Source: Corallococcus silvisoli (lineage in GTDB: Bacteria; Myxococcota; Myxococcia; Myxococcales; Myxococcaceae). Taken from it: a stretch of DNA of 64,000 nt. How positions within the stretch are numbered: the stretch's first letter is position 1; each line of letters begins with the position of its first letter. A model generated the notes under the pieces. That model ran no database searches. It was not told the origin of the DNA and worked only from the letters and a program-made list of their open reading frames with translations. The position numbers and the translations under genes are program-made. This document shows positions 1 to 64,000 of this stretch, in pieces. Location of the stretch: assembly GCF_009909145.1 (NCBI RefSeq), contig NZ_JAAAPJ010000005.1, positions 336,470 to 400,469 on the forward strand. The letters are read 5' to 3'.

Positions 1-1
1 C

Positions 2-238
2 CAGATGCCCACCACGCTCTGGTTCACGGCCGACGCGCAGTTCACCACGGTGGAGTCCACGGGCGCGGCCACCGCCTGCTTCGTGCTCCTGCGCCACCTG
101 CTCGACCACCACGCGGGACAGTTCGAGTCACCGGGTCGTCCGCTGCACGAGCTGTACGTTCGGCTGAGGCAGGAGTGGGCGGCGTTCAACCCGTCCAACC
201 CCCTGCCAGGGGAGCCCCAGCGGTCCATGGCGGCCTAG
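2..238 (+). CDS. 3' end of a hypothetical protein gene whose start lies upstream of the window
   Basis: Frame open from the window edge to TAG 236-238. High GC3. Translation ...LWFTADAQFTTVESTGAATACFVLLRHLLDHHAG... has no motif I recognise. Confidence 0.5.
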   Translation, partial: QMPTTLWFTADAQFTTVESTGAATACFVLLRHLLDHHAGQFESPGRPLHELYVRLRQEWAAFNPSNPLPGEPQRSMAA

Positions 239-239
239 A

Positions 240-437
240 GCGCCGAACAGGTCGGGTATTGGCGAGGCCGAGGACCGCGGTTGGTCCGAGCAGAGCCTCA
301 TCATCCCGGGACTGCCCCGCGCGGAGGCGGAGCGCTTCGGTCGCGCGCACGGTCAGGTGGCCGTCCTGGCGGATCGCACCGGAGGTCCCGCGGAGTTGCT
401 GCTGTGTGGCAACGAAGCGCCGCCATCCGCGCCATGA
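240..437 (+). pseudogene. Start-less coding-like frame: possibly a frameshifted continuation of the upstream ORF, or a gene with a non-canonical start
   Basis: Frame open 168-437 (TGA 435-437) with GC3-rich codons. Protein-like translation (APNRSGIGEAEDRGWSEQSLIIPGLPRAEAERFGRAHGQVAVLADRTGGPAELLLCGNEAPP). No in-frame ATG/GTG/TTG before GTG 357, which is why it is absent from the ORF track. Confidence 0.3.
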
Positions 438-501
438 GCACGGGCAACAGCCGCGGACCCGTGTCGAGACGAAGTCGGGGCGCGAGCTTCACCGCGCCAC
501 C

Positions 502-2532
502 ATGAAGTCGCGCCATCGTCCACGAACCAGAGTAGGTTCCCCCTCCCTGTTCGCTGGAGCTCCGTCGATGCCACAAGCCACACCGCGCTCGTCACCTCTG
601 GGAGCGCGTCCCAGCGTCTTCCTGCTCGCCGGAGCGTTCGTCACCGGCATGTTCCTCTTCGCCCATGGCGGCTGCGGAGGTGACGAGTGCCAGGACGCCG
701 CCGACTGCCGCTTCGATCACAGCACACCGGCCGAGGGCAAGGAGTGGGTCTGCGAGGACAAGCGCTGCGAGCAGCATCCCGTCCAGCAGCCGCCTCCGGA
801 TGCGGGCTCGGACGCGGGGATGCCCGACGCGGGGACGCCCGACTCGGGGACGCCCGACGCGGGGATGCCCGACGCGGGGATGCCCGACGCGGGGAGACCC
901 GACTCGGGGATGCCCGACTCGGGTCCCACCACGGTGAGCGTGCAGGTGCTGGCGTTCAATGACTTCCACGGACAGCTCGAGGAGCCCGCGGGCCAGATCC
1001 TGACGGGCGTGGCCCCCGACGGTGGACCGGTGCGGGTGAACGCGGGCGGCGTGACGTACTTCGCCCGGCATATCGCGGCCCTGCGGGCCACCAATCCGAA
1101 CACGGTGGTGGTGGCGGCGGGAGACCTCATCGGCGCCTCGCCGCTGCTGTCGGCGCTCTTCCACGACGAGCCCACCATCGAGGCGATGAACCTGATTGGC
1201 CTGGACCTGGTCGCGGTGGGCAATCACGAGTTCGACGAGGGCAGCACGGAGCTGTTGCGCATGCAGTCGGGCGGCTGCCACCCGGTGGATGGCTGCCTGG
1301 ACGGGGATGGCTTCCCGGGCGCGAAGTTCAAGTTCCTGGCGGCCAACGTGGCCACGGGCGTGGACCGCACGCTGTTCCCCCGCTACGACGTGCGCGAGTT
1401 CGAGGGCGTGAAGGTGGCCTTCATCGGCATGACGTTGGAGGAAACGCCGGAAATCGTCACGCCCACGGGCGTGGCGGGGCTCACCTTCAAGGACGAAGTG
1501 CAGACGGTGAACGCGCTGGTGCCGGAGCTGCGGCGGCAGGGCATCGAAGCCATCATCGTGGTGGTGCACCAGGGCGGAATCGCGACCTCGGGCTCGCTGG
1601 TGAACGACTGCAAGGGCGCGGGTGCGAACGGCCTCATCTCAGGTGCCATCGTGGGCATCGCCAAGGGCCTCGACGACGCGGTGGATGTCATCGTCAGCGG
1701 CCACACGCATCAGGCCTACAACTGCGTCATCGACGGCAAGGTCGTCACGAGCGCCTCGTCGATGGGGCAGCTCGTCACGGACATCGACCTGACGCTGAGC
1801 AAGGCGACGGGCGACGTCGTGGAGGCGCGAGCGAACAACGTCATCGTCACCCGCGACGTGCAGGAGGTCGGCGAGGTGAAGGAGCTGGTGACGAAGTACC
1901 AGGAGCTCGTCACGCCGCTGGCCAACCGGGTCGTCGGCTGGGTGGCGCAGACGCTCAGGACACAGTCAGACTCCGCGGGCCAGTCCACCCTGGGCTACGT
2001 CGTCGCGGACTCGCAGCTGGAGGCGACGAAGCCCGCGAACCTGGGTGGGGCGCAGGTGGCCTTCATGAACCCGGGCGGCGTGCGCGCGGACATCGCCCAG
2101 GGCGAGGTCACCTACGGCGAGGTCTTCACCACGCAGCCGTTCGGCAACAGCCTGGTCACCCTGACGCTGACGGGCGCGCAAATCGGGCAACTGCTGGAGC
2201 GGCAGTGGCGGTCGTCGGGAGCCACCCTCATGCTGCTTCCGTCTGCGGGCTTCACCTATGCGTTCAGCGCGTCGGCGCCCATCGGAAGCCGCGTCGACCC
2301 GGCGTCCATCCGGATCAACGGCGTGCCAGTGAGCCTGACGGCGGAGTACCGCGTCACCGCGAACAACTACCTCGCGAGTGGGGGTGATGGCTTCTCGGTG
2401 CTCGCCGAGGGGAAGAACCGGCTGGGTGGCGCCGTGGACAGCGACGCGCTGGAGGCATACCTGAAGGCACACAGCAGCCAGGCGAGCCCCTTGCCCGCCC
2501 CCGCGCTCAATCGCGTCACCGTGCGGCCCTAG
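502..2532 (+). CDS. Metallophosphatase/5'-nucleotidase family lipoprotein (UshA-like)
   Basis: Calcineurin-like phosphoesterase motifs NDFHGQL, GDLIGASP, GNHEFD and GHTH, followed by a 5'-nucleotidase C-terminal-type region (TTQPFGNSLVTL). N-terminal hydrophobic segment ends ..LFAHGGC. Alternative start ATG 568. The Arg/Pro-rich 175-501 extension of the track ORF is rejected. Confidence 0.85.
   Translation: MKSRHRPRTRVGSPSLFAGAPSMPQATPRSSPLGARPSVFLLAGAFVTGMFLFAHGGCGGDECQDAADCRFDHSTPAEGKEWVCEDKRCEQHPVQQPPPDAGSDAGMPDAGTPDSGTPDAGMPDAGMPDAGRPDSGMPDSGPTTVSVQVLAFNDFHGQLEEPAGQILTGVAPDGGPVRVNAGGVTYFARHIAALRATNPNTVVVAAGDLIGASPLLSALFHDEPTIEAMNLIGLDLVAVGNHEFDEGSTELLRMQSGGCHPVDGCLDGDGFPGAKFKFLAANVATGVDRTLFPRYDVREFEGVKVAFIGMTLEETPEIVTPTGVAGLTFKDEVQTVNALVPELRRQGIEAIIVVVHQGGIATSGSLVNDCKGAGANGLISGAIVGIAKGLDDAVDVIVSGHTHQAYNCVIDGKVVTSASSMGQLVTDIDLTLSKATGDVVEARANNVIVTRDVQEVGEVKELVTKYQELVTPLANRVVGWVAQTLRTQSDSAGQSTLGYVVADSQLEATKPANLGGAQVAFMNPGGVRADIAQGEVTYGEVFTTQPFGNSLVTLTLTGAQIGQLLERQWRSSGATLMLLPSAGFTYAFSASAPIGSRVDPASIRINGVPVSLTAEYRVTANNYLASGGDGFSVLAEGKNRLGGAVDSDALEAYLKAHSSQASPLPAPALNRVTVRP
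797..926 (+). repeat. Imperfect 15-bp tandem repeat (~8 units) encoding an xPD(A/S)G pentapeptide linker
   Basis: Repeated gcccgac(g/t)cgggga(t/c) units read directly. Translation is PDAGSDAGMPDAGTPDSGTPDAGMPDAGMPDAGRPDSGMPDSG, inside the nucleotidase gene. Confidence 0.9.
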
Positions 2533-2704
2533 AGCGCCGGACAGGTCAGGTCACGACGCGCGAAGGTGACGCGCGGCGACTTCGAGGTCTGGGTCGAGCG
2601 CTCCGAGAACCGACCGCCAGCAGCGGTCGCTCGCAGACATCGGGAAGCCTCAGGAGCTTCTGCTCGCGGGCACTGCACTTCATCGTGGGCTTCCATCGGT
2701 CCAA

Positions 2705-2731
2705 CCGGCACCTCCATGCGGAGGTGACCGG
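2705..2731. other. Strong stem-loop in a ~370-bp untranslated gap
   Basis: CCGGCACCTCC-ATGC-GGAGGTGACCGG: 11 bp with one bulge and a 4-nt loop. No T-tract. No convincing ORF between 2533 and 2906. Confidence 0.4.
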
Positions 2732-2906
2732 AGCACTCGGCGACGGCTCGCGTCGGCGGTGCTCGTAAGCGATCGATTTTCCCTCGGGCTGATTCCTGAT
2801 CGGCGCTCTAGCTTCCTGAAGGGGAGCGAATGCCTGGAGTTTCGCGTGCATCAGGCGATGCCCTGCGTAGGATTCAGGCCCTCACCCGTCCCCCTCCGGA
2901 GGTCCC

Positions 2907-3308
2907 ATGGCATCTCCCACCGATACGCAGGATCCCTTCGAGCGCATCTACCGCGTCTGCGAACAGGTGCCGGCCGGAAAGGTGGCCACGTACGGCGACA
3001 TCGCCGCCATCGTGGGCGGCGGCTGTGATGCGCGCATGGTGGGCCACGCGATGGCGGCCCTGGGTTCGCGCGCGGCGAAGGTGCCGTGGCAGCGCATCAT
3101 CAACCGCACGGGCGGCATCAGCACCTCCGGCCCTCGCCAGCGCGAGCTGCTGGAGGAGGAAGGCGTCGCGTTCGACGACAAGGGCCACGTGCGCATGGAC
3201 GCGCACCACTGGGCGGGACCGAGCGACGCGTGGGCGCGCGCCCACGGCTTCAGCGTGCTGCCGCCCCGGGACGCGCCAGCCCCGGCCTCGCAGCTCAAGC
3301 TCTTCTGA
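2907..3308 (+). CDS. MGMT-family DNA-binding protein, alkyltransferase-like (ATL) type
   Basis: Ogt/MGMT C-terminal domain pattern (VPAGKVATYGDIA...VGHAM...VPWQRIINRTGGIS). Trp replaces the acceptor Cys of the PCHRV motif. GGAGG lies 5 nt upstream of the ATG. Confidence 0.8.
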   Translation: MASPTDTQDPFERIYRVCEQVPAGKVATYGDIAAIVGGGCDARMVGHAMAALGSRAAKVPWQRIINRTGGISTSGPRQRELLEEEGVAFDDKGHVRMDAHHWAGPSDAWARAHGFSVLPPRDAPAPASQLKLF

Positions 3309-3429
3309 AACACACCCCGCGTCGGGGCGTCCGGGCATCAGCCCGAAGCGCTCGGTGGGTCGGCTGCTTTTCAGCGCGGAATAAAGACGGCACCTTCAGG
3401 TCCTCGCCCACTCCTTGGACCTCCGAAGA

Positions 3430-3975
3430 ATGTCCCCTCCCCTGCTCCCACGGGGCCTCGTGCTCCTGGCCTGGCTGCTGGCAACCCCTGGGTTCGCGAA
3501 GGACGCGAAGGTCGGCAAGGCCCAGGGGAAGGGCCCGCGGCTGGTGCGCATCCAGGGCGCCCACCGGCTCCACCGCGACGCGGCGGCGGCCTTCGAGCGC
3601 ATGGCGGCGGAGGCTCGCGCGGCGGGGCGGACCCTGCTCGTGACGAGCGGGTGGCGTTCGTACCAGCAGCAGCGCTTCCTTTGGCGCCGCTACCGCAACG
3701 GCCTGGGGCCCAAGGCCGCGTGGCCGGGCCGCTCCAACCACAACCGCGGGCTGGCGGTGGATCTGGTCGTGGGGAGGGACATGGACTCCCCCACGTATGA
3801 ATGGCTCGCGGCGAACGCGTGCCGCTTCGGCTTCCGGCGAACGGTCGCGTCGGAGCCGTGGCACTGGGAGTACCGGCCGCGAAGCACCGCGACGCCCCAG
3901 GACGGTGAGGACTGCCTGGGGCGTCCGGTGGAGAGTGAGCCCGCGTCAGCCGTGGTCCGTCAGGACGCCAGCTAG
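3430..3975 (+). CDS. Secreted D-alanyl-D-alanine carboxypeptidase family protein (peptidase M15B, VanY-like)
   Basis: Signal peptide MSPPLLPRGLVLLAWLLATPGFA. Motifs SGWRSYQQQ, SNHNRGLAVD and EPWHWEY are typical of VanY-type zinc peptidases. The track ORF starts at TTG 3415; ATG 3430 is preferred. Confidence 0.85.
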   Translation: MSPPLLPRGLVLLAWLLATPGFAKDAKVGKAQGKGPRLVRIQGAHRLHRDAAAAFERMAAEARAAGRTLLVTSGWRSYQQQRFLWRRYRNGLGPKAAWPGRSNHNRGLAVDLVVGRDMDSPTYEWLAANACRFGFRRTVASEPWHWEYRPRSTATPQDGEDCLGRPVESEPASAVVRQDAS

Positions 3976-3994
3976 CGCGTGCGCCTCCGTCACC

Positions 3995-4867
3995 TCACTG
4001 GCACCTGCCGAAGCTGCACGTGAGCGGGAAGCCACACGTATTGCCGCAGCAGGGCCCGTTCCGGTAGCCGCAGGACTCGCAGCGGTTCGACACACCACAC
4101 CCACCCTGCACGCAGTAGGCCCCCGAGCAGCAGGTTTCACCGATGTGGCCGCAGAACAGCTGACAGGTCCCACCGCTGCACGTGAGGACCCCTGAGCAGA
4201 CCTGCCCCGGGCAGCACGTCTCGCCGTTGTAACCACAATGGGCCTGACCGCAGCCGAACAGCTCCAGCTTCCCCATGGAGACGACGACGATGCCCGCCGC
4301 CGGATCATTGTCATCCGTGATGTTCAGCCGGTACTTCAGGTAGCTTCCCGGGGACCCCACCGTATAGGTGCGGGTCTGCAGCCCGGGCCAGCCGGTCTCT
4401 CCCGAGCGCGTGTCCACCACCACCCAACCGCTGCCATTCCACCCCTCCAGCGTCCAGGCGCTGGGCGCGCGACTGGTCAGCGAGCCGTTGGCGAACGTGA
4501 TGGCGTAGCTGGTGACGAGCCGGGGCGTGAAGTCCGTCCACTCGTAGGCGATCCACGCCGGCGTTTGATAGACGGCGGAGATCCACATGCTCGTGTTGGA
4601 GCTGTCGAAGGCCTGCCAGGCCTCATACGAGGAGTCATAGGCGCCTGACCGGGTGACACTGCCGCTGGGGGCCGTCGCGCTGGTCATCGCTGGCACCAGG
4701 CTGACGGTCGTCGAACAGCTCAGCGCGGCCTCGCTCGTGGCCAGTTCGGGTATCGCCGCGGCGCTCTCCTCTAGCGGCGCTCCAGGCGAATCGGTATTTC
4801 CACAGCCAAGGGCGAACAGTGAAAGCAAGGCACTTCCCAGGACGACGATACGGCCAGGATTTCTCAT
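3995..4867 (-). CDS. Lipoprotein with a galactose-binding-like (discoidin/F5-8C-like) domain and three C-terminal 6-Cys modules
   Basis: Lipobox LFALGC. Central beta-rich region (AWTLEGWNGSGWVVVDT...YRLNITDDND). C-terminus holds three modules of CG-x5-CC-x3/4-C-x4/6-C-x4/5-C. GGAGG lies upstream of the ATG. Confidence 0.8.
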   Translation of the reverse strand: MRNPGRIVVLGSALLSLFALGCGNTDSPGAPLEESAAAIPELATSEAALSCSTTVSLVPAMTSATAPSGSVTRSGAYDSSYEAWQAFDSSNTSMWISAVYQTPAWIAYEWTDFTPRLVTSYAITFANGSLTSRAPSAWTLEGWNGSGWVVVDTRSGETGWPGLQTRTYTVGSPGSYLKYRLNITDDNDPAAGIVVVSMGKLELFGCGQAHCGYNGETCCPGQVCSGVLTCSGGTCQLFCGHIGETCCSGAYCVQGGCGVSNRCESCGYRNGPCCGNTCGFPLTCSFGRCQ

Positions 4868-5097
4868 CGAGATGAGCCTCCAGGATTCGGAATGGTGAGC
4901 CTTTGATAACTCACACCCAGAGTCTCAGTTGCTTCACCCTCGATGTCCATCACCGCGCCCCCGCCCTCCCGTTCTTCCGTGGCGGACGCCGCGGCGCGCA
5001 CGTGCGTGCGGTAGCGTTCCGGTGCGGGTGGATCGCCGGCTGGGCAGGGGATGCACTTGGGCACGAAGATGTCACCCAAGACGCGCTCCTTTTTCAT
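4864..5097 (-). CDS. Candidate 77-aa ORF translationally coupled to the lipoprotein gene
   Basis: Its TGA overlaps the lipoprotein ATG (ATGA). GC3 is high over the first two-thirds. No SD sequence and no recognisable motif (MKKERVLGDIFVPKCIPCPAGD...). Confidence 0.3.
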   Translation of the reverse strand: MKKERVLGDIFVPKCIPCPAGDPPAPERYRTHVRAAASATEEREGGGAVMDIEGEATETLGVSYQRLTIPNPGGSSR

Positions 5098-5318
5098 CGC
5101 CAATGCGAGAAGCGTCGGGTGCCCCCATCCGCGATAAAAGCCGGCGAGCCAGACTGTATTCTAGTCGATACTCGGCGGGAGCGCGTCCATGAGCAGCCCG
5201 TGTATGAGGCATGCTGCTGGCGGGTCGGTATTGCCCGTCCAGGTTGGTGTTTGGATTGGAAGTCGAGCGCCTGGATTTGAGGGGGAGCCGTTGCGCGCCA
5301 TCCGAGATCGGGTGCTAC

Positions 5319-6671
5319 ATGAAAACCTGGATTCGCTTCCTGGGGAGTCGCGCCACTCAACTCCGGCAGACGGTGCTGGGAGCCCTCCAAGGCTCGGGCC
5401 TCGAGATGGTGTCGCGCCCGGAGGAAGCTCCCCCTGGCCTCGGAGTGATTGTCTTCGATGAAGTGGAAGCGAACACGCTGGAAGCCGTGCGGGACTGCCG
5501 GCTGAGCCCTTCGACACGGGTCCTCGCGGTGGCCACGACGGGCCAGGGACTCGGTGAAGGGGCTTGCTGGCGGCTGCTTCAGGCGGGAGCCTCGGACGTG
5601 CTCGTCTGGGAGGGCGCGCGTGACGCGGCGGCGGAGATCGCCGCACGGCTGGAGCGCTGGCACCAGGTGGAGCGGCTCATCGAGTCGCCCGCCGTGCAAC
5701 GGCGCCTGGTGGGCCGGGCCGCCACCTGGCTCCCGGTGCTGCGCCAGCTCGTGGAGGTGGCCGCGTTCACTGACGCCTCGGTGCTGCTGCTCGGGGAGAG
5801 CGGCACCGGCAAGGAGGAGATGGCCTGTCTCATCCACGAGCTGGACATGCGCCCGGACAAGCGGGAGCTGGTGACGCTGGACTGTACGACGGTGGTGCCG
5901 GAGCTGTCGGGCAGCGAGTTCTTCGGGCATGAGCGGGGCGCCTTCACGGGAGCGACGAACACCCGAGACGGGGCCTTCGCCCTGGCCCATGGCGGGACGC
6001 TGTTCCTGGACGAGGTGGGCGAGCTGCCCCTGGCCCTCCAGGCTCAGTTGCTGCGGGTGGTGCAGGAGCGTCTGTACAAGCGCGTGGGCTCCAACACCTG
6101 GCAGCGGACGGACTTCCGGCTCGTCTGCGCCACCAACCGCGAGCTGTCCCAGCAGGTCGCCCAGGGCGGCTTCCGCCGCGACTTCTTCCACCGCATCCTG
6201 AGCTGGGTGTGCCGGCTCCCGCCCCTGCGCGAGCGACCCGAGGACATCCTCCCGCTGGCCCAGCACTTCCTCCGGTCGATGCGACCCGACATGGCGCTCG
6301 AGCTGGATCCCCACGTGCGGGAGTACCTCCTCAAGCGCAGCTACCCGGGAAACATCCGGGAGCTGCGTCAGCTCATCGGGCGCCTCTGCAAGCGGCACGT
6401 GGGCACCGGGCCCATCACCGTGGGCGACATTCCCCCCGACGAGCTCCCTTCCTCCGAAGGGCTCGGGGACTGGCAGGACGTCTCGTTCGCGCAGGCCATC
6501 CAGCGCGCCCTGTCGCTCGGGGTGGGGCTCAAGGAGATTGGCCGGAGCGCCTCGGACACGGCCATCCGGCTGGCCCTCGCCGAGGAGCAGGGCAACCTCC
6601 AACGCGCCGCCCGGCGGCTGGGCGTCACGGACCGCGCGCTCCAGCTCCGCCGGGCCCAGCGCGACGAATAG
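5319..6671 (+). CDS. Sigma-54-dependent transcriptional activator (NtrC family) with a degenerate receiver-like N-terminus
   Basis: AAA+ Walker A GESGTGKE, the sigma-54 contact motif GAFTGA, and a C-terminal Fis-type HTH (GNLQRAARRLGVTDRALQ). The N-terminal ~120 aa is receiver-like but lacks the acidic pair and the conserved Lys. Confidence 0.9.
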   Translation: MKTWIRFLGSRATQLRQTVLGALQGSGLEMVSRPEEAPPGLGVIVFDEVEANTLEAVRDCRLSPSTRVLAVATTGQGLGEGACWRLLQAGASDVLVWEGARDAAAEIAARLERWHQVERLIESPAVQRRLVGRAATWLPVLRQLVEVAAFTDASVLLLGESGTGKEEMACLIHELDMRPDKRELVTLDCTTVVPELSGSEFFGHERGAFTGATNTRDGAFALAHGGTLFLDEVGELPLALQAQLLRVVQERLYKRVGSNTWQRTDFRLVCATNRELSQQVAQGGFRRDFFHRILSWVCRLPPLRERPEDILPLAQHFLRSMRPDMALELDPHVREYLLKRSYPGNIRELRQLIGRLCKRHVGTGPITVGDIPPDELPSSEGLGDWQDVSFAQAIQRALSLGVGLKEIGRSASDTAIRLALAEEQGNLQRAARRLGVTDRALQLRRAQRDE

Positions 6672-6685
6672 CCGGAGTCATCGCC

Positions 6686-7522
6686 TCAGCATCCGCCGCC
6701 TCGGAGCGCATCGGGGGTCCAGGGGTCTCGCGGCTCTTCCTCCACCGAGGGGGCCGGGCCCTTCCAGGCAGACCTCCGCCCCAAGGGCCTTGGGCGGCAC
6801 CGGCCCATCAATCGCAGCAGGTTGCCCCCCAACACGAGCTGCCGGTCCTTCGGAGACAGCTCCAGCGCGAGCACCTTGGCCAGCTCCACCCCCGGGTGCA
6901 GCCACGGGCCATCCGAGCCGAAGAGCAGCTTGTGTGCCCCGGCCCGCTCCACCGCCTCCTCCAGCAGGTCGAAGCGGCGCACCCCAGCGGTGTCGGCGTG
7001 GACGTTGGGCAGGCGCGCCAGGAGGTCCAACAGCGCGCGCTGCGCTCGCCAGTCGTCCGCGAAGCTGCCCAGGTGCGGGATGATGAAGCTCACCTCCGGG
7101 TACTCGGTGGCGATCAACTCCACACCGGAGACTTCTCCCATCACGTCGTAGAGGATGGGCAGCGCGAAGGCCCGGGCCACCTCGCAGATCTCACGGGAGA
7201 TGCGCGCGTCGTAGCGGTGGACCTTGATGCCCCGGAAGCCGTAGCGCCGCACGGCCTCCTGGACCCGCTCGAAGACGCGCCCGCGGTCTCTCACGGCATG
7301 CACGAAGGCGAAGCCGTAGAAGCGCTCCGGGTGGCGTTTCACGAGGCGGGCCACCTGGCGATTCGCCGTGGCGTAGTCGGAGTGGAACGCGGCCAGCAGC
7401 ACCGTGCGGGAGATGCCCGCGGCGGACGCGCGCCGCAGGTAGTCCTCCAGCGGCGCGGAGGTGTCCCAGGGGCCGGTGAGCCCGTCGCCCTTCCCGGCAT
7501 GGCAATGGCAGTCGATGATCAT
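6686..7522 (-). CDS. Amidohydrolase-2 family metal-dependent hydrolase (operon gene F)
   Basis: Starts MIIDCHCH (HxH metal motif). Also GIKVH, IIPHLG and LLFGSDGPW, typical of TIM-barrel amidohydrolases. The track ORF 6686-7657 is trimmed to ATG 7522, 7 nt after the stop of gene E. Confidence 0.85.
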   Translation of the reverse strand: MIIDCHCHAGKGDGLTGPWDTSAPLEDYLRRASAAGISRTVLLAAFHSDYATANRQVARLVKRHPERFYGFAFVHAVRDRGRVFERVQEAVRRYGFRGIKVHRYDARISREICEVARAFALPILYDVMGEVSGVELIATEYPEVSFIIPHLGSFADDWRAQRALLDLLARLPNVHADTAGVRRFDLLEEAVERAGAHKLLFGSDGPWLHPGVELAKVLALELSPKDRQLVLGGNLLRLMGRCRPRPLGRRSAWKGPAPSVEEEPRDPWTPDALRGGGC

Positions 7523-7529
7523 CGTCGCG

Positions 7530-8516
7530 TCATCGGCGCTCGAACAGCTCGTAGAGCGCCTTGTCGGGGAGCGAGAGCGCGCGGTTGGCGATGCCAGGCG
7601 CCTTGGCGGCCCGGACGCCCCATGGATTCGGCGGGAGCAAGCCCTGGATGGAGACACCTCCTCTCACGCGGAACTGCCGGATGGAGCTCAGGTTGCGAAG
7701 GCGGCCCGCGGGGACGGCTCCAGAGAGCAGGAGCGCGCGGATCAGCGCATGCTCCACCGCCCTGCGAGCCTGTCGGGTGTTGGGCTGAATCGTCCCGAAC
7801 CAGACCGTGATGGGCTTGGGCAGCAGCCCCCCCTTCTGGGTGAGCCCCATCTGGTAGAGGCTCAGCAGGCGTCCTCGCCAGCGCCCCTGGAAGCTGTCCG
7901 TCTCGCCCACGTAGAGGGGAAGCCCCTCCTCCTCCACGACGTACAAGCCACCTCCGGCGGGAAGCGCGGAGAACGGGTGGCGATCAATCTTCCGCACCGA
8001 CCAGGAGAGGACCTTCGCGGTGACGGGGCCCCGCTGTGCCTCGAGCTCCTGCGACTCCGCGGGAGGGGGCCCGTCCTGCCCGGGCGGAGCGTCCGAGGGT
8101 TCCTCGGGAGGCGCCACATCCGGCGGCGGCTGCGCCGCGGCCACCGGCTCGACGCTGTCGGGAGGGGGCTCGTTCAGGGCCGGCTGGTAGAGCGGGTAGC
8201 CGTACGGCCCTCCGCCGTAGACCACCCAGGGGCGGCCCCTCGGCCACCGCCGCCCCGGCCTCGGCCCCTGCCCCTGCCCCTGCCCCTGCCCGGGGCTCCG
8301 CCACGCACGGGCCGGTCTCGAACCCGAACGCCAGACCTGCGCCCGGGGGACGCCCATCATCCCGCGTCCGACCCCGAACCGCCTCGCGCCGGGCTGGAGT
8401 GCACGAGCGCGGCGCGCAGGTGGCGCACGGAAGGACCGCGCGAAGTGGCCCTCCTCTTCGCCTTCCCACTCGGACTCCAACGCGTCTTCGCTCTCGTTCT
8501 CGTACCACTCATTCAT
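7530..8516 (-). CDS. Hypothetical protein: acidic head, Arg-rich/GQ-repeat segment, Pro-rich linker, GIY-YIG-like C-terminal domain (operon gene E)
   Basis: N-terminus MNEWYENESEDALESEWEGEEEG, followed by about 18 Arg with no acidic residues. The C-terminal half contains GLYVVEEEGLPLYVGETDSFQGRWRGRL...AVEHALI, resembling GIY-x8-YxG-R...E. Start overlaps the gene D stop (ATGAATGA). Confidence 0.75.
   Translation of the reverse strand: MNEWYENESEDALESEWEGEEEGHFARSFRAPPARRARALQPGARRFGVGRGMMGVPRAQVWRSGSRPARAWRSPGQGQGQGQGPRPGRRWPRGRPWVVYGGGPYGYPLYQPALNEPPPDSVEPVAAAQPPPDVAPPEEPSDAPPGQDGPPPAESQELEAQRGPVTAKVLSWSVRKIDRHPFSALPAGGGLYVVEEEGLPLYVGETDSFQGRWRGRLLSLYQMGLTQKGGLLPKPITVWFGTIQPNTRQARRAVEHALIRALLLSGAVPAGRLRNLSSIRQFRVRGGVSIQGLLPPNPWGVRAAKAPGIANRALSLPDKALYELFERR
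8265..8291 (-). repeat. Hexanucleotide tandem repeat (cccctg x4.5) encoding (GQ)4
   Basis: Read directly from the sequence. In frame within gene E. Confidence 0.9.
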
Positions 8517-9594
8517 GACGTGTCCTCCGCTGCTGCCTTCCGTCGACGGCTTCCACCAGCGCCTCCACTGCGTGAGTCAGCTCCTCCGCGCCGTGCCGCG
8601 CGGTGAGGATGAAGCTCACCGACACCTCCGGACCGCAGCGCGAGCGCTGGAGCACGGTCCGGATGCCACGCCGGTGCAGCCGCTCGTGGACCGCTCGCGG
8701 GTTCACCCCGCGAGGAAGCTGGATCCGCTGCACCGGGAACCGCCCGCCCACCGAGGCCAACCCCGACCGCCGCAGCCGCCCCCGGAAGTGCGCCACCCGC
8801 AGCGCCAGCGCCTCCCGGAGCGCGTCGCCTTTCCGGCGATTGATGGCCACCGCGTGCTCGGCGGCATGGAGATCCGCCACCGAAGGTGGACTGCAATGCA
8901 TCCGCGTCTCGCTGCGCTCCTCGTACCTGGCCACCACCCGCGCGCCGCCGGCCATCAGCGCCATCGGCACACCCAAGGCCTTCGCCATCGAGCCGCACCA
9001 CAGGACATCTGGCCCGTGGATGCCGTACCAGCGCAGCGAACCCCCTCCGCCGGCTCCGTATGGCAGGCCGGGCCCCGGCATGCCGAACACTCCCAAGGCT
9101 TGGGTGTCGTCCAGGATGAGCAGGCCCCCATGGGCCCGGACCACCTCCAGGTACGCGTCGAGCGGCGCCAGCGCGCCGCAGCCCGGACACCAACCGTCGC
9201 AGACCACCACCGGCCGGAGCCCCTGGCGCGGCGCCCGTGCCAGGAGCCTCGCCAGGGCCTCGGGCGAATGATGGGGAAAGCTCCTCACGGGTCCGCCGCG
9301 CGCCACCACCCGCTCGAACCCCCACCGCACCACCGGGTAGCTGCCTTCATCCCAGTAGAGGGCCACGGGGCGCCCCGCGAGCGCTCCGAACACGTCCCAG
9401 AACAGGTGCAGCGTGGAGCGGGCGAACAGCCCCCGCTCGCAGCCCACCAGCTCCGCCAGGGCGCGTGACGTCTCTTGCGTTCCGGGGGGCTCCTCGAGGA
9501 TGGCCGGAGTGCCCAGGGTGAGCCGCTCCCACGGCGCGAGCGATCCGCTGGAGTGCTCCAGGCCCAGGTAGAGCGCGGAGGTGAAGTCGAGCAC
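8509..9594 (-). CDS. 8-amino-7-oxononanoate synthase-like PLP-dependent acyltransferase, divergent active site (operon gene D)
   Basis: N-terminal LDFTSALYLGLEHS (compare DFxSNDYLGL). DDTQALGVFG stands where the family has DDAHGxG. Lys is retained in GSMAKALG. GTG start with GGGGGA 9 nt upstream. Confidence 0.8.
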   Translation of the reverse strand: MLDFTSALYLGLEHSSGSLAPWERLTLGTPAILEEPPGTQETSRALAELVGCERGLFARSTLHLFWDVFGALAGRPVALYWDEGSYPVVRWGFERVVARGGPVRSFPHHSPEALARLLARAPRQGLRPVVVCDGWCPGCGALAPLDAYLEVVRAHGGLLILDDTQALGVFGMPGPGLPYGAGGGGSLRWYGIHGPDVLWCGSMAKALGVPMALMAGGARVVARYEERSETRMHCSPPSVADLHAAEHAVAINRRKGDALREALALRVAHFRGRLRRSGLASVGGRFPVQRIQLPRGVNPRAVHERLHRRGIRTVLQRSRCGPEVSVSFILTARHGAEELTHAVEALVEAVDGRQQRRTRHE

Positions 9595-9609
9595 CGGCGC
9601 CGTCCCCCG

Positions 9610-11466
9610 TCACCGCCTCCGCTGCAGGGCCAGCCGGTTGCGCAGGTGCACCGAGGGGGACACGTAGCGCTCCGCCAGGCGCTGCTGGTCGGTGATGTCG
9701 ACCGCGAGGTCCACGCCGGTGACGGCCCGGTACGCGTGGATGTAGCCCTGGATCTCCGGCCGCCAGTAGCGCGCCCAGTTGGCGGCCTGGTTCGGGTCGT
9801 TCGTGATGCTCCACGCGCCGTAGCGCACGGCCAGGAGCACCTGCTCGCCGTAGACGGCGAGGTCGTGGAAGTGCACCACGCTGACGTCCGTCCACCCCAG
9901 GAGCGACTTCATCGCATCCACCCGGTCCATCCACGGCTCCGGGTAGGGCACCATCACCCGCCCGCCGAGGAACTCGCGCATCTCCGGGCGCGACAGCAGC
10001 CACTGCTGCATCAGCATCTCCTGGCGCGCGGTGGAGGGCATGTCTCCGAACTGGTTATGGGCCCCCTGCGCCAGCAGGTAGTGCGTCTCCTTGAGCGAGT
10101 TGAGCACCGGGAAGCCGTCCGACACCACGGTGGTGTCATCGTCCTGCCGGAAGAACTGCACGCATTGGTGGAGCAGGTTGTGGAAGGACTCGAGGAACTT
10201 CGAGCGCCGATCCGCGGTGCGCATCCCGGACACGGCCTTGCCGTGCAGCGTGAAGCCATATTCGTGGTCGTACTCGTGGGCGCGGCGCACGACGCTCAGC
10301 CGGTGCTGCTCGTCCTGGAGGTAGCCCCACAACACGTTGTTGAGGGGCCGCAGCGGATCGATCTCCATGTTCGCCAGCGGATCCCGGTCCCCGGGCCCGC
10401 GCACGTTCTGGAAGCGATTGCTGATGTAGTTCATCGCCTGGACCAGCATTCCCTCCTCGTGCCAGTAGTTCCAGATGAGCTCCAGGAAGGTGGGGTAGCC
10501 CAGCTTCTGCTGGAGGATGCCGTAGCAAGCGGCGTAGTCGTCCTCCGGAATGTTCCGAGGCGCGATGACCGGCACGTCGGGGAGCTTGTTGCGGATGATC
10601 GCCAGGTAGGGGAGCGCGACATCGGCGCTTCCGTTCACATCCTCCAGGTAGTGCTTCCACACGACCTCGAAGTCGAAATCGCGAGGAAGCGTCTGGCCGA
10701 GGCGACCGCCCTCCACGCGCGCGTCCAGCTTGTCCAGCAGCTCCGTGAAGTCCACCAGCACGCCCGTGCGCTCCAGCATGAAGGCCTCGGTCAGGGCCTT
10801 CAGCTTCCGGTAGGCATCCACGCCAGGGAATGGCAGCCGGAGCTTGGGCTTGCGGATCGGGGTCGGCCTGCCCGGGCCCGGCAGGCCCGTGCCCGGGTCC
10901 GTCATGTGGTCGGGCGGGCAGAGGTGTGCGTCGATGAACCGGCTGTATTGATCGAAGGAGAGCCAATCGGTGGTCTTGCGGATGACCATCCAGAGGATGA
11001 CGTCGGTCGTCAGCGGATGAAGGGTGCGCTGCAGCGCCACGGGGAGGACAGGCATGCGTCCAGCCGCGCCGAAGGAGTTGAGCTCGTTGAGCGCTTCGCG
11101 CACCACCTCCCGGACGTTCCTGTCGCCCTCTCCCGGGAGGAGGGTCAGCGACTGTTCGGCTTCCCAGGTGAACGCGGGCCTGGTGGAGCCCGCCCCTTCG
11201 AACTCCTCGAGGATGACCTTGGCCTTGAGGACGCCCGCGCGCCTCGAGCTGGGAATCGTCCAGGTCGCGTGGCCATTGAGCTCCTGCCTGTCCGCGCTGG
11301 ACTTGGAGACCGGGGGTTCGACGCTGCCGGCCTCCACGGACCATCTGTAGACCCGATGCGTGAGCTTCGGGTTCACGTGGACGGGGGACGCCGACAGTTC
11401 GACGGTGGCACCCGAAGCGCTCGAGGTGACGGTGGTGGGTGAGAGAGTGAGTGTGACGCCAGCCAT
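9610..11466 (-). CDS. Large hypothetical protein, 618 aa, no recognisable domain (operon gene C)
   Basis: High GC3. ATG 11466 is preceded by GGAGGA (the track ORF starts at TTG 11481). N-terminal ~110 aa is beta-rich, followed by a long helical region (FLELIWNYWHEEGMLVQAMNYISNRF, HEYDHEYGF). Confidence 0.8.
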   Translation of the reverse strand: MAGVTLTLSPTTVTSSASGATVELSASPVHVNPKLTHRVYRWSVEAGSVEPPVSKSSADRQELNGHATWTIPSSRRAGVLKAKVILEEFEGAGSTRPAFTWEAEQSLTLLPGEGDRNVREVVREALNELNSFGAAGRMPVLPVALQRTLHPLTTDVILWMVIRKTTDWLSFDQYSRFIDAHLCPPDHMTDPGTGLPGPGRPTPIRKPKLRLPFPGVDAYRKLKALTEAFMLERTGVLVDFTELLDKLDARVEGGRLGQTLPRDFDFEVVWKHYLEDVNGSADVALPYLAIIRNKLPDVPVIAPRNIPEDDYAACYGILQQKLGYPTFLELIWNYWHEEGMLVQAMNYISNRFQNVRGPGDRDPLANMEIDPLRPLNNVLWGYLQDEQHRLSVVRRAHEYDHEYGFTLHGKAVSGMRTADRRSKFLESFHNLLHQCVQFFRQDDDTTVVSDGFPVLNSLKETHYLLAQGAHNQFGDMPSTARQEMLMQQWLLSRPEMREFLGGRVMVPYPEPWMDRVDAMKSLLGWTDVSVVHFHDLAVYGEQVLLAVRYGAWSITNDPNQAANWARYWRPEIQGYIHAYRAVTGVDLAVDITDQQRLAERYVSPSVHLRNRLALQRRR

Positions 11467-11483
11467 GATTCCATCCTCCAACG

Positions 11484-12827
11484 CTAGGTGACGACGTTCC
11501 GCGGCAACGCGGGAGCCCGGAGCACCGACGCCAGGGTCCGCGACTTCGAGAGTGACGCGCAGGTCTCGGACGCATCGAGCGTGCTGCGCAGGGCCCAGTA
11601 CTTGAGGAGCTCGGCCAGGGCCTTGCTCTCCTCCTCGGGAGTGATGGCCCCGTCGGCCCTGGCCTGCCCGATGACGGCGAACACCAGCGAGGGCGGCGAC
11701 TCACGAATGCGGGAGCGCCGGGCGCGCCACTCCCGGTACAGCTCGGAGAGCCGGTCTGGCTGACGCTCCCGCGTCTTCATGACCTCCACCAGCGTGCGTC
11801 CACGAAGGGACTCCGGCCGGTGCTCCACCAGGAGCCGCGCGATGCGCGGCAGGCTCGCCTCGAGCGCGCCGAGCACCCGGCGGTGCTGCTCGGACAGTCC
11901 GTCGATGGGGTAGAACGCCTTCCACAGTCGCGCCAGCCGCGCCCACTGCGGATGCGGATACAGCAGTCCGCCCAGCGCGCTGCTCAGCTTGACGCGGATC
12001 CACGGGATGGGATGGGGGTCGTCCATGTTCAGCCGGAACACGAACGGCCGCGGCAGGCTCACCACCCCCATCAGCCCCACCGTGGCGGTCACCCCCACGC
12101 GAGCCACCGACCAGAAATCCGCGACGACCTCCGAGATCCACCGCTCCCACAGGCCCCAGACCAGCGCGTCCTCGGGCCCTTCACGCGGCACGTCGCGCAG
12201 GGCCACGCGGAGCGAGGCCACCAGGTCCAGCAGCGCCGCCCCCTGGTGCCCCACCTCGTGGAAGAGGGAGGACGCGAGGCTGCTGCCGATCATCCGCTCG
12301 CGGGGGACGCGGATGATGGCCACCGGGTTCGCCCCGCCGCCGGGCAGACGCGTGCGCGCCCGGCGGATGGCCGCTCCGGGGCCGCGAGCCAGGTAGCAGA
12401 TGACGGGCGGCGCCTCGTAGTACCCCGGCAGCTCCAGCGCGTTCTTGGAGAGCACGTCCAGCCCCGCCAGCCAGACGCCGTTGTCCGCCTCGCTGCGCTG
12501 GCTCATGGCCTCGCTGAAGATGTCGAACTGCGACAGCACCACGTTGAAGCGCAGCCGCAGGAAGGTGAAGCGCCGCTGCGCCTCGGCGGGGGCCGCGTGT
12601 CGGCCCCAGGGGCCCTCCAACCACGCGAGGTACTGGTGGATCTGCGTCCGTAGCTCACGGCGCCCCTTGACCAGGTAGCTCTCCAACGCCGCCTGCGCTT
12701 CGACGGAGAGCGTGGCCGCTGGGACCATCGTCTCCGACATGGCGAAGGACTTGATGCGCTCGAGCCGGGTGAGCAGCGCGCGGGCCTCCTGTGACAGCAT
12801 CCAGGAGGCGAAGGAGCCGGAGGACAT
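11484..12827 (-). CDS. Hypothetical protein with a single HExxH zinc-metalloprotease motif (operon gene B)
   Basis: SLFHEVGHQGAALLDL is the only recognisable motif. Starts 6 nt after the gene A stop. Confidence 0.75.
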   Translation of the reverse strand: MSSGSFASWMLSQEARALLTRLERIKSFAMSETMVPAATLSVEAQAALESYLVKGRRELRTQIHQYLAWLEGPWGRHAAPAEAQRRFTFLRLRFNVVLSQFDIFSEAMSQRSEADNGVWLAGLDVLSKNALELPGYYEAPPVICYLARGPGAAIRRARTRLPGGGANPVAIIRVPRERMIGSSLASSLFHEVGHQGAALLDLVASLRVALRDVPREGPEDALVWGLWERWISEVVADFWSVARVGVTATVGLMGVVSLPRPFVFRLNMDDPHPIPWIRVKLSSALGGLLYPHPQWARLARLWKAFYPIDGLSEQHRRVLGALEASLPRIARLLVEHRPESLRGRTLVEVMKTRERQPDRLSELYREWRARRSRIRESPPSLVFAVIGQARADGAITPEEESKALAELLKYWALRSTLDASETCASLSKSRTLASVLRAPALPRNVVT

Positions 12828-12833
12828 GGTGGC

Positions 12834-13463
12834 TCAGACCCCGTAGAGGATGATCTTGTTGCCCTTGCGCACCCAGCGGCCACTGCGGCCACCGGTGCCC
12901 GCGGCGTGCGGCATCTGGGCGGCGAAGCCAGGGGCGAACTTCTGGATGGCCTGGTGGACGGCGGCGCCAGCCACCTGCTGGGGCGAAGCATTGTCGGGCG
13001 AGTTGAGGGCCGTCTTGGAGGCGTCCGAGGCGAGTCGGACAATCTGCCGGGCCACCTCGAACTCGCGGTCCTCCTGGCTCAGGCCCTCCAGTTCGAGCCC
13101 GAACGCCTGGCCCGCCATGGAGGCCAGCTTGCCACCGACGGCGCCGCCCACGCCGGGGACCACGAGGTTGCCGAGCGCGCTGCCCACCATCGGCAGGGCC
13201 TGCCTGGCCAGTCCCTTGAGCATGCCCCCGAGCTGCTTGCCCAGCGGAGACTTCACGACCTTGCCGACGGCGCTGCCCACCTTCTTGATGATGTTGCCGA
13301 GGAACTGATCCAGCTCCTGCTCGTTGCTGACCTCCAGCAGCTCCGAGGCGAGCTCGTTCAGCTCGTTCTCGTTGAAGACCTCGCCCCACTCCGACTCGGC
13401 GTTGAACTCGAACTCGAACGACTCCCCCTCCAGTTCCTGGTAGGTGCGATCCACGTCATGCAT
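12834..13463 (-). CDS. 209-aa protein with an acidic head and a cationic Gly/Lys-rich core (operon gene A)
   Basis: ATG 13463 preceded by GAGGAA. The track ORF 12834-13712 is trimmed because its upstream part is Arg/Pro/Ala-rich junk. Residues 1-54 carry 15 Glu, 3 Asp and 1 Arg. Residues 55-122 carry 7 Lys, 1 Arg, 16 Gly and no acidic residues. C-terminus is GRWVRKGNKIILYGV. Confidence 0.8.
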   Translation of the reverse strand: MHDVDRTYQELEGESFEFEFNAESEWGEVFNENELNELASELLEVSNEQELDQFLGNIIKKVGSAVGKVVKSPLGKQLGGMLKGLARQALPMVGSALGNLVVPGVGGAVGGKLASMAGQAFGLELEGLSQEDREFEVARQIVRLASDASKTALNSPDNASPQQVAGAAVHQAIQKFAPGFAAQMPHAAGTGGRSGRWVRKGNKIILYGV

Positions 13464-13520
13464 GGTCAGTTCCTCGTGTGATGGGGCCGGCTTCGTGGCC
13501 GCGGGTTCGGACCGGGCATA

Positions 13521-13536
13521 AGCAGCGGCTGTGCCA
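13521..13536 (-). promoter_or_regulatory. Sigma-54 (-24/-12) promoter candidate for the six-gene operon
   Basis: Minus strand reads TGGCACAGCCGCTGCT against the consensus TGGCACG-N4-TTGCW. GG and GC have correct spacing. The -12 element is about 58 nt upstream of ATG 13463. No other correctly placed TGGCAC/GC pair was found in the window. Confidence 0.6.
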
Positions 13537-13581
13537 ACCCCGCCGAGGGTCGCTCCTGCTCTGGGAGTCAGGGCGCGGGAG

Positions 13582-13639
13582 CGAAGCGCGCTTCGGCGGC
13601 GCCGGCCGAACGGGAGATTCGGCGAAGCAGGCTTCGGCG
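13582..13639. promoter_or_regulatory. Candidate upstream activator sites: perfect palindrome plus TTCGGCG repeats
   Basis: CGAAGCGCGCTTCG (13582-13595) is a perfect 14-bp palindrome. TTCGGCG occurs at 13592, 13618 and 13633, with an inverted GCCGAA at 13605. The sites lie about 45-105 bp upstream of the -24 element. Confidence 0.3.
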
Positions 13640-13766
13640 CCCCGTCATGGCCCCGTGGGCTCCGGGCGAGTCCCCCCCCTGGCGAGGGCATTCGTCCCCT
13701 CGCCGTCGCCATTCGCGGGGCCGTCGGCTAGCGTTCGGCCCTCTCCGCGGAACAAGAGGGGGGCCC

Positions 13767-16040
13767 ATGCGCGTCGTACCGTCCATCCTGGAATCCGTCA
13801 CCGTTCACGCCGAAGGCGCGCTGTGCACCCGCGCGCTCGTGCTCTCCCCCGAGGACGGGCACCTGCCCGAACAGGTCCGCGTCGACGGCCTGCCCCTGGC
13901 CCTGCGAACAGCGACCCTGCGCGCCCGCGTGGTGGAGGGCCCCACCGGGCTCCTCGTCCGCGACCTGCGGCCCACGTTCGACGTGCGGCTGCCCGCCGAA
14001 TCGGACCTGCCCGCGGAGCTGCACGCGGCCGAAGCGGCGGAGGCCGCGCTGTCGGACGTGCTGGGCCGGCTGGAGCGGGTGCGCGCGGAGCTGGAGACCC
14101 TTCAGGGACTGGCGCCCTCCTTCCCGCCCCAGCGCAAGGGCCAGCTCCCGCGCGAGGCGCCCCTCGCCGCGATGCTGGCGCTGACGGGCTTCGTGGACGC
14201 GGAGCTGACGGCGCTGCATGCCCAGCGGCTGGAGCTGGAGCGGCAGTACCGCGACGCCACCCAAGAGCTGGAGCTGCGCCGCCGCCGCGTCCAGGAGCTG
14301 TCCTCCGCGCGAAGCGTGGACCGGGCCCGGCTCTTCCGCGCGGCCCTCCTCACGCTGTCCGGCCCCATCGCCGCGAACGCGGAGGCGCGCCTGGTGTTGG
14401 AGTACGCCGTGGCGGGCGCGCGATGGGTGCCCACCTACGACCTGCGCCTGCCGCGCACGCTGGAGGAAGGCACGCTGCGCATGCGTGCCGCCGTCATCCA
14501 GCGGACCGGCGAGGACTGGAAGGGGGTCCGGCTGTCGGTCTCCACCGCGAGCCTGGAGCGGCGCGCGGTGGTGCCGGAGCTGAAGTCGCTGCGCATCGGC
14601 CGCAGCCAGCCGGCGCCCGTGCGCTCGGGATGGCGTGAGCCCGCGCCGGGCCTGGACGAGCTGTTCGCGGGCTACGACGCCATGACGGTGCCGCCCCCTC
14701 TCGCGATGCCCGAGCCTCTTCCGCCCCCTCCGATGGACGAGCTGGACGCGGATGAGGACTCGTTCGGGAGCGTGGTGGCCTTCGAGGAGTCCTTGAAGGA
14801 GAAGTCGCCGAAGGCGATGTCGTCCTCGTATGGGGGCGCGCCGGGCGCTCCGCCCATGGCGCCCCCTTCCGTCTCCCGGCCCGCGCCGCCGCCCATGCCG
14901 GCTCCCAAGGCCGCGGCCCCCGCGCTGGGCGGAGTCCGCCCGTCGGCGGCCCCGAGCCGGAACCTCAGCGACGGCGGAGACCTCAGCCGGAGTTTCCGGC
15001 GGGATGCCCCGGGCCGGGGCGGCGGCGGGATGAGCAAGAAGCGCGCGGCCGAGGAGGAGAGCCTCGATGATGCCCCGATGATGGACCTGTCATCGGACCT
15101 CTCGGACGGCGAGGGCGGCGGCGGGGAGTCGCGGCGCACGAGGGCCCTGGAGCCCGCGGACAGCCTGTTCGACTACGACTCGCTGACGCTGGCCCCTCCG
15201 GGCGCTCCAGCCGAGCGCGGCCGGCTGACGCCCCGGCCGGCGCTCATCACGCAGGCGAGGCTGTCCGTCACTTCCGTGAGTCTCCAGGTCGAAGTGGTGC
15301 GCCTGGAGGCCCAGGCCTTCGTCACCGCCGAGTCCGTGAACACCGTGCCGCCGCCCACGTGGGCGGTGGCGCCGCGCGACTCCGCCCGGCACTTCGACGC
15401 GCGCTTCGACGCGGAGGCGGTCGCGGACGTGCCCGCCGACGGCGCGTGGCACACGGTGCCCATGCTGACGGTGCCCCTGGAGTTCCGCGCCGAATACGTC
15501 TGCGTGCCTTCGGTGGAGCCGCGGGTCTTCCGCACGGTGCGCCTGGACAATCGGACACCGCACCCGCTGCTCGCGGGGCCCGTGGACGTGACGCTCGGGG
15601 ATGAGTTCCTGATGACCTCTCCGCTGCCCACGCTCGGGCCCGGCGAGACGCAGCGGCTGGGATTGGGCGTGGAGGAAGCGATCCAGGTGGCGCGCAACAC
15701 GCGCTTCGAGGAAGCGACGGGCGGCATGTTCGGCAACAACACCGTCCTCACGCACCACGTCTCCGTGGAGGTGACCAACCACCTCGCGCGTCCCGCGACG
15801 CTCGCCATCTCCGAGCGCATCGGCGCGGTGCCCGAGTCCCAGAAGGACCTCAAGGTCGAGGAGGCGGAGGTCATCCCGCCCTGGCAGAAGCCCACGCCCC
15901 TGCCCGGAGAGGTCGCGGTGGAGGGCGAGCGGGTCTGGCGCATGAGCATGCCCGCCGGAGAGAAGCGTTCGATGAAGGCGACATGGGTCGTGAAGCTGCC
16001 CGGCAACAAGATGCTGTACGGCGGGAACCGGAGGACATGA
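13767..16040 (+). CDS. DUF4139 (mucoidy inhibitor MuiA-like) family protein with a ~150-aa Pro/Ala/Gly-rich insertion
   Basis: Hallmark ARWVPTYDLRLP...AAVIQRTGEDWKGVRLSVSTAS. ATG 13767 preceded by AAGAGGGGGG. Low-complexity insertion at about 14640-15190. Confidence 0.8.
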   Translation: MRVVPSILESVTVHAEGALCTRALVLSPEDGHLPEQVRVDGLPLALRTATLRARVVEGPTGLLVRDLRPTFDVRLPAESDLPAELHAAEAAEAALSDVLGRLERVRAELETLQGLAPSFPPQRKGQLPREAPLAAMLALTGFVDAELTALHAQRLELERQYRDATQELELRRRRVQELSSARSVDRARLFRAALLTLSGPIAANAEARLVLEYAVAGARWVPTYDLRLPRTLEEGTLRMRAAVIQRTGEDWKGVRLSVSTASLERRAVVPELKSLRIGRSQPAPVRSGWREPAPGLDELFAGYDAMTVPPPLAMPEPLPPPPMDELDADEDSFGSVVAFEESLKEKSPKAMSSSYGGAPGAPPMAPPSVSRPAPPPMPAPKAAAPALGGVRPSAAPSRNLSDGGDLSRSFRRDAPGRGGGGMSKKRAAEEESLDDAPMMDLSSDLSDGEGGGGESRRTRALEPADSLFDYDSLTLAPPGAPAERGRLTPRPALITQARLSVTSVSLQVEVVRLEAQAFVTAESVNTVPPPTWAVAPRDSARHFDARFDAEAVADVPADGAWHTVPMLTVPLEFRAEYVCVPSVEPRVFRTVRLDNRTPHPLLAGPVDVTLGDEFLMTSPLPTLGPGETQRLGLGVEEAIQVARNTRFEEATGGMFGNNTVLTHHVSVEVTNHLARPATLAISERIGAVPESQKDLKVEEAEVIPPWQKPTPLPGEVAVEGERVWRMSMPAGEKRSMKATWVVKLPGNKMLYGGNRRT

Positions 16041-17599
16041 TGCGCACTTCCATTCTGTTGCCCCTGGTCAAGGTGACGGTCCTGGAGGACCGGGCCCTCA
16101 TCGAGCGCACCGGCGAGGTGACGCTGCCTCCGGGCCCGTGCCGCCTCGCGGTGGACGGCCTGCCGGCGGTGGCCGTGGACCGCTCGCTTCAAGCGAAGCT
16201 CTCAGGTGGCGTGGTGACCCAGGCCAGCCTGCGCCGCTCGATGCGCGCGGTGCTCCCGGAGGCCCTGCGCGAACACGCCACGGAGCTGGCCCGCCGCGCC
16301 TTCGAGCGCGAGCAGGAGCTGGAGCGCGCGCAGGCGGAGGTCGGTCGCCTGGAGACGCGGCGCGACCTGCTGGAGGCCGCGCGGACCGAGGTCTTCCGCG
16401 CCATCAGCGAGCGCACCGGCGCGGGCGAGGCGGATCCGACGCGCTGGAAGGAACAGCTCGAAACGCTGCGCAAGGAGCAGGCCGCGACGGACGACACGCT
16501 CTGGCAGGCCCGGCGCTCCGCGGCGCGCCTCCAACGCCAGCATGAGCAGGAGACCCGCGAGGTGCTGGCGCGCACGGCTCCCGCCGAGCCCACGGTGGAC
16601 GTGCGCGCGGAGCTGGACGTGAGCCACGCGACGGGCGGGCCGGTGACGTTGACGCTGACGTACCTGGTGCCCTGCGCCGCATGGCGGCCCGCGTATCGCG
16701 CGGCCCTGAGCCTCGCGGACGAGGGCTCGACGGTGGCGTTGGAGTGCGAGGCCGTCGTCTGGCAGAACACGGGCGAGGCCTGGAAGGACGTGACGCTGGC
16801 CTTCTCCACGGCGCGCCCCACGCTGGGTGCCACGCCCCCCAGGCTCGAGGAGGACTGGCTGTCCCTGCGGGACAAGACAGCGCGAGAGAAGCAGGTGGTG
16901 GAGGTCTCCGTCCGCGAGGAGTCCATCCAGACGACCGGCGAGGCCGGGACCTCGAAGGCCGCGGATGCGCTGCCCGGCATGGACGACGGCGGAGCGCCGG
17001 TGACGCTGTCCACGCCCCACAAGGTCACGGTGCCGTCGGACGGCGAGGCGCACCGCGTGGCGCTGTTCGCGTTCACGGCGCCCGCGACGTCGGAGCTGGT
17101 GGCCTGCCCGGAGCAGTCGCCGCTGGTGCACCGGGTGGCGCGGTTCGCCAACACGGGGCCGACGGTGCTGATGGCCGGGCCGGTGGACCTGGTGCGCTCG
17201 AAGGGCTACGTGGGCCGCGCGCAGCTCAAGTTCGCGGGCCGGGGCGAGCGCGTGAAGCTGGGCTTCGGCAGCGAGGACTCGCTGCGCGTGTCACGGCAGG
17301 CGGAGTCGAGCGAGGAGGTCGCGCGCATCACCAGCCGGCGCACGAACACGGAGCGGGTGAAGCTGTTCGTCTCCAACATGGGGGCGATGCCGGCGAACCT
17401 GGTGGTGGAGGAGCGCATGCCGGTGTCCGAGGTGGAGGCCGTGGAGGTGGCGCTGCTCAAGGACGCCACGAAGCCCGCGCCCACGAAGGTGAGCGACGAC
17501 GGCATCGTGCGCTTCGAGTTGAACGTCCCGCCGCGCTCCCGGCAGACGGTGTCCTTCGGCTTCACGGTGGCCCGCTCCGGGAAGGTCTCGGGCCTGTAG
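16037..17599 (+). CDS. DUF4139 (MuiA-like) family protein, paralog of the upstream gene
   Basis: AAWRPAYRAALSL...AVVWQNTGEAWKDVTLAFSTARP. Its ATG overlaps the upstream TGA (ATGA). Confidence 0.8.
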   Translation: MMRTSILLPLVKVTVLEDRALIERTGEVTLPPGPCRLAVDGLPAVAVDRSLQAKLSGGVVTQASLRRSMRAVLPEALREHATELARRAFEREQELERAQAEVGRLETRRDLLEAARTEVFRAISERTGAGEADPTRWKEQLETLRKEQAATDDTLWQARRSAARLQRQHEQETREVLARTAPAEPTVDVRAELDVSHATGGPVTLTLTYLVPCAAWRPAYRAALSLADEGSTVALECEAVVWQNTGEAWKDVTLAFSTARPTLGATPPRLEEDWLSLRDKTAREKQVVEVSVREESIQTTGEAGTSKAADALPGMDDGGAPVTLSTPHKVTVPSDGEAHRVALFAFTAPATSELVACPEQSPLVHRVARFANTGPTVLMAGPVDLVRSKGYVGRAQLKFAGRGERVKLGFGSEDSLRVSRQAESSEEVARITSRRTNTERVKLFVSNMGAMPANLVVEERMPVSEVEAVEVALLKDATKPAPTKVSDDGIVRFELNVPPRSRQTVSFGFTVARSGKVSGL

Positions 17600-17614
17600 G
17601 AGAGAGTCCACGCC

Positions 17615-18379
17615 ATGCCCTTCGCGACGAAGTCCGGCCGCCGCATCCACTACGAGGTCCAGGGACGTGGGCCTCCCCTGCTCCTCCTGCACGGCCTGCT
17701 CCAGCTGGGCTCGCACTGGGCCCTCAAGGGGTACCTGCCCGCGCTGACGGAGGCGTACACCGTGGTGACCTTCGACTCGCTGGGGCACGGGCGGAGCGAA
17801 GCGCCCCACGACCTGGAGGCCTACAGGCTGCGGCACCGGGTGGAGGACGTGCTGTCGGTGCTCGACACGCTGTCCATCGGCAGGGCCCAGGCGTGGGGCT
17901 ATTCGATGGGCGGTTGGACGCTGTGCGGGCTGGCCGCCGCCGCGCCGGAGCGGCTGACGTCCTACGTGGTGGGCGGTTGGGATCCCGTCGTCGGGCTGCC
18001 CATCGCCTACGCGGCCCTGGCGAAGCAGCTCAAGTCGTCCGAGGAAGTGGATTGGTTCCACGTGCTCCTGATGGGCGCGCGGCGAGCCCCGGAGCTGGCG
18101 GAGGCCATCGACGCGGGCGACCTGGAGGCCCTGCGCCTGTGCCTGAGGGCCTGCGAGGACTCAGCGGGCCAGGATGAAGCGCTGGTCCGCTCCGGGCGAC
18201 CGGGGCTCTTGTACTGCGGGGAGAAGGACCCGTACCACGACGCCATGAAGGGGGTGGCGGAGCGGGCGGGCGCGGCCTTCGCCACCATCGAACACGCGGA
18301 CCATGGTGGAGCCTGGGCGAAGGCCCCCAAGGTGCTGCCGCACGTCCTGCCGTTCCTCGCGTCGACCGCGTCGAAGTGA
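17615..18379 (+). CDS. Alpha/beta hydrolase
   Basis: LLLLHG oxyanion region and nucleophile elbow GYSMGG. AGGAGAGAG lies upstream. Starts 15 nt after the previous gene. Confidence 0.85.
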   Translation: MPFATKSGRRIHYEVQGRGPPLLLLHGLLQLGSHWALKGYLPALTEAYTVVTFDSLGHGRSEAPHDLEAYRLRHRVEDVLSVLDTLSIGRAQAWGYSMGGWTLCGLAAAAPERLTSYVVGGWDPVVGLPIAYAALAKQLKSSEEVDWFHVLLMGARRAPELAEAIDAGDLEALRLCLRACEDSAGQDEALVRSGRPGLLYCGEKDPYHDAMKGVAERAGAAFATIEHADHGGAWAKAPKVLPHVLPFLASTASK

Positions 18380-18380
18380 C

Positions 18381-18414
18381 CCCCGGCCTGACCGGGGCGC
18401 GGGTGAGACCGCGC
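18381..18414. terminator. Two short GC hairpins between convergent genes
   Basis: CCCCGG-cctga-CCGGGG and GCGCGG-gtgaga-CCGCGC. No T-tract. Confidence 0.25.
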
Positions 18415-18431
18415 GCCCGCTCCGGCGCGGC

Positions 18432-19607
18432 TCAGCGCAAGGGCGCCACCAGCTGGCGGAGCTGGTTCTTCGCGGCGGACTCCGGGACACGCCGGAAGAG
18501 CGCATCGCGGACAAAGCGAGCGGCCGTGCTCTCCCACTGGGCCATCCGTCCCACCTGGTGTGAGCGCACGACCATCGCGTTGGCGCGCTTCACCCGGATG
18601 GCCTCGTAGGCGCGCAGCGCGTCCTCCACGCTCCCGGGAGCCGTCAGACACTCCGCCAGCACCACGCCGTCCTCGATGGCCTGACATCCCCCCTGCCCCA
18701 GGTTCGGGGTCATCGGGTGCGCGGCGTCTCCCAGGAGCGTCACCCGTCCGCGGCTCCAGTGCGCCAGCGGCGGCCGGTCGTGGATGTCCGTGCGCAGGAC
18801 GCGCTCGGGAGGCGTCGCCGCGAGCAGTCGCGCGATGGGCGCATGCCACCCCGCGAAACGCTCCTGGAGGACCGCGAGCGTCTGGCCCGGAGCATCCTCC
18901 GCCCCCGCGGGGGCGTTGAGCGTGGCGTACCAGTACACCTCGCCGTGACCGATGGGCACGATGCCGAAGCGCGCCCCGGGCCCCCACGTCTCGATCATCT
19001 GGCCCGCCGTGACCCACTCCGCGCCCGGGCAGACGCCACGCCAGCTGGTGTAGCCGGAGTACCGCGTGGGCTCGTCGCCCCGAAGGCCGGAGCGCACGAC
19101 GGAGCGCAGGCCATCCGCGCCCACCAGCACGTCGCCGGAGACGGTGGTGCCGTCGGACAGCGACACCGTGACGTGCCCCTCCGCGTCCTGGAAGCCCGTC
19201 ACCGACACGCCCAGCCGCACGGCGTCCTCGGGGCCCGCATGGGCGCGCAGGACGGCCTGGAGGCGGGCGCGGTGGATGGCGACCATCGGGGCATCCAGCT
19301 CCTGCTGGAGCGAGCGCACGTCGACGCGGCTGATGCGTCGCCCCGCCAAGTCGAGGATGAGGGTCTGCTCGGGCCGCTCGCCTTCCGCCACGACGGCGTC
19401 ACACAGGCCGATCCTGCGCAGGGCGAGCGCCGCGTTCATCTGCACGATGATGCCCGCGCCGACCTGCCGCAGCGCCTCCGCGCGCTCGAACACCGTGGCG
19501 CGAACGCCGGCCCGCTGGAGCGCGCACGCCAGCGTGAGGCCGCCAATGCCCGCGCCCGCGATGAGGACATGGCGGGAGGACGGAGGCGCGACGAGGGGAG
19601 GAGTCAT
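18432..19607 (-). CDS. FAD-dependent monooxygenase (UbiH/salicylate hydroxylase-like)
   Basis: Dinucleotide-binding motif VLIAGAGIGGLTLA. DG motif region and GDAAHPMTPNLGQGG. The track start is TTG 19643 (overlapping the upstream stop); ATG 19607 is preferred. Confidence 0.85.
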   Translation of the reverse strand: MTPPLVAPPSSRHVLIAGAGIGGLTLACALQRAGVRATVFERAEALRQVGAGIIVQMNAALALRRIGLCDAVVAEGERPEQTLILDLAGRRISRVDVRSLQQELDAPMVAIHRARLQAVLRAHAGPEDAVRLGVSVTGFQDAEGHVTVSLSDGTTVSGDVLVGADGLRSVVRSGLRGDEPTRYSGYTSWRGVCPGAEWVTAGQMIETWGPGARFGIVPIGHGEVYWYATLNAPAGAEDAPGQTLAVLQERFAGWHAPIARLLAATPPERVLRTDIHDRPPLAHWSRGRVTLLGDAAHPMTPNLGQGGCQAIEDGVVLAECLTAPGSVEDALRAYEAIRVKRANAMVVRSHQVGRMAQWESTAARFVRDALFRRVPESAAKNQLRQLVAPLR

Positions 19608-19639
19608 GGTGGGCCTCGCGGGAAGGCCGGGGCTGGCGC

Positions 19640-20488
19640 TCAACCGAACCAGCGGCCGGAGTCAGGCGCGAAGACTCGCACGCGCTCCAGGAGTGAGGCG
19701 GGGAGGCGGGCCTGGAGGGTCGCATGGACCTGCGCGGGGCTGTAAGCCTGACTGAAGTGCATCAGGACCAGGGCCTCGTTCTGGAAGCGGTCGGCCATGG
19801 CGGCGATCTCCTCCAGGTGGATGTGCGCCCGCTCCTGCGCGTCGCGCACGGTGCGCTCCGAGTCAATGAACGTGCACTCCAGGATGAGCACGCGGCTGTC
19901 GAACAGGGACGGCTGGCGCTCCAATACATTGGAGAGCGTGTCGGTGCAGTAGGCCAGCTCCAGGCGCTCGACTTCATCGAACAGGGGCTCACCGGCCTGC
20001 CTCCGGCGGCCGATCTCCGCTGGAGGCAGCTCGCGGTACTCGGCCTTGAGCTTGGCGACGCGGCGGAGGAACTGGTAGCCCAGCGAGGGCACGGGGTGGT
20101 GCGTGCGAAAGGCGCGCACCCACAGGTCCTGCTGCACCTTCACGGTGTCGCCGGGCCGCAGGGGAACGGTGCGGATGTCCGACTTCATGCGGTGCAGCCG
20201 CCCCAGGGCCGCGAGCGCCTCCTGCACGGGCGCTTCGATCTCCGCCGGAAGGTAGACGAACGGAGGCCCCTTCCCCACGAGCGCGCGGATGCCCAGGAGC
20301 GAGCCCAGGGCGCTGGCGTGGTCCGCGTGGCCATGGCTCAGGAAGATGCGGTCGGTGCCAGCGAAGGACCGGATGGGGATGCCGGCATCCAGCAACACCC
20401 CCAGCTCCGGGACCAGGAGCGACGTGTACACGCCGCCCACGGACACACCGCGCACGGTATAGGGGCCCGCCTGCACTTCGGTCAGCAT
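19640..20488 (-). CDS. MBL-fold metallo-hydrolase (RNase Z/ElaC-like)
   Basis: HxHxDH motif in FLSHGHADHASAL. Confidence 0.8.
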   Translation of the reverse strand: MLTEVQAGPYTVRGVSVGGVYTSLLVPELGVLLDAGIPIRSFAGTDRIFLSHGHADHASALGSLLGIRALVGKGPPFVYLPAEIEAPVQEALAALGRLHRMKSDIRTVPLRPGDTVKVQQDLWVRAFRTHHPVPSLGYQFLRRVAKLKAEYRELPPAEIGRRRQAGEPLFDEVERLELAYCTDTLSNVLERQPSLFDSRVLILECTFIDSERTVRDAQERAHIHLEEIAAMADRFQNEALVLMHFSQAYSPAQVHATLQARLPASLLERVRVFAPDSGRWFG

Positions 20489-20540
20489 GGGGACCAGCTT
20501 ACGCGGACTTTGAACGGGACCGGCGGCCCCAGGACGCGCG

Positions 20541-21608
20541 TCAGTTCTTCGCGCGCTCGTACTGGTGCGGCCACATCACGTCCGCGCGCAGCTCCTTCGC
20601 GGCGCGCAGCGGCCAGTACGGATCCCTCAGGAGCTCCCGGGCCAGGATGACGACGTCCGCCTGCCCGGTGACGAGCACGTGCTCCGCCTGGAACGCGGAG
20701 CGGATCATCCCCACCGCGCCCGTCATCACGCCCGTCTCCTGGCGCACCTTCTCCGCCAGGTGCGTCTGGTAGCCCGGCCCCACCGGGATCTTCGCGGTGG
20801 CCACCACGCCCCCCGACGAGCAGTCGATGAGGTCCACGCCCTCCTTCGCCACCAGCCGCGCCAGCGCCACCGACTCCTCCGGCGTCCAGCCCCCCTCCAC
20901 CCAGTCCGTCGCGGAGATGCGCATGAAGAGCGGCAACGACTCCGGCCACTTCGAGCGCACCGCGCGCGTCACCTCCAGCGCGAAGCGCGTGCGGTTCTCG
21001 AACGACCCGCCGTACCGGTCCGTCCGCGTGTTCGACAGCGGCGACAGGAACTCATGCAGCAGGTAGCCGTGCGCCGCGTGCAGCTCGATGACCTGGAACC
21101 CCGCCGCCTTCGCGCGCACCGCCGCGTCCGCGAACGCCTTCACGACGCGCGCGATGCCCGCCTCATCCAGCGCCGCGGGCACCGGATAGCCCTCCGTGAA
21201 CGACTCCGTCGTGGGCCCGAACGGCGTCCAGCCCCCGTCCTCCGGAGCCACCCGCGCCCCCGCGTCCCAGGGCCGGGGCGTGGACGCCTTGCGCCCCGCG
21301 TGCGCCAGCTGCACGCCCGACGCGGCCCCATTCTGGTGCAGGAAGCGGTTGATGCGCGCCAGCTGCTCCACGTGCGCGTCCTTCCACAACCCCAGGTCCT
21401 GCGGCGAGATGCGCCCCTCCGGCTCCACGGCCGTGGCCTCCGTCAGGATGAGCCCCGCGCCGCCCACCGCGCGGCTGCCCAGGTGCACCACGTGCCACTC
21501 GTTGGCGAAGCCGTCCTCGCTCGAGTACTGGCACATGGGCGAGACCACGACACGGTTTCGCAACGTGATGTCCCGCAGCTTCAACGGGCTGAAGAGCTTG
21601 CTGCTCAT
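20541..21608 (-). CDS. NADH:flavin oxidoreductase, Old Yellow Enzyme family (YqjM/NamA-like)
   Basis: VVSPMCQYS, HAGRK and HAAHGYLLHEFLSPLSN. Start overlaps the def stop (ATGA). Confidence 0.9.
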   Translation of the reverse strand: MSSKLFSPLKLRDITLRNRVVVSPMCQYSSEDGFANEWHVVHLGSRAVGGAGLILTEATAVEPEGRISPQDLGLWKDAHVEQLARINRFLHQNGAASGVQLAHAGRKASTPRPWDAGARVAPEDGGWTPFGPTTESFTEGYPVPAALDEAGIARVVKAFADAAVRAKAAGFQVIELHAAHGYLLHEFLSPLSNTRTDRYGGSFENRTRFALEVTRAVRSKWPESLPLFMRISATDWVEGGWTPEESVALARLVAKEGVDLIDCSSGGVVATAKIPVGPGYQTHLAEKVRQETGVMTGAVGMIRSAFQAEHVLVTGQADVVILARELLRDPYWPLRAAKELRADVMWPHQYERAKN

Positions 21609-22231
21609 GACTTGTCCTCCGGGGAAATCGAAACCTGCTGCTCCGCCAGCCCCAGCGCCGCGCGCACCTGGGCCGTGCTCCTGCCCAGCCAGTGCCGCCG
21701 GTGGTTCTCCTGCGTCGTGAGGCTGCGCGTCTCCATGCGGTCCACGTAGAGCGTGCCGTCCAGGTGATCCACCTCATGCTGGAGGATGCGCGCGTACCAG
21801 CCCCGCGCCGACACCGTCACCGGCTTCCCGTGCTCGTCCAGCGCCTCCACCCGCACGCCGCGTGCCCGGGACACCAGCGCCGCGAGCCCGTTCACGCTCA
21901 GACACCCTTCGTGGAACTCCATCGGCGTGGGGTCCTCCACCACCAGCCGCGGGTTGATCAACACGTGGAAGCCCACCGGCGCCCGCTCCCGCGAGGCGAG
22001 GTCCGCGGCCGAGGCTCCGGCCTGGTACTCGGCGCGGTCCTCGATGACGACCAGCCGCACGCCCACCCCCACCTGGGGCGCCGCCAACCCCACGCCGGGG
22101 GCATCCCGCATCGTGTCGCGCATCAGCGCGATGAGCTGGCGCGTGGCCTCGCCGCCAATCTCCTCGGGGGTCAGCTCTCGCGCGCGCTGGCGCAGCACCG
22201 GTTCTCCTGCCTGGACGATTTTCAGCACCAT
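21605..22231 (-). CDS. def: Peptide deformylase
   Basis: The three deformylase motifs GVGLAAPQVG, EGCLS and HEVDHL. The track ORF is trimmed to ATG 22231 (MVLKIVQAGEPVLR). Confidence 0.92.
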   Translation of the reverse strand: MVLKIVQAGEPVLRQRARELTPEEIGGEATRQLIALMRDTMRDAPGVGLAAPQVGVGVRLVVIEDRAEYQAGASAADLASRERAPVGFHVLINPRLVVEDPTPMEFHEGCLSVNGLAALVSRARGVRVEALDEHGKPVTVSARGWYARILQHEVDHLDGTLYVDRMETRSLTTQENHRRHWLGRSTAQVRAALGLAEQQVSISPEDKS

Positions 22232-22370
22232 GGTGGCCCCCACCGTAACAATCGCTCTCCCGCCGCGCCGCATCCCCGTGAAGCGGGCACGGGCCCGGCC
22301 GCCGGGTTCCCCACGGGGAGGGCAACCCCTGGCGTGGAGGGGTGCCACTGACGGTAGGCTGCGTCGCACC

Positions 22371-22868
22371 ATGGCTCGCCGCAAGAAGGCCGAAGAGACC
22401 ACCGCCCGGGTGCGCAACCTGCTCGCCCTCGACGCCGCCGGCATCATGCGGAGGCTCGCCGCGCGCAGGGAGGAGATGTTCCTGCTCTTCTCCCGCCTGC
22501 GCAGCCGAGGGCCGCTGGTGGAGACGGTGGCGTCGCGCTACGCGGAGGGCGCCTTCGCCCAGCTCATCCACCTCCCCGAACAGGAGCAGGCGGTGGTGGA
22601 CCACTTCTACGCGCGCCTGGACGAGCTGCGCTGGTACTTCACCTACACCGAGGACATGCCCGGCACCGCGCACCAGACCTTCATCGCGCTGCACCGCAGG
22701 CTGGAGGAGAGCTACCGCCTGTTCGTGGAGACGCTGGGGCTGCCCGTGCAACCCGACGGCGTGCGCGTGGTGAACGCGGAGGCCGTCCGCCACGAGGAGG
22801 TCGCCGCGGAGCCCACGCCGGTGGCGCTCGCCCCGCTGCCCCGCCGCCGGCGCGCGCCGCCCGCCTGA
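22371..22868 (+). CDS. Hypothetical protein (165 aa)
   Basis: High GC3 from ATG 22371 (MARRKKAEETTARV...). The upstream part of track ORF 21786-22868 is antisense to def. No motif recognised. Confidence 0.7.
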   Translation: MARRKKAEETTARVRNLLALDAAGIMRRLAARREEMFLLFSRLRSRGPLVETVASRYAEGAFAQLIHLPEQEQAVVDHFYARLDELRWYFTYTEDMPGTAHQTFIALHRRLEESYRLFVETLGLPVQPDGVRVVNAEAVRHEEVAAEPTPVALAPLPRRRRAPPA

Positions 22869-22869
22869 C

Positions 22870-24018
22870 TCAGGCCGCGGAGGCCTCCGCCGCGTCCGCC
22901 GCCGACATCTCGGGGGCCGGAGCCTTCACCAGCCGCTTCATGGACGCCTTGCCCACGACGACGTCCACCATCTTCCGCGCGCGCGTCCAGACGCTCTCCT
23001 GCACGTACGGGATGCCGTACTTCTCGCACAGGGCGCGCACGTGTGGCTGCGCCTCGCGGTACTTCAGCATCGGCAGGTCCGGCCAGAGGTGGTGTTCAAT
23101 CTGGTAGTTCAGCCACAGGTGCGCGAAGTCGTTGAGGTCGCCGCCCGTGCGGTAGTTCGCGCTGCCCAGCACCTGCTGCACCATGCGCTCCGACTTGTTC
23201 GCGGGCGCGGAGTCGAAGCGGTACAGGTCCTCGCCGGTGTGGTTGGGCCCCACGACGAAGAACGTGTGCAGGTTGGTGACGACGTCCGCCAGCACGGAGT
23301 TGCACAGCACGCTGAACGCCGCCCACGGGCCCAGCAGCCCGAAGACCGCCGGGTACAGTCCAAAGTAGACCGCCGCGTACGGCAGGTAGCAGCGCGAGAG
23401 GAGCTCCCACACCTCCGCGCGCGTCAGCGCCCCACCCTCGCGGCGCCCCTTGCGCCGCAGCGACCCCAGCGTCTCCGGCGCGTAGTAGCTCGCGCGCCAG
23501 GTGATGGCCAGCAGCGCCAGCTGCACGTAGCGCAGCGGCAGCGGCCGGCCGGTGTCGCGCAGCGTGCCCTCCGCGTTGCGCTCCAGCAGATCCGGATCCG
23601 CGTCCTCGCCCGTGTGCGAGTGGTGCAGCACGTTGTGCTCGAAGACCCACGCCTCCGGCAGCATCCAGTCCAGCCAGTCCACGAACCTGCGGGCCCCCTT
23701 CGCGAAGCCCTTGCTGGTGCGCGACGCGGGCATGCCCGGCACCCGGTCGTAGCCCCGGTGCCCCACGTGGTGCATGAGCAGCCAGCGCGTGGAGCGCCCC
23801 AGCCCCAGCGCCACCGCGCTCAGCGGGTTGGGGGCGATCCACGCCGTGGCCACGCCCAGCGCCGTGGCCACCCGCCCCCAGCGCTCCAGCTTGCGCAGGT
23901 GCGCCGCGTCCGCCTCGCCCAGGTTCGCGTCCAGCCGGGCGCGCAGCGCCTTCAGCTCCTGGTGGAACCCCTCCACGTCCACGGAGGCGAGGTCGAAGTC
24001 GGGGGTACCGCGAGACAT
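22870..24018 (-). CDS. Membrane fatty-acid desaturase family protein
   Basis: Histidine boxes HHVGH, HNVLHHSH and QIEHHLWP. GAGGAG lies 7 nt upstream of ATG 24018. Confidence 0.85.
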   Translation of the reverse strand: MSRGTPDFDLASVDVEGFHQELKALRARLDANLGEADAAHLRKLERWGRVATALGVATAWIAPNPLSAVALGLGRSTRWLLMHHVGHRGYDRVPGMPASRTSKGFAKGARRFVDWLDWMLPEAWVFEHNVLHHSHTGEDADPDLLERNAEGTLRDTGRPLPLRYVQLALLAITWRASYYAPETLGSLRRKGRREGGALTRAEVWELLSRCYLPYAAVYFGLYPAVFGLLGPWAAFSVLCNSVLADVVTNLHTFFVVGPNHTGEDLYRFDSAPANKSERMVQQVLGSANYRTGGDLNDFAHLWLNYQIEHHLWPDLPMLKYREAQPHVRALCEKYGIPYVQESVWTRARKMVDVVVGKASMKRLVKAPAPEMSAADAAEASAA

Positions 24019-24115
24019 GGAGGAACTCCTCGGGAGCGGGACGGAAACCAAGGCACGGCCAAGGCGGGCCGCACGGTAGCCTCCGCCCGCGCTCGCGAAA
24101 AGCCTCCCGGCCCGC

Positions 24116-24592
24116 TCACCCGCCCGCCGGGCGACGGGGCAGCACCAGCTTCGCGGTGAGCACCTGCAGCACCTCTCCCTTCTGGTTGCGGGTCTCGCTG
24201 CGCACGACGGCGATGCCCCGGTCCGGCCGCGTGCGCGAGGGAATGAGCTCCAGCACCTCGCTCTCCACGTGCAGCACGTCCCCCGGACGCGTGGGCTTCG
24301 GCCAGCGCAGCTCCCCGCCCGCCCCCACGATGCCCCCCTTGAACGGCAGCCCGCTCTGGACGTTGAGCTTCATGGTGAGCGCCGCCGTGTGCCAGCCGCT
24401 CGCCGCAAGTCCCTCGAACAGCGTGTCCCGGGCCGCGTCATCGTCCAGGTGGAACCCCTGCGGATCGAACTCCCGCGCGAAGGCGACGATCTGCGCCGCG
24501 TCCAGCGCGTGCGTGCCGCTGATGAACTTCTGGCCCACCTGGAGGTCGTCCAGGCAGAACTCCTTGCGCCCACCCTCTTGCGACGAAGCCAT
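24116..24592 (-). CDS. MaoC-like (R)-hydratase/dehydratase hot-dog protein
   Basis: FAREFDPQGFHLD and ASGWHT, typical of the MaoC dehydratase fold. The track ORF 24116-25171 is trimmed to ATG 24592. Confidence 0.85.
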   Translation of the reverse strand: MASSQEGGRKEFCLDDLQVGQKFISGTHALDAAQIVAFAREFDPQGFHLDDDAARDTLFEGLAASGWHTAALTMKLNVQSGLPFKGGIVGAGGELRWPKPTRPGDVLHVESEVLELIPSRTRPDRGIAVVRSETRNQKGEVLQVLTAKLVLPRRPAGG

Positions 24593-24746
24593 GTCCACGT
24601 CCTTCCCAAATGGATGCATATCCAGATGATGAGGATAATGCATTCTTTGGGGACCGCGCCGCACCACCCGTGCGTGCCACCGCGTCCTCCGCGCCGAGCC
24701 GAGGGCGCGGGGTGCCGCCGAACGTCGAGCATCGCGCGTCCTCCCG

Positions 24747-26189
24747 GTGCGGGAGGAGCCGGGGCCCCGGAGCCTGGGGTATGAGCACGGGGTGCTCGTG
24801 TCCTCGCGCGTCCGCTCCCTGCTGTCCCTCCTCACCGTGGCCATGACGGGAGGGGGCGCGTCCGTGGCCTGGGCCGAGGAGGAGCCCGGGGCCGCCTCCG
24901 GCCCGCCGGAGGTCGCGGAGGTGCGGGTGGAGGGCGTGGACAAGACGAGGCCCTCGACGGTGCGTTCGTACGCGCGGCTGGACGTGGGTGACACCGTCGA
25001 CGAAGAGCTGCTGCGCAAGGTGGAGCGGCGCCTGCTGGCCACGGGCCTGTTCCAGGAGGCCCACGCGAGCACGGAGCCCCTGCCCGACGGCCGCGTGCGG
25101 CTGGTGCTGAAGGTGACGGACAAGGCGTCGTGGGTGGTGGCCCCGACGGTGGCCTTGTCCTCCGCCAACACCGGCGGCGGCCTGCTCTACGCGGAGAACA
25201 ACCTGGCCGGCCGCGCGAAGAAGTTCGCCGTCGCCGGGCAGGTCAGCACCGCCGAGAGCGGCCTGTACGTGGGCTTCCTGGACCCGCTCCTCTTCGGCCT
25301 GCCCCAACTGAAGTTCAGCCTGGAGGGCCAGCTGCGCAGCGACCGCGTGGACGAGTACCTTCCAGGGGCGAGCCAGGCGGATCCGGAGATCCTCCGGCGC
25401 ACGCGGCTCAACTCCGCGGCCCTGGGCGCGGAGCTGGGCTTCATCCTCTTCGAGCGGGTGCGCGCGGCGGCGAAGTACCGCGTGTCCAGCATCGACGCGC
25501 AGTCGCCGGACCCGAAGAAGCCGGTCACAGCGCAGGCGTTCTCCACCGGCCCCGCCCTGCGCGACACGTCGCTGCGCTTCATGGTGGGCCTGGACTCGCG
25601 CCAGACGCTGCACGCGGTGACGGAGGGCCTCAACCTGGAGGGCTCCTACGAGGTGTCCGTCCCGGGCGTGTGGAGCGAGTTCCGCTACCGCAAGTTCAGC
25701 GTCCTCTACCGCCAGGGCCTGCGCTTCTTCAGCGAGCACAACCTGGTGCTGCGCGGCGAGCTGAACGTGGGAAAGGACCTGCCCTTCCACCAGGAGCTGG
25801 TGATGGGCGGCACCACCCTGCGGGGCTTCCAGTACCGCCAGTTCCGCGGCGACACCCGGCTCACCCTCAGCGCCGAGTACCACTTCCCGCTCTTCTCCGT
25901 GAAGTCGCTGGCCTTCCGCGGCGTGGGCTTCTCCGACACGGGCGCCATCGCGTGGAGGGACCTGCCCGCGGATGGAACGCTGACCGACACCACCGGTCGC
26001 GTCATCCGCCGTTACCTGCCGGAGTCCAGGTCCGGCCTGGACCACGCCACCGTGGCCCAGGGCGTGGGCGCGGGCCTGCGGCTGTACTTGAGCAACGTCG
26101 TCCTGCCCCTGCTGGGCGTGGACGTCGCGTACGGCGTCAACTCCGGCCAGGTGCGCGTCTACCTCGTGGCCGGAGTCACGCCCTCCTGA
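24747..26189 (+). CDS. Omp85/BamA-family outer-membrane protein with one POTRA-like domain
   Basis: Signal peptide ...LLSLLTVAMTGGGASVAWA. POTRA-like VRVEGVDKTRPSTVRSYARLDVGDTV. C-terminal beta-barrel region (bacterial surface antigen type). Start uncertain: GTG 24747, 24792 or 24798. Confidence 0.75.
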   Translation: MREEPGPRSLGYEHGVLVSSRVRSLLSLLTVAMTGGGASVAWAEEEPGAASGPPEVAEVRVEGVDKTRPSTVRSYARLDVGDTVDEELLRKVERRLLATGLFQEAHASTEPLPDGRVRLVLKVTDKASWVVAPTVALSSANTGGGLLYAENNLAGRAKKFAVAGQVSTAESGLYVGFLDPLLFGLPQLKFSLEGQLRSDRVDEYLPGASQADPEILRRTRLNSAALGAELGFILFERVRAAAKYRVSSIDAQSPDPKKPVTAQAFSTGPALRDTSLRFMVGLDSRQTLHAVTEGLNLEGSYEVSVPGVWSEFRYRKFSVLYRQGLRFFSEHNLVLRGELNVGKDLPFHQELVMGGTTLRGFQYRQFRGDTRLTLSAEYHFPLFSVKSLAFRGVGFSDTGAIAWRDLPADGTLTDTTGRVIRRYLPESRSGLDHATVAQGVGAGLRLYLSNVVLPLLGVDVAYGVNSGQVRVYLVAGVTPS

Positions 26190-26195
26190 GCGCCC

Positions 26196-27164
26196 TCAGC
26201 TGGCGCGGGCGCTGACGTCCGCGTCCGCCGGGTCCGGGACCTTCACGCCGGGCCAGTCCTCCGGCGCCAGGTCCAGGCTGAAGGGCGGCGCCTCGCCGCG
26301 CAGCGTGTGCCACAGCGCGTAGTCCGCGCACAGCGCCTGCGCGATGCGGCCGGACGTCGTGCGAACGCGCTCCACGACCGCCTGATGCTCCTCGGGCGTC
26401 TGCGCCTCCAGCATCGCGACGACGTTCTCCCAGACGCGCTGCCGCCAGACGATGAGCATCTGCATGACGGCCCGCTCCACCATGGGGCGGCTGAAGGGCA
26501 CGAGCAGGACGAGCTTCGTGGACGTGCAGTGGTAGCGCTCGACGAGCAGATCCAGACACTCGGGGATGCACGAGCGGAGGATCTCATTCACGTGGAAGTA
26601 GTCGTGCCGGTAGCGCGCCATGCGCCGCGCATCCGCCGGGGGAGACTGGTGCGCGATGTTGTCGTAAACGACCATGCCCAGGTCGTGGTTGATGTGCGCG
26701 CTGACGCCCAGGAGCGCGTCCTGGAACGGCCGCGTGAGTCGCTGGGCCGGATAGTGCGTCGCGAAGCGCCAGGCGGCCGTGGGCAGCGGCAGGTTCTTCA
26801 GCGAGTCCCGCACCGCGATGAGCGCCTCCTCCGCGAAGCGGCCCGTCAGATGCGACAGCCACTCGGGCTCCAGGAACCCGCCCGCGTCCGGCTGGCTCAA
26901 CAGGTGGACCACCCGCCGTGTGACAATGGCGTAGATGTCCAGGAAGATGGCGCGTGAATCATCCCGTGCGTTCAGCCGGGCGAGGATCTTCTCCAGACCC
27001 TCCAGCGCTTCCTCCGCGTTGATGGGATTCCAGAGGACGTCATCCAGTTGGATGGGGCCCGTGTCTTCCGGGGCCTTCGTCTCATGGAGGTGGACGGCCT
27101 TCGAACGATTCTTCCGGTGCGGCTCGGGGGAAACCGGTGAAACATTCATGGAGTGACGCTCCAC
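26196..27164 (-). CDS. Hypothetical protein, DUF5995-like
   Basis: DSRAIFLDIYAIVTRRV and GVSAHINHDLG resemble the DUF5995 family as I remember it. Alternative start ATG 27149. Confidence 0.6.
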   Translation of the reverse strand: MERHSMNVSPVSPEPHRKNRSKAVHLHETKAPEDTGPIQLDDVLWNPINAEEALEGLEKILARLNARDDSRAIFLDIYAIVTRRVVHLLSQPDAGGFLEPEWLSHLTGRFAEEALIAVRDSLKNLPLPTAAWRFATHYPAQRLTRPFQDALLGVSAHINHDLGMVVYDNIAHQSPPADARRMARYRHDYFHVNEILRSCIPECLDLLVERYHCTSTKLVLLVPFSRPMVERAVMQMLIVWRQRVWENVVAMLEAQTPEEHQAVVERVRTTSGRIAQALCADYALWHTLRGEAPPFSLDLAPEDWPGVKVPDPADADVSARAS

Positions 27165-27255
27165 GGCTGGGGGAACGACTTCGCATGAAACCTTATCTCA
27201 CCCGGTACTTTCTGTAACGCCAGCCCCCCCGGAAAAACGCTTTGTTTCAGCGAAT

Positions 27256-27282
27256 CCCCGCGTGTCGACATGACACGCGGGG
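27256..27282 (-). terminator. Perfect 11-bp inverted repeat 24 nt downstream of the cytochrome gene stop
   Basis: CCCCGCGTGTC-gacat-GACACGCGGGG. On the minus strand a second small hairpin and a TTTTT run follow about 20 nt later. Confidence 0.5.
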
Positions 27283-27305
27283 CATTTGTCACCCGCTTGT
27301 GGCAC

Positions 27306-28559
27306 TCAGGGCGCGGTGCCTTCGCTCACGCCACTGCCCGTCTTGCCCAGCACATACTTCGCGAGCGTGAGGGCGTTGGCCTCGTCGAGGAGGGATTCGT
27401 AGGTGGGCATCTGCGTCCCGGGCTTGAAGGACTCCGGGTTGCGGATCCACTTCGCCACCTCTTCGGCGGGCTTGCCCTTCGCGCCCTGGAGCTTGGCCTC
27501 GAACTGCTTGTTGGCGCCGTGGCACGAGGCGCAGCCCAGGGAGCTGAACAGCTTCTCCGGGTCGTTGGTGGGCTCCGCCTTGGGACGGCCACCGGCGGGG
27601 GGCGGCACGGCCTTGTCGTTGGCCTTCATCGTGCGCAGGAAGGTGTAGATGGCGGTGAGCTCCACGTCGTCCGCGTAGCGGTACTTGGGCATCGGCGCGC
27701 GCAGGATGTAGCCGCCCGGCGTCACACCGGTCTTCATCGCGAGCTTGAACTCCTCCAGCGTCCACTTTCCGATACCGGCCGTCTCGCTGGGGGTGATGTT
27801 GGGCGACAGCAGCTTGCCCTCGCCGCCCATGGGCGTGAGGTCGAACTCGAAGCCGCCGCTCAGCACCGTGTCCGGGTTCTTCAGCTTCGCCGCGCTGCCC
27901 TCGAAGCCGGGCGAGTGGCAGAAGACGCAGTCGTAGACGCTGGCGGACACGTAGCGGCCGTACTCCACGGAGTCCGCCGCCTTCGCGGGGATGACCACCG
28001 GCTCCGTGCGGGCCTTGTCGTTGATGCCCATCGCGAAGGAGAACACCATCCGGCCCATGGGCGTCAGCACGGAGCGCGGCGGCTGGGACTGCTCCGGCGC
28101 GAAGTCCGGGTGACCGGAGCGCATGAAGCCAATCACCGCCGCCAGGTCCTTGTCGCCCATGTTGGGGAAGGCCGGCATGGGGCGCACGTGGTTGTCACGG
28201 TCGATGGCGTTGATGACCATGCGGGCGATCTCCTCGTCCTTCCAGGCGCCCACGCCCTTCTCCGGATCCGAGGTGATGTTCGCCGAGTAGAACGTGCCCA
28301 GCTCCGGCGGGAAGTCGTGCATCTGCACGCCGGTGGGCTTCGTGTTGCCGCCGCCAGCGTGACACTCGGCGCACACCGCGCGGAACACCTGCTCACCGCG
28401 GGCGATGCCCTCCGGTGAGCTGTCTCGCTGGATGTTCGGCAGTGCCACGTCCGCGTAGGACTTGTTGATCTTGTGGGTGGCGACACCCATCGCGGTGCCC
28501 GCGCCAATCAAGACCAGGACGACCAATGCTCCAAGGGCCAGCAGTATCTTCTTCACCAT
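27306..28559 (-). CDS. Membrane-anchored tri-haem c-type cytochrome
   Basis: N-terminal TM helix and three CxxCH motifs (CAECH, CVFCH, CASCH). Resembles the cytochrome c subunits of membrane-bound dehydrogenases. Confidence 0.85.
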   Translation of the reverse strand: MVKKILLALGALVVLVLIGAGTAMGVATHKINKSYADVALPNIQRDSSPEGIARGEQVFRAVCAECHAGGGNTKPTGVQMHDFPPELGTFYSANITSDPEKGVGAWKDEEIARMVINAIDRDNHVRPMPAFPNMGDKDLAAVIGFMRSGHPDFAPEQSQPPRSVLTPMGRMVFSFAMGINDKARTEPVVIPAKAADSVEYGRYVSASVYDCVFCHSPGFEGSAAKLKNPDTVLSGGFEFDLTPMGGEGKLLSPNITPSETAGIGKWTLEEFKLAMKTGVTPGGYILRAPMPKYRYADDVELTAIYTFLRTMKANDKAVPPPAGGRPKAEPTNDPEKLFSSLGCASCHGANKQFEAKLQGAKGKPAEEVAKWIRNPESFKPGTQMPTYESLLDEANALTLAKYVLGKTGSGVSEGTAP

Positions 28560-28594
28560 GGGGAACGTTGCTCCGGCAGGACGGGGACACGGCT

Positions 28595-28629
28595 CTCCGC
28601 CGGTCCCCTCGAAAGGGGAGCCGGCGGAG
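28595..28629 (-). other. Intercistronic stem-loop (14 bp with one bulge)
   Basis: CTCCGCCGGTCCCC-tcgaaa-GGGGAGCCGGCGGAG, between the lipoprotein stop (28662) and the cytochrome start (28559). No T-tract. Confidence 0.4.
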
Positions 28630-28661
28630 CGGAGGCGTTGGGACGGGGTGTGACGGGGGTG

Positions 28662-29774
28662 CTACTGCCCGGGCACGCAGGTGCTGGGCGGGGGAATCGA
28701 CGGCGTCGTCGACGGGGTGCTGCTCGCCATCTGGAGGCCGGCGAACGTGACGATGCCGGGGATCTGCGGAATGGCCAGCGCCTGGAGCAGCCAGGGCCGC
28801 CCCTCCGGCGCGCTCGTCGTGGAGTCCTTCGCCGTGTACGTGACGACCGGCGGCGGGCCCATCAGCGGCGGGTGGACGACGGCGACCAGGCCCAGGCTGC
28901 TGTTGGGGGCGGGCGGGCCGGGCGGGATGAAGAAGCCGCGCGGCGACTGGAGCGGCGCCAGCGGCGGCGGCAGCGCGCCCACCGGTGCCCACTCGATGTT
29001 GAGCACGCGGCCGGACGTGGCCTCCACGGTGGTGTTCGCCGCGGGCACGCGGAAGACGGGGAACCCCGGGCGGTAGAGCCAGAAGACCGTCACGCCGCCG
29101 AAGCGGGCCGGGTTGAGCAGGTCCTGCACCGTGACGGAGGTGCCCTCGGAGCTCAGGCGCCGGGCCACCGCGTCCAGGATGCCCTTGTCGCTCACCTGGA
29201 GCGCCTCCAGGCCCACGCACGCGCTGTGGGCCGGCACCACCGGACGCACGGTCATCGTGGTCAGGTAGTTGCCTTCCACGACGGGCGGCAGCGGCGGCGA
29301 CGGGGCGTCGTTGGCCAGCGTGCCCTGCTGTCCCAGCGACAGGACGAAGAACGGCGCGCCCCGGCGGGTGGGCACCTTCTCCAGGGTCCACAGGCCCGTG
29401 GGCCCGGACACCACGGGCGCGGGCGGCGGGGGCGGCTGCCCCGTGGCCGGGTCCGGCACCGTGTCCTGCAGGGTCACCAGCGCGTTGCGCACCACCGAGC
29501 GCTGCAGCAGCGGGCTGAACTCCGCGTACAGCGGCGGCAGCTGGCACTGCGTGCCCGGCGGGGCGCAGTTGGCCAGGTTGATGAAGTAGGCCTCCGGATC
29601 CACCGTGAAGCCGGTGAGCCGGGAGGTCAGACCCTCCGGCTCGCGGTTCTGGTAGTTCGGGCGCGGGATGAACGTCGACACCGCGGGGGAGGAGGATTCC
29701 TGGCAGCCGGCGCCCAGCAGGGCCGCGCCAAGGAGCGTTCCAACGTAGAGGGCTCTTTGCATGGCTCGTCGCAT
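28662..29774 (-). CDS. Lipoprotein of unknown function
   Basis: Lipobox LLGAGC. Starts 3 nt after the upstream stop. No recognisable domain. Confidence 0.8.
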   Translation of the reverse strand: MRRAMQRALYVGTLLGAALLGAGCQESSSPAVSTFIPRPNYQNREPEGLTSRLTGFTVDPEAYFINLANCAPPGTQCQLPPLYAEFSPLLQRSVVRNALVTLQDTVPDPATGQPPPPPAPVVSGPTGLWTLEKVPTRRGAPFFVLSLGQQGTLANDAPSPPLPPVVEGNYLTTMTVRPVVPAHSACVGLEALQVSDKGILDAVARRLSSEGTSVTVQDLLNPARFGGVTVFWLYRPGFPVFRVPAANTTVEATSGRVLNIEWAPVGALPPPLAPLQSPRGFFIPPGPPAPNSSLGLVAVVHPPLMGPPPVVTYTAKDSTTSAPEGRPWLLQALAIPQIPGIVTFAGLQMASSTPSTTPSIPPPSTCVPGQ

Positions 29775-29777
29775 CCC

Positions 29778-31688
29778 CTACTTCGCGGGGAGGATGTGTC
29801 GGGAGGGAAGCTGATCGCCGCCGTGGCACGTCTGCGCGCAGTTGCCGAACCGGCTGGGCGTGCCGCGCTGACTGAAGGCGATCTGGAAGAACTCGTCACC
29901 GTGCTGAGACACGTGGCACGAGCCGCACAGCGACAGGCTGGGCCGCTCGGTGCTCTTGCGCGTCAGGTGGCAGACGGTGCAGTCCGCGCGGTTCGCCGGG
30001 TAGCTGGGCGAGTTCATGTGGATGCGGTGCACCATCTCCTGCGTGCGGCCCACCGTGTCGGTGTCGTAGTGGTGGCACACCTTGCAGCTCTCGATGTGGT
30101 CCACCGACAGGCCGTGGCGCAGGTTGTCCAGCGACAGCACGCCGCGGTGGCACAGCTGGCAGTTGCCCACGTTGCCCGGGTAGGTCGTCGGCTCGTCCTG
30201 GCCCACCTGGAAGAAGAACGGCGACATCTTCGCCACGCGCTCGCCCATGGCGGCGCGGTTGAACTTCACCAGCGCCACGTAGGTGCCCGGCTTCGCGTCC
30301 GCGGGCAGCGTGAACGTCTGGCGCGTGGGCCACTTGAAGTCGACGAGGCCCGGCGTCAGCCCCGTGAGCGTGGCGTCATCCAGGAAGGCGAACGGGAACG
30401 GCTTGGCGAAGAACTGGGGCTTGTCGCCCGGGTCGCCCAGCACCTTCAGGTCCTGGATGGGACCGGCGATGGCCACGTTGGAGATGGAGTCGTTCTCCGT
30501 GATGATCCCGATGACGTTGGGGACGAACGTCATGATGCCGTTGGCCTGGTTGGTGATGATCTCCTTCGCGGACGGCAGCAGGTCCGGCGAGTGCAGGTGG
30601 GCGCCCGCGCTGTCGCGCAGGTCGACGTACATGCTCACGTCCTCGCCGGGCTTGTAGAAGCTGCCCTCCTTCGGGGGCGAGAACACCAGCCGCGAGTCCA
30701 GGCCCGGGCTGCACTGCACCGCATTGCCGCTGTCGTCGGTGCAGGTGGACGGGCGGTCATCCGGGATGACGTACGTCACCGGGAAGTAGAACGGGCGGTC
30801 CGGCAGCTGGCTCCAGGTCGCCTTGAGCGCGCCGGGGCCCGACAGGCGCGGGATGCGCAGCACCTTGAAGGGGTTGGTGCTGCCCACCATGTCCACGCGC
30901 GCGATGGTGCGGAACGTGGGGCCCTGCGCCATGCCACCCGGGAAGCCCGCCACGTTGCGGGTCTCCTTGTCACCGGGGAAGCGCGGCGCCTGCAGGTTCT
31001 CCGAACGCCAGGAGAAGCGGCTGTGGCCCGCGTAGGGCGAGGACGCCAGCAGCTCCGAGCGCAGGTACGTCTGGCTGGCGCGCGGGGCGCCCGTCTCGTC
31101 CAGCACCTCCACGGTGATGGTGTCGCCCTTCACCTTCTGCCAGTTCGCGTTGCCGAACTGCACCTCGCGGGTCCAGCAGTCCTCCACGGCCCCGCCGAGG
31201 CTGTAGAAGCTCCACTCGTCCGCGCCCTGGTTGACGTTGCTCCAGTCCAGGCCCGCGAAGACCGACTGGTTCTTGATCCACCCCAGCGCGGCGCTCAGGT
31301 CGGTGGGGTTGGTGTGCTGGTTGACCACCGTCTCCGAGACGGAGAACTGGTTCAGGAAGTACTGGGTGTCCGACAGGATCTGCAGCGTGCCCGTGGGGGG
31401 CGACAGCGTCAGCGGATCCTGGCCGAGCGGCGTGATGCACACGTCCGGGTACGGGACGGGCACTCCGTTCTTCGCGACCATCTGCCCGTTGGGAAGAAAG
31501 GCGCAGCCGTTGATGTACTGGAGGCTGAGCCGGATCGCGCCGGAATCAAGCCCCTGGTACGGGTCGAACCGCTTGGCGCCGCGCCCCGTGGTGGAGCCTT
31601 CGTCGTCGGTGACCTTGAGGAGGTTGCAGGACAGCAGGGGCACCAGCAGGGCGCACCACGCGCTCTTGCGTAGGATTGAGCGGATCAT
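29778..31688 (-). CDS. Multihaem c-type cytochrome lipoprotein (4 CxxCH + 1 CxxxCH)
   Basis: Lipobox-like LLSC after MIRSILRKSAWCALLVP. C-terminal CQLCH, CKVCH, CTVCH, CGSCH and CAQTCH. Large beta-rich N-terminal region. The track ORF is trimmed to ATG 31688. Confidence 0.8.
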   Translation of the reverse strand: MIRSILRKSAWCALLVPLLSCNLLKVTDDEGSTTGRGAKRFDPYQGLDSGAIRLSLQYINGCAFLPNGQMVAKNGVPVPYPDVCITPLGQDPLTLSPPTGTLQILSDTQYFLNQFSVSETVVNQHTNPTDLSAALGWIKNQSVFAGLDWSNVNQGADEWSFYSLGGAVEDCWTREVQFGNANWQKVKGDTITVEVLDETGAPRASQTYLRSELLASSPYAGHSRFSWRSENLQAPRFPGDKETRNVAGFPGGMAQGPTFRTIARVDMVGSTNPFKVLRIPRLSGPGALKATWSQLPDRPFYFPVTYVIPDDRPSTCTDDSGNAVQCSPGLDSRLVFSPPKEGSFYKPGEDVSMYVDLRDSAGAHLHSPDLLPSAKEIITNQANGIMTFVPNVIGIITENDSISNVAIAGPIQDLKVLGDPGDKPQFFAKPFPFAFLDDATLTGLTPGLVDFKWPTRQTFTLPADAKPGTYVALVKFNRAAMGERVAKMSPFFFQVGQDEPTTYPGNVGNCQLCHRGVLSLDNLRHGLSVDHIESCKVCHHYDTDTVGRTQEMVHRIHMNSPSYPANRADCTVCHLTRKSTERPSLSLCGSCHVSQHGDEFFQIAFSQRGTPSRFGNCAQTCHGGDQLPSRHILPAK

Positions 31689-31909
31689 GGAAGACGAGGC
31701 CGGGGGAAGGCAGAGGGAGGAAGGGAAGGAGGTGCACTCACGCGCAGGCCCACGCGTCCTACCCTTCCCGACGCCGCCACCACTTCGCCACGCGAAGTCG
31801 GTGAGGGCCGGCAAGGGTTGGGAGGAGAACACCTCATCGCATCAAACTGACCACATTATGAGAGTCCGCGCAATTCGCGAACCTCCCGGGGAATACCGGA
31901 CACGGTGGA

Positions 31910-32851
31910 TCAGCGGCCTCCCGGGAGGAGAAGGAAGCCCGCGGACAACAAGAGCGCGAAGACGAGCCCCAGGCCCGCCGTCCTGCCCAGGTGGGGATTG
32001 AGGGCGCTGCCGTCCTCGCGCCAGATGGCGCGGATCTCCCGGGCCGCCAGCGGGAGCGCCAGCAGCGGACAGAGCCACGCCAGCGGGTGTCCCGGCAGCG
32101 TCATCCAGGAGATGACGGGGATGACGAACGCGCCGACCACCGCCACCGTGTACTCCCACTGACCGAAGGCCCGGCCAAAGCGCACCACCAGCGTGCGCTT
32201 GCCGGCGGCCCTGTCCGTGTCGCGGTCCCGCAGGTTGTTCACCGCGAGGATTCCGGACGCGATGAGCCCCATGGACAGGCCCGCGAGCACGACGCCCGGC
32301 GTGACGTGGTGGGCGAGCACGGCGTAGCTGCCGGACACCCCGGACAGGCCGAAGATGAGCAGCACCAGCACGTCCCCCAGGCCCATGTAGCCCAGGGGCA
32401 CCGGGCCCGCGGAATAGAAGACCGCGCCCGCGAGACAGAAGGCGCCGCCCGCGAACACGGGCCAGCCCCCCACCGGGGTCAGCACCAACAGCGCGAGCAT
32501 GGAGCCAGCGAACGCCAGGGCCGCGGCGCTCGCCACCTCGCGCGCGCTCAGCCAGCCCTTCTGGGTGACGCGCGCGGGCCCCAGCCGCTCGGCCGTGTCC
32601 GCGCCGCGCTCGAAGTCCGCGTAGTCGTTCACCAGGTTGCTGACGATCTGCATCAGCACGAAGCCCACCAGGAACGTGAGCGCTGGCGCGGGCCGCCAGC
32701 TGCCTTCCGCGTTGGCGAAGGCCCAACCCAGCAGGGTCGGAGCCACCGACGCGGTCAGCGTCTTGGGGCGCAGCGCGAGCCACCAGATGCGCGCCAACGG
32801 GGGTTTTGCTTCAAGCGCGACACTCGACGACGGGGGATTCGGAGTGGCCAT
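31910..32851 (-). CDS. menA: 1,4-dihydroxy-2-naphthoate polyprenyltransferase
   Basis: UbiA-family polytopic protein with the NDYADFERGAD motif and MenA-like overall pattern. ATG 32851 preferred over the track start 32908. Confidence 0.8.
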   Translation of the reverse strand: MATPNPPSSSVALEAKPPLARIWWLALRPKTLTASVAPTLLGWAFANAEGSWRPAPALTFLVGFVLMQIVSNLVNDYADFERGADTAERLGPARVTQKGWLSAREVASAAALAFAGSMLALLVLTPVGGWPVFAGGAFCLAGAVFYSAGPVPLGYMGLGDVLVLLIFGLSGVSGSYAVLAHHVTPGVVLAGLSMGLIASGILAVNNLRDRDTDRAAGKRTLVVRFGRAFGQWEYTVAVVGAFVIPVISWMTLPGHPLAWLCPLLALPLAAREIRAIWREDGSALNPHLGRTAGLGLVFALLLSAGFLLLPGGR

Positions 32852-32916
32852 GTGACCCTGGGGGAAGGGCAGCAGGCGCACGCTAGTGCTACAAAACATC
32901 CGTATCAATACGTCTC

Positions 32917-33066
32917 ATGTCTCAAATGAAACATCCTCACTCTCAGGAATCATGTGTTTTATCGCCCAGAAACGTAAAAACCGATAACTCGAAACACGCG
33001 CATCCGGCGCGACGGCACCAGAGCAGAATAAGCAGATTTACGAGCTTAAAATGCTCTCCCGGGTGA
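32917..33066 (+). CDS. Candidate 49-aa small ORF in an AT-rich intergenic region
   Basis: MSQMKHPHSQESCVLSPRNVKTDNSKHAHPARRHQSRISRFTSLKCSPG. Low GC3 and no SD sequence. Ends 14 nt before the lipoprotein gene. Shares the MS-x-MKH start with the ORF at 37518. Confidence 0.2.
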   Translation: MSQMKHPHSQESCVLSPRNVKTDNSKHAHPARRHQSRISRFTSLKCSPG

Positions 33067-33079
33067 TAAGACCCGGGGC

Positions 33080-33775
33080 ATGATCCCTTCCCATCTCCCG
33101 CTCTCCCGTTCCCCTTCCCTTTCGCGTCGGAGTGTCCTGGCGCTGCTCGGCGTCGTCGCGCTCGCGCTCGGCGGCTGCGACACGGCGCTCTCCATCGCCG
33201 ACGCGCGTTCGCGTGGCACCGGCGCGGAGGTGACGGTGGAGGGCACCGTCACCGTGGCCCCCGGCACCTTCGCCTCCGCGTTGGGGGACGAAGGGTTCGC
33301 GATCCAGGACGACACCGCCGGCCTCTACGTCAAGGTGGCCGAGAAGCTGTCGTTCGGGCTGGGCGCCCGCGTGCGCGTCACCGGCACGCTGGATGAGCAG
33401 AACCAGCTGCGCATCCTCAAGGCCGTGCCCGCGGACGTCGAGCTGAAGTCCGGAACCGGGACCGTGCCCCCGAAGGACGTCTCCACCGGCGGCGTGAACG
33501 AGTCCGTGGAGGGCCAGCTCATCCGCGTCAGCGGCGCCATCACCCAGGCGTTCCAGGACGACTCGCCCTACGGCTACAAGCTCTACATCAACGATGGCTC
33601 TGGCGAGGTGCAGGTGTTCGTGCACGTGTCGGCCGGCTTCGACGCGGCGGCGCTGAAGGCCCTCGCCGTGGGCCAGCGCATCCAGGTGGTGGGCCTGGCC
33701 GCCCAGTACGAAACGACCTACGAGGTCGCGCCCCGCATGCCGGGCGACCTCGTCGTCCAGACGACGACCCCCTAG
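33080..33775 (+). CDS. Lipoprotein of unknown function
   Basis: Lipobox LALGGC. Two beta-rich halves (EVTVEGTVTVAPG..., QLIRVSGAITQAF...). Confidence 0.8.
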   Translation: MIPSHLPLSRSPSLSRRSVLALLGVVALALGGCDTALSIADARSRGTGAEVTVEGTVTVAPGTFASALGDEGFAIQDDTAGLYVKVAEKLSFGLGARVRVTGTLDEQNQLRILKAVPADVELKSGTGTVPPKDVSTGGVNESVEGQLIRVSGAITQAFQDDSPYGYKLYINDGSGEVQVFVHVSAGFDAAALKALAVGQRIQVVGLAAQYETTYEVAPRMPGDLVVQTTTP

Positions 33776-33982
33776 CACCCGACGCCCCCCTGGGTGCGAG
33801 GAACCCCGGGCACCCGTTCCGGGTGAACCGGGCCGTTGGCTTTCGTGCATCGCTTGGGATGTGGGCCTCCGAGCGGATGCACGAAAGCCAACGCGCGTCC
33901 ACGAGGTGGCCGGACGGGCAGGTTCCGTTCTCACCGGCAGTGCCAATCCATCGAGGTCCCTGGCGGACGAACGAGGGCTGGC

Positions 33983-36433
33983 ATGGACGGAGTTCGAGGA
34001 GCGACAGCGGTCTTGCTCGCGTGCGCGGGGCTGTGGGCTCCGGGCGCCGCGTGGGCCCAGGCCCCCGGCGAGGACGAAGCCAGCGACGTGATGTCGGAGG
34101 AGAAGCTGGAGGCCCTGCTGGACACGCCGACGGCGCAGCCTACCCAGGACGAGGTGACGGCGGAGGCGTTTGGACCGGAGCGGCTGACGTCCTACTTCGC
34201 GCAGGGACTGCTCGCGAAGGCGCGCGCGGAGTTCGACCGGGGCCGCTACCGGTCCGCGCGGGCGCTGCTCGCCACCGAATCCCCCCCTTCCCTTCCGGGC
34301 CGCTACCTCCAGGCCCAGAGCGCCTTCCTCGCGCGCGACTTCGCCACCGCCGCCGAGGAGTTCACCGCGCTGGCGGAGGACTATGTGCCCCTGCGCGACC
34401 ACTGCCTGATGCGGGCCGCCGAGTCCCATGAGCGCCTGCACAAGCCGCTGCGCGCGGCGGAGCAGTACGGCGCGGTGAGTCCGGCCTCGCCGCTCTATCC
34501 GGAGGCGCGCTTCACCCTGGCGCGCGTGCTCAAGCGCCAGAACCGCATCCCCGAGGCGCTGACCGCGCTCCAGGCCCTCATCGACAGCCGGCAGGCGCGG
34601 GGGCCGGACGCGCTCCGGATGAAGGCGCTGCTGGCGTACTGCGACCTGGCGCGCGCGCAGGGGCAGTACAACGCCGAGCACCGCGCGCTGCTGGAGGTCT
34701 GGGCGACGGCGCCCCTGTCGCCCGAGGCGGCCCGCGCGCGCGTGCTGCTGCGGGATCTGCCGCTGCCCATGAAGTGGCGGGTGCGCCGCGCCGAGGCGCT
34801 GGTGGAGCTGCACCAGAACGTCGCGGCCATGAACCTGCTGGCCCGTTCGGGGCCGCGGACGGAGCTCCCGGACGAGCTGGCCTGCGGCGCCCAGCTCACC
34901 CTGGGCCGCGCGCTGCGCAAGGAGCGGCAGCACCGGCGCGCCATCCAGGTGCTGGAGCCGGTGGCGCGCGAGTGCCTGTCCCCCGAGCAGCGCCCGCAGG
35001 CGCTCTACCTCCTCGCGTATTCGCAGTCGGTGGTGCAGCCGGAGGCGGCCGTGGACACGTACGCCACGCTGGCCCGGGACTACCCGGCGCACGGCTACGC
35101 GGACGACGCGCTGTTCTTCGAGGCGTGGACGCAGCAGCGCCTGGGGCTCGTGGACGAGGCGCTCCAGAACTACGAGGCGCTGGCGAAGCAATACCCCGCC
35201 GGCAACTTCGCCGCCGAGGCCCTCTTCCGCGCCTTCTGGCTGCACCAGCGCAAGGGCGAGACGCAGCCCGCGCTCGCGTCGCTGATGGCGGTGGAGCAGC
35301 TGCCGGAAGCGGCGCGCACCGACGAAGCCCTGTGGCGCGCCCGCTACTGGCAGGCGCGCGTGCAGGAGTCCGGCGGCGCGGTGGACGCGGCGCTCACGCG
35401 CTACGAGCTCATCGCCACCGAGCGGCCCACGGCCTGGTACGGCCTGCTCGCCCGGACGCGGCTCGCGCAGCACGCGCCGGAGCGGATGGCCCGCCTGACG
35501 GCGGCGTCCGCCGCACCGAAGGCCACGTCCATCCCGAACACCGCCGGGCCCGTCACCGACGAGGTCTGGCCCCTGCCCCCGGGCCCGCTCCAGAAGGACC
35601 CGCGCTTCGCCGCGGGCGTGGAGCTCTTGCGCCTGGGCCAGCCAGGCGTGGTGGAGGAGCTGCTCGCGGTGGACACGCGCGGCCTGGCGGAGGCGCCCGC
35701 GCGGCTGCTCTACCAGACGATGCGCCGCACCGGGCGGGGCCGGGCCACGCGGCAGGTGGCGCGCGTGTCGCTTCGCCAGGAGGCCGCCGGGCCGCTGAGC
35801 GCCGCGTCGCGCCCGGTGTGGGAGGCCACGTGGCCGCTCGCGTTCCGGCCGCTCATCCAGAGCTCTTCGCGGTCAGCGCGAGTGGATCCCGATCTGCTCC
35901 AGGGCCTCATCCGCGAGGAGAGCCGCTTCAACCCGCGCGCGCGCTCCGCCACGGGAGCGCTGGGACTGGCGCAGCTCATGCCCTCGACGGCGCGCCAGGT
36001 GGCGGACTCGCTGAAGATGGCCTCGTTCGACGTGTCCTCGCTGCTTCAGCCCGCGCCGAACATCCGCCTGGGCGCGGCGTACCTGGGGCAGTTGCTCAAG
36101 CACTTCGACGGCAACCCCGCCTACGCCGTGGCCGCGTACAACGCGGGACCCGCGGCCGTGGAGCGCTGGCGCCGGGCCCTGCCCCAGGCGGAGCTGGACG
36201 AGTGGGTGGAGCACATCGCCTTCGACGAGACCCGCGACTACGTGAAGCGCGTCCTGGGCAGCTACAGCGCCTACAAGCTGCTCTACGCGAACGAAGTGCC
36301 CGCGTCGTTCCAGAAGGCCCACAAGGCCCCCCTGGAGGCCGCGCGCGCGCCCACGGTGAGCCCCGCGACGGGCACCGGCGGCAGCGGCAGGAACGCGGTG
36401 ACGCCGACGTCCACCCTGTCTGGCGGACGGTAG
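33983..36433 (+). CDS. Soluble lytic murein transglycosylase (Slt70-like)
   Basis: Signal peptide MDGVRGATAVLLACAGLWAPGAAWA. Long helical-repeat N-terminal region. Catalytic motifs EESRFNPRARSATGALGLAQLMP and AYNAGP. Confidence 0.88.
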   Translation: MDGVRGATAVLLACAGLWAPGAAWAQAPGEDEASDVMSEEKLEALLDTPTAQPTQDEVTAEAFGPERLTSYFAQGLLAKARAEFDRGRYRSARALLATESPPSLPGRYLQAQSAFLARDFATAAEEFTALAEDYVPLRDHCLMRAAESHERLHKPLRAAEQYGAVSPASPLYPEARFTLARVLKRQNRIPEALTALQALIDSRQARGPDALRMKALLAYCDLARAQGQYNAEHRALLEVWATAPLSPEAARARVLLRDLPLPMKWRVRRAEALVELHQNVAAMNLLARSGPRTELPDELACGAQLTLGRALRKERQHRRAIQVLEPVARECLSPEQRPQALYLLAYSQSVVQPEAAVDTYATLARDYPAHGYADDALFFEAWTQQRLGLVDEALQNYEALAKQYPAGNFAAEALFRAFWLHQRKGETQPALASLMAVEQLPEAARTDEALWRARYWQARVQESGGAVDAALTRYELIATERPTAWYGLLARTRLAQHAPERMARLTAASAAPKATSIPNTAGPVTDEVWPLPPGPLQKDPRFAAGVELLRLGQPGVVEELLAVDTRGLAEAPARLLYQTMRRTGRGRATRQVARVSLRQEAAGPLSAASRPVWEATWPLAFRPLIQSSSRSARVDPDLLQGLIREESRFNPRARSATGALGLAQLMPSTARQVADSLKMASFDVSSLLQPAPNIRLGAAYLGQLLKHFDGNPAYAVAAYNAGPAAVERWRRALPQAELDEWVEHIAFDETRDYVKRVLGSYSAYKLLYANEVPASFQKAHKAPLEAARAPTVSPATGTGGSGRNAVTPTSTLSGGR

Positions 36434-36525
36434 GGCTCCCACCTCGACGGTGAGGCCAGGACGCGAACGCCCAACGGCGGCAGGACTCCATGGCACGTTG
36501 GGCGAACGCCTTGCCCCCCTCACGT

Positions 36526-36556
36526 CGCCGGACGGGACCTTGGCTCCCGTCCGGCG
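36526..36556. terminator. Perfect 12-bp stem-loop between convergent genes
   Basis: CGCCGGACGGGA-ccttggc-TCCCGTCCGGCG. No T-tract. Confidence 0.4.
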
Positions 36557-36583
36557 CGCGAGGAAACAGTGCGGCGATGGGCG

Positions 36584-37399
36584 CTACTTCACACCCGTGG
36601 GCGCGGTGATGGACTCGGAGTTGATGGTGTACTGGCTGGCGATGGCGTTCGTGTCGATGCCCGTGAAGTGGCGGTACGGGTAGGCACCCTCCGCGATGGT
36701 CTCGATGAACTCCACCTGATCACCGGTGATGCGCTTGCCGTTGATGTCCACCGTGAACGTGTTCTTCTCCGAACCCACGCGCCACACGCACGCGCCCACG
36801 TTCTCCTTGGCCGAGCCGAGCGACAGACCGTCGACGTCGAAGTCGTTCAGGAAGTGGTGGTGCATCTCCGCCCAGCGGAGGAAGTCCCGCCAGTTGGTGA
36901 ACACGATGACCATGCCCGCCGGCTGCGGGCTGGAGCCCTGGAGCACGCCGCCCAGGTAGACGTTCATCGTGTAGCGCGAGCCCCCCGGCGAACCGGTGAA
37001 CGTGGGCGCCATGGTGACCGAGTTGGCCTCCTTGCCCGGCGTGACCCTCAGCGTGCTGACGACCTGATCGCCGTCACGCGCGGACAGCTGGTAGCCACCG
37101 TTCGCGCCCAGGCTCATCCCGACGCGCTGCTCCCACTTCACGGCCTGCGCGAAGGTGCTCGCGACGCCGTCCTTCTGGGTGGCGAGCCCGGACACAGCGA
37201 GACCGTCCGCCACGGAATCGAGCTTCGCCCGGCCCATCGCACAGCTGCTGATGCCTTCGAACCTCTTGACACACTGGGACTGCGCCGCCGACTCCTGCGC
37301 GTTCAGGGAACCGGCGGACTGGCTGTCGTCGCCGCCCGCACAACCCGCGAGGCTCAGGAACATGGAAGCCAGCAGGGGACCCGTCATCTTCAGGTGCAT
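36584..37399 (-). CDS. Lipoprotein of unknown function
   Basis: Lipobox LSLAGC. No recognisable domain. Confidence 0.8.
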   Translation of the reverse strand: MHLKMTGPLLASMFLSLAGCAGGDDSQSAGSLNAQESAAQSQCVKRFEGISSCAMGRAKLDSVADGLAVSGLATQKDGVASTFAQAVKWEQRVGMSLGANGGYQLSARDGDQVVSTLRVTPGKEANSVTMAPTFTGSPGGSRYTMNVYLGGVLQGSSPQPAGMVIVFTNWRDFLRWAEMHHHFLNDFDVDGLSLGSAKENVGACVWRVGSEKNTFTVDINGKRITGDQVEFIETIAEGAYPYRHFTGIDTNAIASQYTINSESITAPTGVK

Positions 37400-37486
37400 G
37401 CGCTACCTCGTCATGGGGTGAACTGCACGCCTCCCCATTGCACCCCTTGAGCCAACACACCGGACGCGTCTGTCTTCACTCTTGCC

Positions 37487-37499
37487 ATTCATTGAATGA
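37487..37499. promoter_or_regulatory. Palindromic motif ATTCATTGAATGA (copy 1)
   Basis: TCA-N-TGA type inverted repeat. A near-identical copy lies 126 bp downstream. Confidence 0.3.
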
Positions 37500-37517
37500 G
37501 AAAACAGGAGTAGCGAC

Positions 37518-37625
37518 ATGAGTCACATGAAACACTGTATTTGTAGCAAGGCGAGTCACAGCGGCCGCCAAGACGGCCCGGCGGGATCCGGCGCGCCCCC
37601 TTTGAAACCTGGATTCACTGAATGA
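37518..37625 (+). CDS. Candidate 35-aa small ORF with a strong SD sequence
   Basis: AGGAG lies 7 nt upstream of ATG 37518. Translation MSHMKHCICSKASHSGRQDGPAGSGAPPLKPGFTE. Its stop lies inside the second palindrome. Below the ORF-track size cut-off. Confidence 0.3.
   Translation: MSHMKHCICSKASHSGRQDGPAGSGAPPLKPGFTE
37613..37625. promoter_or_regulatory. Palindromic motif ATTCACTGAATGA (copy 2)
   Basis: 12 of 13 identical to the copy at 37487. About 97 nt upstream of the M28 peptidase start. Confidence 0.3.
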
Positions 37626-37721
37626 ACTGATAACGCACGGAATCGCGCCGCGGCGCACAACTTCTGACCGGCTCCGTCGGATAATCTCAGGAAGCGCGTT
37701 TCCTCCCCCGGACTCCCCACC

Positions 37722-39113
37722 ATGGCCACGAAGATCAACGACAGCTCGCGCCCCCTCACCTCCGTGTCGCGGTTGAACTCGCAGGACGCGCGGAGCACGG
37801 ACGCGAAGTCGAAGAACCGTCCCCTCGCGTTCAAGGACGGCTTCGAGTCCTCCGGCACGCGCCCCTCCCTGCCCCGGCTGCCCGCGCCGCCCCCGGTGCT
37901 GTCGCTGCCCGCGCCCTGCACTCCGGCGCCCACGACGCCGGTGCCGGAGACGCCCGCCGAGCCGCCCGTGTCGGTCGACTCGGATCCGATGACGCACATC
38001 GAGTACCTGGCCTCCGACGCGCTGAAGGGCCGTGACAGCCCCTCCGAGGGCCTGGACGCGGCGAGCGCCTACGTGCAGGCGCACGCGGAGAAGTACGGCC
38101 TCGTGGGGCCCAACTCGAACAACCCGGCGAACCCCTTCCAGCAGAAGTTCAACGTCTACTCCTGGCTGGGGCCGAACACGGCCGGCGAGGCGAACGGCGC
38201 GGCCCACGGCGAGCACAAGCAGTTCGGCCACAAGATGTTCCAGGAGGGGTTCTACCTGGACGAGAAGATGCCCAAGGACACGCTGAAGCTGCTCAACAAG
38301 CAGTACGAGAGCACGATGAAGGCGGCGGGCCAGCCGCTGGCCCCGGCGCGGTCCGGGAAGCAGCGCAGCGTGGAGGAGCTCAAGCAGGTGGCCACGGCGA
38401 CGGGACAGGCCGTGAACACGATGGCGATGCTGCCCGGCACCGGCCCCCACAAGGACGAGGTCATCGTGGTGATGGCCCACCTGGACCACGTGGGCGTGGA
38501 CCGCAAGGGCAACCCGTTCAACGGCGCGGACGACAACGCGTCAGGCAGCGCGGTGCTGATGGCGGCGGTGCCGGAGCTGGCGGAGGCCGCGAAGAACGGC
38601 AAGCTGGACCGCTCCGTGCTCTTCATCTGGACGGGCGCGGAGGAGAAGGGGCTGGTGGGCTCGCAGTACTTCGTGGACCACCCCATCCCCGGGCTGGAGA
38701 TGAAGGACATCGCCGGCGTCATCAACACGGACATGGTGGGCCGCTGGGATGATCAGCGCCTGTCCGTCGTGGACACCAACACCAAGGGCCAGCCCAACTA
38801 CTTCCGGGACGTGGTGGACCAGGCGAACCAGCAGATGGCGGACCCGTTCGACCGCATCAACCGGGACATCAACGTGTACCGCGACCGCCAGGACGGCGCG
38901 TCGTTCGGGCGCAAGGGCGAGGACGTGCTCTTCCTCTTCGAGGGCCTGTCCAACCCCGAGGGCGGCGGCGATCTCATCCCCGAGTACCACCGGCAGGATG
39001 ACGACATCGAGAAGATCATCGAGGACAACGGCGGCAACAAGCCCCGCCGCGTGAAGGACCTCCTGGTGAACGTCATCAACCTGGCGGCGAACCGCGTCCC
39101 CGCAGAGAAGTGA
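37722..39113 (+). CDS. M28-family aminopeptidase with a disordered Pro-rich N-terminal region
   Basis: MAHLDHVG, GADDNASGSAVLMA and FIWTGAEEKGLVGSQYF, typical of M28 zinc peptidases. No obvious signal peptide. Confidence 0.85.
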   Translation: MATKINDSSRPLTSVSRLNSQDARSTDAKSKNRPLAFKDGFESSGTRPSLPRLPAPPPVLSLPAPCTPAPTTPVPETPAEPPVSVDSDPMTHIEYLASDALKGRDSPSEGLDAASAYVQAHAEKYGLVGPNSNNPANPFQQKFNVYSWLGPNTAGEANGAAHGEHKQFGHKMFQEGFYLDEKMPKDTLKLLNKQYESTMKAAGQPLAPARSGKQRSVEELKQVATATGQAVNTMAMLPGTGPHKDEVIVVMAHLDHVGVDRKGNPFNGADDNASGSAVLMAAVPELAEAAKNGKLDRSVLFIWTGAEEKGLVGSQYFVDHPIPGLEMKDIAGVINTDMVGRWDDQRLSVVDTNTKGQPNYFRDVVDQANQQMADPFDRINRDINVYRDRQDGASFGRKGEDVLFLFEGLSNPEGGGDLIPEYHRQDDDIEKIIEDNGGNKPRRVKDLLVNVINLAANRVPAEK

Positions 39114-39119
39114 TGGGAC

Positions 39120-39147
39120 GGGGGGGCGGAGCGCCCCCCCTCTTTTT
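39120..39147 (+). terminator. Rho-independent terminator
   Basis: GGGGGGGCG-gag-CGCCCCCCC followed by TCTTTTT, 7 nt after the peptidase stop. Confidence 0.8.
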
Positions 39148-39184
39148 CCGCCGGACGACGGCGCTCCGCGGGGGGCCCTCGGCC

Positions 39185-40066
39185 TCAGGCCGCCAGCTTC
39201 TCCCCCGTCGCCGCGGGCGCCGCGGCGATGGCGTCCAGTTCGTGCTGGCTGAGCACCACCTTCGCTTCGGAGCCGCGCCAGACGAACGGGATGCCCGGCT
39301 GACGGTAGAGGTGCGCGGGGATCTCCCGCGCGAGCTGGGCGTGCAGCTCCGGCAGCTTGGACCAGTGCAGCCCGTGCCGCGTGTGATGCGCGGTGTGGTA
39401 GCCCAGGTTGCCGGTCATCAGGTTGTAGCCGCGGTGGAGGATGTTGTACGAGGCCTCCGAGTGCAGCTCGGTGTTCAGGTCCACGTGGTGGAAGAAGGTC
39501 GCCCACACCGTGACGAACAGCGACGCCACCATGGGCAGCAGGAACACGAAGAGCGCGTTGTAGGGGTTCACCCAGAACAGCCCCGCCAACAGGACGACCT
39601 GCAGCACGCCCATCGCGATGAACACCCGCAGCGCCTTGGGGTGCTGCTGGCGCCCCACTTCGAACGCCCGCGGATACGCGGTCAGCATGGTGCTGAGCGA
39701 GTACTCCAGCTCGCCCATGGTCGTGCCGTCATCGCGCTTCCAGCGCGACTCGTCCTTCGTCTGGTCCAGGTAGTTGCGGTGGTGACCCAGCACGTGGTGG
39801 AGGAACCACGCCTGCGACGTCACGCCCGTCTGGAAACCGAAGATGATCTCCAGGAGGCGGTTGGGCAGCGCGTGCCGGAACATCGACAGGTGCTGGTGGT
39901 GGTGGTTCCACGAGCAGATCCATCCCTTGGGGATGATGCCCAGGCCGAACCACAACACCGGCACCCACCAGCTGCTCGCCGTGAGGAACACCGTCACGTC
40001 GAGCGCGAACACGCACGTGAACAACAGGACCGGGATGCGATCTTCGGGATGCCGGAACAGGGTCAT
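39185..40066 (-). CDS. Membrane fatty-acid desaturase/hydroxylase-family protein
   Basis: Histidine boxes WNHHHQH, HHVLGHHRNY and HTAHHTRHG. TM helices. The track ORF is trimmed to ATG 40066. Confidence 0.8.
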   Translation of the reverse strand: MTLFRHPEDRIPVLLFTCVFALDVTVFLTASSWWVPVLWFGLGIIPKGWICSWNHHHQHLSMFRHALPNRLLEIIFGFQTGVTSQAWFLHHVLGHHRNYLDQTKDESRWKRDDGTTMGELEYSLSTMLTAYPRAFEVGRQQHPKALRVFIAMGVLQVVLLAGLFWVNPYNALFVFLLPMVASLFVTVWATFFHHVDLNTELHSEASYNILHRGYNLMTGNLGYHTAHHTRHGLHWSKLPELHAQLAREIPAHLYRQPGIPFVWRGSEAKVVLSQHELDAIAAAPAATGEKLAA

Positions 40067-40356
40067 GCGCCTTCCGCGACAAGAGGGATCAGGGAACAAA
40101 TGCTGATTTTCCAACTGTAGGACGTGAAGCCCCGCCTGGAACAGGCCCGCCCAGGCGGACATGCCCCACGTCGCCCGCTCGCCCCTTCTCCCACACACCC
40201 GCCGTGGGGGCCCCCTCTGGAACGGGCAGGTTCCACAATGGCGGTAAACAACGTAGTCGCATTGAACTTGTATTTCTACTATTTCAAGAATCACAGTCCT
40301 GAATTGTGATAAACGCCGACCCAGCCCTTTCTGGCAGCACAGGCCCTGGAGGCGTC

Positions 40357-41019
40357 ATGCGGAACCAGACCATCGAGGCGGCGCTCGCGAAGAACCCCCA
40401 CCGTGAGCAGCTCATCAAGCACCGGTTCTTCGAAGTGGTGGATGAGAAGGCCTTCAGCCGCGAGCAGGCGGAGATGGTGCTGGGCCAGTGGTGGCACCCG
40501 CTGCACTACTTCCCCAACTTCCTGGGCAAGCTGCTCGCCGTCTGCCCGCAGATCGAGATGAAGACGGCGGTGTCGCACATCCTCAACCAGGAGGTGGGCG
40601 AAGGGGATCCGGAGCGCGCGCACGAGCGCTTCTTCATCACGACGATGACGGACGCGGGCTTCACGAAGGCGGGCGTGTCCGAAGCGGACATGGCGCCCGC
40701 CACGCGCCGGCTGCTCGACGGCTACCAGCGCTCCACGGACAACCACCTCACGGGCCTGGGCTTCCTCTACGGCACGGAGGTGGCGGACCTCACCATGGTG
40801 GCGAAGCTGGGCAAGCTGGTGCGCCGCACCACGGGCCTCAAGTCCCTGCCCTGGGTGGACATCCACGTGAAGCAGGAGCCGGACCACGTGGAGACGGCCG
40901 GCCACACCATGGGGCTCGAGTACACCGACGCGGAGCTGGCCACCATCACCCGGGGCGCGGAGGAGATGTGGCAGCTGTGGGTGGGATTCTTCGAGGAGCT
41001 GCGCAACCGCGTCGTCTGA
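40357..41019 (+). CDS. Haem-oxygenase-like fold, iron-containing redox enzyme family protein
   Basis: All-helical, with Glu/His-rich motifs (LNQEVGEGDPERAHERFF, YGTEVADL, HVKQEPDHVE) resembling the TenA/PqqC/haem-oxygenase-like di-iron family. GGAGG lies 6 nt upstream of ATG 40357. Confidence 0.65.
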   Translation: MRNQTIEAALAKNPHREQLIKHRFFEVVDEKAFSREQAEMVLGQWWHPLHYFPNFLGKLLAVCPQIEMKTAVSHILNQEVGEGDPERAHERFFITTMTDAGFTKAGVSEADMAPATRRLLDGYQRSTDNHLTGLGFLYGTEVADLTMVAKLGKLVRRTTGLKSLPWVDIHVKQEPDHVETAGHTMGLEYTDAELATITRGAEEMWQLWVGFFEELRNRVV

Positions 41020-41054
41020 GCCGCCGCCGCGTCACGCTCCAACCTCCTGGAATT

Positions 41055-41070
41055 CGTGCGATTTCGCACG
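41055..41070. promoter_or_regulatory. Perfect 16-bp palindrome CGTGCGATTTCGCACG
   Basis: 7-bp arms with a 2-nt centre, too tight for an RNA hairpin. About 125 nt upstream of the DUF47/PiT operon. Confidence 0.3.
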
Positions 41071-41192
41071 CGGCACTGGCGAATCTCTCCAGGTAGGGTA
41101 CTCACTCGCGCGCCACGGGAGTGCCACACCTCGCGCCTCTCCTCCTCCCGCGGCGGACCTCGCCTGGCCCTCCAGGCGCCGAGGGAGAATCC

Positions 41193-41819
41193 ATGCTCGA
41201 AAAGCTGATGCCGAAGTCGGACGAGTTCTTCGACGACTTCGACGCGCAATGCGCAAGGACCGTCGAGGGAGCCCAGCTCCTGCACGACCTGTTGAGCGAC
41301 TACCGGGACGTGCCCGCGCGCGTCCAGGCGCTCAAGGACGTGGAGCACAAGGGTGACGACGTCACCCACGCGGCCTTCAACCGGCTCCACCAGCAGTTCA
41401 TCACCCCCTTCGACCGCGGGCAGATCCACTCGCTGCTGTCGCGCATCGACGACGTGCTGGACCTGACCAACGCGGCGGCGGCGCGCCTGCTGTACTACGA
41501 GATCGACAGCACCCGGGCGGACGCCACGGAGCTGGCGCGGCTCCTGGTGCTGTCCACGCGCAAGGTGCAGGAGGTGGTGGCCGCCCTGCGCCTCATCAAG
41601 AAGCCGGAGCAGATCCTGGCGGGCTGCAAGGAGATCAAGCACCTGGAGTCGCAGGCGGACGAGGTGCTGCGCGCGGGCATGGGCCGGCTGTTCAAGAGCG
41701 GCGTGGACACCCTGACCATCATCAAGTGGAAGGAGATCTACGACCTCATCGAGACGGCGACCGACAAGTGCCAGGGTGTCGCCAACGTCATCGAAGGCGT
41801 CGTGCTGGAGCACTCCTGA
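41193..41819 (+). CDS. DUF47 (PhoU-like) phosphate-transport accessory protein
   Basis: MLEKLMPKSDEFFDDF... and ...EHKGDDVTH...ESQADEV are typical of the TIGR00153/DUF47 family that pairs with PiT. GAGGGAGA lies upstream. Confidence 0.85.
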   Translation: MLEKLMPKSDEFFDDFDAQCARTVEGAQLLHDLLSDYRDVPARVQALKDVEHKGDDVTHAAFNRLHQQFITPFDRGQIHSLLSRIDDVLDLTNAAAARLLYYEIDSTRADATELARLLVLSTRKVQEVVAALRLIKKPEQILAGCKEIKHLESQADEVLRAGMGRLFKSGVDTLTIIKWKEIYDLIETATDKCQGVANVIEGVVLEHS

Positions 41820-41820
41820 G

Positions 41821-42846
41821 ATGCTGCTCGCCGCGGTCGTCCTCATCGTCATCGTCGCGCTCGTCTTCGACTTCATCAACGGCTTCCACGACGCCGCGAA
41901 CTCCATCGCCACGGTCGTCTCCACGCGCGTGCTGTCGCCCAACCTCGCGGTGGCCTGGGCGGCGTTCTTCAACTTCGTGGCTGCGTTCGCCGGCGGCGTT
42001 CACGTCGCCAACACCATGGGCAAGGGCATCATCAACTTCGACATGCTCCGCGCGGCCGGCCCCACCGCGGTGTTGATGGTCATCTTCTCCTCGCTCATCG
42101 GGGCCATCTCCTGGAACCTGCTCACTTGGTGGTGGGGGCTGCCCTCGTCGTCGTCGCACGCGCTGGCGGGCGGGATGATTGGCGCCACGCTGCCGGTGCT
42201 GGGCTTCCAGGGCCTGGTGGGCTCCGGCATCGCGCGCATCGCGGCGTTCATCGTGCTGTCGCCGCTCATCGGCATGGTGCTGGGCATCGGGATGATGGTG
42301 GCCAGCACGTGGGCGGTGCGCCGTCAGACGCCCCTGCGCGTGGACACCTGGTTCCGCAGGCTCCAGCTGGTGTCGTCCGCCATCTTCTCCTTCAGCCACG
42401 GCACCAACGACGCGCAGAAGGTGATGGGCATCATCGCCGTGGTGCTCTTCGGCACCATCTGGCGCGACCGGCCCTTCCACATCGACTGGTGGATGATCAT
42501 CTCCTGCCACGCCGCCATCGCGATGGGCACCTTCTTCGGCGGCTGGCGCATCATCCGCACCATGGGCCACAGCCTCACGAAGCTGGCGCCCATTGGCGGC
42601 TTCTGCGCGGAGACGGGCGGCGGCGTCACCATCATCGCGCTGGCGGAGCTGGGCATCCCCGTGTCCACCACCCACACCATCACCGGCGCCATCGTCGGCG
42701 TGGGGTCCACGCGCGGCTGGCGCGCGGTGAAGTGGGGCACCGCGGGACGCATCATCTGGGCGTGGGTGTTCACCATCCCCGCCGCCGCGCTGGTGTCCGT
42801 CATCGTCTACGGCATCACGCTGGCCATCGTCCAGATGGTGGGCTGA
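41821..42846 (+). CDS. Inorganic phosphate transporter, PiT family
   Basis: FDFINGFHDAANSIATVVSTRVL and the second-half repeat SFSHGTNDAQKVMG. ATG lies 1 nt after the DUF47 stop. Confidence 0.9.
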   Translation: MLLAAVVLIVIVALVFDFINGFHDAANSIATVVSTRVLSPNLAVAWAAFFNFVAAFAGGVHVANTMGKGIINFDMLRAAGPTAVLMVIFSSLIGAISWNLLTWWWGLPSSSSHALAGGMIGATLPVLGFQGLVGSGIARIAAFIVLSPLIGMVLGIGMMVASTWAVRRQTPLRVDTWFRRLQLVSSAIFSFSHGTNDAQKVMGIIAVVLFGTIWRDRPFHIDWWMIISCHAAIAMGTFFGGWRIIRTMGHSLTKLAPIGGFCAETGGGVTIIALAELGIPVSTTHTITGAIVGVGSTRGWRAVKWGTAGRIIWAWVFTIPAAALVSVIVYGITLAIVQMVG

Positions 42847-42872
42847 GCGCAAGAGCAGCGTCCCCCCACCCA

Positions 42873-42911
42873 GGGCGGGCCCCTTCGCGGGGGTCCGCCC
42901 TTCGTGTCTTT
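42873..42911 (+). terminator. Terminator-like hairpin after the PiT gene
   Basis: GGGCGGGCCCC-ttcgcg-GGGGTCCGCCC (11 bp including one G-U pair) followed by TTCGTGTCTTT. Confidence 0.5.
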
Positions 42912-42914
42912 GGA

Positions 42915-44702
42915 CTAATCCACGACGCGGGCGTTGGTCAGCGACGGCGGCCCGCCCAGCGCGGGCGGCGTCCAGGGGATCACCTTGCGGTTGCGCCACT
43001 CGACGAACTTGAGCGACGGGTCCTCCAGCGGCACGTCGAAGGTGAAGGAGATGCGCGTGGGGCCCTCCGCGTCCGCCTCCTCGATGCGCGCCTTCATGCC
43101 CTTCATGTCGAACTCATCCCCCTGCTTCACCGGGTAGTTCACGCCGCGGTAGATGCGCTCCTCCAGGATGTTGAGGTAGTGCTTCCCGTCCGTCAGCGAC
43201 AGCTCCAGCGAGTTGGGGCCGGTGCGCGTCACCTTCTGCTCCTCCGACTTGTAGGACAGCACCCACCAGTTCTTCGGCAGGGGCCGGCCCGAGGACCACC
43301 ACTGCACGGAGCCGTAGATGCCCACCGTGCCGCTGGGGGCGTTGAGCACCACCAGGCGCTGGTTCGGGAACTGCTCCAGGTCCAGGGCCTCCGCGTAGCG
43401 CAGGTTCACGCGCTTGAACAACGCGTCCACCTGCGAATAGAAGCCCGAGGTCTGCCACCAGACGTACGGCGCGCCCACGACGTGCAGGAGCGCCATCACC
43501 GCCGCGCCCGCCAGCACCGCGCCCGCCCGGGGCTTCAGCGCGCGGCCGCGCCACGCGCAGCGCAGCACCACCGCCAGCGCCACCGCCATGCCCAGGCTGG
43601 GCACGATGAGCGTGCGGGCGCCCGCCAGCGGCGAGCTGCCCAGCCACGTGGACAGGAACGAGCCCGTCAGCAGCCACTTCAGCGTCTTGCGCTCCGCCGG
43701 CTCCACCTGCGGCCACACGCCCCACAGGAGCAGCCCGAAGAACACCAGGCCCGCCGCGCCCAGCAGCTGGAAGGTGGGCACATAGGACGGGTCCAGGATG
43801 TAGTCGTTGGGCGCGCTGAGCGTCAGCCCCGCGATGGCGGCGGGCACGCGCGCGAACATCCCCATGAACCACTGCACCGGCGCCCCGTACGGATCCAGGT
43901 GCGTGTCCTGCCTCGCCGCGCCGTAGCCCAGCGCCTTGTACATGACGAGGAAGGCGGTCATCAGCGCGCCAAACGGGATGAGCGCCTTGAGCCGGTCGGA
44001 CGGCTTGCCCGGACCCGCGAAGGCCTCATAGGCGAGGACGTAGGGGATCATGATGAGCACCGTCTCCGCGCCCGCCAGGCCCAGCGCGAAGGCGATGAGC
44101 GACCCCACCAGCGCGCCCTTGCGCTGGCGCTCGCGCCACTCCATGTGCAGCCAGAGGCCCAGCACCCCGAAGAGCATGGACACCAGCAGCACGCGGTAGG
44201 ACAGCCAGCCCACCACCGCGCTGTGGGAGCCGTTGACGGCGAAGAGGAACAGCGCCAGCCCGGCCAGCCCCGTGGGCAGCAGCCGCCGGAACAGCACGCC
44301 CACCAGCATCACCAGGCCCACGTACCAGAGCAGCGAGTGCACGTGATACGCGACGGCGACGCGGTTGTAGAGCAGGTGATCCAGGCCGAACAGCGCGCTG
44401 CCCAGCGGCCGGAAGAAGGCCAGCTTCACCCCGGGCTCCACCCACCACGGGAAGATGCCCGCATGGGACATCTGCGCGGTGTGCTCCGCGACGCCCGTGG
44501 CCGTGCGGTACACGTCGAAGTGCGTGTTCGCCAGCGGCGCTGGCTGCGGCAGGTTGTCCCAGACGCCCAGCCAGACATAGTCGTCGAACATCCAGCCCGT
44601 GTTCAGCGTCAGCAGGCTGAGCGCCGCCGCGGCGACGACTGAAATCCAGAAATAGCGTCGAAACGGCCAACCACCGGAGGATGGCGGAGGAGAGGTATCC
44701 AT
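42915..44702 (-). CDS. Polytopic membrane protein, possibly a GT-C-type glycosyltransferase, with a C-terminal soluble domain
   Basis: Many hydrophobic helices. An Asp pair (MFDDYVW) lies after the first helix, as in GT-C enzymes. The functional call is weak. Confidence 0.6.
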   Translation of the reverse strand: MDTSPPPSSGGWPFRRYFWISVVAAAALSLLTLNTGWMFDDYVWLGVWDNLPQPAPLANTHFDVYRTATGVAEHTAQMSHAGIFPWWVEPGVKLAFFRPLGSALFGLDHLLYNRVAVAYHVHSLLWYVGLVMLVGVLFRRLLPTGLAGLALFLFAVNGSHSAVVGWLSYRVLLVSMLFGVLGLWLHMEWRERQRKGALVGSLIAFALGLAGAETVLIMIPYVLAYEAFAGPGKPSDRLKALIPFGALMTAFLVMYKALGYGAARQDTHLDPYGAPVQWFMGMFARVPAAIAGLTLSAPNDYILDPSYVPTFQLLGAAGLVFFGLLLWGVWPQVEPAERKTLKWLLTGSFLSTWLGSSPLAGARTLIVPSLGMAVALAVVLRCAWRGRALKPRAGAVLAGAAVMALLHVVGAPYVWWQTSGFYSQVDALFKRVNLRYAEALDLEQFPNQRLVVLNAPSGTVGIYGSVQWWSSGRPLPKNWWVLSYKSEEQKVTRTGPNSLELSLTDGKHYLNILEERIYRGVNYPVKQGDEFDMKGMKARIEEADAEGPTRISFTFDVPLEDPSLKFVEWRNRKVIPWTPPALGGPPSLTNARVVD

Positions 44703-44921
44703 GTTTCAAAGATCTATCAGCAGCGCCCCCCGACGAGATAGGTCCTGCCGGGTCGTCCGCTGACACCGGAAACACGCGGAGTGCGTCGCGGCCCGCGGAG
44801 ATCCTTTGCCACTGCCCGGACTCCGGGTGATTCTCGGCGAACGGAGGGGGCCGCGGTCCGGCAGAGGCAACCGCGAACGGGCGCGGGGCGTTCCTTCCGT
44901 GCCCTCGTCCGGAGCGCACGC

Positions 44922-46337
44922 ATGCGCATCGCCATCATCGCCACGTACACCCATCCGACCCGCCTGCGGATCAAGGAACCCTCCATCATGCAGTCCTCCG
45001 TGCCGGAGCTGATCGCCGGCCTGTGCCCGGAGCACGCGCAGGTGGAGATCTTCAACGAGAAGGAGGCCGACCTGCCGTTGGACAGGCACTGGGACCTGGT
45101 CTTCTTCTCGTACCTGCACTCGTACTACGAGCACACCAAGGTGCTCTCCACCCTCTTCCGTCAGCGCGGCATGACGACGGTGGCGGGCGGGCGGCACGCC
45201 AGCCACTTCCCCGACGACGCGGCCCTCTATTTCGACGCGGTCATCACCGGCGAGCCCGAATCCAACGTGCCCGCGCTCATCGCCGACTTCGAGAAGGGCG
45301 AGCTGAAGCCGCGCTACAGCCTGCCGTCGCAGGGCGCCGCGGCCATCCGCCCGTACCGCTACGAGCTCATCGACTTCACGCACAACAAGGTGCGCCTGCC
45401 GGGCATCGAGGCGTCGCGAGGCTGCCCCTTCACCTGCAACTTCTGCGTGCTCACCGGCCACGAGCGCTACCGCTTCCGCCCCATCCCCGAGGTCATCGAC
45501 GAGATCCAGACGCGCATGCGCTGGAACCCGAACTTCCTGGGGCTGATGGATGACGCCTTCGTCTTCCTGGACAACAACCTGGGCGGCTCCCCCAAGTACC
45601 TGCGCGCGCTTTGCGAAGCGCTCATCCCCTTGAAGAAGACCTGGGGCTGCGCCCTCACCTTCAACGTGCTCAAGGATGAAGCGCTGGTGAAGCTGATGGC
45701 GAAGGCGGGCTGCCGCTACGTCTACACCGGCCTGGAGTCCCTCAACCCGGACTCCATCAAGGCGATGAACAAGGGGCAGAACAAGCTGTCGGAGGTGGAC
45801 GCCGTCATCCGCCGCGTCTTCTCCGCCGGCATCCTGCTGTCCTTCGGGCTCATCGTCGGCTCGGACGGCGACACCAACGAATACCTGCACCGGCTGCCGG
45901 AGTACCTGGCGGACCTGAAGTACTTCTCCGTCACCTTCCTGGGCATCGTGTGCCCGTATCCGGAGACGCCCTTCTTTCGCGAGCTCCAGGCGGACAACCG
46001 GCTGCTGCCGGGCACCACCAGCCGCGACTATGACGGCTACACGCTGTGCCACCGGCCCAAGCAGCTCCACGGGTCGGAGGTGGTGGAGCACTTCCGCCGG
46101 CTGTGTCACACGCTGGGGAGCCTGCCCAACATCGCGCGGCACTACGCGTCCAAGCTGATGATGAGCGACCTGCCCCGCTACAAGCAGACCATCCTCTTCT
46201 CCGGGCCGGAGATCATCAGCATCCGCAACCCGGTGAAGAACCCGGCGCGCCGCTACATCGCGGGCCTGGACGCCATCGAGGAGTGGGACGTGAAGCAGAT
46301 GGCCGCGCTGGGCCTCAAGCCCCAGCTTCTGACCTGA
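44922..46337 (+). CDS. B12-binding-domain radical SAM enzyme
   Basis: N-terminal Rossmann-like MRIAIIATY...VFFSYLH...VAGGRHAS, followed by the radical SAM cluster motif CPFTCNFC. The track ORF is trimmed to ATG 44922. Confidence 0.85.
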   Translation: MRIAIIATYTHPTRLRIKEPSIMQSSVPELIAGLCPEHAQVEIFNEKEADLPLDRHWDLVFFSYLHSYYEHTKVLSTLFRQRGMTTVAGGRHASHFPDDAALYFDAVITGEPESNVPALIADFEKGELKPRYSLPSQGAAAIRPYRYELIDFTHNKVRLPGIEASRGCPFTCNFCVLTGHERYRFRPIPEVIDEIQTRMRWNPNFLGLMDDAFVFLDNNLGGSPKYLRALCEALIPLKKTWGCALTFNVLKDEALVKLMAKAGCRYVYTGLESLNPDSIKAMNKGQNKLSEVDAVIRRVFSAGILLSFGLIVGSDGDTNEYLHRLPEYLADLKYFSVTFLGIVCPYPETPFFRELQADNRLLPGTTSRDYDGYTLCHRPKQLHGSEVVEHFRRLCHTLGSLPNIARHYASKLMMSDLPRYKQTILFSGPEIISIRNPVKNPARRYIAGLDAIEEWDVKQMAALGLKPQLLT

Positions 46338-47145
46338 GCCGGGACGGCAGGCGCACGTCCCACGCCAGCCCCACGGCCTGGAGCGCGCGGATGAAGAGCC
46401 AGCCTGGATCCCACTGCCACCACACCCAGCCATGCCGCGCGGACGCGGGGAAGGCGTGGTGGTTGTTGTGCCAGCCCTCGCCCAGCGCGAGGACGCTCAC
46501 CCACCACACGTTCCGGCTCTGGTCGCGCGTGTCGTGGACGCGCGAGCCGAACGCGGCGTGGCACACGGAGTTCACCGCGTAGGTGCTCTGCATCCAGCAC
46601 ACCACCGGCAGGAAGAAGTACGCGGGCACCGCGCGCCAGCCGAACGTCAGCCCCACCGCGAGCACCGCCAGCACCTGCGGCGCGATCCGGTAGCGCAGGA
46701 GCCAGTGGTAGTAGCCGTCCTGCGCCATGTCGCGGCACCAGGTGCGCCAGCCGTCCTCCTCCGTGGAGGCCTCGTTGAGGATCCACCCCATGTGCGCGTA
46801 CCAGAAGCCGCGCACGGGCGAATGCACGTCGCCCTCCATGTCCGCCTTCGCGTGATGCAGCCGGTGGTTGGCGGCCCACAGCAGCGGGCTGCCCTGGGCC
46901 GTCAGCATGGCCACCGTCACCAGCGCGTACTCCACCCAGCGGGGGCAGGCGAAGGCCCGGTGGCAGAGGAGCCGGTGCAGCCCCACCGTGGTGCCCAGCC
47001 CGATGGACACGTACACCCCCAGCGCCACCGGCAGCGCGTACGGAGGCCACGGGAGGAAGAAGGCCAGCGCGGCCAGCGCATGCACCACGAGCATGTAGCC
47101 GACGATGACGGGACTGAACCGGAAGCGGAGCGGAGCGGTGGTCAT
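46315..47145 (-). CDS. Acyl-CoA (delta-9-type) fatty-acid desaturase
   Basis: Histidine boxes HRLLCH, HRLHH and HNNHH. Only the last 276 codons of track ORF 46315-49815 are used. The 3' end overlaps the radical SAM gene by 23 bp. Confidence 0.85.
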   Translation of the reverse strand: MTTAPLRFRFSPVIVGYMLVVHALAALAFFLPWPPYALPVALGVYVSIGLGTTVGLHRLLCHRAFACPRWVEYALVTVAMLTAQGSPLLWAANHRLHHAKADMEGDVHSPVRGFWYAHMGWILNEASTEEDGWRTWCRDMAQDGYYHWLLRYRIAPQVLAVLAVGLTFGWRAVPAYFFLPVVCWMQSTYAVNSVCHAAFGSRVHDTRDQSRNVWWVSVLALGEGWHNNHHAFPASARHGWVWWQWDPGWLFIRALQAVGLAWDVRLPSRLRSEAGA

Positions 47146-47216
47146 GGCCTGGTGCGGAGTCGAAGGGGAGGCACGCAGCGTAGGGGCCGGGCCTGACGGC
47201 GCGGGGGGATGCACGG

Positions 47217-50200
47217 TCACCCCCCCCGCGCGGCGCGGAGCGGCGGGAGCGCCGCGGTGCCGGGCAGCAGGGCCTGCATCGCGGCCTGGAAGCGGTCCAT
47301 GCGGCGCAGCTCCGCGTGGGCCTCCACCTGCGTGAAGATGGCCCGGGCGCGGGCCAGGAACGCGTCCCGCCGGTGCGGCAGCGCCACCGCCGCGTCGAAG
47401 TAGGCCACGCCCGTCTCCCAGCGGTTGGGGCTCTTCTCCAGGACGGCGATGGCCTCCAGGAACACCGGCTCCGCGGCCCTCGGGCCCTTGCGCAGGGCCA
47501 GGGCGCGCGCCGTCACGCGCAGCGCCGGGCCCTTGAGGTACGGGTACAGCCGGGCGATCACGCGCGCCTTGAGGCAGGCCAGCCGCACGATGCGCAGCAG
47601 CTTCTTGCGCGACACCACCGTGGCGCCCTCCTCCAGCGCGAAGAGGGCCGCCTCCGCCGCGTCCACCAGCCCCACCTGGAGGAAGGGCACCAGCACCTGG
47701 TAGCTCCAGATGCTCTTGAAGCAGCGCACCGCGACGAGCGCCGCCTCCTCCACCTGGTGCTCGCGCACGGTGACGTTGGCCAGGTGGTTGAGGCTCGCGC
47801 ACTGGTTGGCCAGGTCCGCCACCTCCATGCTGATGCGCAGGCCCTGCTCCATCTCCGCGCACAGCTCGCCGACGTCGCCTTCGCCCAGCAGGTAGCGGCA
47901 CATGGGCGCCCACGAGTGCGCCCAGCCCTGGTGCATCAGCGCGTTGAGCTCCAGGCCAATGGTCCCCATCTGCTCGTAGAGCGACTCCGCCGTCCGGAAG
48001 CGCGAGTGGAGGAACTCCCCTGTCGCCTGCATCATCAGGGACGTCTGGCGCTCCCAGCGCTCGCCCACCTGGCGCAGCGTGGAGACGGCCTCCTCCTGGA
48101 ACTCCCGCGCGCGCTCCAGCTCGTTGGCGAAGAAGGCCTGGATGCCCAGGCGGCTGAGCGCGAGCCCCTCCGCCACGGGGTCGCGGGAGCGCAGTGCGTA
48201 GGTGAGCGCCCGCTCGCAGTGCAGCCGCGCGCGCTTGAGCAACCCCGCGCCGAACAGCAGCGTGCCGTAATAGCCGCTGGCGAGGCTCATGGCGTAGTCG
48301 CTGCGCGAGCGCTCCGCCATGTTGGTGGACACCAGCGTCGCCCAGGTGAGCTTGGTGATGTCCGCGAAGTAGTAGATGCGGATGAGCGAGTTGAGCGTGG
48401 ACAGCTGCTGGAGGTAGTTGCCCAGCCGCGACGCGGGCAGCGGCCGCAGCACGAACGGCATCAGCGTGGCCAGCCCCCGGAGGAGCAGGTTGCCCAGCGT
48501 CCGCGCGCCCAGCGCGGCCAGGTTCCCGGGGAGGCTGCGGCCTCGGAGGACCAGCGACTGCTCCAGGTGCTGCGTGGCCAGCGCGGACTCGCCCTTCTCC
48601 TGGTGCGCGCGGCCCAGGCCCAGGTGCAGCTCCGCCTGCTGCGGCACCTCCTCCTCGTCCACCAGGCACTGCTCGAACATCAGGATGGCGTTGGCGTAGT
48701 GGCCCGCCTGGAGCAGCGTCTCCGCCAGCTCCTGCATCACCCGGCGCGTCTTCAGCAGCATCGCCTCCGGGTCCACCGGCACGACGGTGCCCAGGAGCTC
48801 CAACCCCCGGTTGTAGTGGTAGAGGGCGTCGTCGTTGGCGTACTGCGCCCGCGCGCTGCGGGCCGCCATCAGCGTGTACTCCAGGCCCTTGTCCTCCACG
48901 TTGCCCGCGAGGAAGTGGAACGCGAGCAGACCCGCGGAGCCCGCGAGGTTGTCGCTCGCGCGGGCCTCCAGGTAGCGCGCGAGCCGGCGGTGCAGGTCCT
49001 CGCGCGCCGACACCAGCAGCGTGTTGTAGGCCACGTCGCGGATGACGATGTGCTTGAAGAGGCAGGTGTAGGGCTCCTCCGCCTCCAGGAGGGTGAGGCC
49101 CAGGCGCCGGAGCGTGTCCATGGCCTCGCGGAGCCTCGGGCCGGCCAGGGAGGGCACCAGCGCCGCCACCGCGTCCAGCGTGAAGATGCGCCCGATGACG
49201 GACGCCACCTTCACCACCAGCTTCTCCGTCTCGCTCAGCAGGTCGATGCGCGACAGCACCACGTCCTGGATGGAGTCCGGGAGCAGCAGGTCCTGCAGGC
49301 CGCGCTTCACCTCCATCCGCGACGCGCCGGGCTCCACCGGTCCCAGGTAGCCCTGCTCCGCCAGGCCCTCCACGATGGACTCGATGAAGAACGGGTTGCC
49401 CTGCACCTTCGCGAGCAGCCGCTCCTCCAGCGCCACGTCCGGCGGCGACAAGCGCAGGTGCACGCGCAGGAGCGCTCGCGTGTCCTCGTCGTCCAGGCTG
49501 CTCAGGTCCACCGGACAGTACTCGGGCGTGTCGCGCAGCCCCTTGAGCTGGTCGCCCGGGCGCATCGTCGCCAGCACCATGATGCGGTGCGACCCCACGC
49601 GCGCCGCGAGGTGCTGGAGCAGGTCCAACGAGATGTAGTCCGCCCAGTGCAGGTCCTCGAAGAAGAGCAGCAGCGGCTGCGCGTGGCTGAGCTTCTCCAG
49701 GAGCTGGAAGACGATCTGGAACACCTTCTGCTGCTTGCGCCTCGCGTCCATCCCCGCCGTGACGGACGTCTCCTCCAGGGACATGCCCAGGATGCCCGCG
49801 ACCACGGGCATCCACTCCGGCCCCACGTCCTCCAGGCCGTCCAGCCCCTGCCGCAGGCGCGTCAGCTGCGCCTCCGTGTCATCCGAGTCGTGCAGCCCGA
49901 AGGCCTGGAGCAGCACTTCCTTCCAGGGGAAGAAGGGGGTGAACATCTCGTAGGAGTAGCAGACGCCGTACAGCGCCCGCGCGCCGCCCTCCTCCGCGTC
50001 CTCCAGGACGCGCGCGCCCAGCCGTGACTTGCCGATGCCGGCCTCGCCGGACACCACGCACACGCGGCCCTGGCCGGTGAACGACGCGTTCAGCGCCTCA
50101 TGCAGCACGTTCAGCTCACGGCTGCGGCCGATGATGTCGCCCCGGCCCTTGATGAAGAGGCCGCGGCGCGTCTCCCCCAGCAGCCGGTACACCGGCACCG

Positions 50201-51509
50201 TGCGCGAGACGCCCTTGAGCTTCGCGTCCTCCACGAACTCGGTGGCGAAGCCGCCCTGCAGCGAGCGGGCCTGGGTGTTGGCGCACAGGTGCACGCCGCT
50301 CTGGCGTCCGCCGTGCGTCATCAAGCGCGCGGCCATGTTCACGACCTCGCCCAGCGCCGAGTACCCCTTGCGCGTCGGGGAGCCCATGTCCCCGCAGTAG
50401 GCGTGGCCGGTGGCGATGCCGATCTGCAGCTCGTCCAGGAACGGGAACGACTCCCGGGCCTTGAGCAGCTTGCAGGCCAGCCGGCACGCCAGCACCTCCT
50501 TGTTCTGCTGGGCGGTGGGCGCGCCGAACAGGACGTAGAGCACGTTGCCCTTGTCCGTGAAGTCCGTCATCAGCAGCACGCCGCCGTGGTGGGCGCTCTC
50601 GCGCTGGACGAACTCGTAGTAGGCGTTGAGGTCGCGGGTGAACGCGCCGGGGTCGTGGTCCGACGTCGCATGCGTGAAGCGCACGAAGAAGCAGGTGACG
50701 TCGCGGAAGTCTCCGGTGAACTCCTGGTGCGCGGTGGTGATCTTCGTGAAGAGCACCGGGTGCAGCAGGAGCGCGCACCGGCCCACCAGCTCCGCCCCTC
50801 CCGTGGGCGGCGGCAGCGGGCGCTTGACGGAGTCCACCGGCGCGTCGAGCGCCAGCCGGTGGTTGCCGCCCTCGCGGGGCTCCCCCCTTCGCGCGGCTTC
50901 CGGCAACACGTCCCACGCACGGGGGCTGAGCACCACCTCCGACACCGTGGCCTGCTTCTCCGCGCCCACCGCCTGCGCCAGCGGCTCGCCCACGAGCGCC
51001 GGGTGCATCCACAGGCCGGTGCTCCCCATCACGATGCGGGTGGACTCACCAAAGCCGATGCCGATGCGCGACGACACGCCGAAGCGCTGACCCAACAGCT
51101 CCAGCCGCGCGAAGCGCGCGAGCCGCCGCTGCACGCCCAGCGCGCACACCGCCGCGCGCTGCACGACGTCTGCGTCCGCCTCGCCGGGCGCGGCCTCGAA
51201 GCACGCGAGGATGGAGTCTCCGGCGAACTGGTAGATGTCCCCGCCGTGGTCGCGGACCACGTCGATCATCTCCGTGTAGTAGTTCGTGAGCAGCCGCTGG
51301 AGCGCGTCGATGCCTCGCGGACCCGCGCCGCTCAGCCCCACCACGATGGGCGTGAAGCCCGCGATGTCCAGCAGCAGGATGGCGCCCCGCACGGCTTCCG
51401 CGTGCGGCAGCGAATCCGCCTCATGGCTCCCGAGCCGCGCGAGGATGGCCGCCGGCATGTAGGGCGCCAGCGCCGCGACCACCGGATCAATGGGCTGCGT
51501 GGAGGACAT
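47217..51509 (-). CDS. Tandem class III adenylate/guanylate cyclase domains fused to a P-loop NTPase and TPR-like repeats
   Basis: Two cyclase homology domains (LLLDIAGFT..., FVRFTHAT...GDKGNVLYVLFG...). Walker A SGEAGIGKSRL. Long helical repeat C-terminus. Confidence 0.88.
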   Translation of the reverse strand: MSSTQPIDPVVAALAPYMPAAILARLGSHEADSLPHAEAVRGAILLLDIAGFTPIVVGLSGAGPRGIDALQRLLTNYYTEMIDVVRDHGGDIYQFAGDSILACFEAAPGEADADVVQRAAVCALGVQRRLARFARLELLGQRFGVSSRIGIGFGESTRIVMGSTGLWMHPALVGEPLAQAVGAEKQATVSEVVLSPRAWDVLPEAARRGEPREGGNHRLALDAPVDSVKRPLPPPTGGAELVGRCALLLHPVLFTKITTAHQEFTGDFRDVTCFFVRFTHATSDHDPGAFTRDLNAYYEFVQRESAHHGGVLLMTDFTDKGNVLYVLFGAPTAQQNKEVLACRLACKLLKARESFPFLDELQIGIATGHAYCGDMGSPTRKGYSALGEVVNMAARLMTHGGRQSGVHLCANTQARSLQGGFATEFVEDAKLKGVSRTVPVYRLLGETRRGLFIKGRGDIIGRSRELNVLHEALNASFTGQGRVCVVSGEAGIGKSRLGARVLEDAEEGGARALYGVCYSYEMFTPFFPWKEVLLQAFGLHDSDDTEAQLTRLRQGLDGLEDVGPEWMPVVAGILGMSLEETSVTAGMDARRKQQKVFQIVFQLLEKLSHAQPLLLFFEDLHWADYISLDLLQHLAARVGSHRIMVLATMRPGDQLKGLRDTPEYCPVDLSSLDDEDTRALLRVHLRLSPPDVALEERLLAKVQGNPFFIESIVEGLAEQGYLGPVEPGASRMEVKRGLQDLLLPDSIQDVVLSRIDLLSETEKLVVKVASVIGRIFTLDAVAALVPSLAGPRLREAMDTLRRLGLTLLEAEEPYTCLFKHIVIRDVAYNTLLVSAREDLHRRLARYLEARASDNLAGSAGLLAFHFLAGNVEDKGLEYTLMAARSARAQYANDDALYHYNRGLELLGTVVPVDPEAMLLKTRRVMQELAETLLQAGHYANAILMFEQCLVDEEEVPQQAELHLGLGRAHQEKGESALATQHLEQSLVLRGRSLPGNLAALGARTLGNLLLRGLATLMPFVLRPLPASRLGNYLQQLSTLNSLIRIYYFADITKLTWATLVSTNMAERSRSDYAMSLASGYYGTLLFGAGLLKRARLHCERALTYALRSRDPVAEGLALSRLGIQAFFANELERAREFQEEAVSTLRQVGERWERQTSLMMQATGEFLHSRFRTAESLYEQMGTIGLELNALMHQGWAHSWAPMCRYLLGEGDVGELCAEMEQGLRISMEVADLANQCASLNHLANVTVREHQVEEAALVAVRCFKSIWSYQVLVPFLQVGLVDAAEAALFALEEGATVVSRKKLLRIVRLACLKARVIARLYPYLKGPALRVTARALALRKGPRAAEPVFLEAIAVLEKSPNRWETGVAYFDAAVALPHRRDAFLARARAIFTQVEAHAELRRMDRFQAAMQALLPGTAALPPLRAARGG

Positions 51510-51525
51510 CCCCAGGGCCTTCCGC

Positions 51526-51927
51526 TCAGGACAGCGTGGCGTAGCGAAGGTACAGGGCCCCCACGCACACCAGGCCGTAGAGGGGAATCTCCGCCGTCTC
51601 CGTCCAGGGCTGCTGCTTCATCACCGCGCCCCAGATGTGCACCGCCGTCATCAGCCCGCCAATCAGGCCGATGAGCTCGAAGATGACCAGGTGGCTCTTG
51701 GGGTCCGGAATGAACCGCACCACCGCGATGATGACGGACAGCGCCAGGCCCCCCAGGCAGCGCGCGAAGTAGACCGTCAGGTCGTTGTTGCCCGTGGGCA
51801 GCTCCCACCCGAACCAGCGCGCCCACCGCAGTGGGACGAACAGCAACGGCAGTGCGTAGACGATCAGGAACAGCGACGTGGAGAGCGCGAGGAACCAGCT
51901 GGCCAGCGGATAGTCGGGGTTGATCAT
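51526..51927 (-). CDS. Small integral membrane protein (133 aa, 4 predicted helices)
   Basis: MINPDYPLASWFLALSTSLFLIVYALPLLF... High GC3. Ends 16 nt upstream of the cyclase gene. Confidence 0.7.
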   Translation of the reverse strand: MINPDYPLASWFLALSTSLFLIVYALPLLFVPLRWARWFGWELPTGNNDLTVYFARCLGGLALSVIIAVVRFIPDPKSHLVIFELIGLIGGLMTAVHIWGAVMKQQPWTETAEIPLYGLVCVGALYLRYATLS

Positions 51928-52066
51928 GGTGGCGAACGTGGCAGGGGCCTGGCGTCCGCGATGCCGGGCGCACCCTGCCCCACGTGTCCATCCTAGAATC
52001 TTTTCCCACCCCGTGGGGTACCTTCCCCCCACCCACCAAGGCCGGTGGGTCGCCTGCCCCGGCCGG

Positions 52067-52597
52067 CTACCGGGTGGCGGCCAGGAGGAACTCCGTCACC
52101 CGCTCCAGGGAGGTGGTGCGCTCGGCCTCCGCCGGGAAGCGCCGGAACAGCTCCGGTGGCCCATGGAGGATGAGCGGCTTGCCATAGCGCAGCGCCAGCA
52201 CGGCCTCCGCCGCGGTGCCCGCGCCCCCGGGCAGCGCCACCAGGGCGTGCGGGGTCAGCACGTTGATGTGGTTGCGGCTCATGGGGTCCGTGCCCTGCTC
52301 CCCGCTGAGCGGCAGGTGGGTGTAGATGGGGATTTCGATGTCCGTGTTCGGATAGCCGGGCCGGGGCTGGTAGCGGCCGTCCGTCCCCACGGTGCCGGGG
52401 ATGATGCCGATGGCCGCCCCCCGCCGCCCCTCCACCTGGACGAAGGCCTCCGCGGCCGCGCTCATCACACCGCCCCCCGCCCCGGTGAGCAGGTCGAAGC
52501 CCGCCTCGGCGATCCACCGCGCCAGGGGGACGACCCACTCCGCGTGGGCCTCCGCCCCCGAGCCGAAGACTCCGATGATGCGGCGGTGTCTGCGCAT
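52067..52597 (-). CDS. LOG/TIGR00725-family (SLOG-type Rossmann) protein
   Basis: IGVFGSG, LLTGAGGGVM and LPGGAGTAAE motifs. The track ORF is trimmed to ATG 52597. Confidence 0.7.
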   Translation of the reverse strand: MRRHRRIIGVFGSGAEAHAEWVVPLARWIAEAGFDLLTGAGGGVMSAAAEAFVQVEGRRGAAIGIIPGTVGTDGRYQPRPGYPNTDIEIPIYTHLPLSGEQGTDPMSRNHINVLTPHALVALPGGAGTAAEAVLALRYGKPLILHGPPELFRRFPAEAERTTSLERVTEFLLAATR

Positions 52598-52840
52598 GAC
52601 TGCATCCTCCCCAGGAGCCCCGAGCTGCGTGAGCCCCTGTTCCATGCGAATCCGTTGCCAACGCCGCAAGGGCTCACGGACCGCCGTGCGGCCTCCCTCC
52701 CGTCCACCCGTGGAAGGTGCGCGGGGCGAGCGTCCGACACCCGTCGCTTCCCCCCGCCTGGAGCGCCAGACGCCCTCACCCAACCTGGGATGTCGGACCC
52801 CTCCTCTACCTTCGTTCACGAATGAGCCCGGAGACTGCCC

Positions 52841-53146
52841 ATGTTCGACGCCTGTGGAGGTTGTGAGCGCCGTGGTACCGCCGGTGAGGTGTTCGACTGG
52901 TGCGCGCACTGCGAATTGTCCCTGTGCCCCCTCTGCCTCGGACGGGGCTGCTGCGGAAGCACCCCCGCGGAGTCCGGACGGGGCGCGCCCCGGGAGCTGC
53001 CCGAGCCCCCCGAGCACGCGTGCGAACCCCTGCCGGAGCACTTCGGCGGACGCTGCTGCACGCACGCGCGCGCGGTGGCGTGCTCCTGCGCCTTCCACTG
53101 GGTCTGCGTGCGCCACGGCGACGTGCACGTGGGGACGCACGACTGA
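52841..53146 (+). CDS. Cys-rich small protein (101 aa), B-box/zinc-ribbon-like N-terminus
   Basis: C5-x2-C8-x12-C21-x2-C24-x4-C29-x2-C32, then further Cys/His. High GC3. GGAGA lies upstream of the ATG. Confidence 0.55.
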   Translation: MFDACGGCERRGTAGEVFDWCAHCELSLCPLCLGRGCCGSTPAESGRGAPRELPEPPEHACEPLPEHFGGRCCTHARAVACSCAFHWVCVRHGDVHVGTHD

Positions 53147-53274
53147 CATCCGGTCAGTGCCCGGGTGACGTGAAGCATCAACCCCAGGCGGGGCGTTGAC
53201 ACATGGGGGGCCTGTCCACGACGGTTTCAGCCCGTCGGGCACTCCTGCCCGGACGCATCGCGGAGCAAGACACC

Positions 53275-53667
53275 ATGGGACTCGCCGAACGGAAGGAAAT
53301 GGCGGCGTTCAAGAGGGATTCCTTCGAGCCGAAGGTGCAGGAGCTGAGGCAGGCCGCGGGCGGCGCGGACATCCAGGCCACGCTCGACGAGGCCAGCTTC
53401 ACCACGGTGGCCGCCATCCAGATGATCTCCAACGGCATCTTCGACCGGCTCATCGACGACATGAAGTCCGTCTGCGACGACGACATCGGCAAGGAGGCCG
53501 TCCGGGACGGCATCAAGACGGTGCACATCCTCCACAAGGACGACGCCGGCTACACGCTGGAGCTGGGGGGCGGCACCTTCACCATCCGCGCGAAGGTGGA
53601 CGGCTCGCTGGGCGACGACCTGCCCGGGTACGGCGCCTACAAGGACTTCCTGCTGAAGAAGCTGTAG
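53275..53667 (+). CDS. Hypothetical protein (130 aa)
   Basis: High GC3 from ATG 53275 (MGLAERKEMAAFKRDSFEPKVQEL...). No motif recognised. Confidence 0.7.
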   Translation: MGLAERKEMAAFKRDSFEPKVQELRQAAGGADIQATLDEASFTTVAAIQMISNGIFDRLIDDMKSVCDDDIGKEAVRDGIKTVHILHKDDAGYTLELGGGTFTIRAKVDGSLGDDLPGYGAYKDFLLKKL

Positions 53668-53733
53668 GCCGCGCCGACAGGCCGGTGGGACGCCCGAGCT
53701 GGCCACCGCCAGCCCGGGATCATCCGCTCCAGC

Positions 53734-56700
53734 TCAGGGCACGTCCAACGCGACGCCCTGGCCCGGGACGGCCATCACCCAGCGGACGAGGTCAGGCTTG
53801 CCGCCGCAGGTGACGCGCACCTCGAACTCACGCCCCGCGGGCATGGGACTGGCGAGCGGCGTCTGCCCCTGGAGCACCTGGGAGCCCAGCGCGACGCGGC
53901 ACCCCTGGGCGCCGGTGACGCTGAGCGTGCCCCGGGCATCCGCCTGGGGCGCGGCATCCGCGAGCGTGCGCAGGTCGATGTGCTCGGCCTTCGCCACCTT
54001 GCCAAAGCGGTGCAGCTTGCCGTCCACGGCGGTGGAGACGAGCCAGCCGCCCGGATCCTCGGGCAGGGCGTGCTTGCCCTCCAGCAGCACGCCGGACACG
54101 TAGACGCGCTCACCCTCCTGGGCGTTGCGGACCTCCATGCCTCCCTTGGGCAACAGGAAGGCCAGCGCGAGCCCCGCGAGCACCAGTCCGCCTCCGCCCA
54201 CCCACAGCCCCTTGCGCTGACCGGACGTCAGGCCCTTGCCTGGCGCGGGGTGCCCGCCCGCGCTGGGAGCAACGGGCGCGGGCGGCGGCACGGCATGCAC
54301 CGGGGCCGGAGGTGGGGCCACGCGCTCTCCCGAGGCACGCGCATGCGTGGGCACGGGAGTGGAGCCAATGGGCGGCAAGGAGGCCGTGTGCGGAGGAGGC
54401 GGCGGCGCGGAGACCTGCGGCGCGGCGGCGACGGGAGGAGGCGGCGGGACCGCGGTCATCGGCGCCACGCTGGGCACGGAGACCGAGGGCCGCGCGGGCG
54501 GCTGCGGAGGAGGCCCCACGCGCGTGGGCACGTTGGCGGAAGCGGCCGGGCGCACCGCCGTCGGTGACGGCAACGGCGACACGGGCGGCGGCGCGGCAGG
54601 GCGCGAAGGACGGGGCGCGGGAGCGGCCATCACGGGCGGCGCGGCGGGAGGGCGCGGCGGTTCGGAGGCGACGGAGACGACCTCGGTGCCCCGCTCGGCG
54701 GGCTCGGGCGCGGCGGCGACGGGCGGCGGCTCCATCCGCGGCATGCTGCCGGAGCCCCCGCGCACGGGAGGCCGGGACAGGTCCGACGGAGCCCGCATGT
54801 CGCTGCCAGAACCGGAGCCCGTGCCCAGGTTGCGCGAGTGCGAACCCGTGCCCGGCATCAGCGCCCGGGGGTTGGAGCCCGTCCCCGAGCCGGCGATGGA
54901 GGACGGCGCGTACTCGGAGAGCCGGTCCCCCAGCGCCTCCTTGAAGAACTGCGCCACCGACGCGGGCGACGAGGACAGCCGGTGGTGCGCGATGACCGCT
55001 TCGATCTCCTCGCGCATCGCCGCCGCGGAGGGCGTGCGGCGCGCCGGGTCCTTCACCAGCGCGCGCAGGATGAGGTCGGACACGTCCTGCGGGATGTGCG
55101 GCTTGAGCTGCGAGGGCACCGGCGCGGGCTCGCGCACGATGGCCGCGAGCGTGGCCGCGTCATGGTCCCGGCGGAACGGCAGCTGCCCGGTGAGCAGTTC
55201 GAAGAGCACCACGCCCAGCGCGAACACGTCGTTGCGCCAGTCCAGCGGGCGGCCGCTGGCGGCCTCCGGGGAGAGGTACGAAATCTTCCCCTTGATGACG
55301 CCCGCCTGCGTCTGCTCCTCGCCCTGCACCTTGGCGATGCCGAAGTCCGACAGCTTGATGGCGCCGTCGAGCGACACGAGCACGTTGTGGGGGCTGACGT
55401 CGCGGTGGACCACCGGGTGCGCGGTGCCGGACGGGTCCACGTAGCTGTGCGCGTAGTGCAGGCCCGCCGCGACCTCCGCCACGATGCGCAGCGCGTGCTC
55501 CAGCGGCAGCGCCATGCCCTTGCGGCGCAGCTCCGTGATCAGGCGCTTGAGGTCCGGGCCGCGCACGTACTCCATCAGGATGTACGCCACGCCGTCCGTC
55601 ACGCCCACGTCGAAGGTCTGGACGATGTTGGGGTGCGTGAGGCGCGCGTTCGCGCGGGCCTCCGCGAAGAGCATGTCGACGAACTCGGGGTTCTCCGCGA
55701 ACTGCGCGAGGATCTTCTTCATCACCACGAACTTCTCGAAGCCCTTCACGCCCTGCTGCTTGGCGAGGAACACCTCCGCCATGCCGCCCTGCCCCAGCCG
55801 GCGGATGATCTGCAGCCGGGCGCTGCCGCCGTGCACGTCCGTGGGCGACGTGCCGCGGGCCCCGGGGTCCGCGTTGGTGGAGCCGAAGAGGTACTGGCTG
55901 AGCGCGCGCTGCTCCAGCGCCTCGATGTCGTCGAGCGGCTTCTCGGTGAGCGGCGTGCGCGCCAGCAGGCCCTGGAACTGCGCCAGCGCCGGGGCCCGCG
56001 CGGTGCCGCCGCAGACGGGGCACACGCGGTCCATGGTGCCCTTGGCGCGCAGCACCTCCAGGTATTCGGAGGTCTGGATGCGCTGGTGGGTGACCTGGCC
56101 GCAGTTGCGGCAGTCGCACGGCAGCCACAGCGTGGCCAGCTTCGCCGGCAGCGGCTTGGAGGACTTCGCCAGCACGCCCAGCATCGGCGGGGGCACGCGG
56201 CAGAGCACCACCTGCGCGCCCTGCGCCGCCACCTCCAGCACTTGTTCGATGCGCGGCAGGGCCTCCGGCTCCACCGTGCTCACGTGACAGCAGTCGAACG
56301 CGACGCGCCCCTCCAGGCCGGACGCGAGCCGGCGCACGTTGAGGTCGCCCTTCAGCGTGCTGGCCAGGGTGATGAAGGTGATGTCGTCCTGGATGATCTT
56401 CAGGTGCGAGGAGAGCTCGGACGGCTCCGACGGACTGCTGGCGCGCAGGTAGCGCAGCACGGCCGGGTCCACCGCGGAGAACTGCTGGCGGCGGGCGAAG
56501 TCGAAGAACTCCGTGGGCTCGTCCGCGAACTCCAGGGGCTGCGCGCACACGGGGCACTGGTGCGGCGGGGCGCCGCCCTGCTCCAGGATCTTCGCCTCCT
56601 CCACCAGCCGGACCAGCCGCAGCCGGTCCTCCTTGCAGAAGCGGCAGGTGTAGGGCGCCAGCAGGGAGAGCACGCGCGCGACGCCCGCGAAGCCCTCCAC

Positions 56701-56973
56701 CATGTTGAGCTGATCCACCACCACCGGCGGCGCGTTGACGACGTACAGGGCCGACACGCCCTGCGGCGGGTGGCCCACGAACTCAATCCACCGGCGGACG
56801 CCGAAGGAGCTGATCCGCTCCACCAGGCCCAGGTCCACCACCACCAGCCCCGACATCCCCTTGGAGGCGGGGGAGAGGGGGAAGGTCTCGTCGATCACTC
56901 CGGCCACGCGCACGTGGGTCAGACTGCCCACGCGCAGGGGGGTGATGCTGGCATTGGAAGTTTGGCTTTCCAC
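53734..56973 (-). CDS. Hanks-type Ser/Thr protein kinase with two N-terminal STAS-like modules, zinc ribbons, one TM helix and a C-terminal extracytoplasmic domain
   Basis: Kinase motifs GQGGMAEV, VVMKKI, HRDVSPHN and DFGIAK. STAS-like VVVDLGLVERISSFGVRRW. CxxC...CxxC pairs (CRFC..CPVC, CRNC..CPVC). TM helix GLWVGGGGLVLAGLALAFLL. Probable GTG start 56973 with GAGGG upstream. Confidence 0.88.
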   Translation of the reverse strand: MESQTSNASITPLRVGSLTHVRVAGVIDETFPLSPASKGMSGLVVVDLGLVERISSFGVRRWIEFVGHPPQGVSALYVVNAPPVVVDQLNMVEGFAGVARVLSLLAPYTCRFCKEDRLRLVRLVEEAKILEQGGAPPHQCPVCAQPLEFADEPTEFFDFARRQQFSAVDPAVLRYLRASSPSEPSELSSHLKIIQDDITFITLASTLKGDLNVRRLASGLEGRVAFDCCHVSTVEPEALPRIEQVLEVAAQGAQVVLCRVPPPMLGVLAKSSKPLPAKLATLWLPCDCRNCGQVTHQRIQTSEYLEVLRAKGTMDRVCPVCGGTARAPALAQFQGLLARTPLTEKPLDDIEALEQRALSQYLFGSTNADPGARGTSPTDVHGGSARLQIIRRLGQGGMAEVFLAKQQGVKGFEKFVVMKKILAQFAENPEFVDMLFAEARANARLTHPNIVQTFDVGVTDGVAYILMEYVRGPDLKRLITELRRKGMALPLEHALRIVAEVAAGLHYAHSYVDPSGTAHPVVHRDVSPHNVLVSLDGAIKLSDFGIAKVQGEEQTQAGVIKGKISYLSPEAASGRPLDWRNDVFALGVVLFELLTGQLPFRRDHDAATLAAIVREPAPVPSQLKPHIPQDVSDLILRALVKDPARRTPSAAAMREEIEAVIAHHRLSSSPASVAQFFKEALGDRLSEYAPSSIAGSGTGSNPRALMPGTGSHSRNLGTGSGSGSDMRAPSDLSRPPVRGGSGSMPRMEPPPVAAAPEPAERGTEVVSVASEPPRPPAAPPVMAAPAPRPSRPAAPPPVSPLPSPTAVRPAASANVPTRVGPPPQPPARPSVSVPSVAPMTAVPPPPPVAAAPQVSAPPPPPHTASLPPIGSTPVPTHARASGERVAPPPAPVHAVPPPAPVAPSAGGHPAPGKGLTSGQRKGLWVGGGGLVLAGLALAFLLPKGGMEVRNAQEGERVYVSGVLLEGKHALPEDPGGWLVSTAVDGKLHRFGKVAKAEHIDLRTLADAAPQADARGTLSVTGAQGCRVALGSQVLQGQTPLASPMPAGREFEVRVTCGGKPDLVRWVMAVPGQGVALDVP

Positions 56974-56977
56974 CCGC

Positions 56978-57823
56978 CTACCCTCGTTCCAGACAGAACA
57001 GCAGCGACTTGGGCTGCGCGGCCCGGCGGCGTGTATCCCCCAGGTCCACCCCACAAGCGAATTGCGTCCGCTTTCCCGGGGTCACCCGCACCGCCACTGC
57101 GTCGCTGTGCTCCAGGATGCGCCGCAGACCCAGGCCCGCGCCACCGCCAGAAGCATCCACCTGCGCCTTCTCACCCCACGCCTTCACCACCCGCACCAGC
57201 GGTGACACCGTCAGCCGGCCGAAGCGGTCCGTCGCCTCCAGCCACGCGCGGCCCTCCGCCACCGCCCAGGACACCAGGCAGCGATCTTCCTCGGCCACCG
57301 CCTGCACCTGTCCCCGCCGGTGGGCGTACTTCGGCTGCCCCTCGGCGTCCACCGGGGCGTCGAGGAGCGCGTTCACGCCAATCTCATGGACGACATCCGC
57401 CACCCGGCTGGCCGCGCCCTTGGAGGCCCCCGTCCGCAGGACCTCCTCCGCGGCGCGCTCGCCCGCGGCCGTCACCTCCGCCACGCTGCCCAGCCAGGCC
57501 ACGGACGTGGCGGCCTCCCGCGGAATCAGGGGCTCGCCGCGCAACAGCGAGCTCAAGAGCCGCGCCTCCCAGCCGGACGGCTGCCCCGCCTCGCCGCGAG
57601 TGGCCAGGAGCAGGGCCGGGGGCCGCTGCTCCAACATCGCCGCGTGCGCGGCCGTCAGCCGCCCGTCGAAGAGCACCAGTCGCGGCGCCGCGTCGTCACC
57701 CCGCCCCAGCAACAGGCCATCCCGGGCGAGCACCCCGGAGGCCTTTTCCAGCGCCTCCGGCGTGAGGGTCGTATCCGGCGTCAACTTCAGGGGAGCATCC
57801 TTCACGGCGGCGACGGTATCCAA
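56978..57823 (-). CDS. RsbW/SpoIIAB-like HATPase domain protein
   Basis: C-terminal half has an N-box-like HEIGVNALLDA, then DRFGRL and GGGAGLGLRRI. Start uncertain: TTG 57823 lies 8 nt after the receptor stop. Stop lies 4 nt before the kinase GTG. Confidence 0.65.
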   Translation of the reverse strand: MDTVAAVKDAPLKLTPDTTLTPEALEKASGVLARDGLLLGRGDDAAPRLVLFDGRLTAAHAAMLEQRPPALLLATRGEAGQPSGWEARLLSSLLRGEPLIPREAATSVAWLGSVAEVTAAGERAAEEVLRTGASKGAASRVADVVHEIGVNALLDAPVDAEGQPKYAHRRGQVQAVAEEDRCLVSWAVAEGRAWLEATDRFGRLTVSPLVRVVKAWGEKAQVDASGGGAGLGLRRILEHSDAVAVRVTPGKRTQFACGVDLGDTRRRAAQPKSLLFCLERG

Positions 57824-57831
57824 ACAGCGCC

Positions 57832-60453
57832 CTAATAATGGAGTCGAACTTCTGTGAAGACGCCCAGCGGCGGAGCGGGGAAGCCGTGGGACTCCTCGTA
57901 CTTCGCGTTGAACAGGTTCGTGCCCAGCAGGGACACCGCCACCCGTTCGTGGACGTTGAAGCCCACGCGCGCCGTCGCGGTGATGTAGCTGGGCAGCTTC
58001 ACGCGGGTGGTGGTGCCCGCGTTCTCGTCCACCACGAAGCCGGGGTCGAAGCGCGGGCCCACGAACAGGCCGTAGAGCTCCACGAAGGCGAACTTCCCGA
58101 TGTTGGTGCGGCCGCGCAGGTAGACGCGGTGGCTGGGCGCGTAGTCCAGCGGGTAGCTGGCCCCGCCGCCCACGGGCAGCGCCTGGGCATCCAGGAACTG
58201 GTAGGCCACGTCGAAGGACGAGTTGAGGGACGGCACCTGCGCCGCCGCCTCCGCCTCGAAGCCCGCCACGCGCGCGTCGCCCAGGTTGCGGAACTGGGAC
58301 GTGGAGCCGAAGACGAGCTCCTGATTGATGAAGTTGCGGGCGCGGTTGTAGAAGCCCGTGCCCGTCAGGCGCACCCGGCGGTCGAACGGCCAGAAGTCCA
58401 CCGCCGCCTCCACCGTGTCCAGCGTCTCCGCGCGCAGCGACGGGTTGCCCAGCAGCGTCGCGGCGTACATCTGCTGGTTGATGGCGAGCTCCGCCAGCGT
58501 GGGCGCGCGGAAGGCGCGGCCGTAGTTGGTGCGCAGCGTGAGCAGCTCCGGGATGGCGTGGAACACGACGCTGGCGCGCGGGGAGATCTGATCCGTGCGC
58601 GCCTCCCAGACCTTTTCGGGGATCTGGTAGTTGTCGTAGCGGGCGCCCGCGCCCACCACCAGCCGGTCCGTGGCGCGGAACTCCGCGTCCACGAAGCCGC
58701 CCAGGATGGTCTGCTTCGTGTCATCCAGGGTCAGGCCCGGGAGCACGTTCTGGTTGTTCACCTGGTCGGCCTTCACGTCGCCGCCCACGGTGACGGACAG
58801 CCGGTCCAGGGAGAAGAGCGCGCGCGCCTCGCCGCCCAGCCGGCTGCGCTTGCCCAGCGTGTCCTCCAGCGCGCCCGTGATTTCATTCTCCAGCGTCACG
58901 TTGCGGCGCTTGAAGAACGCATAGCCCTGGGCGAACACGCGCACGTTGTCCGTCACCTGCTGATCCAGCTGCACGGCGGCGTTCAGGTTCTGGACGTGCT
59001 CGTTGTCCTGCGCGGTGTAGTGGCAGCGACCGCAGTTGCCCACGGTGGAGATGTTCTGCCCACCGGGCCGGCCGATGTTGCCGTCGGTGAAGTCCGCGTC
59101 CAGCGCGAGGGGACCCACGCGGACCTTGCCGTTCACCTGGTGCACCAGCGAGTCCTCGTTGGTGTCCGTCTGGTTGAGCTGCGGGTTGTTGAAGAGCTGC
59201 GGGCCGTCCGAGCCGTAGCCGTAGTAGCCGAGCAGCGCCTCCACGGGGCCACCGCGGCCGGCGACGTTGGTCTGCAGGCGCCACGTCTTGTCCTGGCCGG
59301 CGAGGATGCGCGCGTCGGCGCCCACGTTCTGGCCCTTGGCGATGAGATCGCCCGGCTGGCGCTCGATGATGTTGATGACGCCGCTGAAGGCGTTGGAGCC
59401 GTAGAGCGACGAACCCGGGCCGCGGATGACCTCCACCTGCTTGAGGTTGGTCAGCGGCGTCGTCTCATCCGCGTAGAACTGGCCCGTCCAGGGATCCGTC
59501 AGCGGACGGCCATCCTTGAGCAGCAGGAGGCGGTTGGACAGGTAGTTGGAGCCCAGGCCGCGCGCGCTCACCGCCGCCTTGCGCATGGAGCCCCGGCGGC
59601 ACTCCATGCCGGGGAAGTACTGGATGGCCTCGCAGAGCGAGAACTGGCCGGTGCCCTCCAGCTCCTCCGCCGGAATCCAGGACACCGTGAGGGGCACGTC
59701 GGAGATGCGCTGGCTGCGCTTGGAGGCCGTGGTGACCATGGCCTCGCTCAGCGCCTGGTTGACGGTCTTCTCGAAGTCGTCGCCGTTGCCCAGCGCATCC
59801 GGGCCATCCAGGCCGGAGAGGCTGGAGGGCGGCGGCATCGCGCGGTCCGACGCGGGCTCCGTGAAGGGCGCGCGGTCCGGGACGTTCTCGTTCATCCGCG
59901 GCTGCGAGCCCGACAGCACCGCGCCAGCGCCCAGGTGCTGCGCGGGCGGCGGGTTGGCCGGCACATCCGACGTCAGCGGGCCGTCGTAGGGAGACGGCGA
60001 CGCGACGGGCGTCCCCGGCGAGGCGACGGGCATCGGATCCGCCACCGACGGGCCCGGGCCGGGCGCGGCCACCGGGGCCGGCTGCTCCACGGGCGGCGTG
60101 GCGACGAACGGCTCCTCCGTGGGAGATGGCGCGGCGTCCGGCTCCACGGGCGGCGGAGGCGTCTTCGCCCCCCTGCGCGTCTTCGCCGTGCGCGCGGGTT
60201 TCGTCCCCGGCGCGGCGCTCTTCGCCGCTGGCGTGGCGCTCTTCGCCGCTGGCGTGGCGGGCGCGGCACGCTTGCGCGTGGCCTTCGTCCGCGTCTTGGG
60301 AGCCGGCTCCTGGGCCTCCTGGGCCTGGGCACGTTCCACCGTGAACAGCGACAGGGCGCACAGCACCAACGTCAGACGCGCGAACGCGCCCGGCCGTCCT
60401 GCAAGCCCCTTCACCGCGAAGCTTCGCGGCCCACCGTACTCAGTCGAGTCCAT
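57832..60453 (-). CDS. TonB-dependent receptor with a ~190-aa low-complexity N-terminal extension
   Basis: Signal peptide. Plug region (SKRSQRISDVPLTVSWIPAEELE...VEVIRGPGSSLYGSNAF). C-terminal barrel ending VFTEVRLHY. Confidence 0.88.
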   Translation of the reverse strand: MDSTEYGGPRSFAVKGLAGRPGAFARLTLVLCALSLFTVERAQAQEAQEPAPKTRTKATRKRAAPATPAAKSATPAAKSAAPGTKPARTAKTRRGAKTPPPPVEPDAAPSPTEEPFVATPPVEQPAPVAAPGPGPSVADPMPVASPGTPVASPSPYDGPLTSDVPANPPPAQHLGAGAVLSGSQPRMNENVPDRAPFTEPASDRAMPPPSSLSGLDGPDALGNGDDFEKTVNQALSEAMVTTASKRSQRISDVPLTVSWIPAEELEGTGQFSLCEAIQYFPGMECRRGSMRKAAVSARGLGSNYLSNRLLLLKDGRPLTDPWTGQFYADETTPLTNLKQVEVIRGPGSSLYGSNAFSGVINIIERQPGDLIAKGQNVGADARILAGQDKTWRLQTNVAGRGGPVEALLGYYGYGSDGPQLFNNPQLNQTDTNEDSLVHQVNGKVRVGPLALDADFTDGNIGRPGGQNISTVGNCGRCHYTAQDNEHVQNLNAAVQLDQQVTDNVRVFAQGYAFFKRRNVTLENEITGALEDTLGKRSRLGGEARALFSLDRLSVTVGGDVKADQVNNQNVLPGLTLDDTKQTILGGFVDAEFRATDRLVVGAGARYDNYQIPEKVWEARTDQISPRASVVFHAIPELLTLRTNYGRAFRAPTLAELAINQQMYAATLLGNPSLRAETLDTVEAAVDFWPFDRRVRLTGTGFYNRARNFINQELVFGSTSQFRNLGDARVAGFEAEAAAQVPSLNSSFDVAYQFLDAQALPVGGGASYPLDYAPSHRVYLRGRTNIGKFAFVELYGLFVGPRFDPGFVVDENAGTTTRVKLPSYITATARVGFNVHERVAVSLLGTNLFNAKYEESHGFPAPPLGVFTEVRLHY
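60215..60256 (-). repeat. Perfect 21-bp tandem duplication encoding ATPAAKS x2
   Basis: gcgctcttcgccgctggcgtg occurs twice in direct succession, inside the Lys/Ala/Pro tract of the receptor. Confidence 0.9.
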
Positions 60454-60688
60454 CGTTCTCTATTCCACGAGGGGAAGCAGGGATGTCCGCGGTCCTTGCG
60501 CCAGGATCCAGAGCCGGTGCGACTGGCAATCGTCCACAGGGGCGTGTTTCCACCCCTGAACGGTGGCGTTCCGCTCGACTTCTCAAATTACCGCAATAAC
60601 TGGTCTAAGGCCAAGTCATGGCTGTCGATCCCAGCAAATCGCGCGCGCGGCATCGCAAGGCCGCGCGCGGATCAGCCGCGCCACGCCG

Positions 60689-61606
60689 TCAGTCGTCGGG
60701 CTGTTCGGCGGAGACGGCCAGGTCGTCCGCGAACGGCGGCAGCGCGGGACCCAGCGAATCCGACTGCACCAGCGCGGGCGTCTCCACCCGCAGGTCGGGG
60801 GCGTCCGCGAAGACGGGCAGCCGGCGCGGAGGACCCTGGGTGACGAGCTTGCGGAAGTCGTCGAATTCACGGCCCTGGATGCGGGCGAAGGCGTCGAACG
60901 GGGCCACCGCCCCCACTTCGGGCAGGGACTGGGCCAGCGCGCTCCCCCCGCCCTTCAAGTCCACCAGCACCGCGCTCGGCACCCGGGCGCTGCGGAAGAG
61001 CACGCGCTGGTCCTTGGGGACGTGCGCCACGGGAACGAGCGCGGCCTCCGCGCCCTTCGCCTCCAGCATCTTCACCGCCGACTCCACGTTGGGCACCGGC
61101 ACCAGCTTGAAATGACGCTGCGCGTCCAGGTCTCCGCCCAGGACGACGTGGGAGACGAACTTGGGATCCGCGGGGCCCGCGCCCTTGACGAGCGCCATGC
61201 GCTTGCCGGCGAGGTCCTTCACGGTGCCCTTCTGGGTGGAGATGATGGCCCAGCGCTGCTGCGTCTCACCGGCGTGCGGCGCGTACGCCACGGGGTCCGC
61301 CTTGGCGCCCAGCTGCACGGCGGCCCAGGCGTCCACCACGGCGAAGTCGATCTGCCCCTCGCCCACCGCCTTGGAGAAGTCCTCGTAGCGGCCGAAGCTG
61401 CGGGCGGCGACGGGGCGCCCCAGGGCGGCCTCCAGCTTCTGGGCCAGCGCCTCCGCGTACTGGAAGCGCTCCTGGCCGTCCGACAGCGTGGTGGCGAGGA
61501 ACACGCCCAGCGTCGCCTTCTTGGGCGCCGCGGACGCGGGGAGTGCGACGAACAGCACGGCGGCGAGCAGGAGGCTCCACCGCGCGACAAGGGATGGCGT
61601 CTTCAC
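60689..61606 (-). CDS. Periplasmic substrate-binding protein, PhnD-like
   Basis: GTG start 61606 with GGAGGA upstream, overlapping the TPR gene stop. Signal peptide VKTPSLVARWSLLLAAVLFVALPASA. Type-2 periplasmic binding-protein-like pattern (YEDFSKAVGEGQIDFAVVDAW). The family call is tentative. Confidence 0.6.
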   Translation of the reverse strand: MKTPSLVARWSLLLAAVLFVALPASAAPKKATLGVFLATTLSDGQERFQYAEALAQKLEAALGRPVAARSFGRYEDFSKAVGEGQIDFAVVDAWAAVQLGAKADPVAYAPHAGETQQRWAIISTQKGTVKDLAGKRMALVKGAGPADPKFVSHVVLGGDLDAQRHFKLVPVPNVESAVKMLEAKGAEAALVPVAHVPKDQRVLFRSARVPSAVLVDLKGGGSALAQSLPEVGAVAPFDAFARIQGREFDDFRKLVTQGPPRRLPVFADAPDLRVETPALVQSDSLGPALPPFADDLAVSAEQPDD

Positions 61607-63993
61607 GGTGTCTCCTCCGCGACCCCGGAGGCCTGACCGACGCCCTGCGCGTCGCCCAGCCCGTAGAGGCCCTGCAGGCGGTCCTTCCATTCCCGAACCT
61701 GGGCGGCGCGGGGGCCCACGCCCGAGGCCAGGTAGCGGCGCCAGGCGTCCACGGCCTCGGCGGGTTCGTGGCGGCGGTCCTGCGCGTCGATGCCAAGGTT
61801 GAGCGCGGCGATGGGGACGGCCGTCTCCAGGCGCTTCCACGCCGTCAGCGCCGCCGCCGTCTCGCCCTGGCGCCAGTCCACGCAGGCCAGGTTGTGCTGC
61901 ACGAGCGCGTCGTCGGGCGTGGCGGCCAGCGCGGCCTTCAGCGCCTTCTCCGACGCCTTCATGTTGCCGGAGGCGTACGCGAGCGCCGCCTCGCGCCGGA
62001 GCAGCGCGCCGGTGAGGTTGCCCATCCAGCGGGGCTGCCCGGGCATGGGCTTCTTCTGGGCGGTGGTGAGCAGCTTGCGCGAGGGCGCCACCTTCCCCTG
62101 GCGGTACAGCACCCACGCGTCCGCGAGCGGGCGCGTGTTGGGCCACGCCCACTCCGGGGTCGGCGTGAGCGCGCGCTTGGTGCCGGCGGTGGCGTCCGCG
62201 AACTTGCCCTCCTCCGCGCGCGTGAGCGCCCGGGCGAAGGTGGCCAGCTTCGCCAGGTCCGCGCGCTTGCCGGTGCCCAGGCGGTCCACCGCGTCCAGGT
62301 CCCGGTTCGCCGAGGCCGCGTCGCCGACCTCCAGCTTCGCCAGGGCCCGGCGCACCAGCACGCGCGGCAGGTTCGCCTCCGCCACCTTCGCCGCCGTCTT
62401 GGAGGGCCCCGCGTCCGTCAGCCGCTGCACGGCGGCGTCCACCTGGCCCAGCTCCACCTCCGCGAGCGCGGCACCCGCGGAGGCCTCCGCGCGCTGATCC
62501 GGCTCCTGCGTGGCCTCACCGGACTGGGTGAAGGCGGCGAGCGCGGCCTGCGCGTCCCCGCCGCCCAGCCGGGCGTAGCCCAGGAGCAGGTGCTCGCGCC
62601 AGGTCGCGCCCGGCAGCGTCACCGCGCCCTCCATCACCTTGCGAGCCTCCGCGAACTGGTGGCTGTCCAGGAGCGCCGCGCCCAGCCGGCGGGCCATGGC
62701 CACGGAGCGATCCAGGTCGTACGCGCGGCGCAGGTCGCGCACGGCGTCGTCCAGGCGCTGCGTGCCCGCGCGGTCGCGCGCGCGGTGCGCCAGCGCTCGG
62801 GCCAGCCACTGGCTCGCGCCGGGGTGGCCGGGTTCGACCTGGAGCGCGCTGCTGTAGTCCTCGATGGCCTGGTCCCACTGGCCGGTGGCGAAGTGGTCCG
62901 CCCCCAGCAGCATCCAGCCCAGCGCCTGGCGCGGCGCCATCTCCACCACGCGCCGGTGCACCTCCACCGCGCGCTGATAGCGGCCGGCGCGGCGGTTGAC
63001 GGAGCCCAGCGTCGCCCACAGCTCCAGGCTGCCTCCGCCCGACTTCACCGCCGCCTCCAGGAACTGGATGGCCTCCTCGTGGCGGGCCTGCGCCTGGAGC
63101 GCCTTGCCCACGGCGATCTGCCCCATCAACAGGCCCGGCTGCAGCTCCAGCACCTTGCGGAACTCGGCCTCGGCCTGCGCGGGCTGCTTCTGCGCGAGCC
63201 GCACGTCGCCCAGCAAGAGGTGCGCGGCGGGCGTGGCGCCCAGGTTCACCAGCGCCAGCGCCTGGGCCTCCGCGCGGGGCACGTCCCCCGCGGACAGGTA
63301 CAGCCGCGCGAGGCGCTCCTTCGGCTCCGCCACCTGCGGGAACTTCGTCACCAGCCGCTCCAGCAGCGTGCGGGCCTCCGGGACGCGGCCCTCCAGCTCC
63401 AGCACCGCGGCGAGGCCGATCTGCGCGGTGGCGGACTCCGCCCTCCCCGCCTGGGCCTTCTCGAACGCGGCGCGCGCGGCGGGCGCGTCCCGGCGCAGCA
63501 GGTGCGCCTTGCCCAGCAGCTCGAGGATCTGGAAGTCATTGCCCGCGAGCTTCTCCGGGCGCAGCGACAGGTAGCGCTGGAGCCGCGCCACCGCGCGGTT
63601 CCCGTCCTGCACGTACAGGTAATAGCTGGCCAGGTAGTAGTGGACGATGAGGTGGTCCGGCTGATCCGCGGCGGCCACCTGCTCCAGGAGCGGCACGGCC
63701 TCCTGGAAGCGGCGCAGCTTGAAGTACGCCGTGCCCAGCGGGTACGCGAGCGACAGCTCCGCGCGGTTGCGCTCGAACACCGGCTGGAGGCGCGCGGCCG
63801 TGCGCTGGAAGTCCTGGAGCGCGTTGGCGGCGCTGCCCAGGCCCGCGGCGGCCGTGATGGACTGCGGCTCCTGCGTGAGGGCCTGCTCGAAGAGCTGGAG
63901 CGCCTTCTTGAACTTCTCCTCCGCCTCCTTCTTGTCGCCCTTGGACGCGGCGGCGTTGGCGGACACGAGCGCCTGCTCTCCCTGCTCCGTCAT
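61603..63993 (-). CDS. TPR-repeat protein (N-terminus may lie beyond the window)
   Basis: Repeated A-x3-F/Y-x2-A-L-x-L-x-P 34-residue patterns throughout. First ATG at 63993, but the frame stays open to the window edge. Confidence 0.8.
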   Translation of the reverse strand: MTEQGEQALVSANAAASKGDKKEAEEKFKKALQLFEQALTQEPQSITAAAGLGSAANALQDFQRTAARLQPVFERNRAELSLAYPLGTAYFKLRRFQEAVPLLEQVAAADQPDHLIVHYYLASYYLYVQDGNRAVARLQRYLSLRPEKLAGNDFQILELLGKAHLLRRDAPAARAAFEKAQAGRAESATAQIGLAAVLELEGRVPEARTLLERLVTKFPQVAEPKERLARLYLSAGDVPRAEAQALALVNLGATPAAHLLLGDVRLAQKQPAQAEAEFRKVLELQPGLLMGQIAVGKALQAQARHEEAIQFLEAAVKSGGGSLELWATLGSVNRRAGRYQRAVEVHRRVVEMAPRQALGWMLLGADHFATGQWDQAIEDYSSALQVEPGHPGASQWLARALAHRARDRAGTQRLDDAVRDLRRAYDLDRSVAMARRLGAALLDSHQFAEARKVMEGAVTLPGATWREHLLLGYARLGGGDAQAALAAFTQSGEATQEPDQRAEASAGAALAEVELGQVDAAVQRLTDAGPSKTAAKVAEANLPRVLVRRALAKLEVGDAASANRDLDAVDRLGTGKRADLAKLATFARALTRAEEGKFADATAGTKRALTPTPEWAWPNTRPLADAWVLYRQGKVAPSRKLLTTAQKKPMPGQPRWMGNLTGALLRREAALAYASGNMKASEKALKAALAATPDDALVQHNLACVDWRQGETAAALTAWKRLETAVPIAALNLGIDAQDRRHEPAEAVDAWRRYLASGVGPRAAQVREWKDRLQGLYGLGDAQGVGQASGVAEETP

Positions 63994-64000
63994 GCGCTGG

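Follow-up and report, generated by a model that had tools for sequence, protein, structure and literature searches.

The sequence at 13521-13636 very probably comprises a sigma-54 promoter together with its enhancer, through which the protein encoded at 5319-6671 would switch on a six-gene operon. It lies in a 64-kb stretch of Corallococcus silvisoli DNA (hereafter the window; G+C content 70.5%), in which the tightly packed operon runs on the minus strand from 13463 down to 6686 (Table 1). The same module of predicted promoter plus predicted enhancer is present before the operon in about ten phyla. The proposed mechanism is ordinary activation of sigma-54 by an enhancer-binding protein; the regulon and the operon appear to be undescribed so far.

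Table 1 Features of the operon, its putative control region and the candidate activator gene. Positions are those of the window; locus counts refer to the 80 related loci described in the text.
Feature	Positions	Strand	Remarks
sigma-54 -24/-12 element TGGCACAGCCGCTGCT	13521-13536	minus	GG 13535-13534, GC 13523-13522
Predicted transcription start, ~13510	13508-13512	minus	by standard sigma-54 spacing, C of GC taken as -12
Ribosome-binding site GAGGA	13471-13475	minus	7 nt before the gene A ATG; conserved in alignment
Proximal UAS palindrome CGAAGCGCGCTTCG	13582-13595		centre ~-78 from predicted start; 53 bp from GG of -24
Distal UAS palindrome CGAAGCAGGCTTCG	13623-13636		starts 41 bp from proximal site; centre ~-119
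Gene A, 209 aa, no family assigned	12834-13463	minus	acidic N-terminus; motifs ELNELASELLEVSNEQELDQFLG and LELEGLSQEDREFE; C-terminal GRWVRKGNKIILYGV hairpin
HExxH protein, second operon gene, 447 aa	11484-12827	minus	HEVGH (HExxH) motif
623-aa protein, third operon gene	9610-11481	minus	without detectable family; 77 of 80 loci
PLP-dependent enzyme, alpha-oxoamine synthase-like (BioF/Kbl)	8509-9594	minus	Pfam Aminotran_1_2; 54 of 80 loci
328-aa protein in variable slot, no family	7530-8516	minus	only 6 of 80 loci
Amidohydro_2 enzyme, final operon gene	6686-7657	minus	Pfam 4.6e-23
sigma-54 enhancer-binding protein, 450 aa	5319-6671	plus	convergent with operon; Pfam Sigma54_activat 2.2e-53

The -24/-12 element matches 10 of the 11 specified positions of TGGCAC-N5-TTGCW, with a gap of exactly 10 nt between GG and GC; position 12 is C instead of the consensus T, and C is also found in most orthologous sites of the Myxococcota. 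The element is in sense orientation, with the C of the -12 located 58 nt before the ATG of gene A (13463), and a 5' UTR of ~47 nt is predicted from a start near 13510. Within the 64-kb window it is the sole match to sigma-54 with at most one mismatch; since 1.9 such matches are expected from shuffles, this match is not significant when taken alone, and its significance is drawn from conservation across loci and not from window statistics. The -24/-12 block is invariant in an alignment with four Myxococcota relatives, and all sequence-level characteristics of a sigma-54 promoter are found in the promoter of gene A. A scan of 13300-13900 gave no sigma-70-like promoter and no intrinsic terminator, and a permissive Rfam search of 12800-14200 matched no RNA family. 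The element that an earlier note on this DNA had claimed as a sigma-54 promoter for gene A is found at exactly that place, and cross-genome conservation speaks strongly for this reading.

Upstream of this element are two perfect 14-bp palindromes of the form CGAA-N6-TTCG. There are two occurrences of this form in the window, against 0.51 expected, and both lie in the upstream region of gene A; no further site or pair was detected in the window, the region upstream of the activator gene included, and no further pair even with two mismatches. The second palindrome came from a repeat search, in which an 18-nt direct repeat GCGAAGCnnGCTTCGGCG was found at 13581-13598 and 13622-13639, 41 bp apart, each copy containing CGAA-N6-TTCG. 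The proximal palindrome, the only one listed in the earlier note, is present and perfect as claimed, and its half-sites are invariant in the Myxococcota relatives; directly beyond the distal palindrome the sequence conservation with relatives ends. A footprint alignment of the window, C. carmarthensis, a related MAG, Myxococcus sp., and Archangium has as invariant multi-base blocks only the two palindromes, TGGCAC...CTGC, and the ribosome-binding site in all five Myxococcota sequences.

As UAS for an enhancer-binding protein we considered dyad-symmetric sites ~70-200 bp upstream of the -24 element, usually at least two on the same helical face; at the sequence level, all of these characteristics are found for the sites upstream of gene A. 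The prediction of enhancer-binding-protein sites 45-105 bp further upstream is backed by the comparative data given below, which point to these two palindromes as the putative sites. The three TTCGGCG copies (13592, 13618, 13633) and the inverted GCCGAA (13605) on which that prediction had also leaned are present, but not as repeat units. Three direct copies as enhancer units were rejected: those at 13592 and 13633 are the right halves of the two palindromes. TTCGGCG at 13618 and GCCGAA at 13605 are conserved only partly, even within Myxococcaceae, and would be lineage-specific at most.

A scan of species-representative genomes for gene A homologues yielded 80 loci besides the window, from Myxococcota, Alpha-, Beta-, and Gammaproteobacteria, Bacteroidota, Nitrospirota, Chloroflexota, Acidobacteriota, Verrucomicrobiota, Desulfobacterota, and Entotheonella. 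Matches to sigma-54 on the sense strand, at most 300 nt upstream of gene A, are found in 24 of the 80 loci at 10/11 or better (0.55 expected) and in 40 of the 80 at 9/11 or better (3.5 expected), the expectation being derived from the remaining sequence of the same loci. In Bacteroidota loci, GCGAA-N6-TTCGC pairs are seen by eye upstream of TGGCAC elements. The 35.9 kb of upstream sequence contain 99 perfect CGAA-N6-TTCG sites where 4.6 are expected, and these are nearly always paired at 41-42 bp. Pairs of perfect palindromes lie within 500 nt in 42 of the 81 loci, and pairs with one or two mismatches in 8 more; among the remaining 31, 28 have the pair 600-2600 nt upstream of gene A, with a sigma-54 element just downstream of it (9-11/11 in 27 loci, 8/11 in L053). 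The distant module precedes an extra gene, a gene A paralogue which shares the sequence motifs of gene A. A different regulator for the loci without a nearby module was considered and abandoned on finding the module further upstream, before this paralogue.

Under a uniform rule (at most one mismatch per pair, within 3 kb upstream), the module of pair and downstream sigma-54 element is found upstream of the first gene-A-family gene in 75 of the 80 loci, or in 76 of 81 with the window included. The upstream sequence (216 kb) contains 81 pairs where 2 are expected (6 pairs in the other 663 kb), although the loci are phylogenetically related and this enrichment, like the shuffle and Rayleigh figures, overstates independence. 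Four of the six background pairs (L051, L073) are located at the start of gene A, inside its first ~130 nt. The site consensus across loci is S-CGAA-R-N4-Y-TTCG-C-C, with N6 spacers and flanks that range from GC-rich to AT-rich across phyla. The comparative evidence for the predicted module is strong, the single-window statistics are weak.

Of the 76 loci that carry the module (window included), 61 have palindromes spaced 41-42 bp apart, 5 have a spacing of 43 bp, 2 of 40 bp, and 8 of 31-33 bp; these spacings amount to four or three turns of the helix. Measured from the centre of the proximal palindrome, the GG of the -24 element is 38-42 bp away in 17 loci, 50-53 bp in 28 (53 in the window), 60-63 bp in 8, 73-74 bp in 4, 106-109 bp in 3, and 117-121 bp in 11; five loci have single distances of 47, 98, 149, 154, and 180, and almost none fall between the classes. 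The enhancer-to-promoter distances thus form a ladder with a step of ~11 bp. For the first 42 loci, a Rayleigh test has its peak at a period of 11.25-11.5 bp, the p-value being descriptive only since the loci are not independent. Such a ladder is the pattern that a face-of-helix requirement for DNA looping would give, and in other systems DNA looping in vivo is known to have periods close to 11 bp.

The protein encoded at 5319-6671 carries a Walker A motif GESGTGKE, the motif LFLDEVGEL, and a GAFTGA loop, all three conserved in the orthologue alignment, as well as an AAA lid. Its putative C-terminal Fis-type HTH matches Pfam HTH_8 with E = 0.00097 and 19.3 bits, below the gathering cut-off of 22 bits; the HTH segment GNLQRAARRLGVTDRALQLRR is strongly conserved among orthologues. 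The N-terminal domain of ~120 aa, which would sense the inducing signal, is pseudo-receiver-like and conserved in orthologues. It has no Pfam match to Response_reg, and the candidate acceptor Asp ('FD' motif) is replaced in several orthologues. Against NCBIfam equivalogs, all scores are far below the cut-offs. Classification as an NtrC-type two-component response regulator was tried and rejected on these grounds.

Orthologues found with tblastn are full-length (residues 30-486 of the long ORF) and 39-88% identical, including the N-terminal domain and the HTH. The gene follows the operon in convergent orientation in Myxococcus (including M. stipitatus, where the module is at L081 9827-9943), Archangium, Entotheonella, and three MAGs (Planctomycetia, Competibacteraceae, Blastocatellia). 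In Runella, Dyadobacter, and Flavitalea it diverges from gene A and is its nearest upstream neighbour; in Pendulispora it is encoded upstream, on the strand of the operon. By tblastn, an orthologue is also located at the downstream edge of the Desulfopila locus. For M. stipitatus and Pendulispora, the position was read from longer contexts than the original loci. The three MAG contexts and that of Entotheonella were picked from activator homologues with 56-88% identity over full length. Activator orthologues adjoin the cluster in every locus long enough to show them, and this in six or more lineages of phylum rank; full-length ones flank it in Myxococcota, Bacteroidota, Planctomycetota, Gammaproteobacteria, Entotheonella, and Acidobacteriota. 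Co-occurrence was checked directly in ~16 loci, most of the 80 ending before the activator position. That 5319-6671 encodes the activator had been proposed before, and the proposal is strengthened by a full-length orthologue that travels with the operon in three arrangements.

In the Planctomycetia and Blastocatellia contexts the pair and a sigma-54 element are found upstream of the first gene-A-type gene; the Competibacteraceae locus ends before the operon-upstream region. The Entotheonella activator gene has a palindrome pair and TGGCACAATTTGTGCA in front of it, a sign that the activator may regulate its own gene there; the operon-side pair is on the same contig, in L076. In Pendulispora two divergent gene-A-family genes, each with a -24/-12-like element of its own, flank a single pair spaced at 32 bp.

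From these elements we infer the following course of activation. RNA polymerase with sigma-54 would bind TGGCACAGCCGCTGCT and form a closed complex that is unable to start alone. Dimers of the 5319-6671 protein would occupy the two CGAA-N6-TTCG palindromes, with centres ~78 and ~119 bp before the start, which at 41 bp apart are separated by four helical turns and so would lie on the same DNA face. The bound dimers would form an active AAA+ ring that contacts the polymerase through a loop of the short DNA between them; ATP hydrolysis through the GAFTGA loop would then open the promoter, with transcription from near 13510. Binding and looping, the point at which transcription starts, and which activator acts here are all predicted from sequence.

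It is unlikely that the sigma-54 promoter is real and the palindromes are bound by a regulator other than the 5319-6671 product. Myxococcota have unusually many enhancer-binding proteins, according to a cross-phylum survey (PMC12316311), and Corallococcus is expected to encode many sigma-54 activators, another of which could therefore bind the palindromes; the binder could be another myxobacterial enhancer-binding protein, a repressor, or an architectural protein. The lack of a CGAA-N6-TTCG site upstream of the activator gene itself in the window would also be compatible with this. On the other hand, the linked activator is the only regulator that travels with the module across phyla, in three arrangements; its putative HTH and the palindrome site both show high conservation; and the helical spacing together with the 11-bp ladder to the -24 element fit an activator that contacts polymerase. 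Far less probable still is that the motifs are chance occurrences in GC-rich intergenic DNA, gene A being transcribed from an unrecognised promoter of sigma-70 type. The sigma-54 match is indeed not significant within the window alone, but the module, spacing included, is kept in 76 of 81 loci of widely differing G+C and flanks, and 13300-13900 holds no sigma-70-like site.

Gene A and the DUF4139 operon (plus strand from 13767: two DUF4139/DUF4140 proteins, then a hydrolase) are divergent with 303 bp between them, and the earlier note had taken this interval as a divergent control region. That the palindromes and/or the inverted repeat GGCGAGGG-N8-CCCTCGCC (13681-13704, 8-nt arms) also control the DUF4139 operon is improbable. 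The short distance between divergent genes would suit a shared bidirectional region, and the Pendulispora pair does sit between two divergent sigma-54 promoters, but both divergent genes there are gene A paralogues and not DUF4139 genes. A DUF4139 gene is found within 6 kb of gene A in 0 of the 80 related loci, and no sigma-54-like element facing the DUF4139 operon was found; the claim of a divergent control region is not upheld by these two results. The sequence beyond the distal palindrome is unalignable even with another Corallococcus, which places the 13681-13704 repeat outside the module. As claimed, the repeat is present with its 8-bp arms; its significance and conservation did not hold, since 46 perfect inverted repeats with 8-nt arms and loops of 3-12 nt occur in the window (~0.22 expected per 303 bp), which makes this one unremarkable, and it is unalignable between relatives. 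Considered as an operator or terminator, it was rejected as a component of the module (chance frequency, no T-run, not conserved). Activation through the palindromes by the 5319-6671 protein, directed at gene A and the genes behind it, is the reading retained below.

The NtrC-dependent promoter glnAp2 of enteric bacteria has two strong dyad sites ~100-140 bp upstream, integral helical turns apart. The predicted module resembles it in the -24/-12 promoter with two dyad activator sites integral turns apart, and in an AAA+ activator with GAFTGA; NtrC has a Fis-type HTH, for which the activator has a candidate below the Pfam cut-off. NtrC oligomerises from DNA-bound dimers, as is proposed here. 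It differs in the site (CGAA-N6-TTCG vs. TGCACCA-N3-TGGTGCA), in the position of the sites, which are nearer to the promoter (~-78 and ~-119) and mostly four turns apart instead of three, in an N-terminal domain without receiver-family match and without an invariant Asp at the acceptor position, and in an operon unconnected with nitrogen assimilation. PspF has no regulatory domain at its N-terminus and is kept inactive by PspA. Shared with PspF and pspA are a sigma-54 activator, here a candidate, that is dedicated to a single target operon and encoded beside it, two upstream sites, and a helical protein as first operon gene (gene A according to its model); PspF-type models are among the best NCBIfam/PADLOC similarities of the activator, all below cut-offs. 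Unlike PspF, the activator has a conserved N-terminal domain of ~120 aa, no sequence or fold similarity was detected between gene A and PspA, and the gene content is unrelated to that of the pspA operon.

Regulons of sigma-54 have been reconstructed for Desulfovibrio vulgaris (PMC4641369) and Clostridiales (PMC6615313) and in a cross-phylum survey (PMC12316311); their logic is the same as here, namely an enhancer palindrome and a -24/-12 promoter that are co-conserved with a neighbouring activator gene. A term search in the last of these, which is COG-based, gave nothing that points to the six-gene operon, and rpoN is described there as essential in Myxococcus xanthus (PMC12316311). Literature searches for the palindrome motif, the gene cluster, the HExxH family, and a cross-phylum sigma-54 cassette returned nothing specific.

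The regulon seems unreported and would govern a very widespread operon, the core proteins of which are without family or fold assignment. It offers a precise pair of putative activator and site (CGAA-N6-TTCG in two copies) and an inducible promoter or operon switch, for example by means of an activator without its N-terminal domain, with which the role of the operon could be probed. The ~76 loci with distance steps of ~11 bp are comparative evidence for a face-of-helix constraint on in vivo looping. We consider the finding of moderate interest, for its cross-phylum conservation with operon and activator, for the 11-bp ladder, and as a handle on a large uncharacterised cluster.

The protein collection contains 1760 homologues of gene A, the product of which is 100% identical to 'MULTISPECIES: hypothetical protein [Corallococcus]'; no match was found in Pfam, NCBIfam, or PADLOC, and its helical model has no fold match in PDB. 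The HExxH protein adjoins gene A in 80 of 80 loci and has more than 5700 homologues, named only hypothetical or 'HEXXH motif-containing', none with a functional name; its model (pLDDT 82) gave generic helical matches only. The HExxH, 623-aa, and 328-aa proteins have no matches in Pfam, NCBIfam, or PADLOC, and searches with gene A, the HExxH protein, and the 623-aa protein against the PDB sequence set gave nothing meaningful. Matches of the PLP enzyme to NCBIfam models of BioF/Kbl type are below the model cut-offs.

Chances are about even, in our estimate, that activator, enhancer, promoter, and operon form a self-contained cassette that has moved horizontally between at least ten phyla with its cis wiring and phasing kept, and that represents an undescribed system with a function directed at the envelope or peptidoglycan and with families lacking recognisable fold relatives. 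If true, the suggested envelope or peptidoglycan role could be in stress response, remodelling, or antagonism. Control of cell-exterior functions has been proposed as a general role of sigma-54, a proposal with which the envelope hint for this operon is consistent. Cell-wall COGs are enriched in Myxococcia in the sigma-54 survey (PMC12316311). The hint itself comes from accessory genes at other loci, which may point to the cell envelope or peptidoglycan: in other phyla, the variable position of the 328-aa gene, between those of the PLP enzyme and the amidohydrolase, is taken by PG_binding_1, VanY, or Peptidase_M20 genes. The amidohydrolase gene closes the operon; in L084-L086 its neighbour is the activator gene, and in L083 the two are separated by a small Amidase_2 gene.

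Many phyla share the operon that runs from gene A, its 209-aa first gene, to an Amidohydro_2 gene, as seen in the window and in related loci from other genomes (L001-L086), which carry homologues of gene A or of the predicted sigma-54 enhancer-binding protein (the activator). In these loci the variable slot of the operon is often occupied by peptidoglycan-binding or peptidoglycan-hydrolase genes (PG_binding_1, VanY), and in one locus an Amidase_2 gene lies directly beyond the amidohydrolase. No relatives of the three core operon proteins were found in Pfam, NCBIfam, PADLOC, PDB sequence or PDB fold searches. A second paralogue of the gene A family is present in many loci, as a tandem copy upstream of gene A or, in Pendulispora, divergent from it; ELAAELLEV..ELDxFLG, LELEGLSQEDREFE, and a C-terminal GRWxRxG..I are common to paralogue and gene A. 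The window has one gene of this family.

Bacteroidota versions of the control region keep the enhancer pair (two CGAA-N6-TTCG palindromes) and TGGCAC or TGGTAC at -24; their -12 elements are off consensus (TTGGTA, TTTGGCC, TTTGGCA vs TTGCW), which may reflect a lineage-specific -12 preference or spacing shifted by one base. In Entotheonella, this same kind of palindrome pair (41 bp apart) and TGGCACAATTTGTGCA precede the activator gene itself, an arrangement that suggests positive autoregulation of the activator in this lineage; upstream of the activator gene in the window, no counterpart of these elements was found. Pendulispora has a second palindrome pair (31 bp apart), close to an apparent further copy of the cluster that is inverted and incomplete and is represented by minus-strand Aminotran_1_2, Amidohydro_2, and OmpA-like genes.

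Coordinates of features in the window and in related loci (L numbers).
Feature	Locus	Position	Strand	Content
Operon	window	6686-13463	minus	gene A / HExxH 447-aa / 623-aa / BioF-like PLP enzyme / variable slot / Amidohydro_2
Gene-A-family paralogue	L031	5257-5961		
Gene-A-family paralogue	L050	5333-5941		
Gene-A-family paralogue	L004	5143-5982		
Gene-A-family paralogue	L057	5184-5942		
Gene-A-family paralogue	L086	16580-17347		
Gene-A-family paralogue	L082 (Pendulispora)	9090-9758		
Deviant -12 element, Bacteroidota	L010	5939-5954		
Deviant -12 element, Bacteroidota	L036	5940-5955		
Deviant -12 element, Bacteroidota	L048	5773-5789		
Palindrome pair and TGGCACAATTTGTGCA	L085 (Entotheonella)	9614-9840		
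Second palindrome pair	L082 (Pendulispora)	17355-17399		
Two-mismatch sigma-54 match	window	37439-37454	minus	
Two-mismatch sigma-54 match	window	37545-37560	minus	
Two-mismatch sigma-54 match	window	52645-52660	minus	
GGCGAGGG-N8-CCCTCGCC repeat	window	13681-13704		

On the plus strand facing the divergent DUF4139 operon (window 13640-13766), neither a sigma-70-like nor a sigma-54-like site was found; the GGCGAGGG-N8-CCCTCGCC repeat, 63 nt upstream of the ATG of that operon, could be a lineage-specific operator. Elsewhere in the window, the three tabulated matches to the sigma-54 consensus lie, according to the ORF map, within apparently intergenic stretches (37402-37668 and 52095-53200); two-mismatch matches are rarer in the window than chance would give (14 observed vs 27 expected).

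Follow-up and report, generated by a model that had tools for sequence, protein, structure and literature searches.

A possible extracytoplasmic electron relay involving a pentahaem lipoprotein pair encoded beside menA in a myxobacterium

To characterise the genes that follow menA in a 64-kb stretch of myxobacterial DNA (the window), we analysed the three proteins that they encode (P1, P2 and P3; Table 1) and compared them with those of 60 related loci. From the genes, motifs and folds observed, and from homology and the statistics of neighbouring genes, we tentatively propose, with the odds a little against us, that the "menA-P1-P2-P3" locus encodes MenA and then a Myxococcota-specific extracytoplasmic electron-transfer module. 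This module would relay electrons between a cytochrome of the inner membrane and lipoproteins sorted to the outer membrane, linking the menaquinone-based respiratory chain to a small redox-active partner. Myxobacteria are usually regarded as ordinary aerobes whose menaquinone-based chain is simple. The occurrence of a conserved MtrC-like pentahaem lipoprotein pair alongside c-type cytochromes anchored in the membrane suggests that these soil predators have an extracytoplasmic redox activity that has gone unrecognised, for which iron mobilisation, the cycling of redox mediators and the periplasmic maturation of metabolites are candidates. P1-P2 is found repeatedly within menaquinone loci, scaffold-peptide/NRPS loci or loci with a TonB receptor, and since Myxococcus xanthus is genetically tractable and carries the pair in a compact operon, the question is directly testable.

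Proteins encoded at the menA locus

The four genes all lie on the minus strand, at the coordinates given for them in the initial annotation. A protein of Corallococcus silvisoli has the same sequence as P3 (100% identity), and by this identity the host is an aerobic, menaquinone-using myxobacterium. MenA scored 187.8 bits on the equivalog model TIGR00751 (cutoff 102) and matched the UbiA family (PF01040, E 7e-34), consistent with a UbiA fold, while its score on NF004751 was slightly below the cutoff (252 bits; cutoff 264). An alternative TTG start is present upstream of the menA ATG, at 32908. A separate promoter for P1-P2-P3 could be located in the gap between menA and P1, for which a scan for the sigma-70 consensus that included this gap returned no promoter. 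We found no second copy of P1-P2 in the window.

Table 1. Coordinates of the features of the menA locus, as positions in the window
Feature	Position	Strand	Description
menA	31910-32851	-	313 aa from ATG; 1,4-dihydroxy-2-naphthoate polyprenyltransferase; TIGR00751 and UbiA Pfam
menA-P1 intergenic region	31689-31909	-	221 nt, read from sequence
P1	29778-31688	-	636 aa lipoprotein; pentahaem C-terminus
P1 signal peptide and lipobox	31626-31688	-	LLSC, Cys21
P1 flexible tether	31557-31625	-	Residues 22-44; invariant E..GRGxxxFDPY motif
P1 tandem beta-sandwich region	30189-31556	-	Residues 45-500; conserved Cys pairs C62/C84 and C316/C326
P1 pentahaem domain	29781-30188	-	Residues 501-636; C510xxCH, C535xxCH, C570xxCH, C588xxCH, C617xxxCH
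P2	28662-29774	-	370 aa lipoprotein, Cys24; beta-sandwich fold; conserved C186 and C-terminal C366
P2-P3 intercistronic stem-loop	28595-28629	-	15-bp stem, centroid -31 kcal/mol, z -2.7
P3	27306-28559	-	417 aa trihaem class-I cytochrome c; N-terminal signal-anchor, residues ~5-27
Terminator-like hairpin after P3	27256-27282	-	11-bp G+C-rich stem, z -3.2, no U-tract

P1 had been described as a lipoprotein with four CxxCH motifs and one CxxxCH motif, and we confirmed all five at the residues listed in Table 1. The motifs are confined to residues 510-622, occur in the P1 homologues of all 60 loci, and are accompanied by five additional conserved histidines (H525, H554, H557, H596 and H631), so that bis-His ligation is possible for every haem. 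The sequence pattern thus suggests that all five haems are bis-His, which points to a wire rather than an enzyme, with no sign of a substrate-oxidising active site. Upstream of this domain, the AlphaFold model of P1 (pLDDT 85) is beta-rich to approximately residue 500. The initial annotation had suggested that structure prediction might reveal a catalytic site in this N-terminal region; the model shows Ig-like or macroglobulin-like beta-sandwiches and no catalytic fold, and a Foldseek search of the PDB returned only generic tandem Ig-like arrays (TM ~0.1). The model drops below pLDDT 50 at residues 15-41, and within the tether E30, G35, G37, P43 and Y44 are invariant among 108 sequences. The lipobox cysteine is kept in at least 90% of the 108 homologues. 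Beyond the 60 loci, all five motifs were present in 26 of the 40 proteins inspected from a search of representative sequences, including all 12 proteins of the second tier (610-669 aa), which gives as a new lead a wider metagenomic family of lipoproteins of ~600 aa with a C-terminal pentahaem domain.

P2 begins three nucleotides downstream of P1 (TAG GGG ATG, from the P1 stop to the P2 start), exactly as noted earlier, and a database protein of 366 aa that begins at P2 Met5 is 100% identical to it. Its lipobox cysteine is invariant among 27 homologues. P2 is a beta-sandwich protein that belongs to no family and has neither a catalytic fold nor a cofactor motif. P2 directly follows P1 in 59 of the 60 loci, the gap ranging from a few nucleotides to ~160 nt, and would be an obligate partner of P1 to which it is translationally coupled, probably acting as a scaffold or ligand binder.

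In keeping with the initial annotation, no characterised enzyme system emerged for the trio: P1 and P2 matched no Pfam or NCBIfam family above cutoff, and PDB sequence searches with both gave chance-level matches only. The pentahaem domain of P1 distantly resembles those of the Shewanella proteins MtrC, OmcA, MtrF and UndA, with a similarity below family thresholds; the domain model concerned is PF22113 (MtrC/MtrF domains II/IV). P1 shares their lipoprotein signal but has one pentahaem domain instead of two and five haems instead of 10 or 11, and unlike MtrC and OmcA it carries several additional Ig-like domains and, at its N-terminus, a conserved tether (GRG..FDPY). It is also always paired with P2, which has no Mtr counterpart, and in contrast to the Shewanella systems its hosts are aerobic myxobacteria. 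No gene for an MtrA/MtrB-type porin or a periplasmic decahaem cytochrome was found within 8-10 kb on either side, in the window or in the related loci. Catalytic multihaem enzymes (NrfA, HAO/ONR and octahaem tetrathionate reductase) were rejected as models for P1, which has no CxxCK, five distal histidines for five haems, and NCBIfam scores far below cutoffs. No known enzyme system matches the P1-P2 pair, which is a variant of multihaem conduits.

For P3, we confirmed the membrane-anchored cytochrome with three CxxCH motifs (C63, C211 and C343) and a hydrophobic N-terminal segment, which is conserved among homologues with no conserved cleavage motif. The protein belongs to Cytochrom_C (Pfam, E 5e-20), and Met128, Met290 and Met384 are invariant among homologues, so that P3 is predicted to carry three His/Met class-I haems on an N-terminal anchor. 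A partial match to TIGR00782 was also obtained, and a role as quinol peroxidase or CCP was rejected, the CCP_MauG match being only E 0.064. The earlier suggestion that P3 is of the type found in quinone-reducing membrane dehydrogenases was well founded: its homologue profile matched GDH beta (8e-42), FDH subunit C (1e-41) and ADH subunit II (1e-35) in the PDB, with E values from 1e-42 to 1e-29 across the trihaem subunits of GDH, FDH, ADH and ALDH. P3 has in common with these subunits the three class-I CxxCH domains, the Met ligands and an S-x-N-I-T...GIG-x-W motif. It differs from them in having no adjacent catalytic gene and in a host quinone that is menaquinone and not ubiquinone, and its N-terminal anchor helix is unlike that of FDH, in which the membrane anchor is a C-terminal helix.

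This homology, together with the adjoining menA and the recurrence of men linkage described below, could mean that P1, together with P2, acts as a dehydrogenase in the periplasm or at the cell surface, oxidises an inorganic or organic substrate and passes the electrons through P3 into the menaquinone pool, as in the PQQ and flavin dehydrogenases of acetic acid bacteria; flow from a low-potential bis-His P1 to a His/Met P3 would be downhill. We consider this reading unlikely. Neither P1 nor P2 has a catalytic domain or a cofactor motif, bis-His ligation is available to all five haems of P1, and a gene for a PQQ, FAD or molybdenum subunit was found in none of the 60 neighbourhoods; nor was a catalytic PQQ or flavoprotein dehydrogenase subunit found to be encoded with P3 in the window. 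Moreover, menaquinone has a potential of approximately -74 mV, and its reduction by His/Met c-type haems is unfavourable.

Conservation and genomic neighbourhoods of the P1-P2 pair

When we compared the neighbourhoods of the 60 loci, a conserved set of extracytoplasmic haem proteins was evident, as the initial annotation would have it, but the trio was not conserved as a unit: the conserved core is P1-P2, and depending on the lineage its cytochrome partner is trihaem, dihaem or absent. Myxococcus has a dihaem lipoprotein in place of P3, Archangium has no adjacent cytochrome, and ~35 of the 60 loci have no adjacent class-I cytochrome. Adjacency to menA is limited to the Corallococcus clade and could in part be inherited synteny, and within Corallococcus the P1-P2 pair moves between genomic sites. 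Linkage to menaquinone genes nevertheless takes four different forms, spread over three subclades of the P1 tree, far in excess of the 1-2% that we estimate for a random locus. Besides menA-P1-P2-P3 in Corallococcus, these are menF-cytc-P1-P2-SnoaL-menDHACE in Hyalangium and in locus L011, cytc-P1-P2-menF (L009), and menA divergent from cytc-P1-P2-menF-YceI (L034/L071). For Hyalangium ruber, MK-8 has been reported as the predominant respiratory quinone (PMC10959286). The menA-like and menF-like genes of L071 adjoin an NRPS and a P450, so that some of the apparent men links may be natural-product genes.

These patterns bear on the view that the position beside menA is incidental, with P3 a generic anchored cytochrome c between a bc-type complex and the terminal oxidases, and P1-P2 a pair of envelope proteins with a structural or adhesive role, in which the presence of haems is fortuitous. 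Orphan cytochromes of the P3 family, with no link to P1-P2, are also known (in A. gephyra), the anchor and class-I layout of P3 resembles CcoP or cytochrome cy, with a partial match to TIGR00782, many loci have P1-P2 with no cytochrome neighbour, and the pair relocates within Corallococcus. However, the invariance of the five haem sites in the 60 loci and their presence in the 26 proteins of the representative search argue for a redox function, and the repeated men linkage is far above the random estimate. We regard an incidental association as improbable.

Another context is that of natural products. In 25 of the 60 loci, P1-P2 lies in an operon or cluster with an Amm/Lyn-family scaffold peptide, oxygenases and NRPS; the peptide belongs to family NF033737 (...EEIDFLLEEIESKIAPLALA) and is accompanied by TldD/PmbA proteases as well as by the oxygenases. 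Four loci have a peptide that scores 52-56 bits on NF033737, above the cutoff of 30. In M. xanthus, the co-directional operon consists of scaffold peptide, Rieske oxygenase, dihaem cytochrome, P1 and P2, with gaps of only 18, 36, 75 and 11 nt, and in L022 the order is peptide, TPR-like protein, P1, P2, NRPS and CmlA hydroxylase. The Archangium copy is flanked by TldD/PmbA proteases, cupin/JmjC proteins and ABC exporters, and an NRPS lies within 8 kb of P1-P2 in 28 loci. The NRPS identity between contexts (~38%) is generic, and only the pair L022 and L071 (43%) hints at orthology; a 472-aa M. xanthus protein and a 606-aa L022 protein showed no meaningful relationship. NF033737 peptides are shared with the ammosamide/lymphostin (pearlin) clusters, for which the published descriptions that we examined report no cytochromes or lipoproteins, and no PEARL/LanB-like ligase was found within 10 kb of the scaffold-peptide P1-P2 loci. 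An orphan member of the scaffold-peptide family with no PEARL ligase nearby is thus a further new lead.

It is possible, though doubtful, that P1-P2 with any cytochrome is an accessory of a secreted-metabolite pathway that would act on an exported redox-active product, quinone-like or metallophore, by carrying out or undoing an oxidation step in the periplasm, or would shield its producer against redox cycling, and that the copy beside menA is a derived version acting on a naphthoquinone. The peptide scores, the tight M. xanthus operon, the L022 and Archangium contexts and the nearby NRPS genes are all in line with this. On the other hand, myxobacterial genomes abound in NRPS genes, the scaffold-peptide chemistry is cytoplasmic while P1 and P2 are predicted to be exported, and we found no literature on the M. 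xanthus-type peptide cluster and no product named there; our search on multihaem or MtrC-like proteins and pearlin clusters in Myxococcus likewise returned nothing relevant. The window trio itself has no peptide, NRPS or oxygenase nearby: a tblastn search of the window detected no NF033737 peptide, whether close to the trio or elsewhere, no NRPS is present in the window, and neither an oxygenase nor a TonB-dependent receptor adjoins the trio.

In the basal clade, a TonB-dependent receptor directly flanks P1(-P2) in five loci and lies two genes upstream in a sixth, and three of these loci additionally encode a CCP/MauG di-haem protein. The window has a TonB-dependent receptor of its own, 26 kb from the trio, which shares 49% identity with one of the basal-clade receptors. 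The reduction of chelated Fe(III) by MtrC-type haem domains is established, and the beta-hydroxylase, NRPS and isochorismate synthase of the other contexts would fit siderophore chemistry. Together, these observations leave some room, at rather long odds, for an iron-acquisition device in which a reductase of ferric chelates, or a ferroxidase, is tethered beneath or on the outer membrane, works with the receptor and is coupled to the respiratory chain, drawing from it or feeding it. However, the window trio has no adjacent receptor, no site in the window matched the Fur-box consensus with up to three mismatches, the link to iron is one of genomic context alone, and such a device would not account for the association of P1-P2 with a complete men operon.

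Predicted localisation and electron flow

In the relay that we favour, P1 would be an outer-membrane lipoprotein in which a disordered tether and a beta-sandwich stalk carry a terminal MtrC/OmcA-like bis-His pentahaem domain, serving as a non-catalytic redox wire or contact surface. P3 would be held at the inner membrane by its uncleaved N-terminal helix, exchange electrons either with the pool of menaquinone and menaquinol or with the respiratory chain at its cytochrome c branch, and relay them across the periplasm to or from P1-P2, in either direction. We infer the localisation of these proteins from their +2 residues: in M. xanthus, a lysine at +2 marks inner-membrane lipoproteins, and those that lack it are passed on to the outer membrane (PMC3222651). 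P1 (CN..., with Asn at +2) and P2 (CQ...) are by this rule predicted to be sorted to the outer membrane, and Lys was never seen at +2 among the homologues of either. The dihaem partner cytochrome of M. xanthus, by contrast with P1 and P2, is a lipoprotein with Lys at +2. An inner-membrane cytochrome combined with outer-membrane P1-P2 would therefore occur in two independent forms. The logic proposed for P3 is also that of CymA-type proteins (NapC/NirT), single-helix inner-membrane multihaem cytochromes that link menaquinol to extracytoplasmic multihaem proteins; P3 has no sequence relationship to them and is class-I His/Met, whereas NapC/NirT proteins are tetrahaem and bis-His.

The putative contact between P3 and P1 and its direction call for caution. 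Because orphan P3 homologues exist and so many loci have P1-P2 with no adjacent class-I cytochrome, P3 may serve as a generic carrier and not specifically as the partner of P1-P2. Furthermore, with His/Met ligation in P3 and bis-His ligation in P1, electrons moving outward from menaquinol by way of P3 to P1 would face a thermodynamically awkward route. The initial annotation had described a periplasmic or outer-surface redox conduit feeding the menaquinone pool. The conduit agrees with the conserved extracytoplasmic haem set and the recurrent men linkage, but we found neither a catalytic fold nor a dehydrogenase subunit nearby to go with it, and the direction did not gain support: His/Met ligation of all three P3 haems makes flow into the pool, if anything, less likely.

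As for what P1-P2 would react with, the relay calls for a small redox-active molecule or metal chelate (a quinone-type metabolite or iron complex) and not for a classical enzyme substrate; for the window locus, this putative partner is extrapolated from paralogous contexts. We further speculate, with low confidence, that P1-P2 is a lipid-anchored extracytoplasmic cytochrome module of a new class, reactive with quinones or metallophores, that travels with genes for the biosynthesis of redox-active small molecules: menaquinone in Corallococcus and Hyalangium, and a quinone-like product derived from Trp or another amino acid on a PEARL-less scaffold peptide in Myxococcus and Archangium. If this is true, strictly aerobic myxobacteria have an electron path devoted to exchange between the respiratory chain and a redox mediator or iron chelate of their own making, located in the periplasm or outside the cell.

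RNA hairpins flanking P3

Both hairpins that had been noted on either side of P3 (Table 1) are real. A scan of 26-34 kb of the window at Rfam gathering thresholds gave no match, and our terminator scan missed both hairpins because they lack U-tracts. Hairpins were present at both positions in all 10 of the other Corallococcus loci checked, and the stem sequence of the P2-P3 hairpin varies between Corallococcus species with its pairing retained.

Gene anatomy beside menA

In the window, which has a G+C content of about 70%, menA is followed by genes for a five-haem lipoprotein (P1), a partner lipoprotein (P2) and a membrane-anchored trihaem cytochrome (P3). Sequence reading and folding bore out the four-gene layout and the two hairpins, after P2 and after P3, described in the initial annotation. 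The menA product scores above the threshold of the MenA equivalog model. P1 carries an LLSC lipobox (Cys21), four CxxCH motifs (residues 510, 535, 570 and 588) and a CxxxCH motif (residue 617), P2 has its lipobox at Cys24, and P3 combines a hydrophobic N-terminal segment with CxxCH motifs at residues 63, 211 and 343. P2 and P3 are 100% identical to a multispecies Corallococcus protein and a Corallococcus silvisoli protein, respectively. Each of the 10 further Corallococcus loci examined has counterparts of both hairpins at corresponding positions, and the P2-P3 stem varies in sequence among Corallococcus species with pairing retained. The A+T-rich stretch upstream of menA, unusual at this G+C content, is likely a regulatory or promoter region common to menA and the divergent gene. 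The Omp85/POTRA and DUF5995 genes just downstream of P3 are syntenic in 7-8 of 10 menA-linked-clade Corallococcus loci.

Table. Positions of the trio (P1, P2 and P3), its surroundings and features of related P1 loci (L handles); entries without a handle are window positions
Feature	Coordinates	Strand	Remark
Omp85/POTRA protein	24747-26189	+	480 aa
DUF5995 protein	26196-27164	-	
P3	27306-28559	-	417 aa
P2	28662-29774	-	370 aa; ATG 3 nt past P1 stop
P1	29778-31688	-	636 aa
menA	31910-32851	-	
A+T-rich stretch	32852-33080		about 230 bp
Divergent gene	33080-33775		231 aa
Five genes	44922-52597		radical SAM protein, desaturase-like protein, 1430-aa cyclase/AAA_16 protein, 150-aa protein, LDcluster4
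Ser/Thr kinase	53734-57054		
TonB-dependent receptor	57832-60453	-	26 kb from trio
P1 paralogue	L047:774-2612		five haem motifs
P1 paralogue	L047:7992-9875		five haem motifs
Scaffold peptide	L061:7719-7901		M. xanthus
Scaffold peptide	L064:8659-8847		
Scaffold peptide	L022:5883-6047		
Scaffold peptide	L051:569-718		
DUF1302-like barrel	L061:5824-7242	-	
MMPL transporter, DUF1329 protein, then DUF1302-like barrel	L069:2278-7575		
Isochorismate synthase, YceI-family protein, small monohaem cytochrome c	L071:13074-15666		downstream of P2

P1, P2 and P3 compared with known systems

No family matched P1 above threshold. Its top match was PF22113 (pentahaem domains II/IV of MtrC/MtrF; E 9e-5, under the gathering score), also the top match in 14 of 26 P1 homologues, which suggests a weak likeness to MtrC. 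P1 resembles MtrC/OmcA in being a lipoprotein and probably in its type of haem domain, but it lacks their ten-haem, four-domain architecture and MtrAB partnership. An AlphaFold model of P1 (pLDDT 85; 108 homologues as input) has a disordered tether (residues 15-41), beta-sandwich domains to about residue 500 and then a helical haem domain; Foldseek returned generic tandem Ig-like arrays only. In addition to the five motif histidines, P1 has H525, H554, H557, H596 and H631, each of them invariant or conserved to at least 90%. All five haems could thus have bis-His ligation, and P1 therefore looks like an electron carrier and not a catalytic haem enzyme. For P2, we found no sequence relatives outside its own family and no cofactor motif, and its model (pLDDT 78) consists of beta-sandwiches of the transthyretin, CnaB or carboxypeptidase-regulatory type. 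P1 homologues, all uncharacterised and about 630 aa long, occur in Corallococcus, Myxococcus, Pyxidicoccus, Archangium, Hyalangium and related metagenome-assembled genomes (MAGs). The P1 profile gave only 233 matches among 1.84 billion representative proteins, including a second tier of lipoproteins of roughly 600-670 aa that share the C-terminal half and five haem motifs; among 10 distant matches looked up, the two with a named source came from Pendulispora and a Planctomycetota MAG.

P3 contains three class-I cytochrome c domains with invariant Met128, Met290 and Met384, and the profile of its homologues matches cytochrome subunits of glucose, fructose, alcohol and aldehyde dehydrogenases (E 8e-42 to 8e-29). 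Its long hydrophobic N-terminal stretch is conserved but lacks a conserved cleavage motif, which fits a signal-anchor. P3 is homologous to dehydrogenase trihaem subunits, but has no dehydrogenase partner and is anchored N-terminally. CymA offers a comparable logic with no homology. A substrate-oxidising dehydrogenase feeding menaquinone is a weakened explanation, because the catalytic domain is missing; we saw no sign of an enzyme and no catalytic fold in P1 or P2. The trio matched no known enzyme system, so homology gave no ground for moving it from the proposed conduit to a characterised oxidoreductase.

Neighbourhoods of P1-P2 across 60 loci

P1 is followed by P2 in 59 of the 60 loci from GTDB species genomes, and all other neighbours vary, some loci having no informative ones. 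The conserved unit is on this count the P1-P2 pair and not the whole trio, although a redox conduit is still a reasonable reading; the P1-P2 module is genuine, conserved and so far uncharacterised. The sole locus without P2 by tblastn, L047, has two P1 paralogues about 5 kb apart on the same MAG contig, separated by an NRPS gene.

Several arrangements involve men genes. The Corallococcus clade has menA-P1-P2-trihaem cytochrome. A unit in which P1 is preceded by a trihaem or dihaem cytochrome is set among men genes in Hyalangium, L011, L009 and L034/L071. Specifically, Hyalangium has menF-cytc-P1-P2-SnoaL-menD-menH-menA-menC-menE adjoining shikimate genes, and L071 has menA divergent from cytc-P1-P2-menF-YceI-cytc (YceI proteins form a polyisoprenoid-binding family). 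The MenA-type prenyltransferase gene of L071, on the flank away from menF, runs in the same direction as an NRPS and a P450, and the men-like genes of this locus may be part of a natural-product cluster. A neighbour-joining P1 tree groups the men-linked loci into three subclades, all within one superclade. The window itself also holds five genes that match P1-P2 flanking genes in three loci of C. llansteffanensis and C. sp. CA053C (L019, L020 and L069) at 49-94% identity, with four of the five at 89-94%. A Ser/Thr kinase takes the P1-P2 slot there, which places the pair at different genomic sites within one genus. It is possible that the menA link is purely incidental and the cytochrome generic, since P3 homologues can be orphans and P1-P2 relocates within Corallococcus, but four different men arrangements speak against pure chance.

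A scaffold peptide of the ammosamide/lymphostin family lies upstream of P1 in 25 of the 60 loci, and loci with the peptide are found to either side of the deepest split in the tree, which separates its two main groups. In four loci (L061, L064, L022 and L051) the peptide, 50-62 aa long and ending in ...EEIDFLLEEIESKIAPLALA, is the first gene of an operon containing P1-P2 and scores 52-56 bits against a cutoff of 30 bits on NCBIfam NF033737, the 'ammosamide/lymphostin RiPP family'. In Myxococcus, Pyxidicoccus, Archangium and others, a 50-60 aa peptide, a Rieske/VanA_C oxygenase, a dihaem cytochrome (missing from the Archangium version), P1 and P2 follow one another in this order with tight spacing, and the surrounding genes encode two TldD/PmbA proteins, a DUF1302-like barrel and an NRPS. 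L022/L023 encode the peptide, a TPR-like protein, P1, P2, an NRPS (C-A-T-C) and a CmlA-type hydroxylase on a single strand. Pearlin (Amm/Lyn scaffold-peptide) clusters bear on these paralogous loci only, and no PEARL/LanB-like ligase was present within 10 kb of them; we found no description of a peptide-P1-P2 cluster in the literature searched. A role for P1-P2 as an accessory of a metabolite pathway is a live option, as is an iron-acquisition redox device. Within the basal clade of the P1 tree, P1(-P2) directly adjoins a TonB-dependent receptor, in three different arrangements, in L033, L036, L040, L041 and L053 (P1 at about 8001), and L014 has such a receptor two genes upstream; L033, L040 and L041 also encode a CCP/MauG-family di-haem protein. 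Uptake of iron or haem is a role at which this context hints. The window's own locus has no peptide, and neither an NRPS nor a TonB-dependent receptor adjoins the trio; over 640 residues, the window's distant TonB-dependent receptor shares 49% identity with the one adjoining P1-P2 in L053.

Predicted localisation and a candidate relay

In M. xanthus, lipoproteins with Lys at +2 are sorted to the inner membrane, those with Ala at +7 to the matrix and the remainder to the outer membrane (PMC3222651). P1 (C-N-L-L-K-V-T) and P2 (C-Q-E-S-S-S-P) have neither residue, and no P1 or P2 homologue has +2 Lys, whereas the dihaem partner in M. xanthus is a +2 Lys lipoprotein. By these signals, P1 and P2 would be sorted to the outer membrane and the class-I cytochrome would reside in the inner membrane; the M. 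xanthus lipoprotein and the TM-anchored P3 would be two solutions for placing it opposite P1-P2. The P1 haem domain lies at the chain end farthest from the lipid anchor. We propose a relay across the periplasm in which the inner-membrane cytochrome would exchange electrons with the quinone pool or a cytochrome c branch and pass them to or from P1-P2. P3 homologues react with quinones, and the quinone of the host would be MK-8, the one reported for Hyalangium ruber (PMC10959286). As the haems of P1 look bis-His and those of P3 His/Met, electrons would pass more readily from P1 to P3.

MtrC-type proteins perform outer-sphere transfer with flavins, quinones and chelated metals. The partner of P1-P2 would most likely be a small redox-active molecule or metal chelate, because neither P1 nor P2 shows a catalytic fold, the haem domain weakly resembles that of MtrC and the neighbourhoods include small-molecule biosynthesis and uptake genes. 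The metabolite-accessory and iron-acquisition explanations overlap mechanistically with this relay, and the module would be of greater interest should its link to redox-active metabolites made by the host be borne out. Near P1-P2, 21 loci encode a putative outer-membrane barrel that is DUF1302-like (weak Pfam match, E 6e-4), and the set in L069 resembles one for hydrophobic-compound export.

Follow-up and report, generated by a model that had tools for sequence, protein, structure and literature searches.

Two genes lie back to back at positions 39185–41019 of the 64,000-nucleotide stretch of the Corallococcus silvisoli genome analyzed here (the window). DES (39185–40066, minus strand) encodes a 293-residue membrane three-His-box di-iron enzyme of the FA_desaturase family and is monocistronic at this locus; HDO (40357–41019, plus strand) encodes a 220-residue haem-oxygenase-like dimetal oxidase with a full six-ligand set. 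A first-pass annotation of the DNA had described the same two divergent open reading frames and the 290-bp spacer that separates them (40067–40356), and both are as it described them. It had gone on to propose, by analogy with UndA and UndB, that the pair makes an unusual lipid or hydrocarbon. On its far side DES is convergent with an M28 peptidase gene (37722–39113, plus strand; Pfam and synteny), a DES neighbor specific to Corallococcus, and a terminator-like G+C-rich hairpin followed by a T run (39120–39140) lies between the two. Beyond HDO, a conserved 5′ region (41040–41192, plus strand) leads into a plus-strand operon (41193–42846; Pfam) encoding a PhoU_div (DUF47) protein (41193–41819) and a PHO4 phosphate transporter (approximately 41821–42846). 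Exact-sequence look-ups of the DES and HDO proteins of the window gave no match.

The mechanical reading frame of DES (stop at 39185, minus strand) extends to 40294; we set the start at the ATG at 40066 because all orthologs begin MTLFRH. DES matches Pfam FA_desaturase (PF00487) with 98.6 bits (cutoff 29.7) over profile positions 2–246 of 253, and its motifs WNHHHQH, LHHVLGHH, and YHTAHH follow the His-box pattern (HX3-4H, HX2-3HH, HX2-3HH). The three boxes (His55–His59, His90/91–His95/96, and His224–His228) are invariant or nearly so among 31 homologs, down to 52% identity. The AF2 model (pLDDT 93) has an AlkB-like multi-helix fold, the best PDB match in Foldseek being FtAlkB (8sbb; TM 0.57, probability 1.00), with SCD1 weaker; the profile score, the conserved His boxes, and the fold together uphold the assignment of DES as a three-His-box membrane enzyme. 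The likeness to the AlkB/SCD class (PDB 8SBB, 4ZYO) lies in the His-rich di-iron membrane fold, and the second His box of DES (HxxGHH) is similar to that of AlkB. DES is, however, shorter (293 residues), and sequence searches linked it to no solved structure: the single-sequence PDB search was empty and the profile search returned nothing meaningful. A search of NCBIfam with DES also gave no match. With UndB, as described in published work, DES shares the Pfam superfamily and the general three-His-box architecture. The gene is under purifying selection (dN/dS 0.14–0.34) and has native codon usage. The window also encodes, 6 kb away, a classical Δ9-type desaturase to which DES is unrelated.

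A scan of genome contigs with DES yielded 79 loci. The DES clade comprises membrane di-iron His-box enzymes spread through Myxococcota; metagenome-assembled genomes labelled as Planctomycetes or Bdellovibrionota contain more distant relatives. Neither the Cystobacter DES neighborhood nor a conserved open reading frame downstream of DES, found mostly in the Planctomycetes-labelled genomes, gave informative Pfam matches. At 15 loci, that of M. xanthus and 14 others, a lipoxygenase-lipoxygenase-P450-desaturase (LOX-LOX-P450-desaturase) operon ends with the DES ortholog; the genera concerned are Myxococcus, Pyxidicoccus, Vitiosangium, Hyalangium, and Citreicoccus (LOX-P450-DES, locus L047), together with related genomes. 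The operon-terminal gene is translationally coupled, and in M. xanthus it overlaps the P450 stop codon. The desaturase of this operon is apparently the ortholog of DES, with 72%–79% identity over the full length and identical His boxes. Whereas it follows two LOX genes and a P450 gene in M. xanthus, DES in Corallococcus stands alone between the M28 peptidase gene and HDO or PhoU_div; a conserved upstream region of its own precedes it, and the terminator-like hairpin follows. We infer that the two LOX genes preceding the M. xanthus desaturase are MXAN_1744 and MXAN_1745, which encode characterized arachidonate 11- and 12-lipoxygenases (PMC5760719).

The conserved LOX-P450 partners of the DES orthologs suggest lipid oxidation, not decarboxylation. 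DES is probably a lipid desaturase, which would desaturate or otherwise oxidize the acyl chains of fatty acids, either in the membrane or free; outside Corallococcus, in the genera with the LOX-P450 operon, the probable role of its ortholog is to feed or modify an oxylipin pathway. As the fourth gene of a conserved LOX-LOX-P450-desaturase operon in Myxococcus, the DES clade is a pointer to an endogenous oxylipin pathway in that genus.

The HDO start codon at 40357 is preceded, 7 nt upstream, by a GGAGG ribosome-binding site. A GTG at 40306 is not conserved as a start, since the lengths of the indels at that point are not divisible by three. HDO matches Haem_oxygenas_2 (PF14518) with 91.4 bits (cutoff 28.9), and its AF2 model (pLDDT 92.8) has an all-helical haem-oxygenase-like fold that matches CADD, Npun_F6505, PolF, BesC, and UndA with TM 0.72–0.79 (0.77–0.79 for CADD, BesC, and PolF), in agreement with the proposed haem-oxygenase-like di-iron type. 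The first-pass annotation had singled out the di-iron ligands as the point on which this assignment could fail, but in the alignment the set is complete: Glu79, His89, Glu141, His170, Glu174, and His177 are all present and invariant in 31 sequences. The resulting pattern, E-x9-H / E / H-x3-E-x2-H, conforms to the six-ligand rule (E-x9-H in core helix 1, E in core helix 2, HxxxD/ExxH in core helix 3); each residue aligns with its BesC equivalent, and the spacing agrees with that in RohS (Glu124/His134/Glu190/His218/Asp222/His225) and SznF. One profile alignment tentatively places a Phe at the “seventh ligand” position of HDO, in the manner of the substrate-triggered UndA, AetD, and BesC. If this placement is right, the substrate carboxylate would complete the site.

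Judged by sequence profile, the nearest relatives of HDO are BesC and the p-aminobenzoate (pABA) synthases, with UndA related at the level of fold only; a single-sequence PDB search with HDO was empty. BesC, the 4-chloro-allylglycine synthase of Streptomyces cattleya (PDB 7TWA), is the top PDB profile match (E 8e-9; fold TM 0.77). It shares residue types with HDO at all six metal-ligand positions and likewise has a non-carboxylate residue at the seventh (Leu in BesC, Phe in HDO), although the identity is only approximately 20%. Both proteins are small and single-domain, and may be likened as tailoring enzymes for natural-product building blocks. The setting of BesC is an amino-acid halogenation/alkyne pathway, whereas members of the HDO family adjoin nonribosomal peptide synthetase (NRPS), MFS_3, alpha/beta-hydrolase, and luciferase-like genes. 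UndA, the Pseudomonas 1-undecene synthase (PDB 4WWJ/6P5Q), has the same ligand set, a fold match of TM 0.72–0.74, and, as described in the literature, a Phe at the seventh-ligand position, as HDO probably does. However, when the PDB was searched with the HDO profile (E ≤ 10), BesC and the pABA synthases were detected and UndA was not; the fold-level likeness corresponds to 12%–14% identity. The substrates of UndA are free C10–C14 fatty acids; HDO is tied to fatty acids only by its neighboring desaturase, an adjacency that is not conserved.

The inverted repeats noted earlier in the spacer, TGGAAC-N6-GTTCCA at 40218–40235 and CCGCCTGG-N11-CCAGGCGG at 40132–40158, are real, but short inverted repeats are only marginally more frequent there than expected by chance (the observed count is reached by 4%–7% of dinucleotide shuffles), and neither repeat is conserved across seven aligned orthologous HDO-containing Corallococcus loci; the left arm of the former is missing in most orthologous loci. 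In the intergenic alignment, the DES-side and HDO-side halves of the spacer have evolved separately. The DES-proximal part (40067–40150), presumably the DES promoter and leader, aligns between Corallococcus loci irrespective of whether they contain HDO. The HDO-proximal part belongs to a presence/absence cassette of approximately 0.9 kb (40150–41035, plus strand, boundaries approximate), composed of variable spacer, an AT-rich upstream element, and the HDO gene. The AT-rich region (40236–40320, plus strand), presumably the HDO promoter or a regulator site, has a GC content of 0.40 against 0.705 for the window. It reads GGTAAAC...TTGAACTTGT.TTTC...CAAGAAT...GTCCTG..TTGTGATAAAC and is conserved across the eight aligned HDO-containing Corallococcus sequences, one of them from the window, with no variation in TTGTGATAAAC. 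Upstream of HDO in Citreicoccus and Pyxidicoccus, TTGTGATAAAC is absent, and part of the core motif AACTTG..TTTC..TTTCCAAG is kept in differing contexts. A sigma-70 consensus scan of 38900–41400 identified no promoter, and a search by eye for sigma-54-like motifs found none that was convincing. An Rfam search of the whole window gave no match, and thus no riboswitch in the spacer. An ATCACA-N9-TGTGAT palindrome at the presumed HDO promoter was considered as an operator and rejected because its left arm varies among Corallococcus species.

HDO adjoins DES in 7 of the 79 DES loci, all of them in Corallococcus. No DES gene was found beside HDO in Citreicoccus, Pyxidicoccus, or 83 other HDO loci, nor was HDO found next to the DES orthologs in the LOX-P450 operons of other genera. 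Even within Corallococcus, HDO is missing from 4 of 11 junction-spanning loci, all four of which keep DES and both flanks. In these loci (L008, L010, L011, and L015) the M28-DES...DUF47-PHO4 flanks are identical, and the intergenic alignment reveals a clean indel of approximately 0.9 kb. A neighbor-joining tree of DUF47+PHO4 places the HDO-lacking species on at least two separate branches, with HDO present in the outgroup; the HDO cassette has been lost at least twice within Corallococcus, leaving DES undisturbed. C. praedator, C. terminator, and C. sicarius are among the species without HDO. At least eight Corallococcus lineages keep the divergent order, which leaves room for some local co-regulation. 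Synteny in related genomes, which the first-pass annotation had named as a check on the pair, does not support it: the two genes are not conserved jointly, and elsewhere their partners differ (LOX-P450 for DES; NRPS or PhoU_div-PHO4 for HDO). The distribution shows that DES and HDO are neighbors by rearrangement and not a conserved lipid- or hydrocarbon-making pair.

The neighbors of HDO elsewhere were scored by targeted tblastn with Pfam-verified domains. The family is overwhelmingly NRPS-adjacent, with an NRPS domain within 1 kb at 44 of 83 HDO loci and within 4 kb at 28 of the 32 that have at least 1.5 kb on both flanks; the association is notable in Thermoanaerobaculia (Acidobacteriota). 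Many of the adjacent NRPS genes start with a fatty-acyl-AMP-ligase-type module, which makes a fatty-acyl substrate for HDO conceivable. No NRPS was found within the 64-kb window. In Pyxidicoccus, the HDO homolog (81% identical) heads an HDO-MFS_3-NRPS arrangement; the orthologous MFS_3 (69% identical) and NRPS (59%) of Corallococcus sp. EGB lie at 6.96 Mb, 1.33 Mb from HDO at 5.63 Mb. HDO and the NRPS occur together in at least six complete Corallococcus genomes. For NRPSs of similar identity (52%–61%) from Archangium, Vitiosangium, and Myxococcus, no HDO match from these genera was among the top matches listed, and in the one context examined, that of the Archangium violaceum NRPS, HDO was not alongside. 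The Archangium NRPS (61% identity) was set aside as a candidate ortholog, its cluster being different (LysW/LysX, sulfotransferase). HDO probably acts in trans as a substrate-triggered oxidase that tailors a nonribosomal peptide, and would oxidize an amino-acid, acyl, or peptide intermediate of that product.

PhoU_div-PHO4 is the only neighbor that stays with HDO in a second genus. In Citreicoccus inhibens, a purine-catabolism operon is followed by HDO-PhoU_div-PHO4, with no DES alongside. HDO with its own AT-rich upstream element sits upstream of PhoU_div-PHO4 in two genera, and only in Corallococcus did DES come to adjoin its other side.

The best reading is that DES and HDO are two independent members of known superfamilies, each from an uncharacterized clade. 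We consider it likely that both genes are real, selectively maintained, and functionally independent, with DES acting in lipid oxidation and HDO in NRPS tailoring in trans. Cooperation between them, either UndB/UndA-like or sequential, would yield an unusual unsaturated lipid or a 1-alkene from fatty acids, with the spacer providing shared control. Both folds include fatty-acid oxidizers, and the UndA-like fold of HDO, its full ligand set, its probable seventh-position Phe, and the retention of the divergent order in at least eight lineages all accord with such a scheme. Cooperation is nonetheless decidedly unlikely given the restriction of the pair to one genus, the loss of HDO from loci that retain DES, the different partners of each gene elsewhere, the failure of UndA to appear in the profile search, and a spacer whose halves have separate histories and whose inverted repeats are not conserved. 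A later-arising variant supposes that HDO, once parted from its NRPS cluster and beside the relocated DES, was recruited with DES into a new, genus-specific pathway, oxidatively cleaving or decarboxylating a DES-made unsaturated fatty acid to give an unusual alkene or lipid. This would represent a recently evolved UndA/UndB-like partnership, but it is highly improbable. That HDO in Corallococcus is instead a stranded, functionless remnant of a broken NRPS cluster might be argued from its 1.33-Mb distance from the MFS_3-NRPS pair that its Pyxidicoccus homolog adjoins and from its repeated loss within the genus. This is very unlikely, since the open reading frame is intact with all ligands present, conservation extends to the upstream element and ribosome-binding site, and many species as well as Citreicoccus have kept the gene; it has native codon usage, and across Corallococcus it is under purifying selection (dN/dS 0.10–0.21, with dS comparable to that of DES).

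Two further proposals link HDO to other functions. In one, HDO works with the downstream phosphate-uptake genes as a three-gene unit, for example by oxidizing a phosphorus- or stress-related metabolite. HDO, PhoU_div, and PHO4 lie on the same strand, with HDO and PhoU_div 157–174 bp apart; theirs is the only adjacency shared by the two genera, the outer flanks differing, and a search for a terminator-like site after HDO found none. We regard such a unit as very unlikely: PhoU_div-PHO4 is intact in HDO-lacking Corallococcus and has a strongly conserved 150-bp 5′ region of its own that is also present in Citreicoccus, neither PhoU_div nor PHO4 is near HDO in any of the 87 HDO loci outside Corallococcus and Citreicoccus, and the block is explicable as inherited synteny, the two genera being closely related. 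The other proposal, that HDO is a CADD-type self-sacrificing pABA synthase for folate biosynthesis, draws on the structural comparison, in which C. trachomatis CADD is the best match (TM 0.77–0.79, nearly full length), on the same size and six-ligand pattern as the CADD/CT610-type enzymes (PDB 1RCW, 8VA9, 9PJ4; TIGR04305), and on profile matches to 9pj4 (E 1e-7) and 8va9/1rcw (E ~1e-4). However, identity is 14%, and the match to TIGR04305 is weak (39.2 bits against an NCBIfam cutoff of 200). The position of CADD Tyr27, which we take to be the sacrificial tyrosine of the Chlamydia enzyme, is occupied in the HDO family by an invariant Phe25, whereas CADD and 9pj4 have Tyr (FY motif). Moreover, HDO belongs to an NRPS-associated family and is dispensable within Corallococcus, which sets it apart from a housekeeping folate gene. 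A pABA synthase function for HDO is extremely improbable.

As neighbors by rearrangement, DES and HDO are of little consequence as a pair, and the locus makes a poor candidate for a new hydrocarbon pathway. Haem-oxygenase-like dimetal oxidases have repeatedly been a source of new chemistry on amino acids, and the NRPS-adjacent HDO clade is therefore a reasonable target for genome mining. The clade is small, 141 representatives of 50%-identity clusters matching at E ≤ 1e-3 among 1.84 billion, and many of its members come from soil metagenomes.

The gene for a 293-residue membrane desaturase-like protein (DES; 39185–40066, − strand; His boxes WNHHHQH, LHHVLGHH, and YHTAHH; Pfam FA_desaturase, 98.6 bits) is, as the first-pass annotation stated, divergent from and separated by 290 bp from that for a 220-residue, all-helical haem-oxygenase-like dimetal oxidase (HDO; 40357–41019, + strand; Haem_oxygenas_2, "iron-containing redox enzyme," 91.4 bits). 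The HDO start is assigned to the ATG at 40357, which has GGAGG upstream and is kept in orthologues; a GTG at 40306 is not conserved among them and was rejected. The flanking genes encode an M28 peptidase (37722–39113, + strand), convergent with DES across a terminator-like hairpin (39120–39140), and, 3′ of HDO, a PhoU_div (DUF47)-PHO4 phosphate-transporter pair (41193–42846, + strand). The hairpin pairs perfectly over its 9-bp G/C stem, has a T run after it, and could terminate transcription in both directions. The closest homologues of DES and of HDO are both from Corallococcus. Both genes show purifying selection (dN/dS 0.10–0.34) and native GC3 (~0.96; the window from this high-GC myxobacterium has 70.5% GC); they are neither pseudogenes nor recent foreign acquisitions.

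The HDO metal-ligand set, which the first-pass annotation had marked for checking, is complete: Glu79, His89, Glu141, His170, Glu174, and His177 are all invariant among 31 homologues, down to ~50% identity. Their spacing (E-x9-H, ~52 residues, E, ~29 residues, HxxxExxH) matches that of RohS, with HDO ligands Glu124, His134, Glu190, His218, Asp222, and His225, and that of SznF, for which six such ligands are also listed (PMC13133933). In a profile alignment, the equivalent positions of BesC, the closest solved relative by sequence profile (E 8e-9), align residue for residue with the six; UndA was not detected in this search of solved structures. The AlphaFold model of HDO (pLDDT 92.8) matches CADD, Npun_F6505, PolF, BesC, and UndA (TM 0.72–0.79). 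As far as sequence can show, HDO is a real dimetal enzyme. Its Phe52 aligns with the "seventh ligand" position, which is also Phe in UndA and AetD, tentatively placing HDO among the substrate-triggered HDOs, in which the substrate carboxylate completes the site. The clade is small, with 141 representatives of 50%-identity clusters at E ≤ 1e-3.

A scan with DES, using one genome per species, gave 79 loci, against which all window neighbours were searched by tblastn. The order M28-DES-…-PhoU_div-PHO4 is present in those Corallococcus loci that reach far enough. In seven of the scanned Corallococcus loci, and likewise in strain EGB, HDO separates DES from PhoU_div, but it is missing from four that keep DES (C. 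praedator, C. terminator, C. sicarius, and one MAG), where DES and PhoU_div are only ~290 bp apart. On alignment, this presence or absence is a clean ~0.9-kb indel that takes in an AT-rich upstream block together with the HDO gene and leaves the two flanks undisturbed. In a neighbor-joining tree of PhoU_div and PHO4, rooted on the HDO carrier Citreicoccus, HDO-less species occur at no fewer than two places, with C. sicarius sister to the HDO-bearing C. llansteffanensis and CA053C; such scattering implies repeated HDO loss. No DES locus outside Corallococcus has HDO within 6 kb, and synteny of the pair is not conserved in related genomes. In Citreicoccus inhibens, HDO (86% identical) is directly 5′ of PhoU_div-PHO4, with a purine-catabolism operon and no desaturase on its other side; the DES of this species is located in a lipoxygenase (LOX)-P450-DES cluster (L047, one of the homologous loci compared). 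Since Citreicoccus shares HDO-PhoU_div-PHO4 without DES, that adjacency is the oldest, and DES-HDO is younger and Corallococcus-specific.

Elsewhere, HDO almost always adjoins large NRPS genes. Pyxidicoccus caerfyrddinensis (HDO 81% identical) has HDO-MFS_3-NRPS on a single strand, and Thermoanaerobaculia homologues (~54%) are divergent from a 6,300-residue lipo-initiated NRPS. Among 83 HDO neighbourhoods (80 metagenome-scan loci plus L001, L004, and L005; NRPS domains Pfam-verified), 44 have adenylation or condensation domains within 1 kb of HDO, as do 28 of the 32 with at least 1.5 kb on each side when the distance is extended to 4 kb. These loci also repeatedly carry genes for MFS_3 exporters, an Abhydrolase_2 esterase, and luciferase-like monooxygenases. 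No NRPS is encoded in the 64-kb window. In Corallococcus sp. EGB, whose genome is complete, M28-DES-HDO-PhoU_div-PHO4 is at 5.63 Mb and the orthologues of MFS_3 (69% identical) and of the NRPS (59% over 99% of the query) are at 6.96 Mb, and HDO and the orthologous NRPS occur together in at least six complete Corallococcus genomes. The NRPS-adjoining clade (e.g. L001 1–8714, L088, L095, L101, L102, L117, L126, and L128) comes mostly from soil metagenomes, its named homologues being Thermoanaerobaculia (Acidobacteriota); many of the adjacent NRPS genes open with a fatty-acyl-AMP-ligase-like module. HDOs of this clade may be tailoring enzymes.

DES orthologues (72%–79% identity) occur throughout Myxococcaceae and Archangiaceae. 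That of M. xanthus is the final gene of lipoxygenase/lipoxygenase(PLAT)/P450/desaturase (L087 2247–8846), its start overlapping the P450 stop codon. This operon recurs at 15 loci, in Myxococcus, Pyxidicoccus, Vitiosangium, Hyalangium, Citreicoccus, and related genomes. MXAN_1744 and MXAN_1745, two neighbouring M. xanthus lipoxygenases that have been characterised (arachidonate 11- and 12-LOX; PMC5760719), are presumably encoded by the two LOX genes of the M. xanthus operon. The arrangement, noted at L087, L029, L034–L041, L043–L047, and L049, suggests that these bacteria have an oxylipin pathway of their own, and the desaturase may make its native substrate. Archangium and Cystobacter copies are without LOX/P450 neighbours and sometimes duplicated; the two Archangium copies are in tandem or 9–11 kb apart (L025 6001–6834 and 7172–8014; L028; L030/L042; L027/L031). 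No sequence-level relative of DES was found in the PDB, and the nearest solved structure to its model (pLDDT 93) is AlkB (TM 0.57). In ten loci, mostly Planctomycetes-labelled metagenome-assembled genomes, a conserved ~220-residue ORF without a Pfam match lies 3′ of the DES homologue (L063, L065, L070, L071, L073, L074, L076 [6795–7457], L077, L081, and L084). A second, classical Δ9-type desaturase (46318–47145, − strand; HRLLCH, HRLHH, GEGWHNNHH; FA_desaturase, 67 bits), 6 kb from DES/HDO and convergent with a radical-SAM protein gene (44781–46337, + strand), is not significantly similar to DES (E 0.056).

The best-supported reading is that the two enzymes are independent. DES would be a membrane enzyme, encoded on its own, that desaturates or oxidises acyl chains and belongs to a Myxococcota clade tied to oxylipin genes in other genera; HDO would be a substrate-triggered dimetal oxidase that works in trans on a nonribosomal-peptide pathway, its clade being uncharacterised and NRPS-associated; and the two would have come to adjoin through rearrangement. 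We infer the substrates and products of both. The sequence-level observation of the first-pass annotation stands, and HDO has its metal ligands, but the coupled lipid or hydrocarbon pathway that the annotation proposed, by analogy with UndA and UndB, finds no support in the comparative genomics, and a partnership recruited specifically in this genus is very unlikely. Rather than the DES-HDO pair, the leads to keep are the HDO clade with its NRPS link and the operon of LOX, P450, and desaturase genes.

A functional link of HDO to the phosphate module, suggested by their old adjacency, is improbable, if a little less so: the ~150-bp region 5′ of PhoU_div-PHO4 (41040–41192) is kept across Corallococcus with or without HDO, and in Citreicoccus, and PhoU_div or PHO4 is near HDO in none of 87 HDO loci outside these genera, so this adjacency too is most likely inherited synteny. 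That HDO is a functionless remnant, given its losses within the genus, is about as doubtful as the partnership, both genes being under purifying selection. Least probable is a CADD-type pABA synthase: such enzymes are among the nearest solved relatives by sequence profile (E 1e-7 to 1e-4), but HDO scores 39 against a TIGR04305 cutoff of 200, and an invariant Phe in its clade aligns with Tyr27, the sacrificial tyrosine of CADD.

Both inverted repeats named by the first-pass annotation are present in the DES-HDO spacer, but neither is kept in seven other aligned HDO-containing Corallococcus loci, and short inverted repeats are marginally above dinucleotide shuffles (observed counts reached in 4%–7%). 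The Corallococcus alignment instead reveals a DES-proximal block of ~85 bp and an AT-rich block (40% GC) 5′ of HDO, terminating in invariant TTGTGATAAAC; 50–130-bp indels throughout the intervening sequence indicate that the two spacer halves behave as separate units. The spacer has no Rfam family in an Rfam search and no sigma-70 consensus promoter in a consensus scan. An AT-rich motif, AACTTG..TTTC..TTTCCAAGA (40236–40320; ~7880–7960 in L005; ~9840–9990 in L171), accompanies HDO in three genera; as it stays despite differing neighbours, a dedicated regulator-binding site or promoter for HDO is suggested. The strongly conserved 41040–41192 region, which includes the palindrome CGTGCG-ATTT-CGCACG (41055–41070) and ACACTGGCGAATCTCTCCAGGTAGGGTA, probably serves the phosphate module as its promoter, leader, or regulator site.
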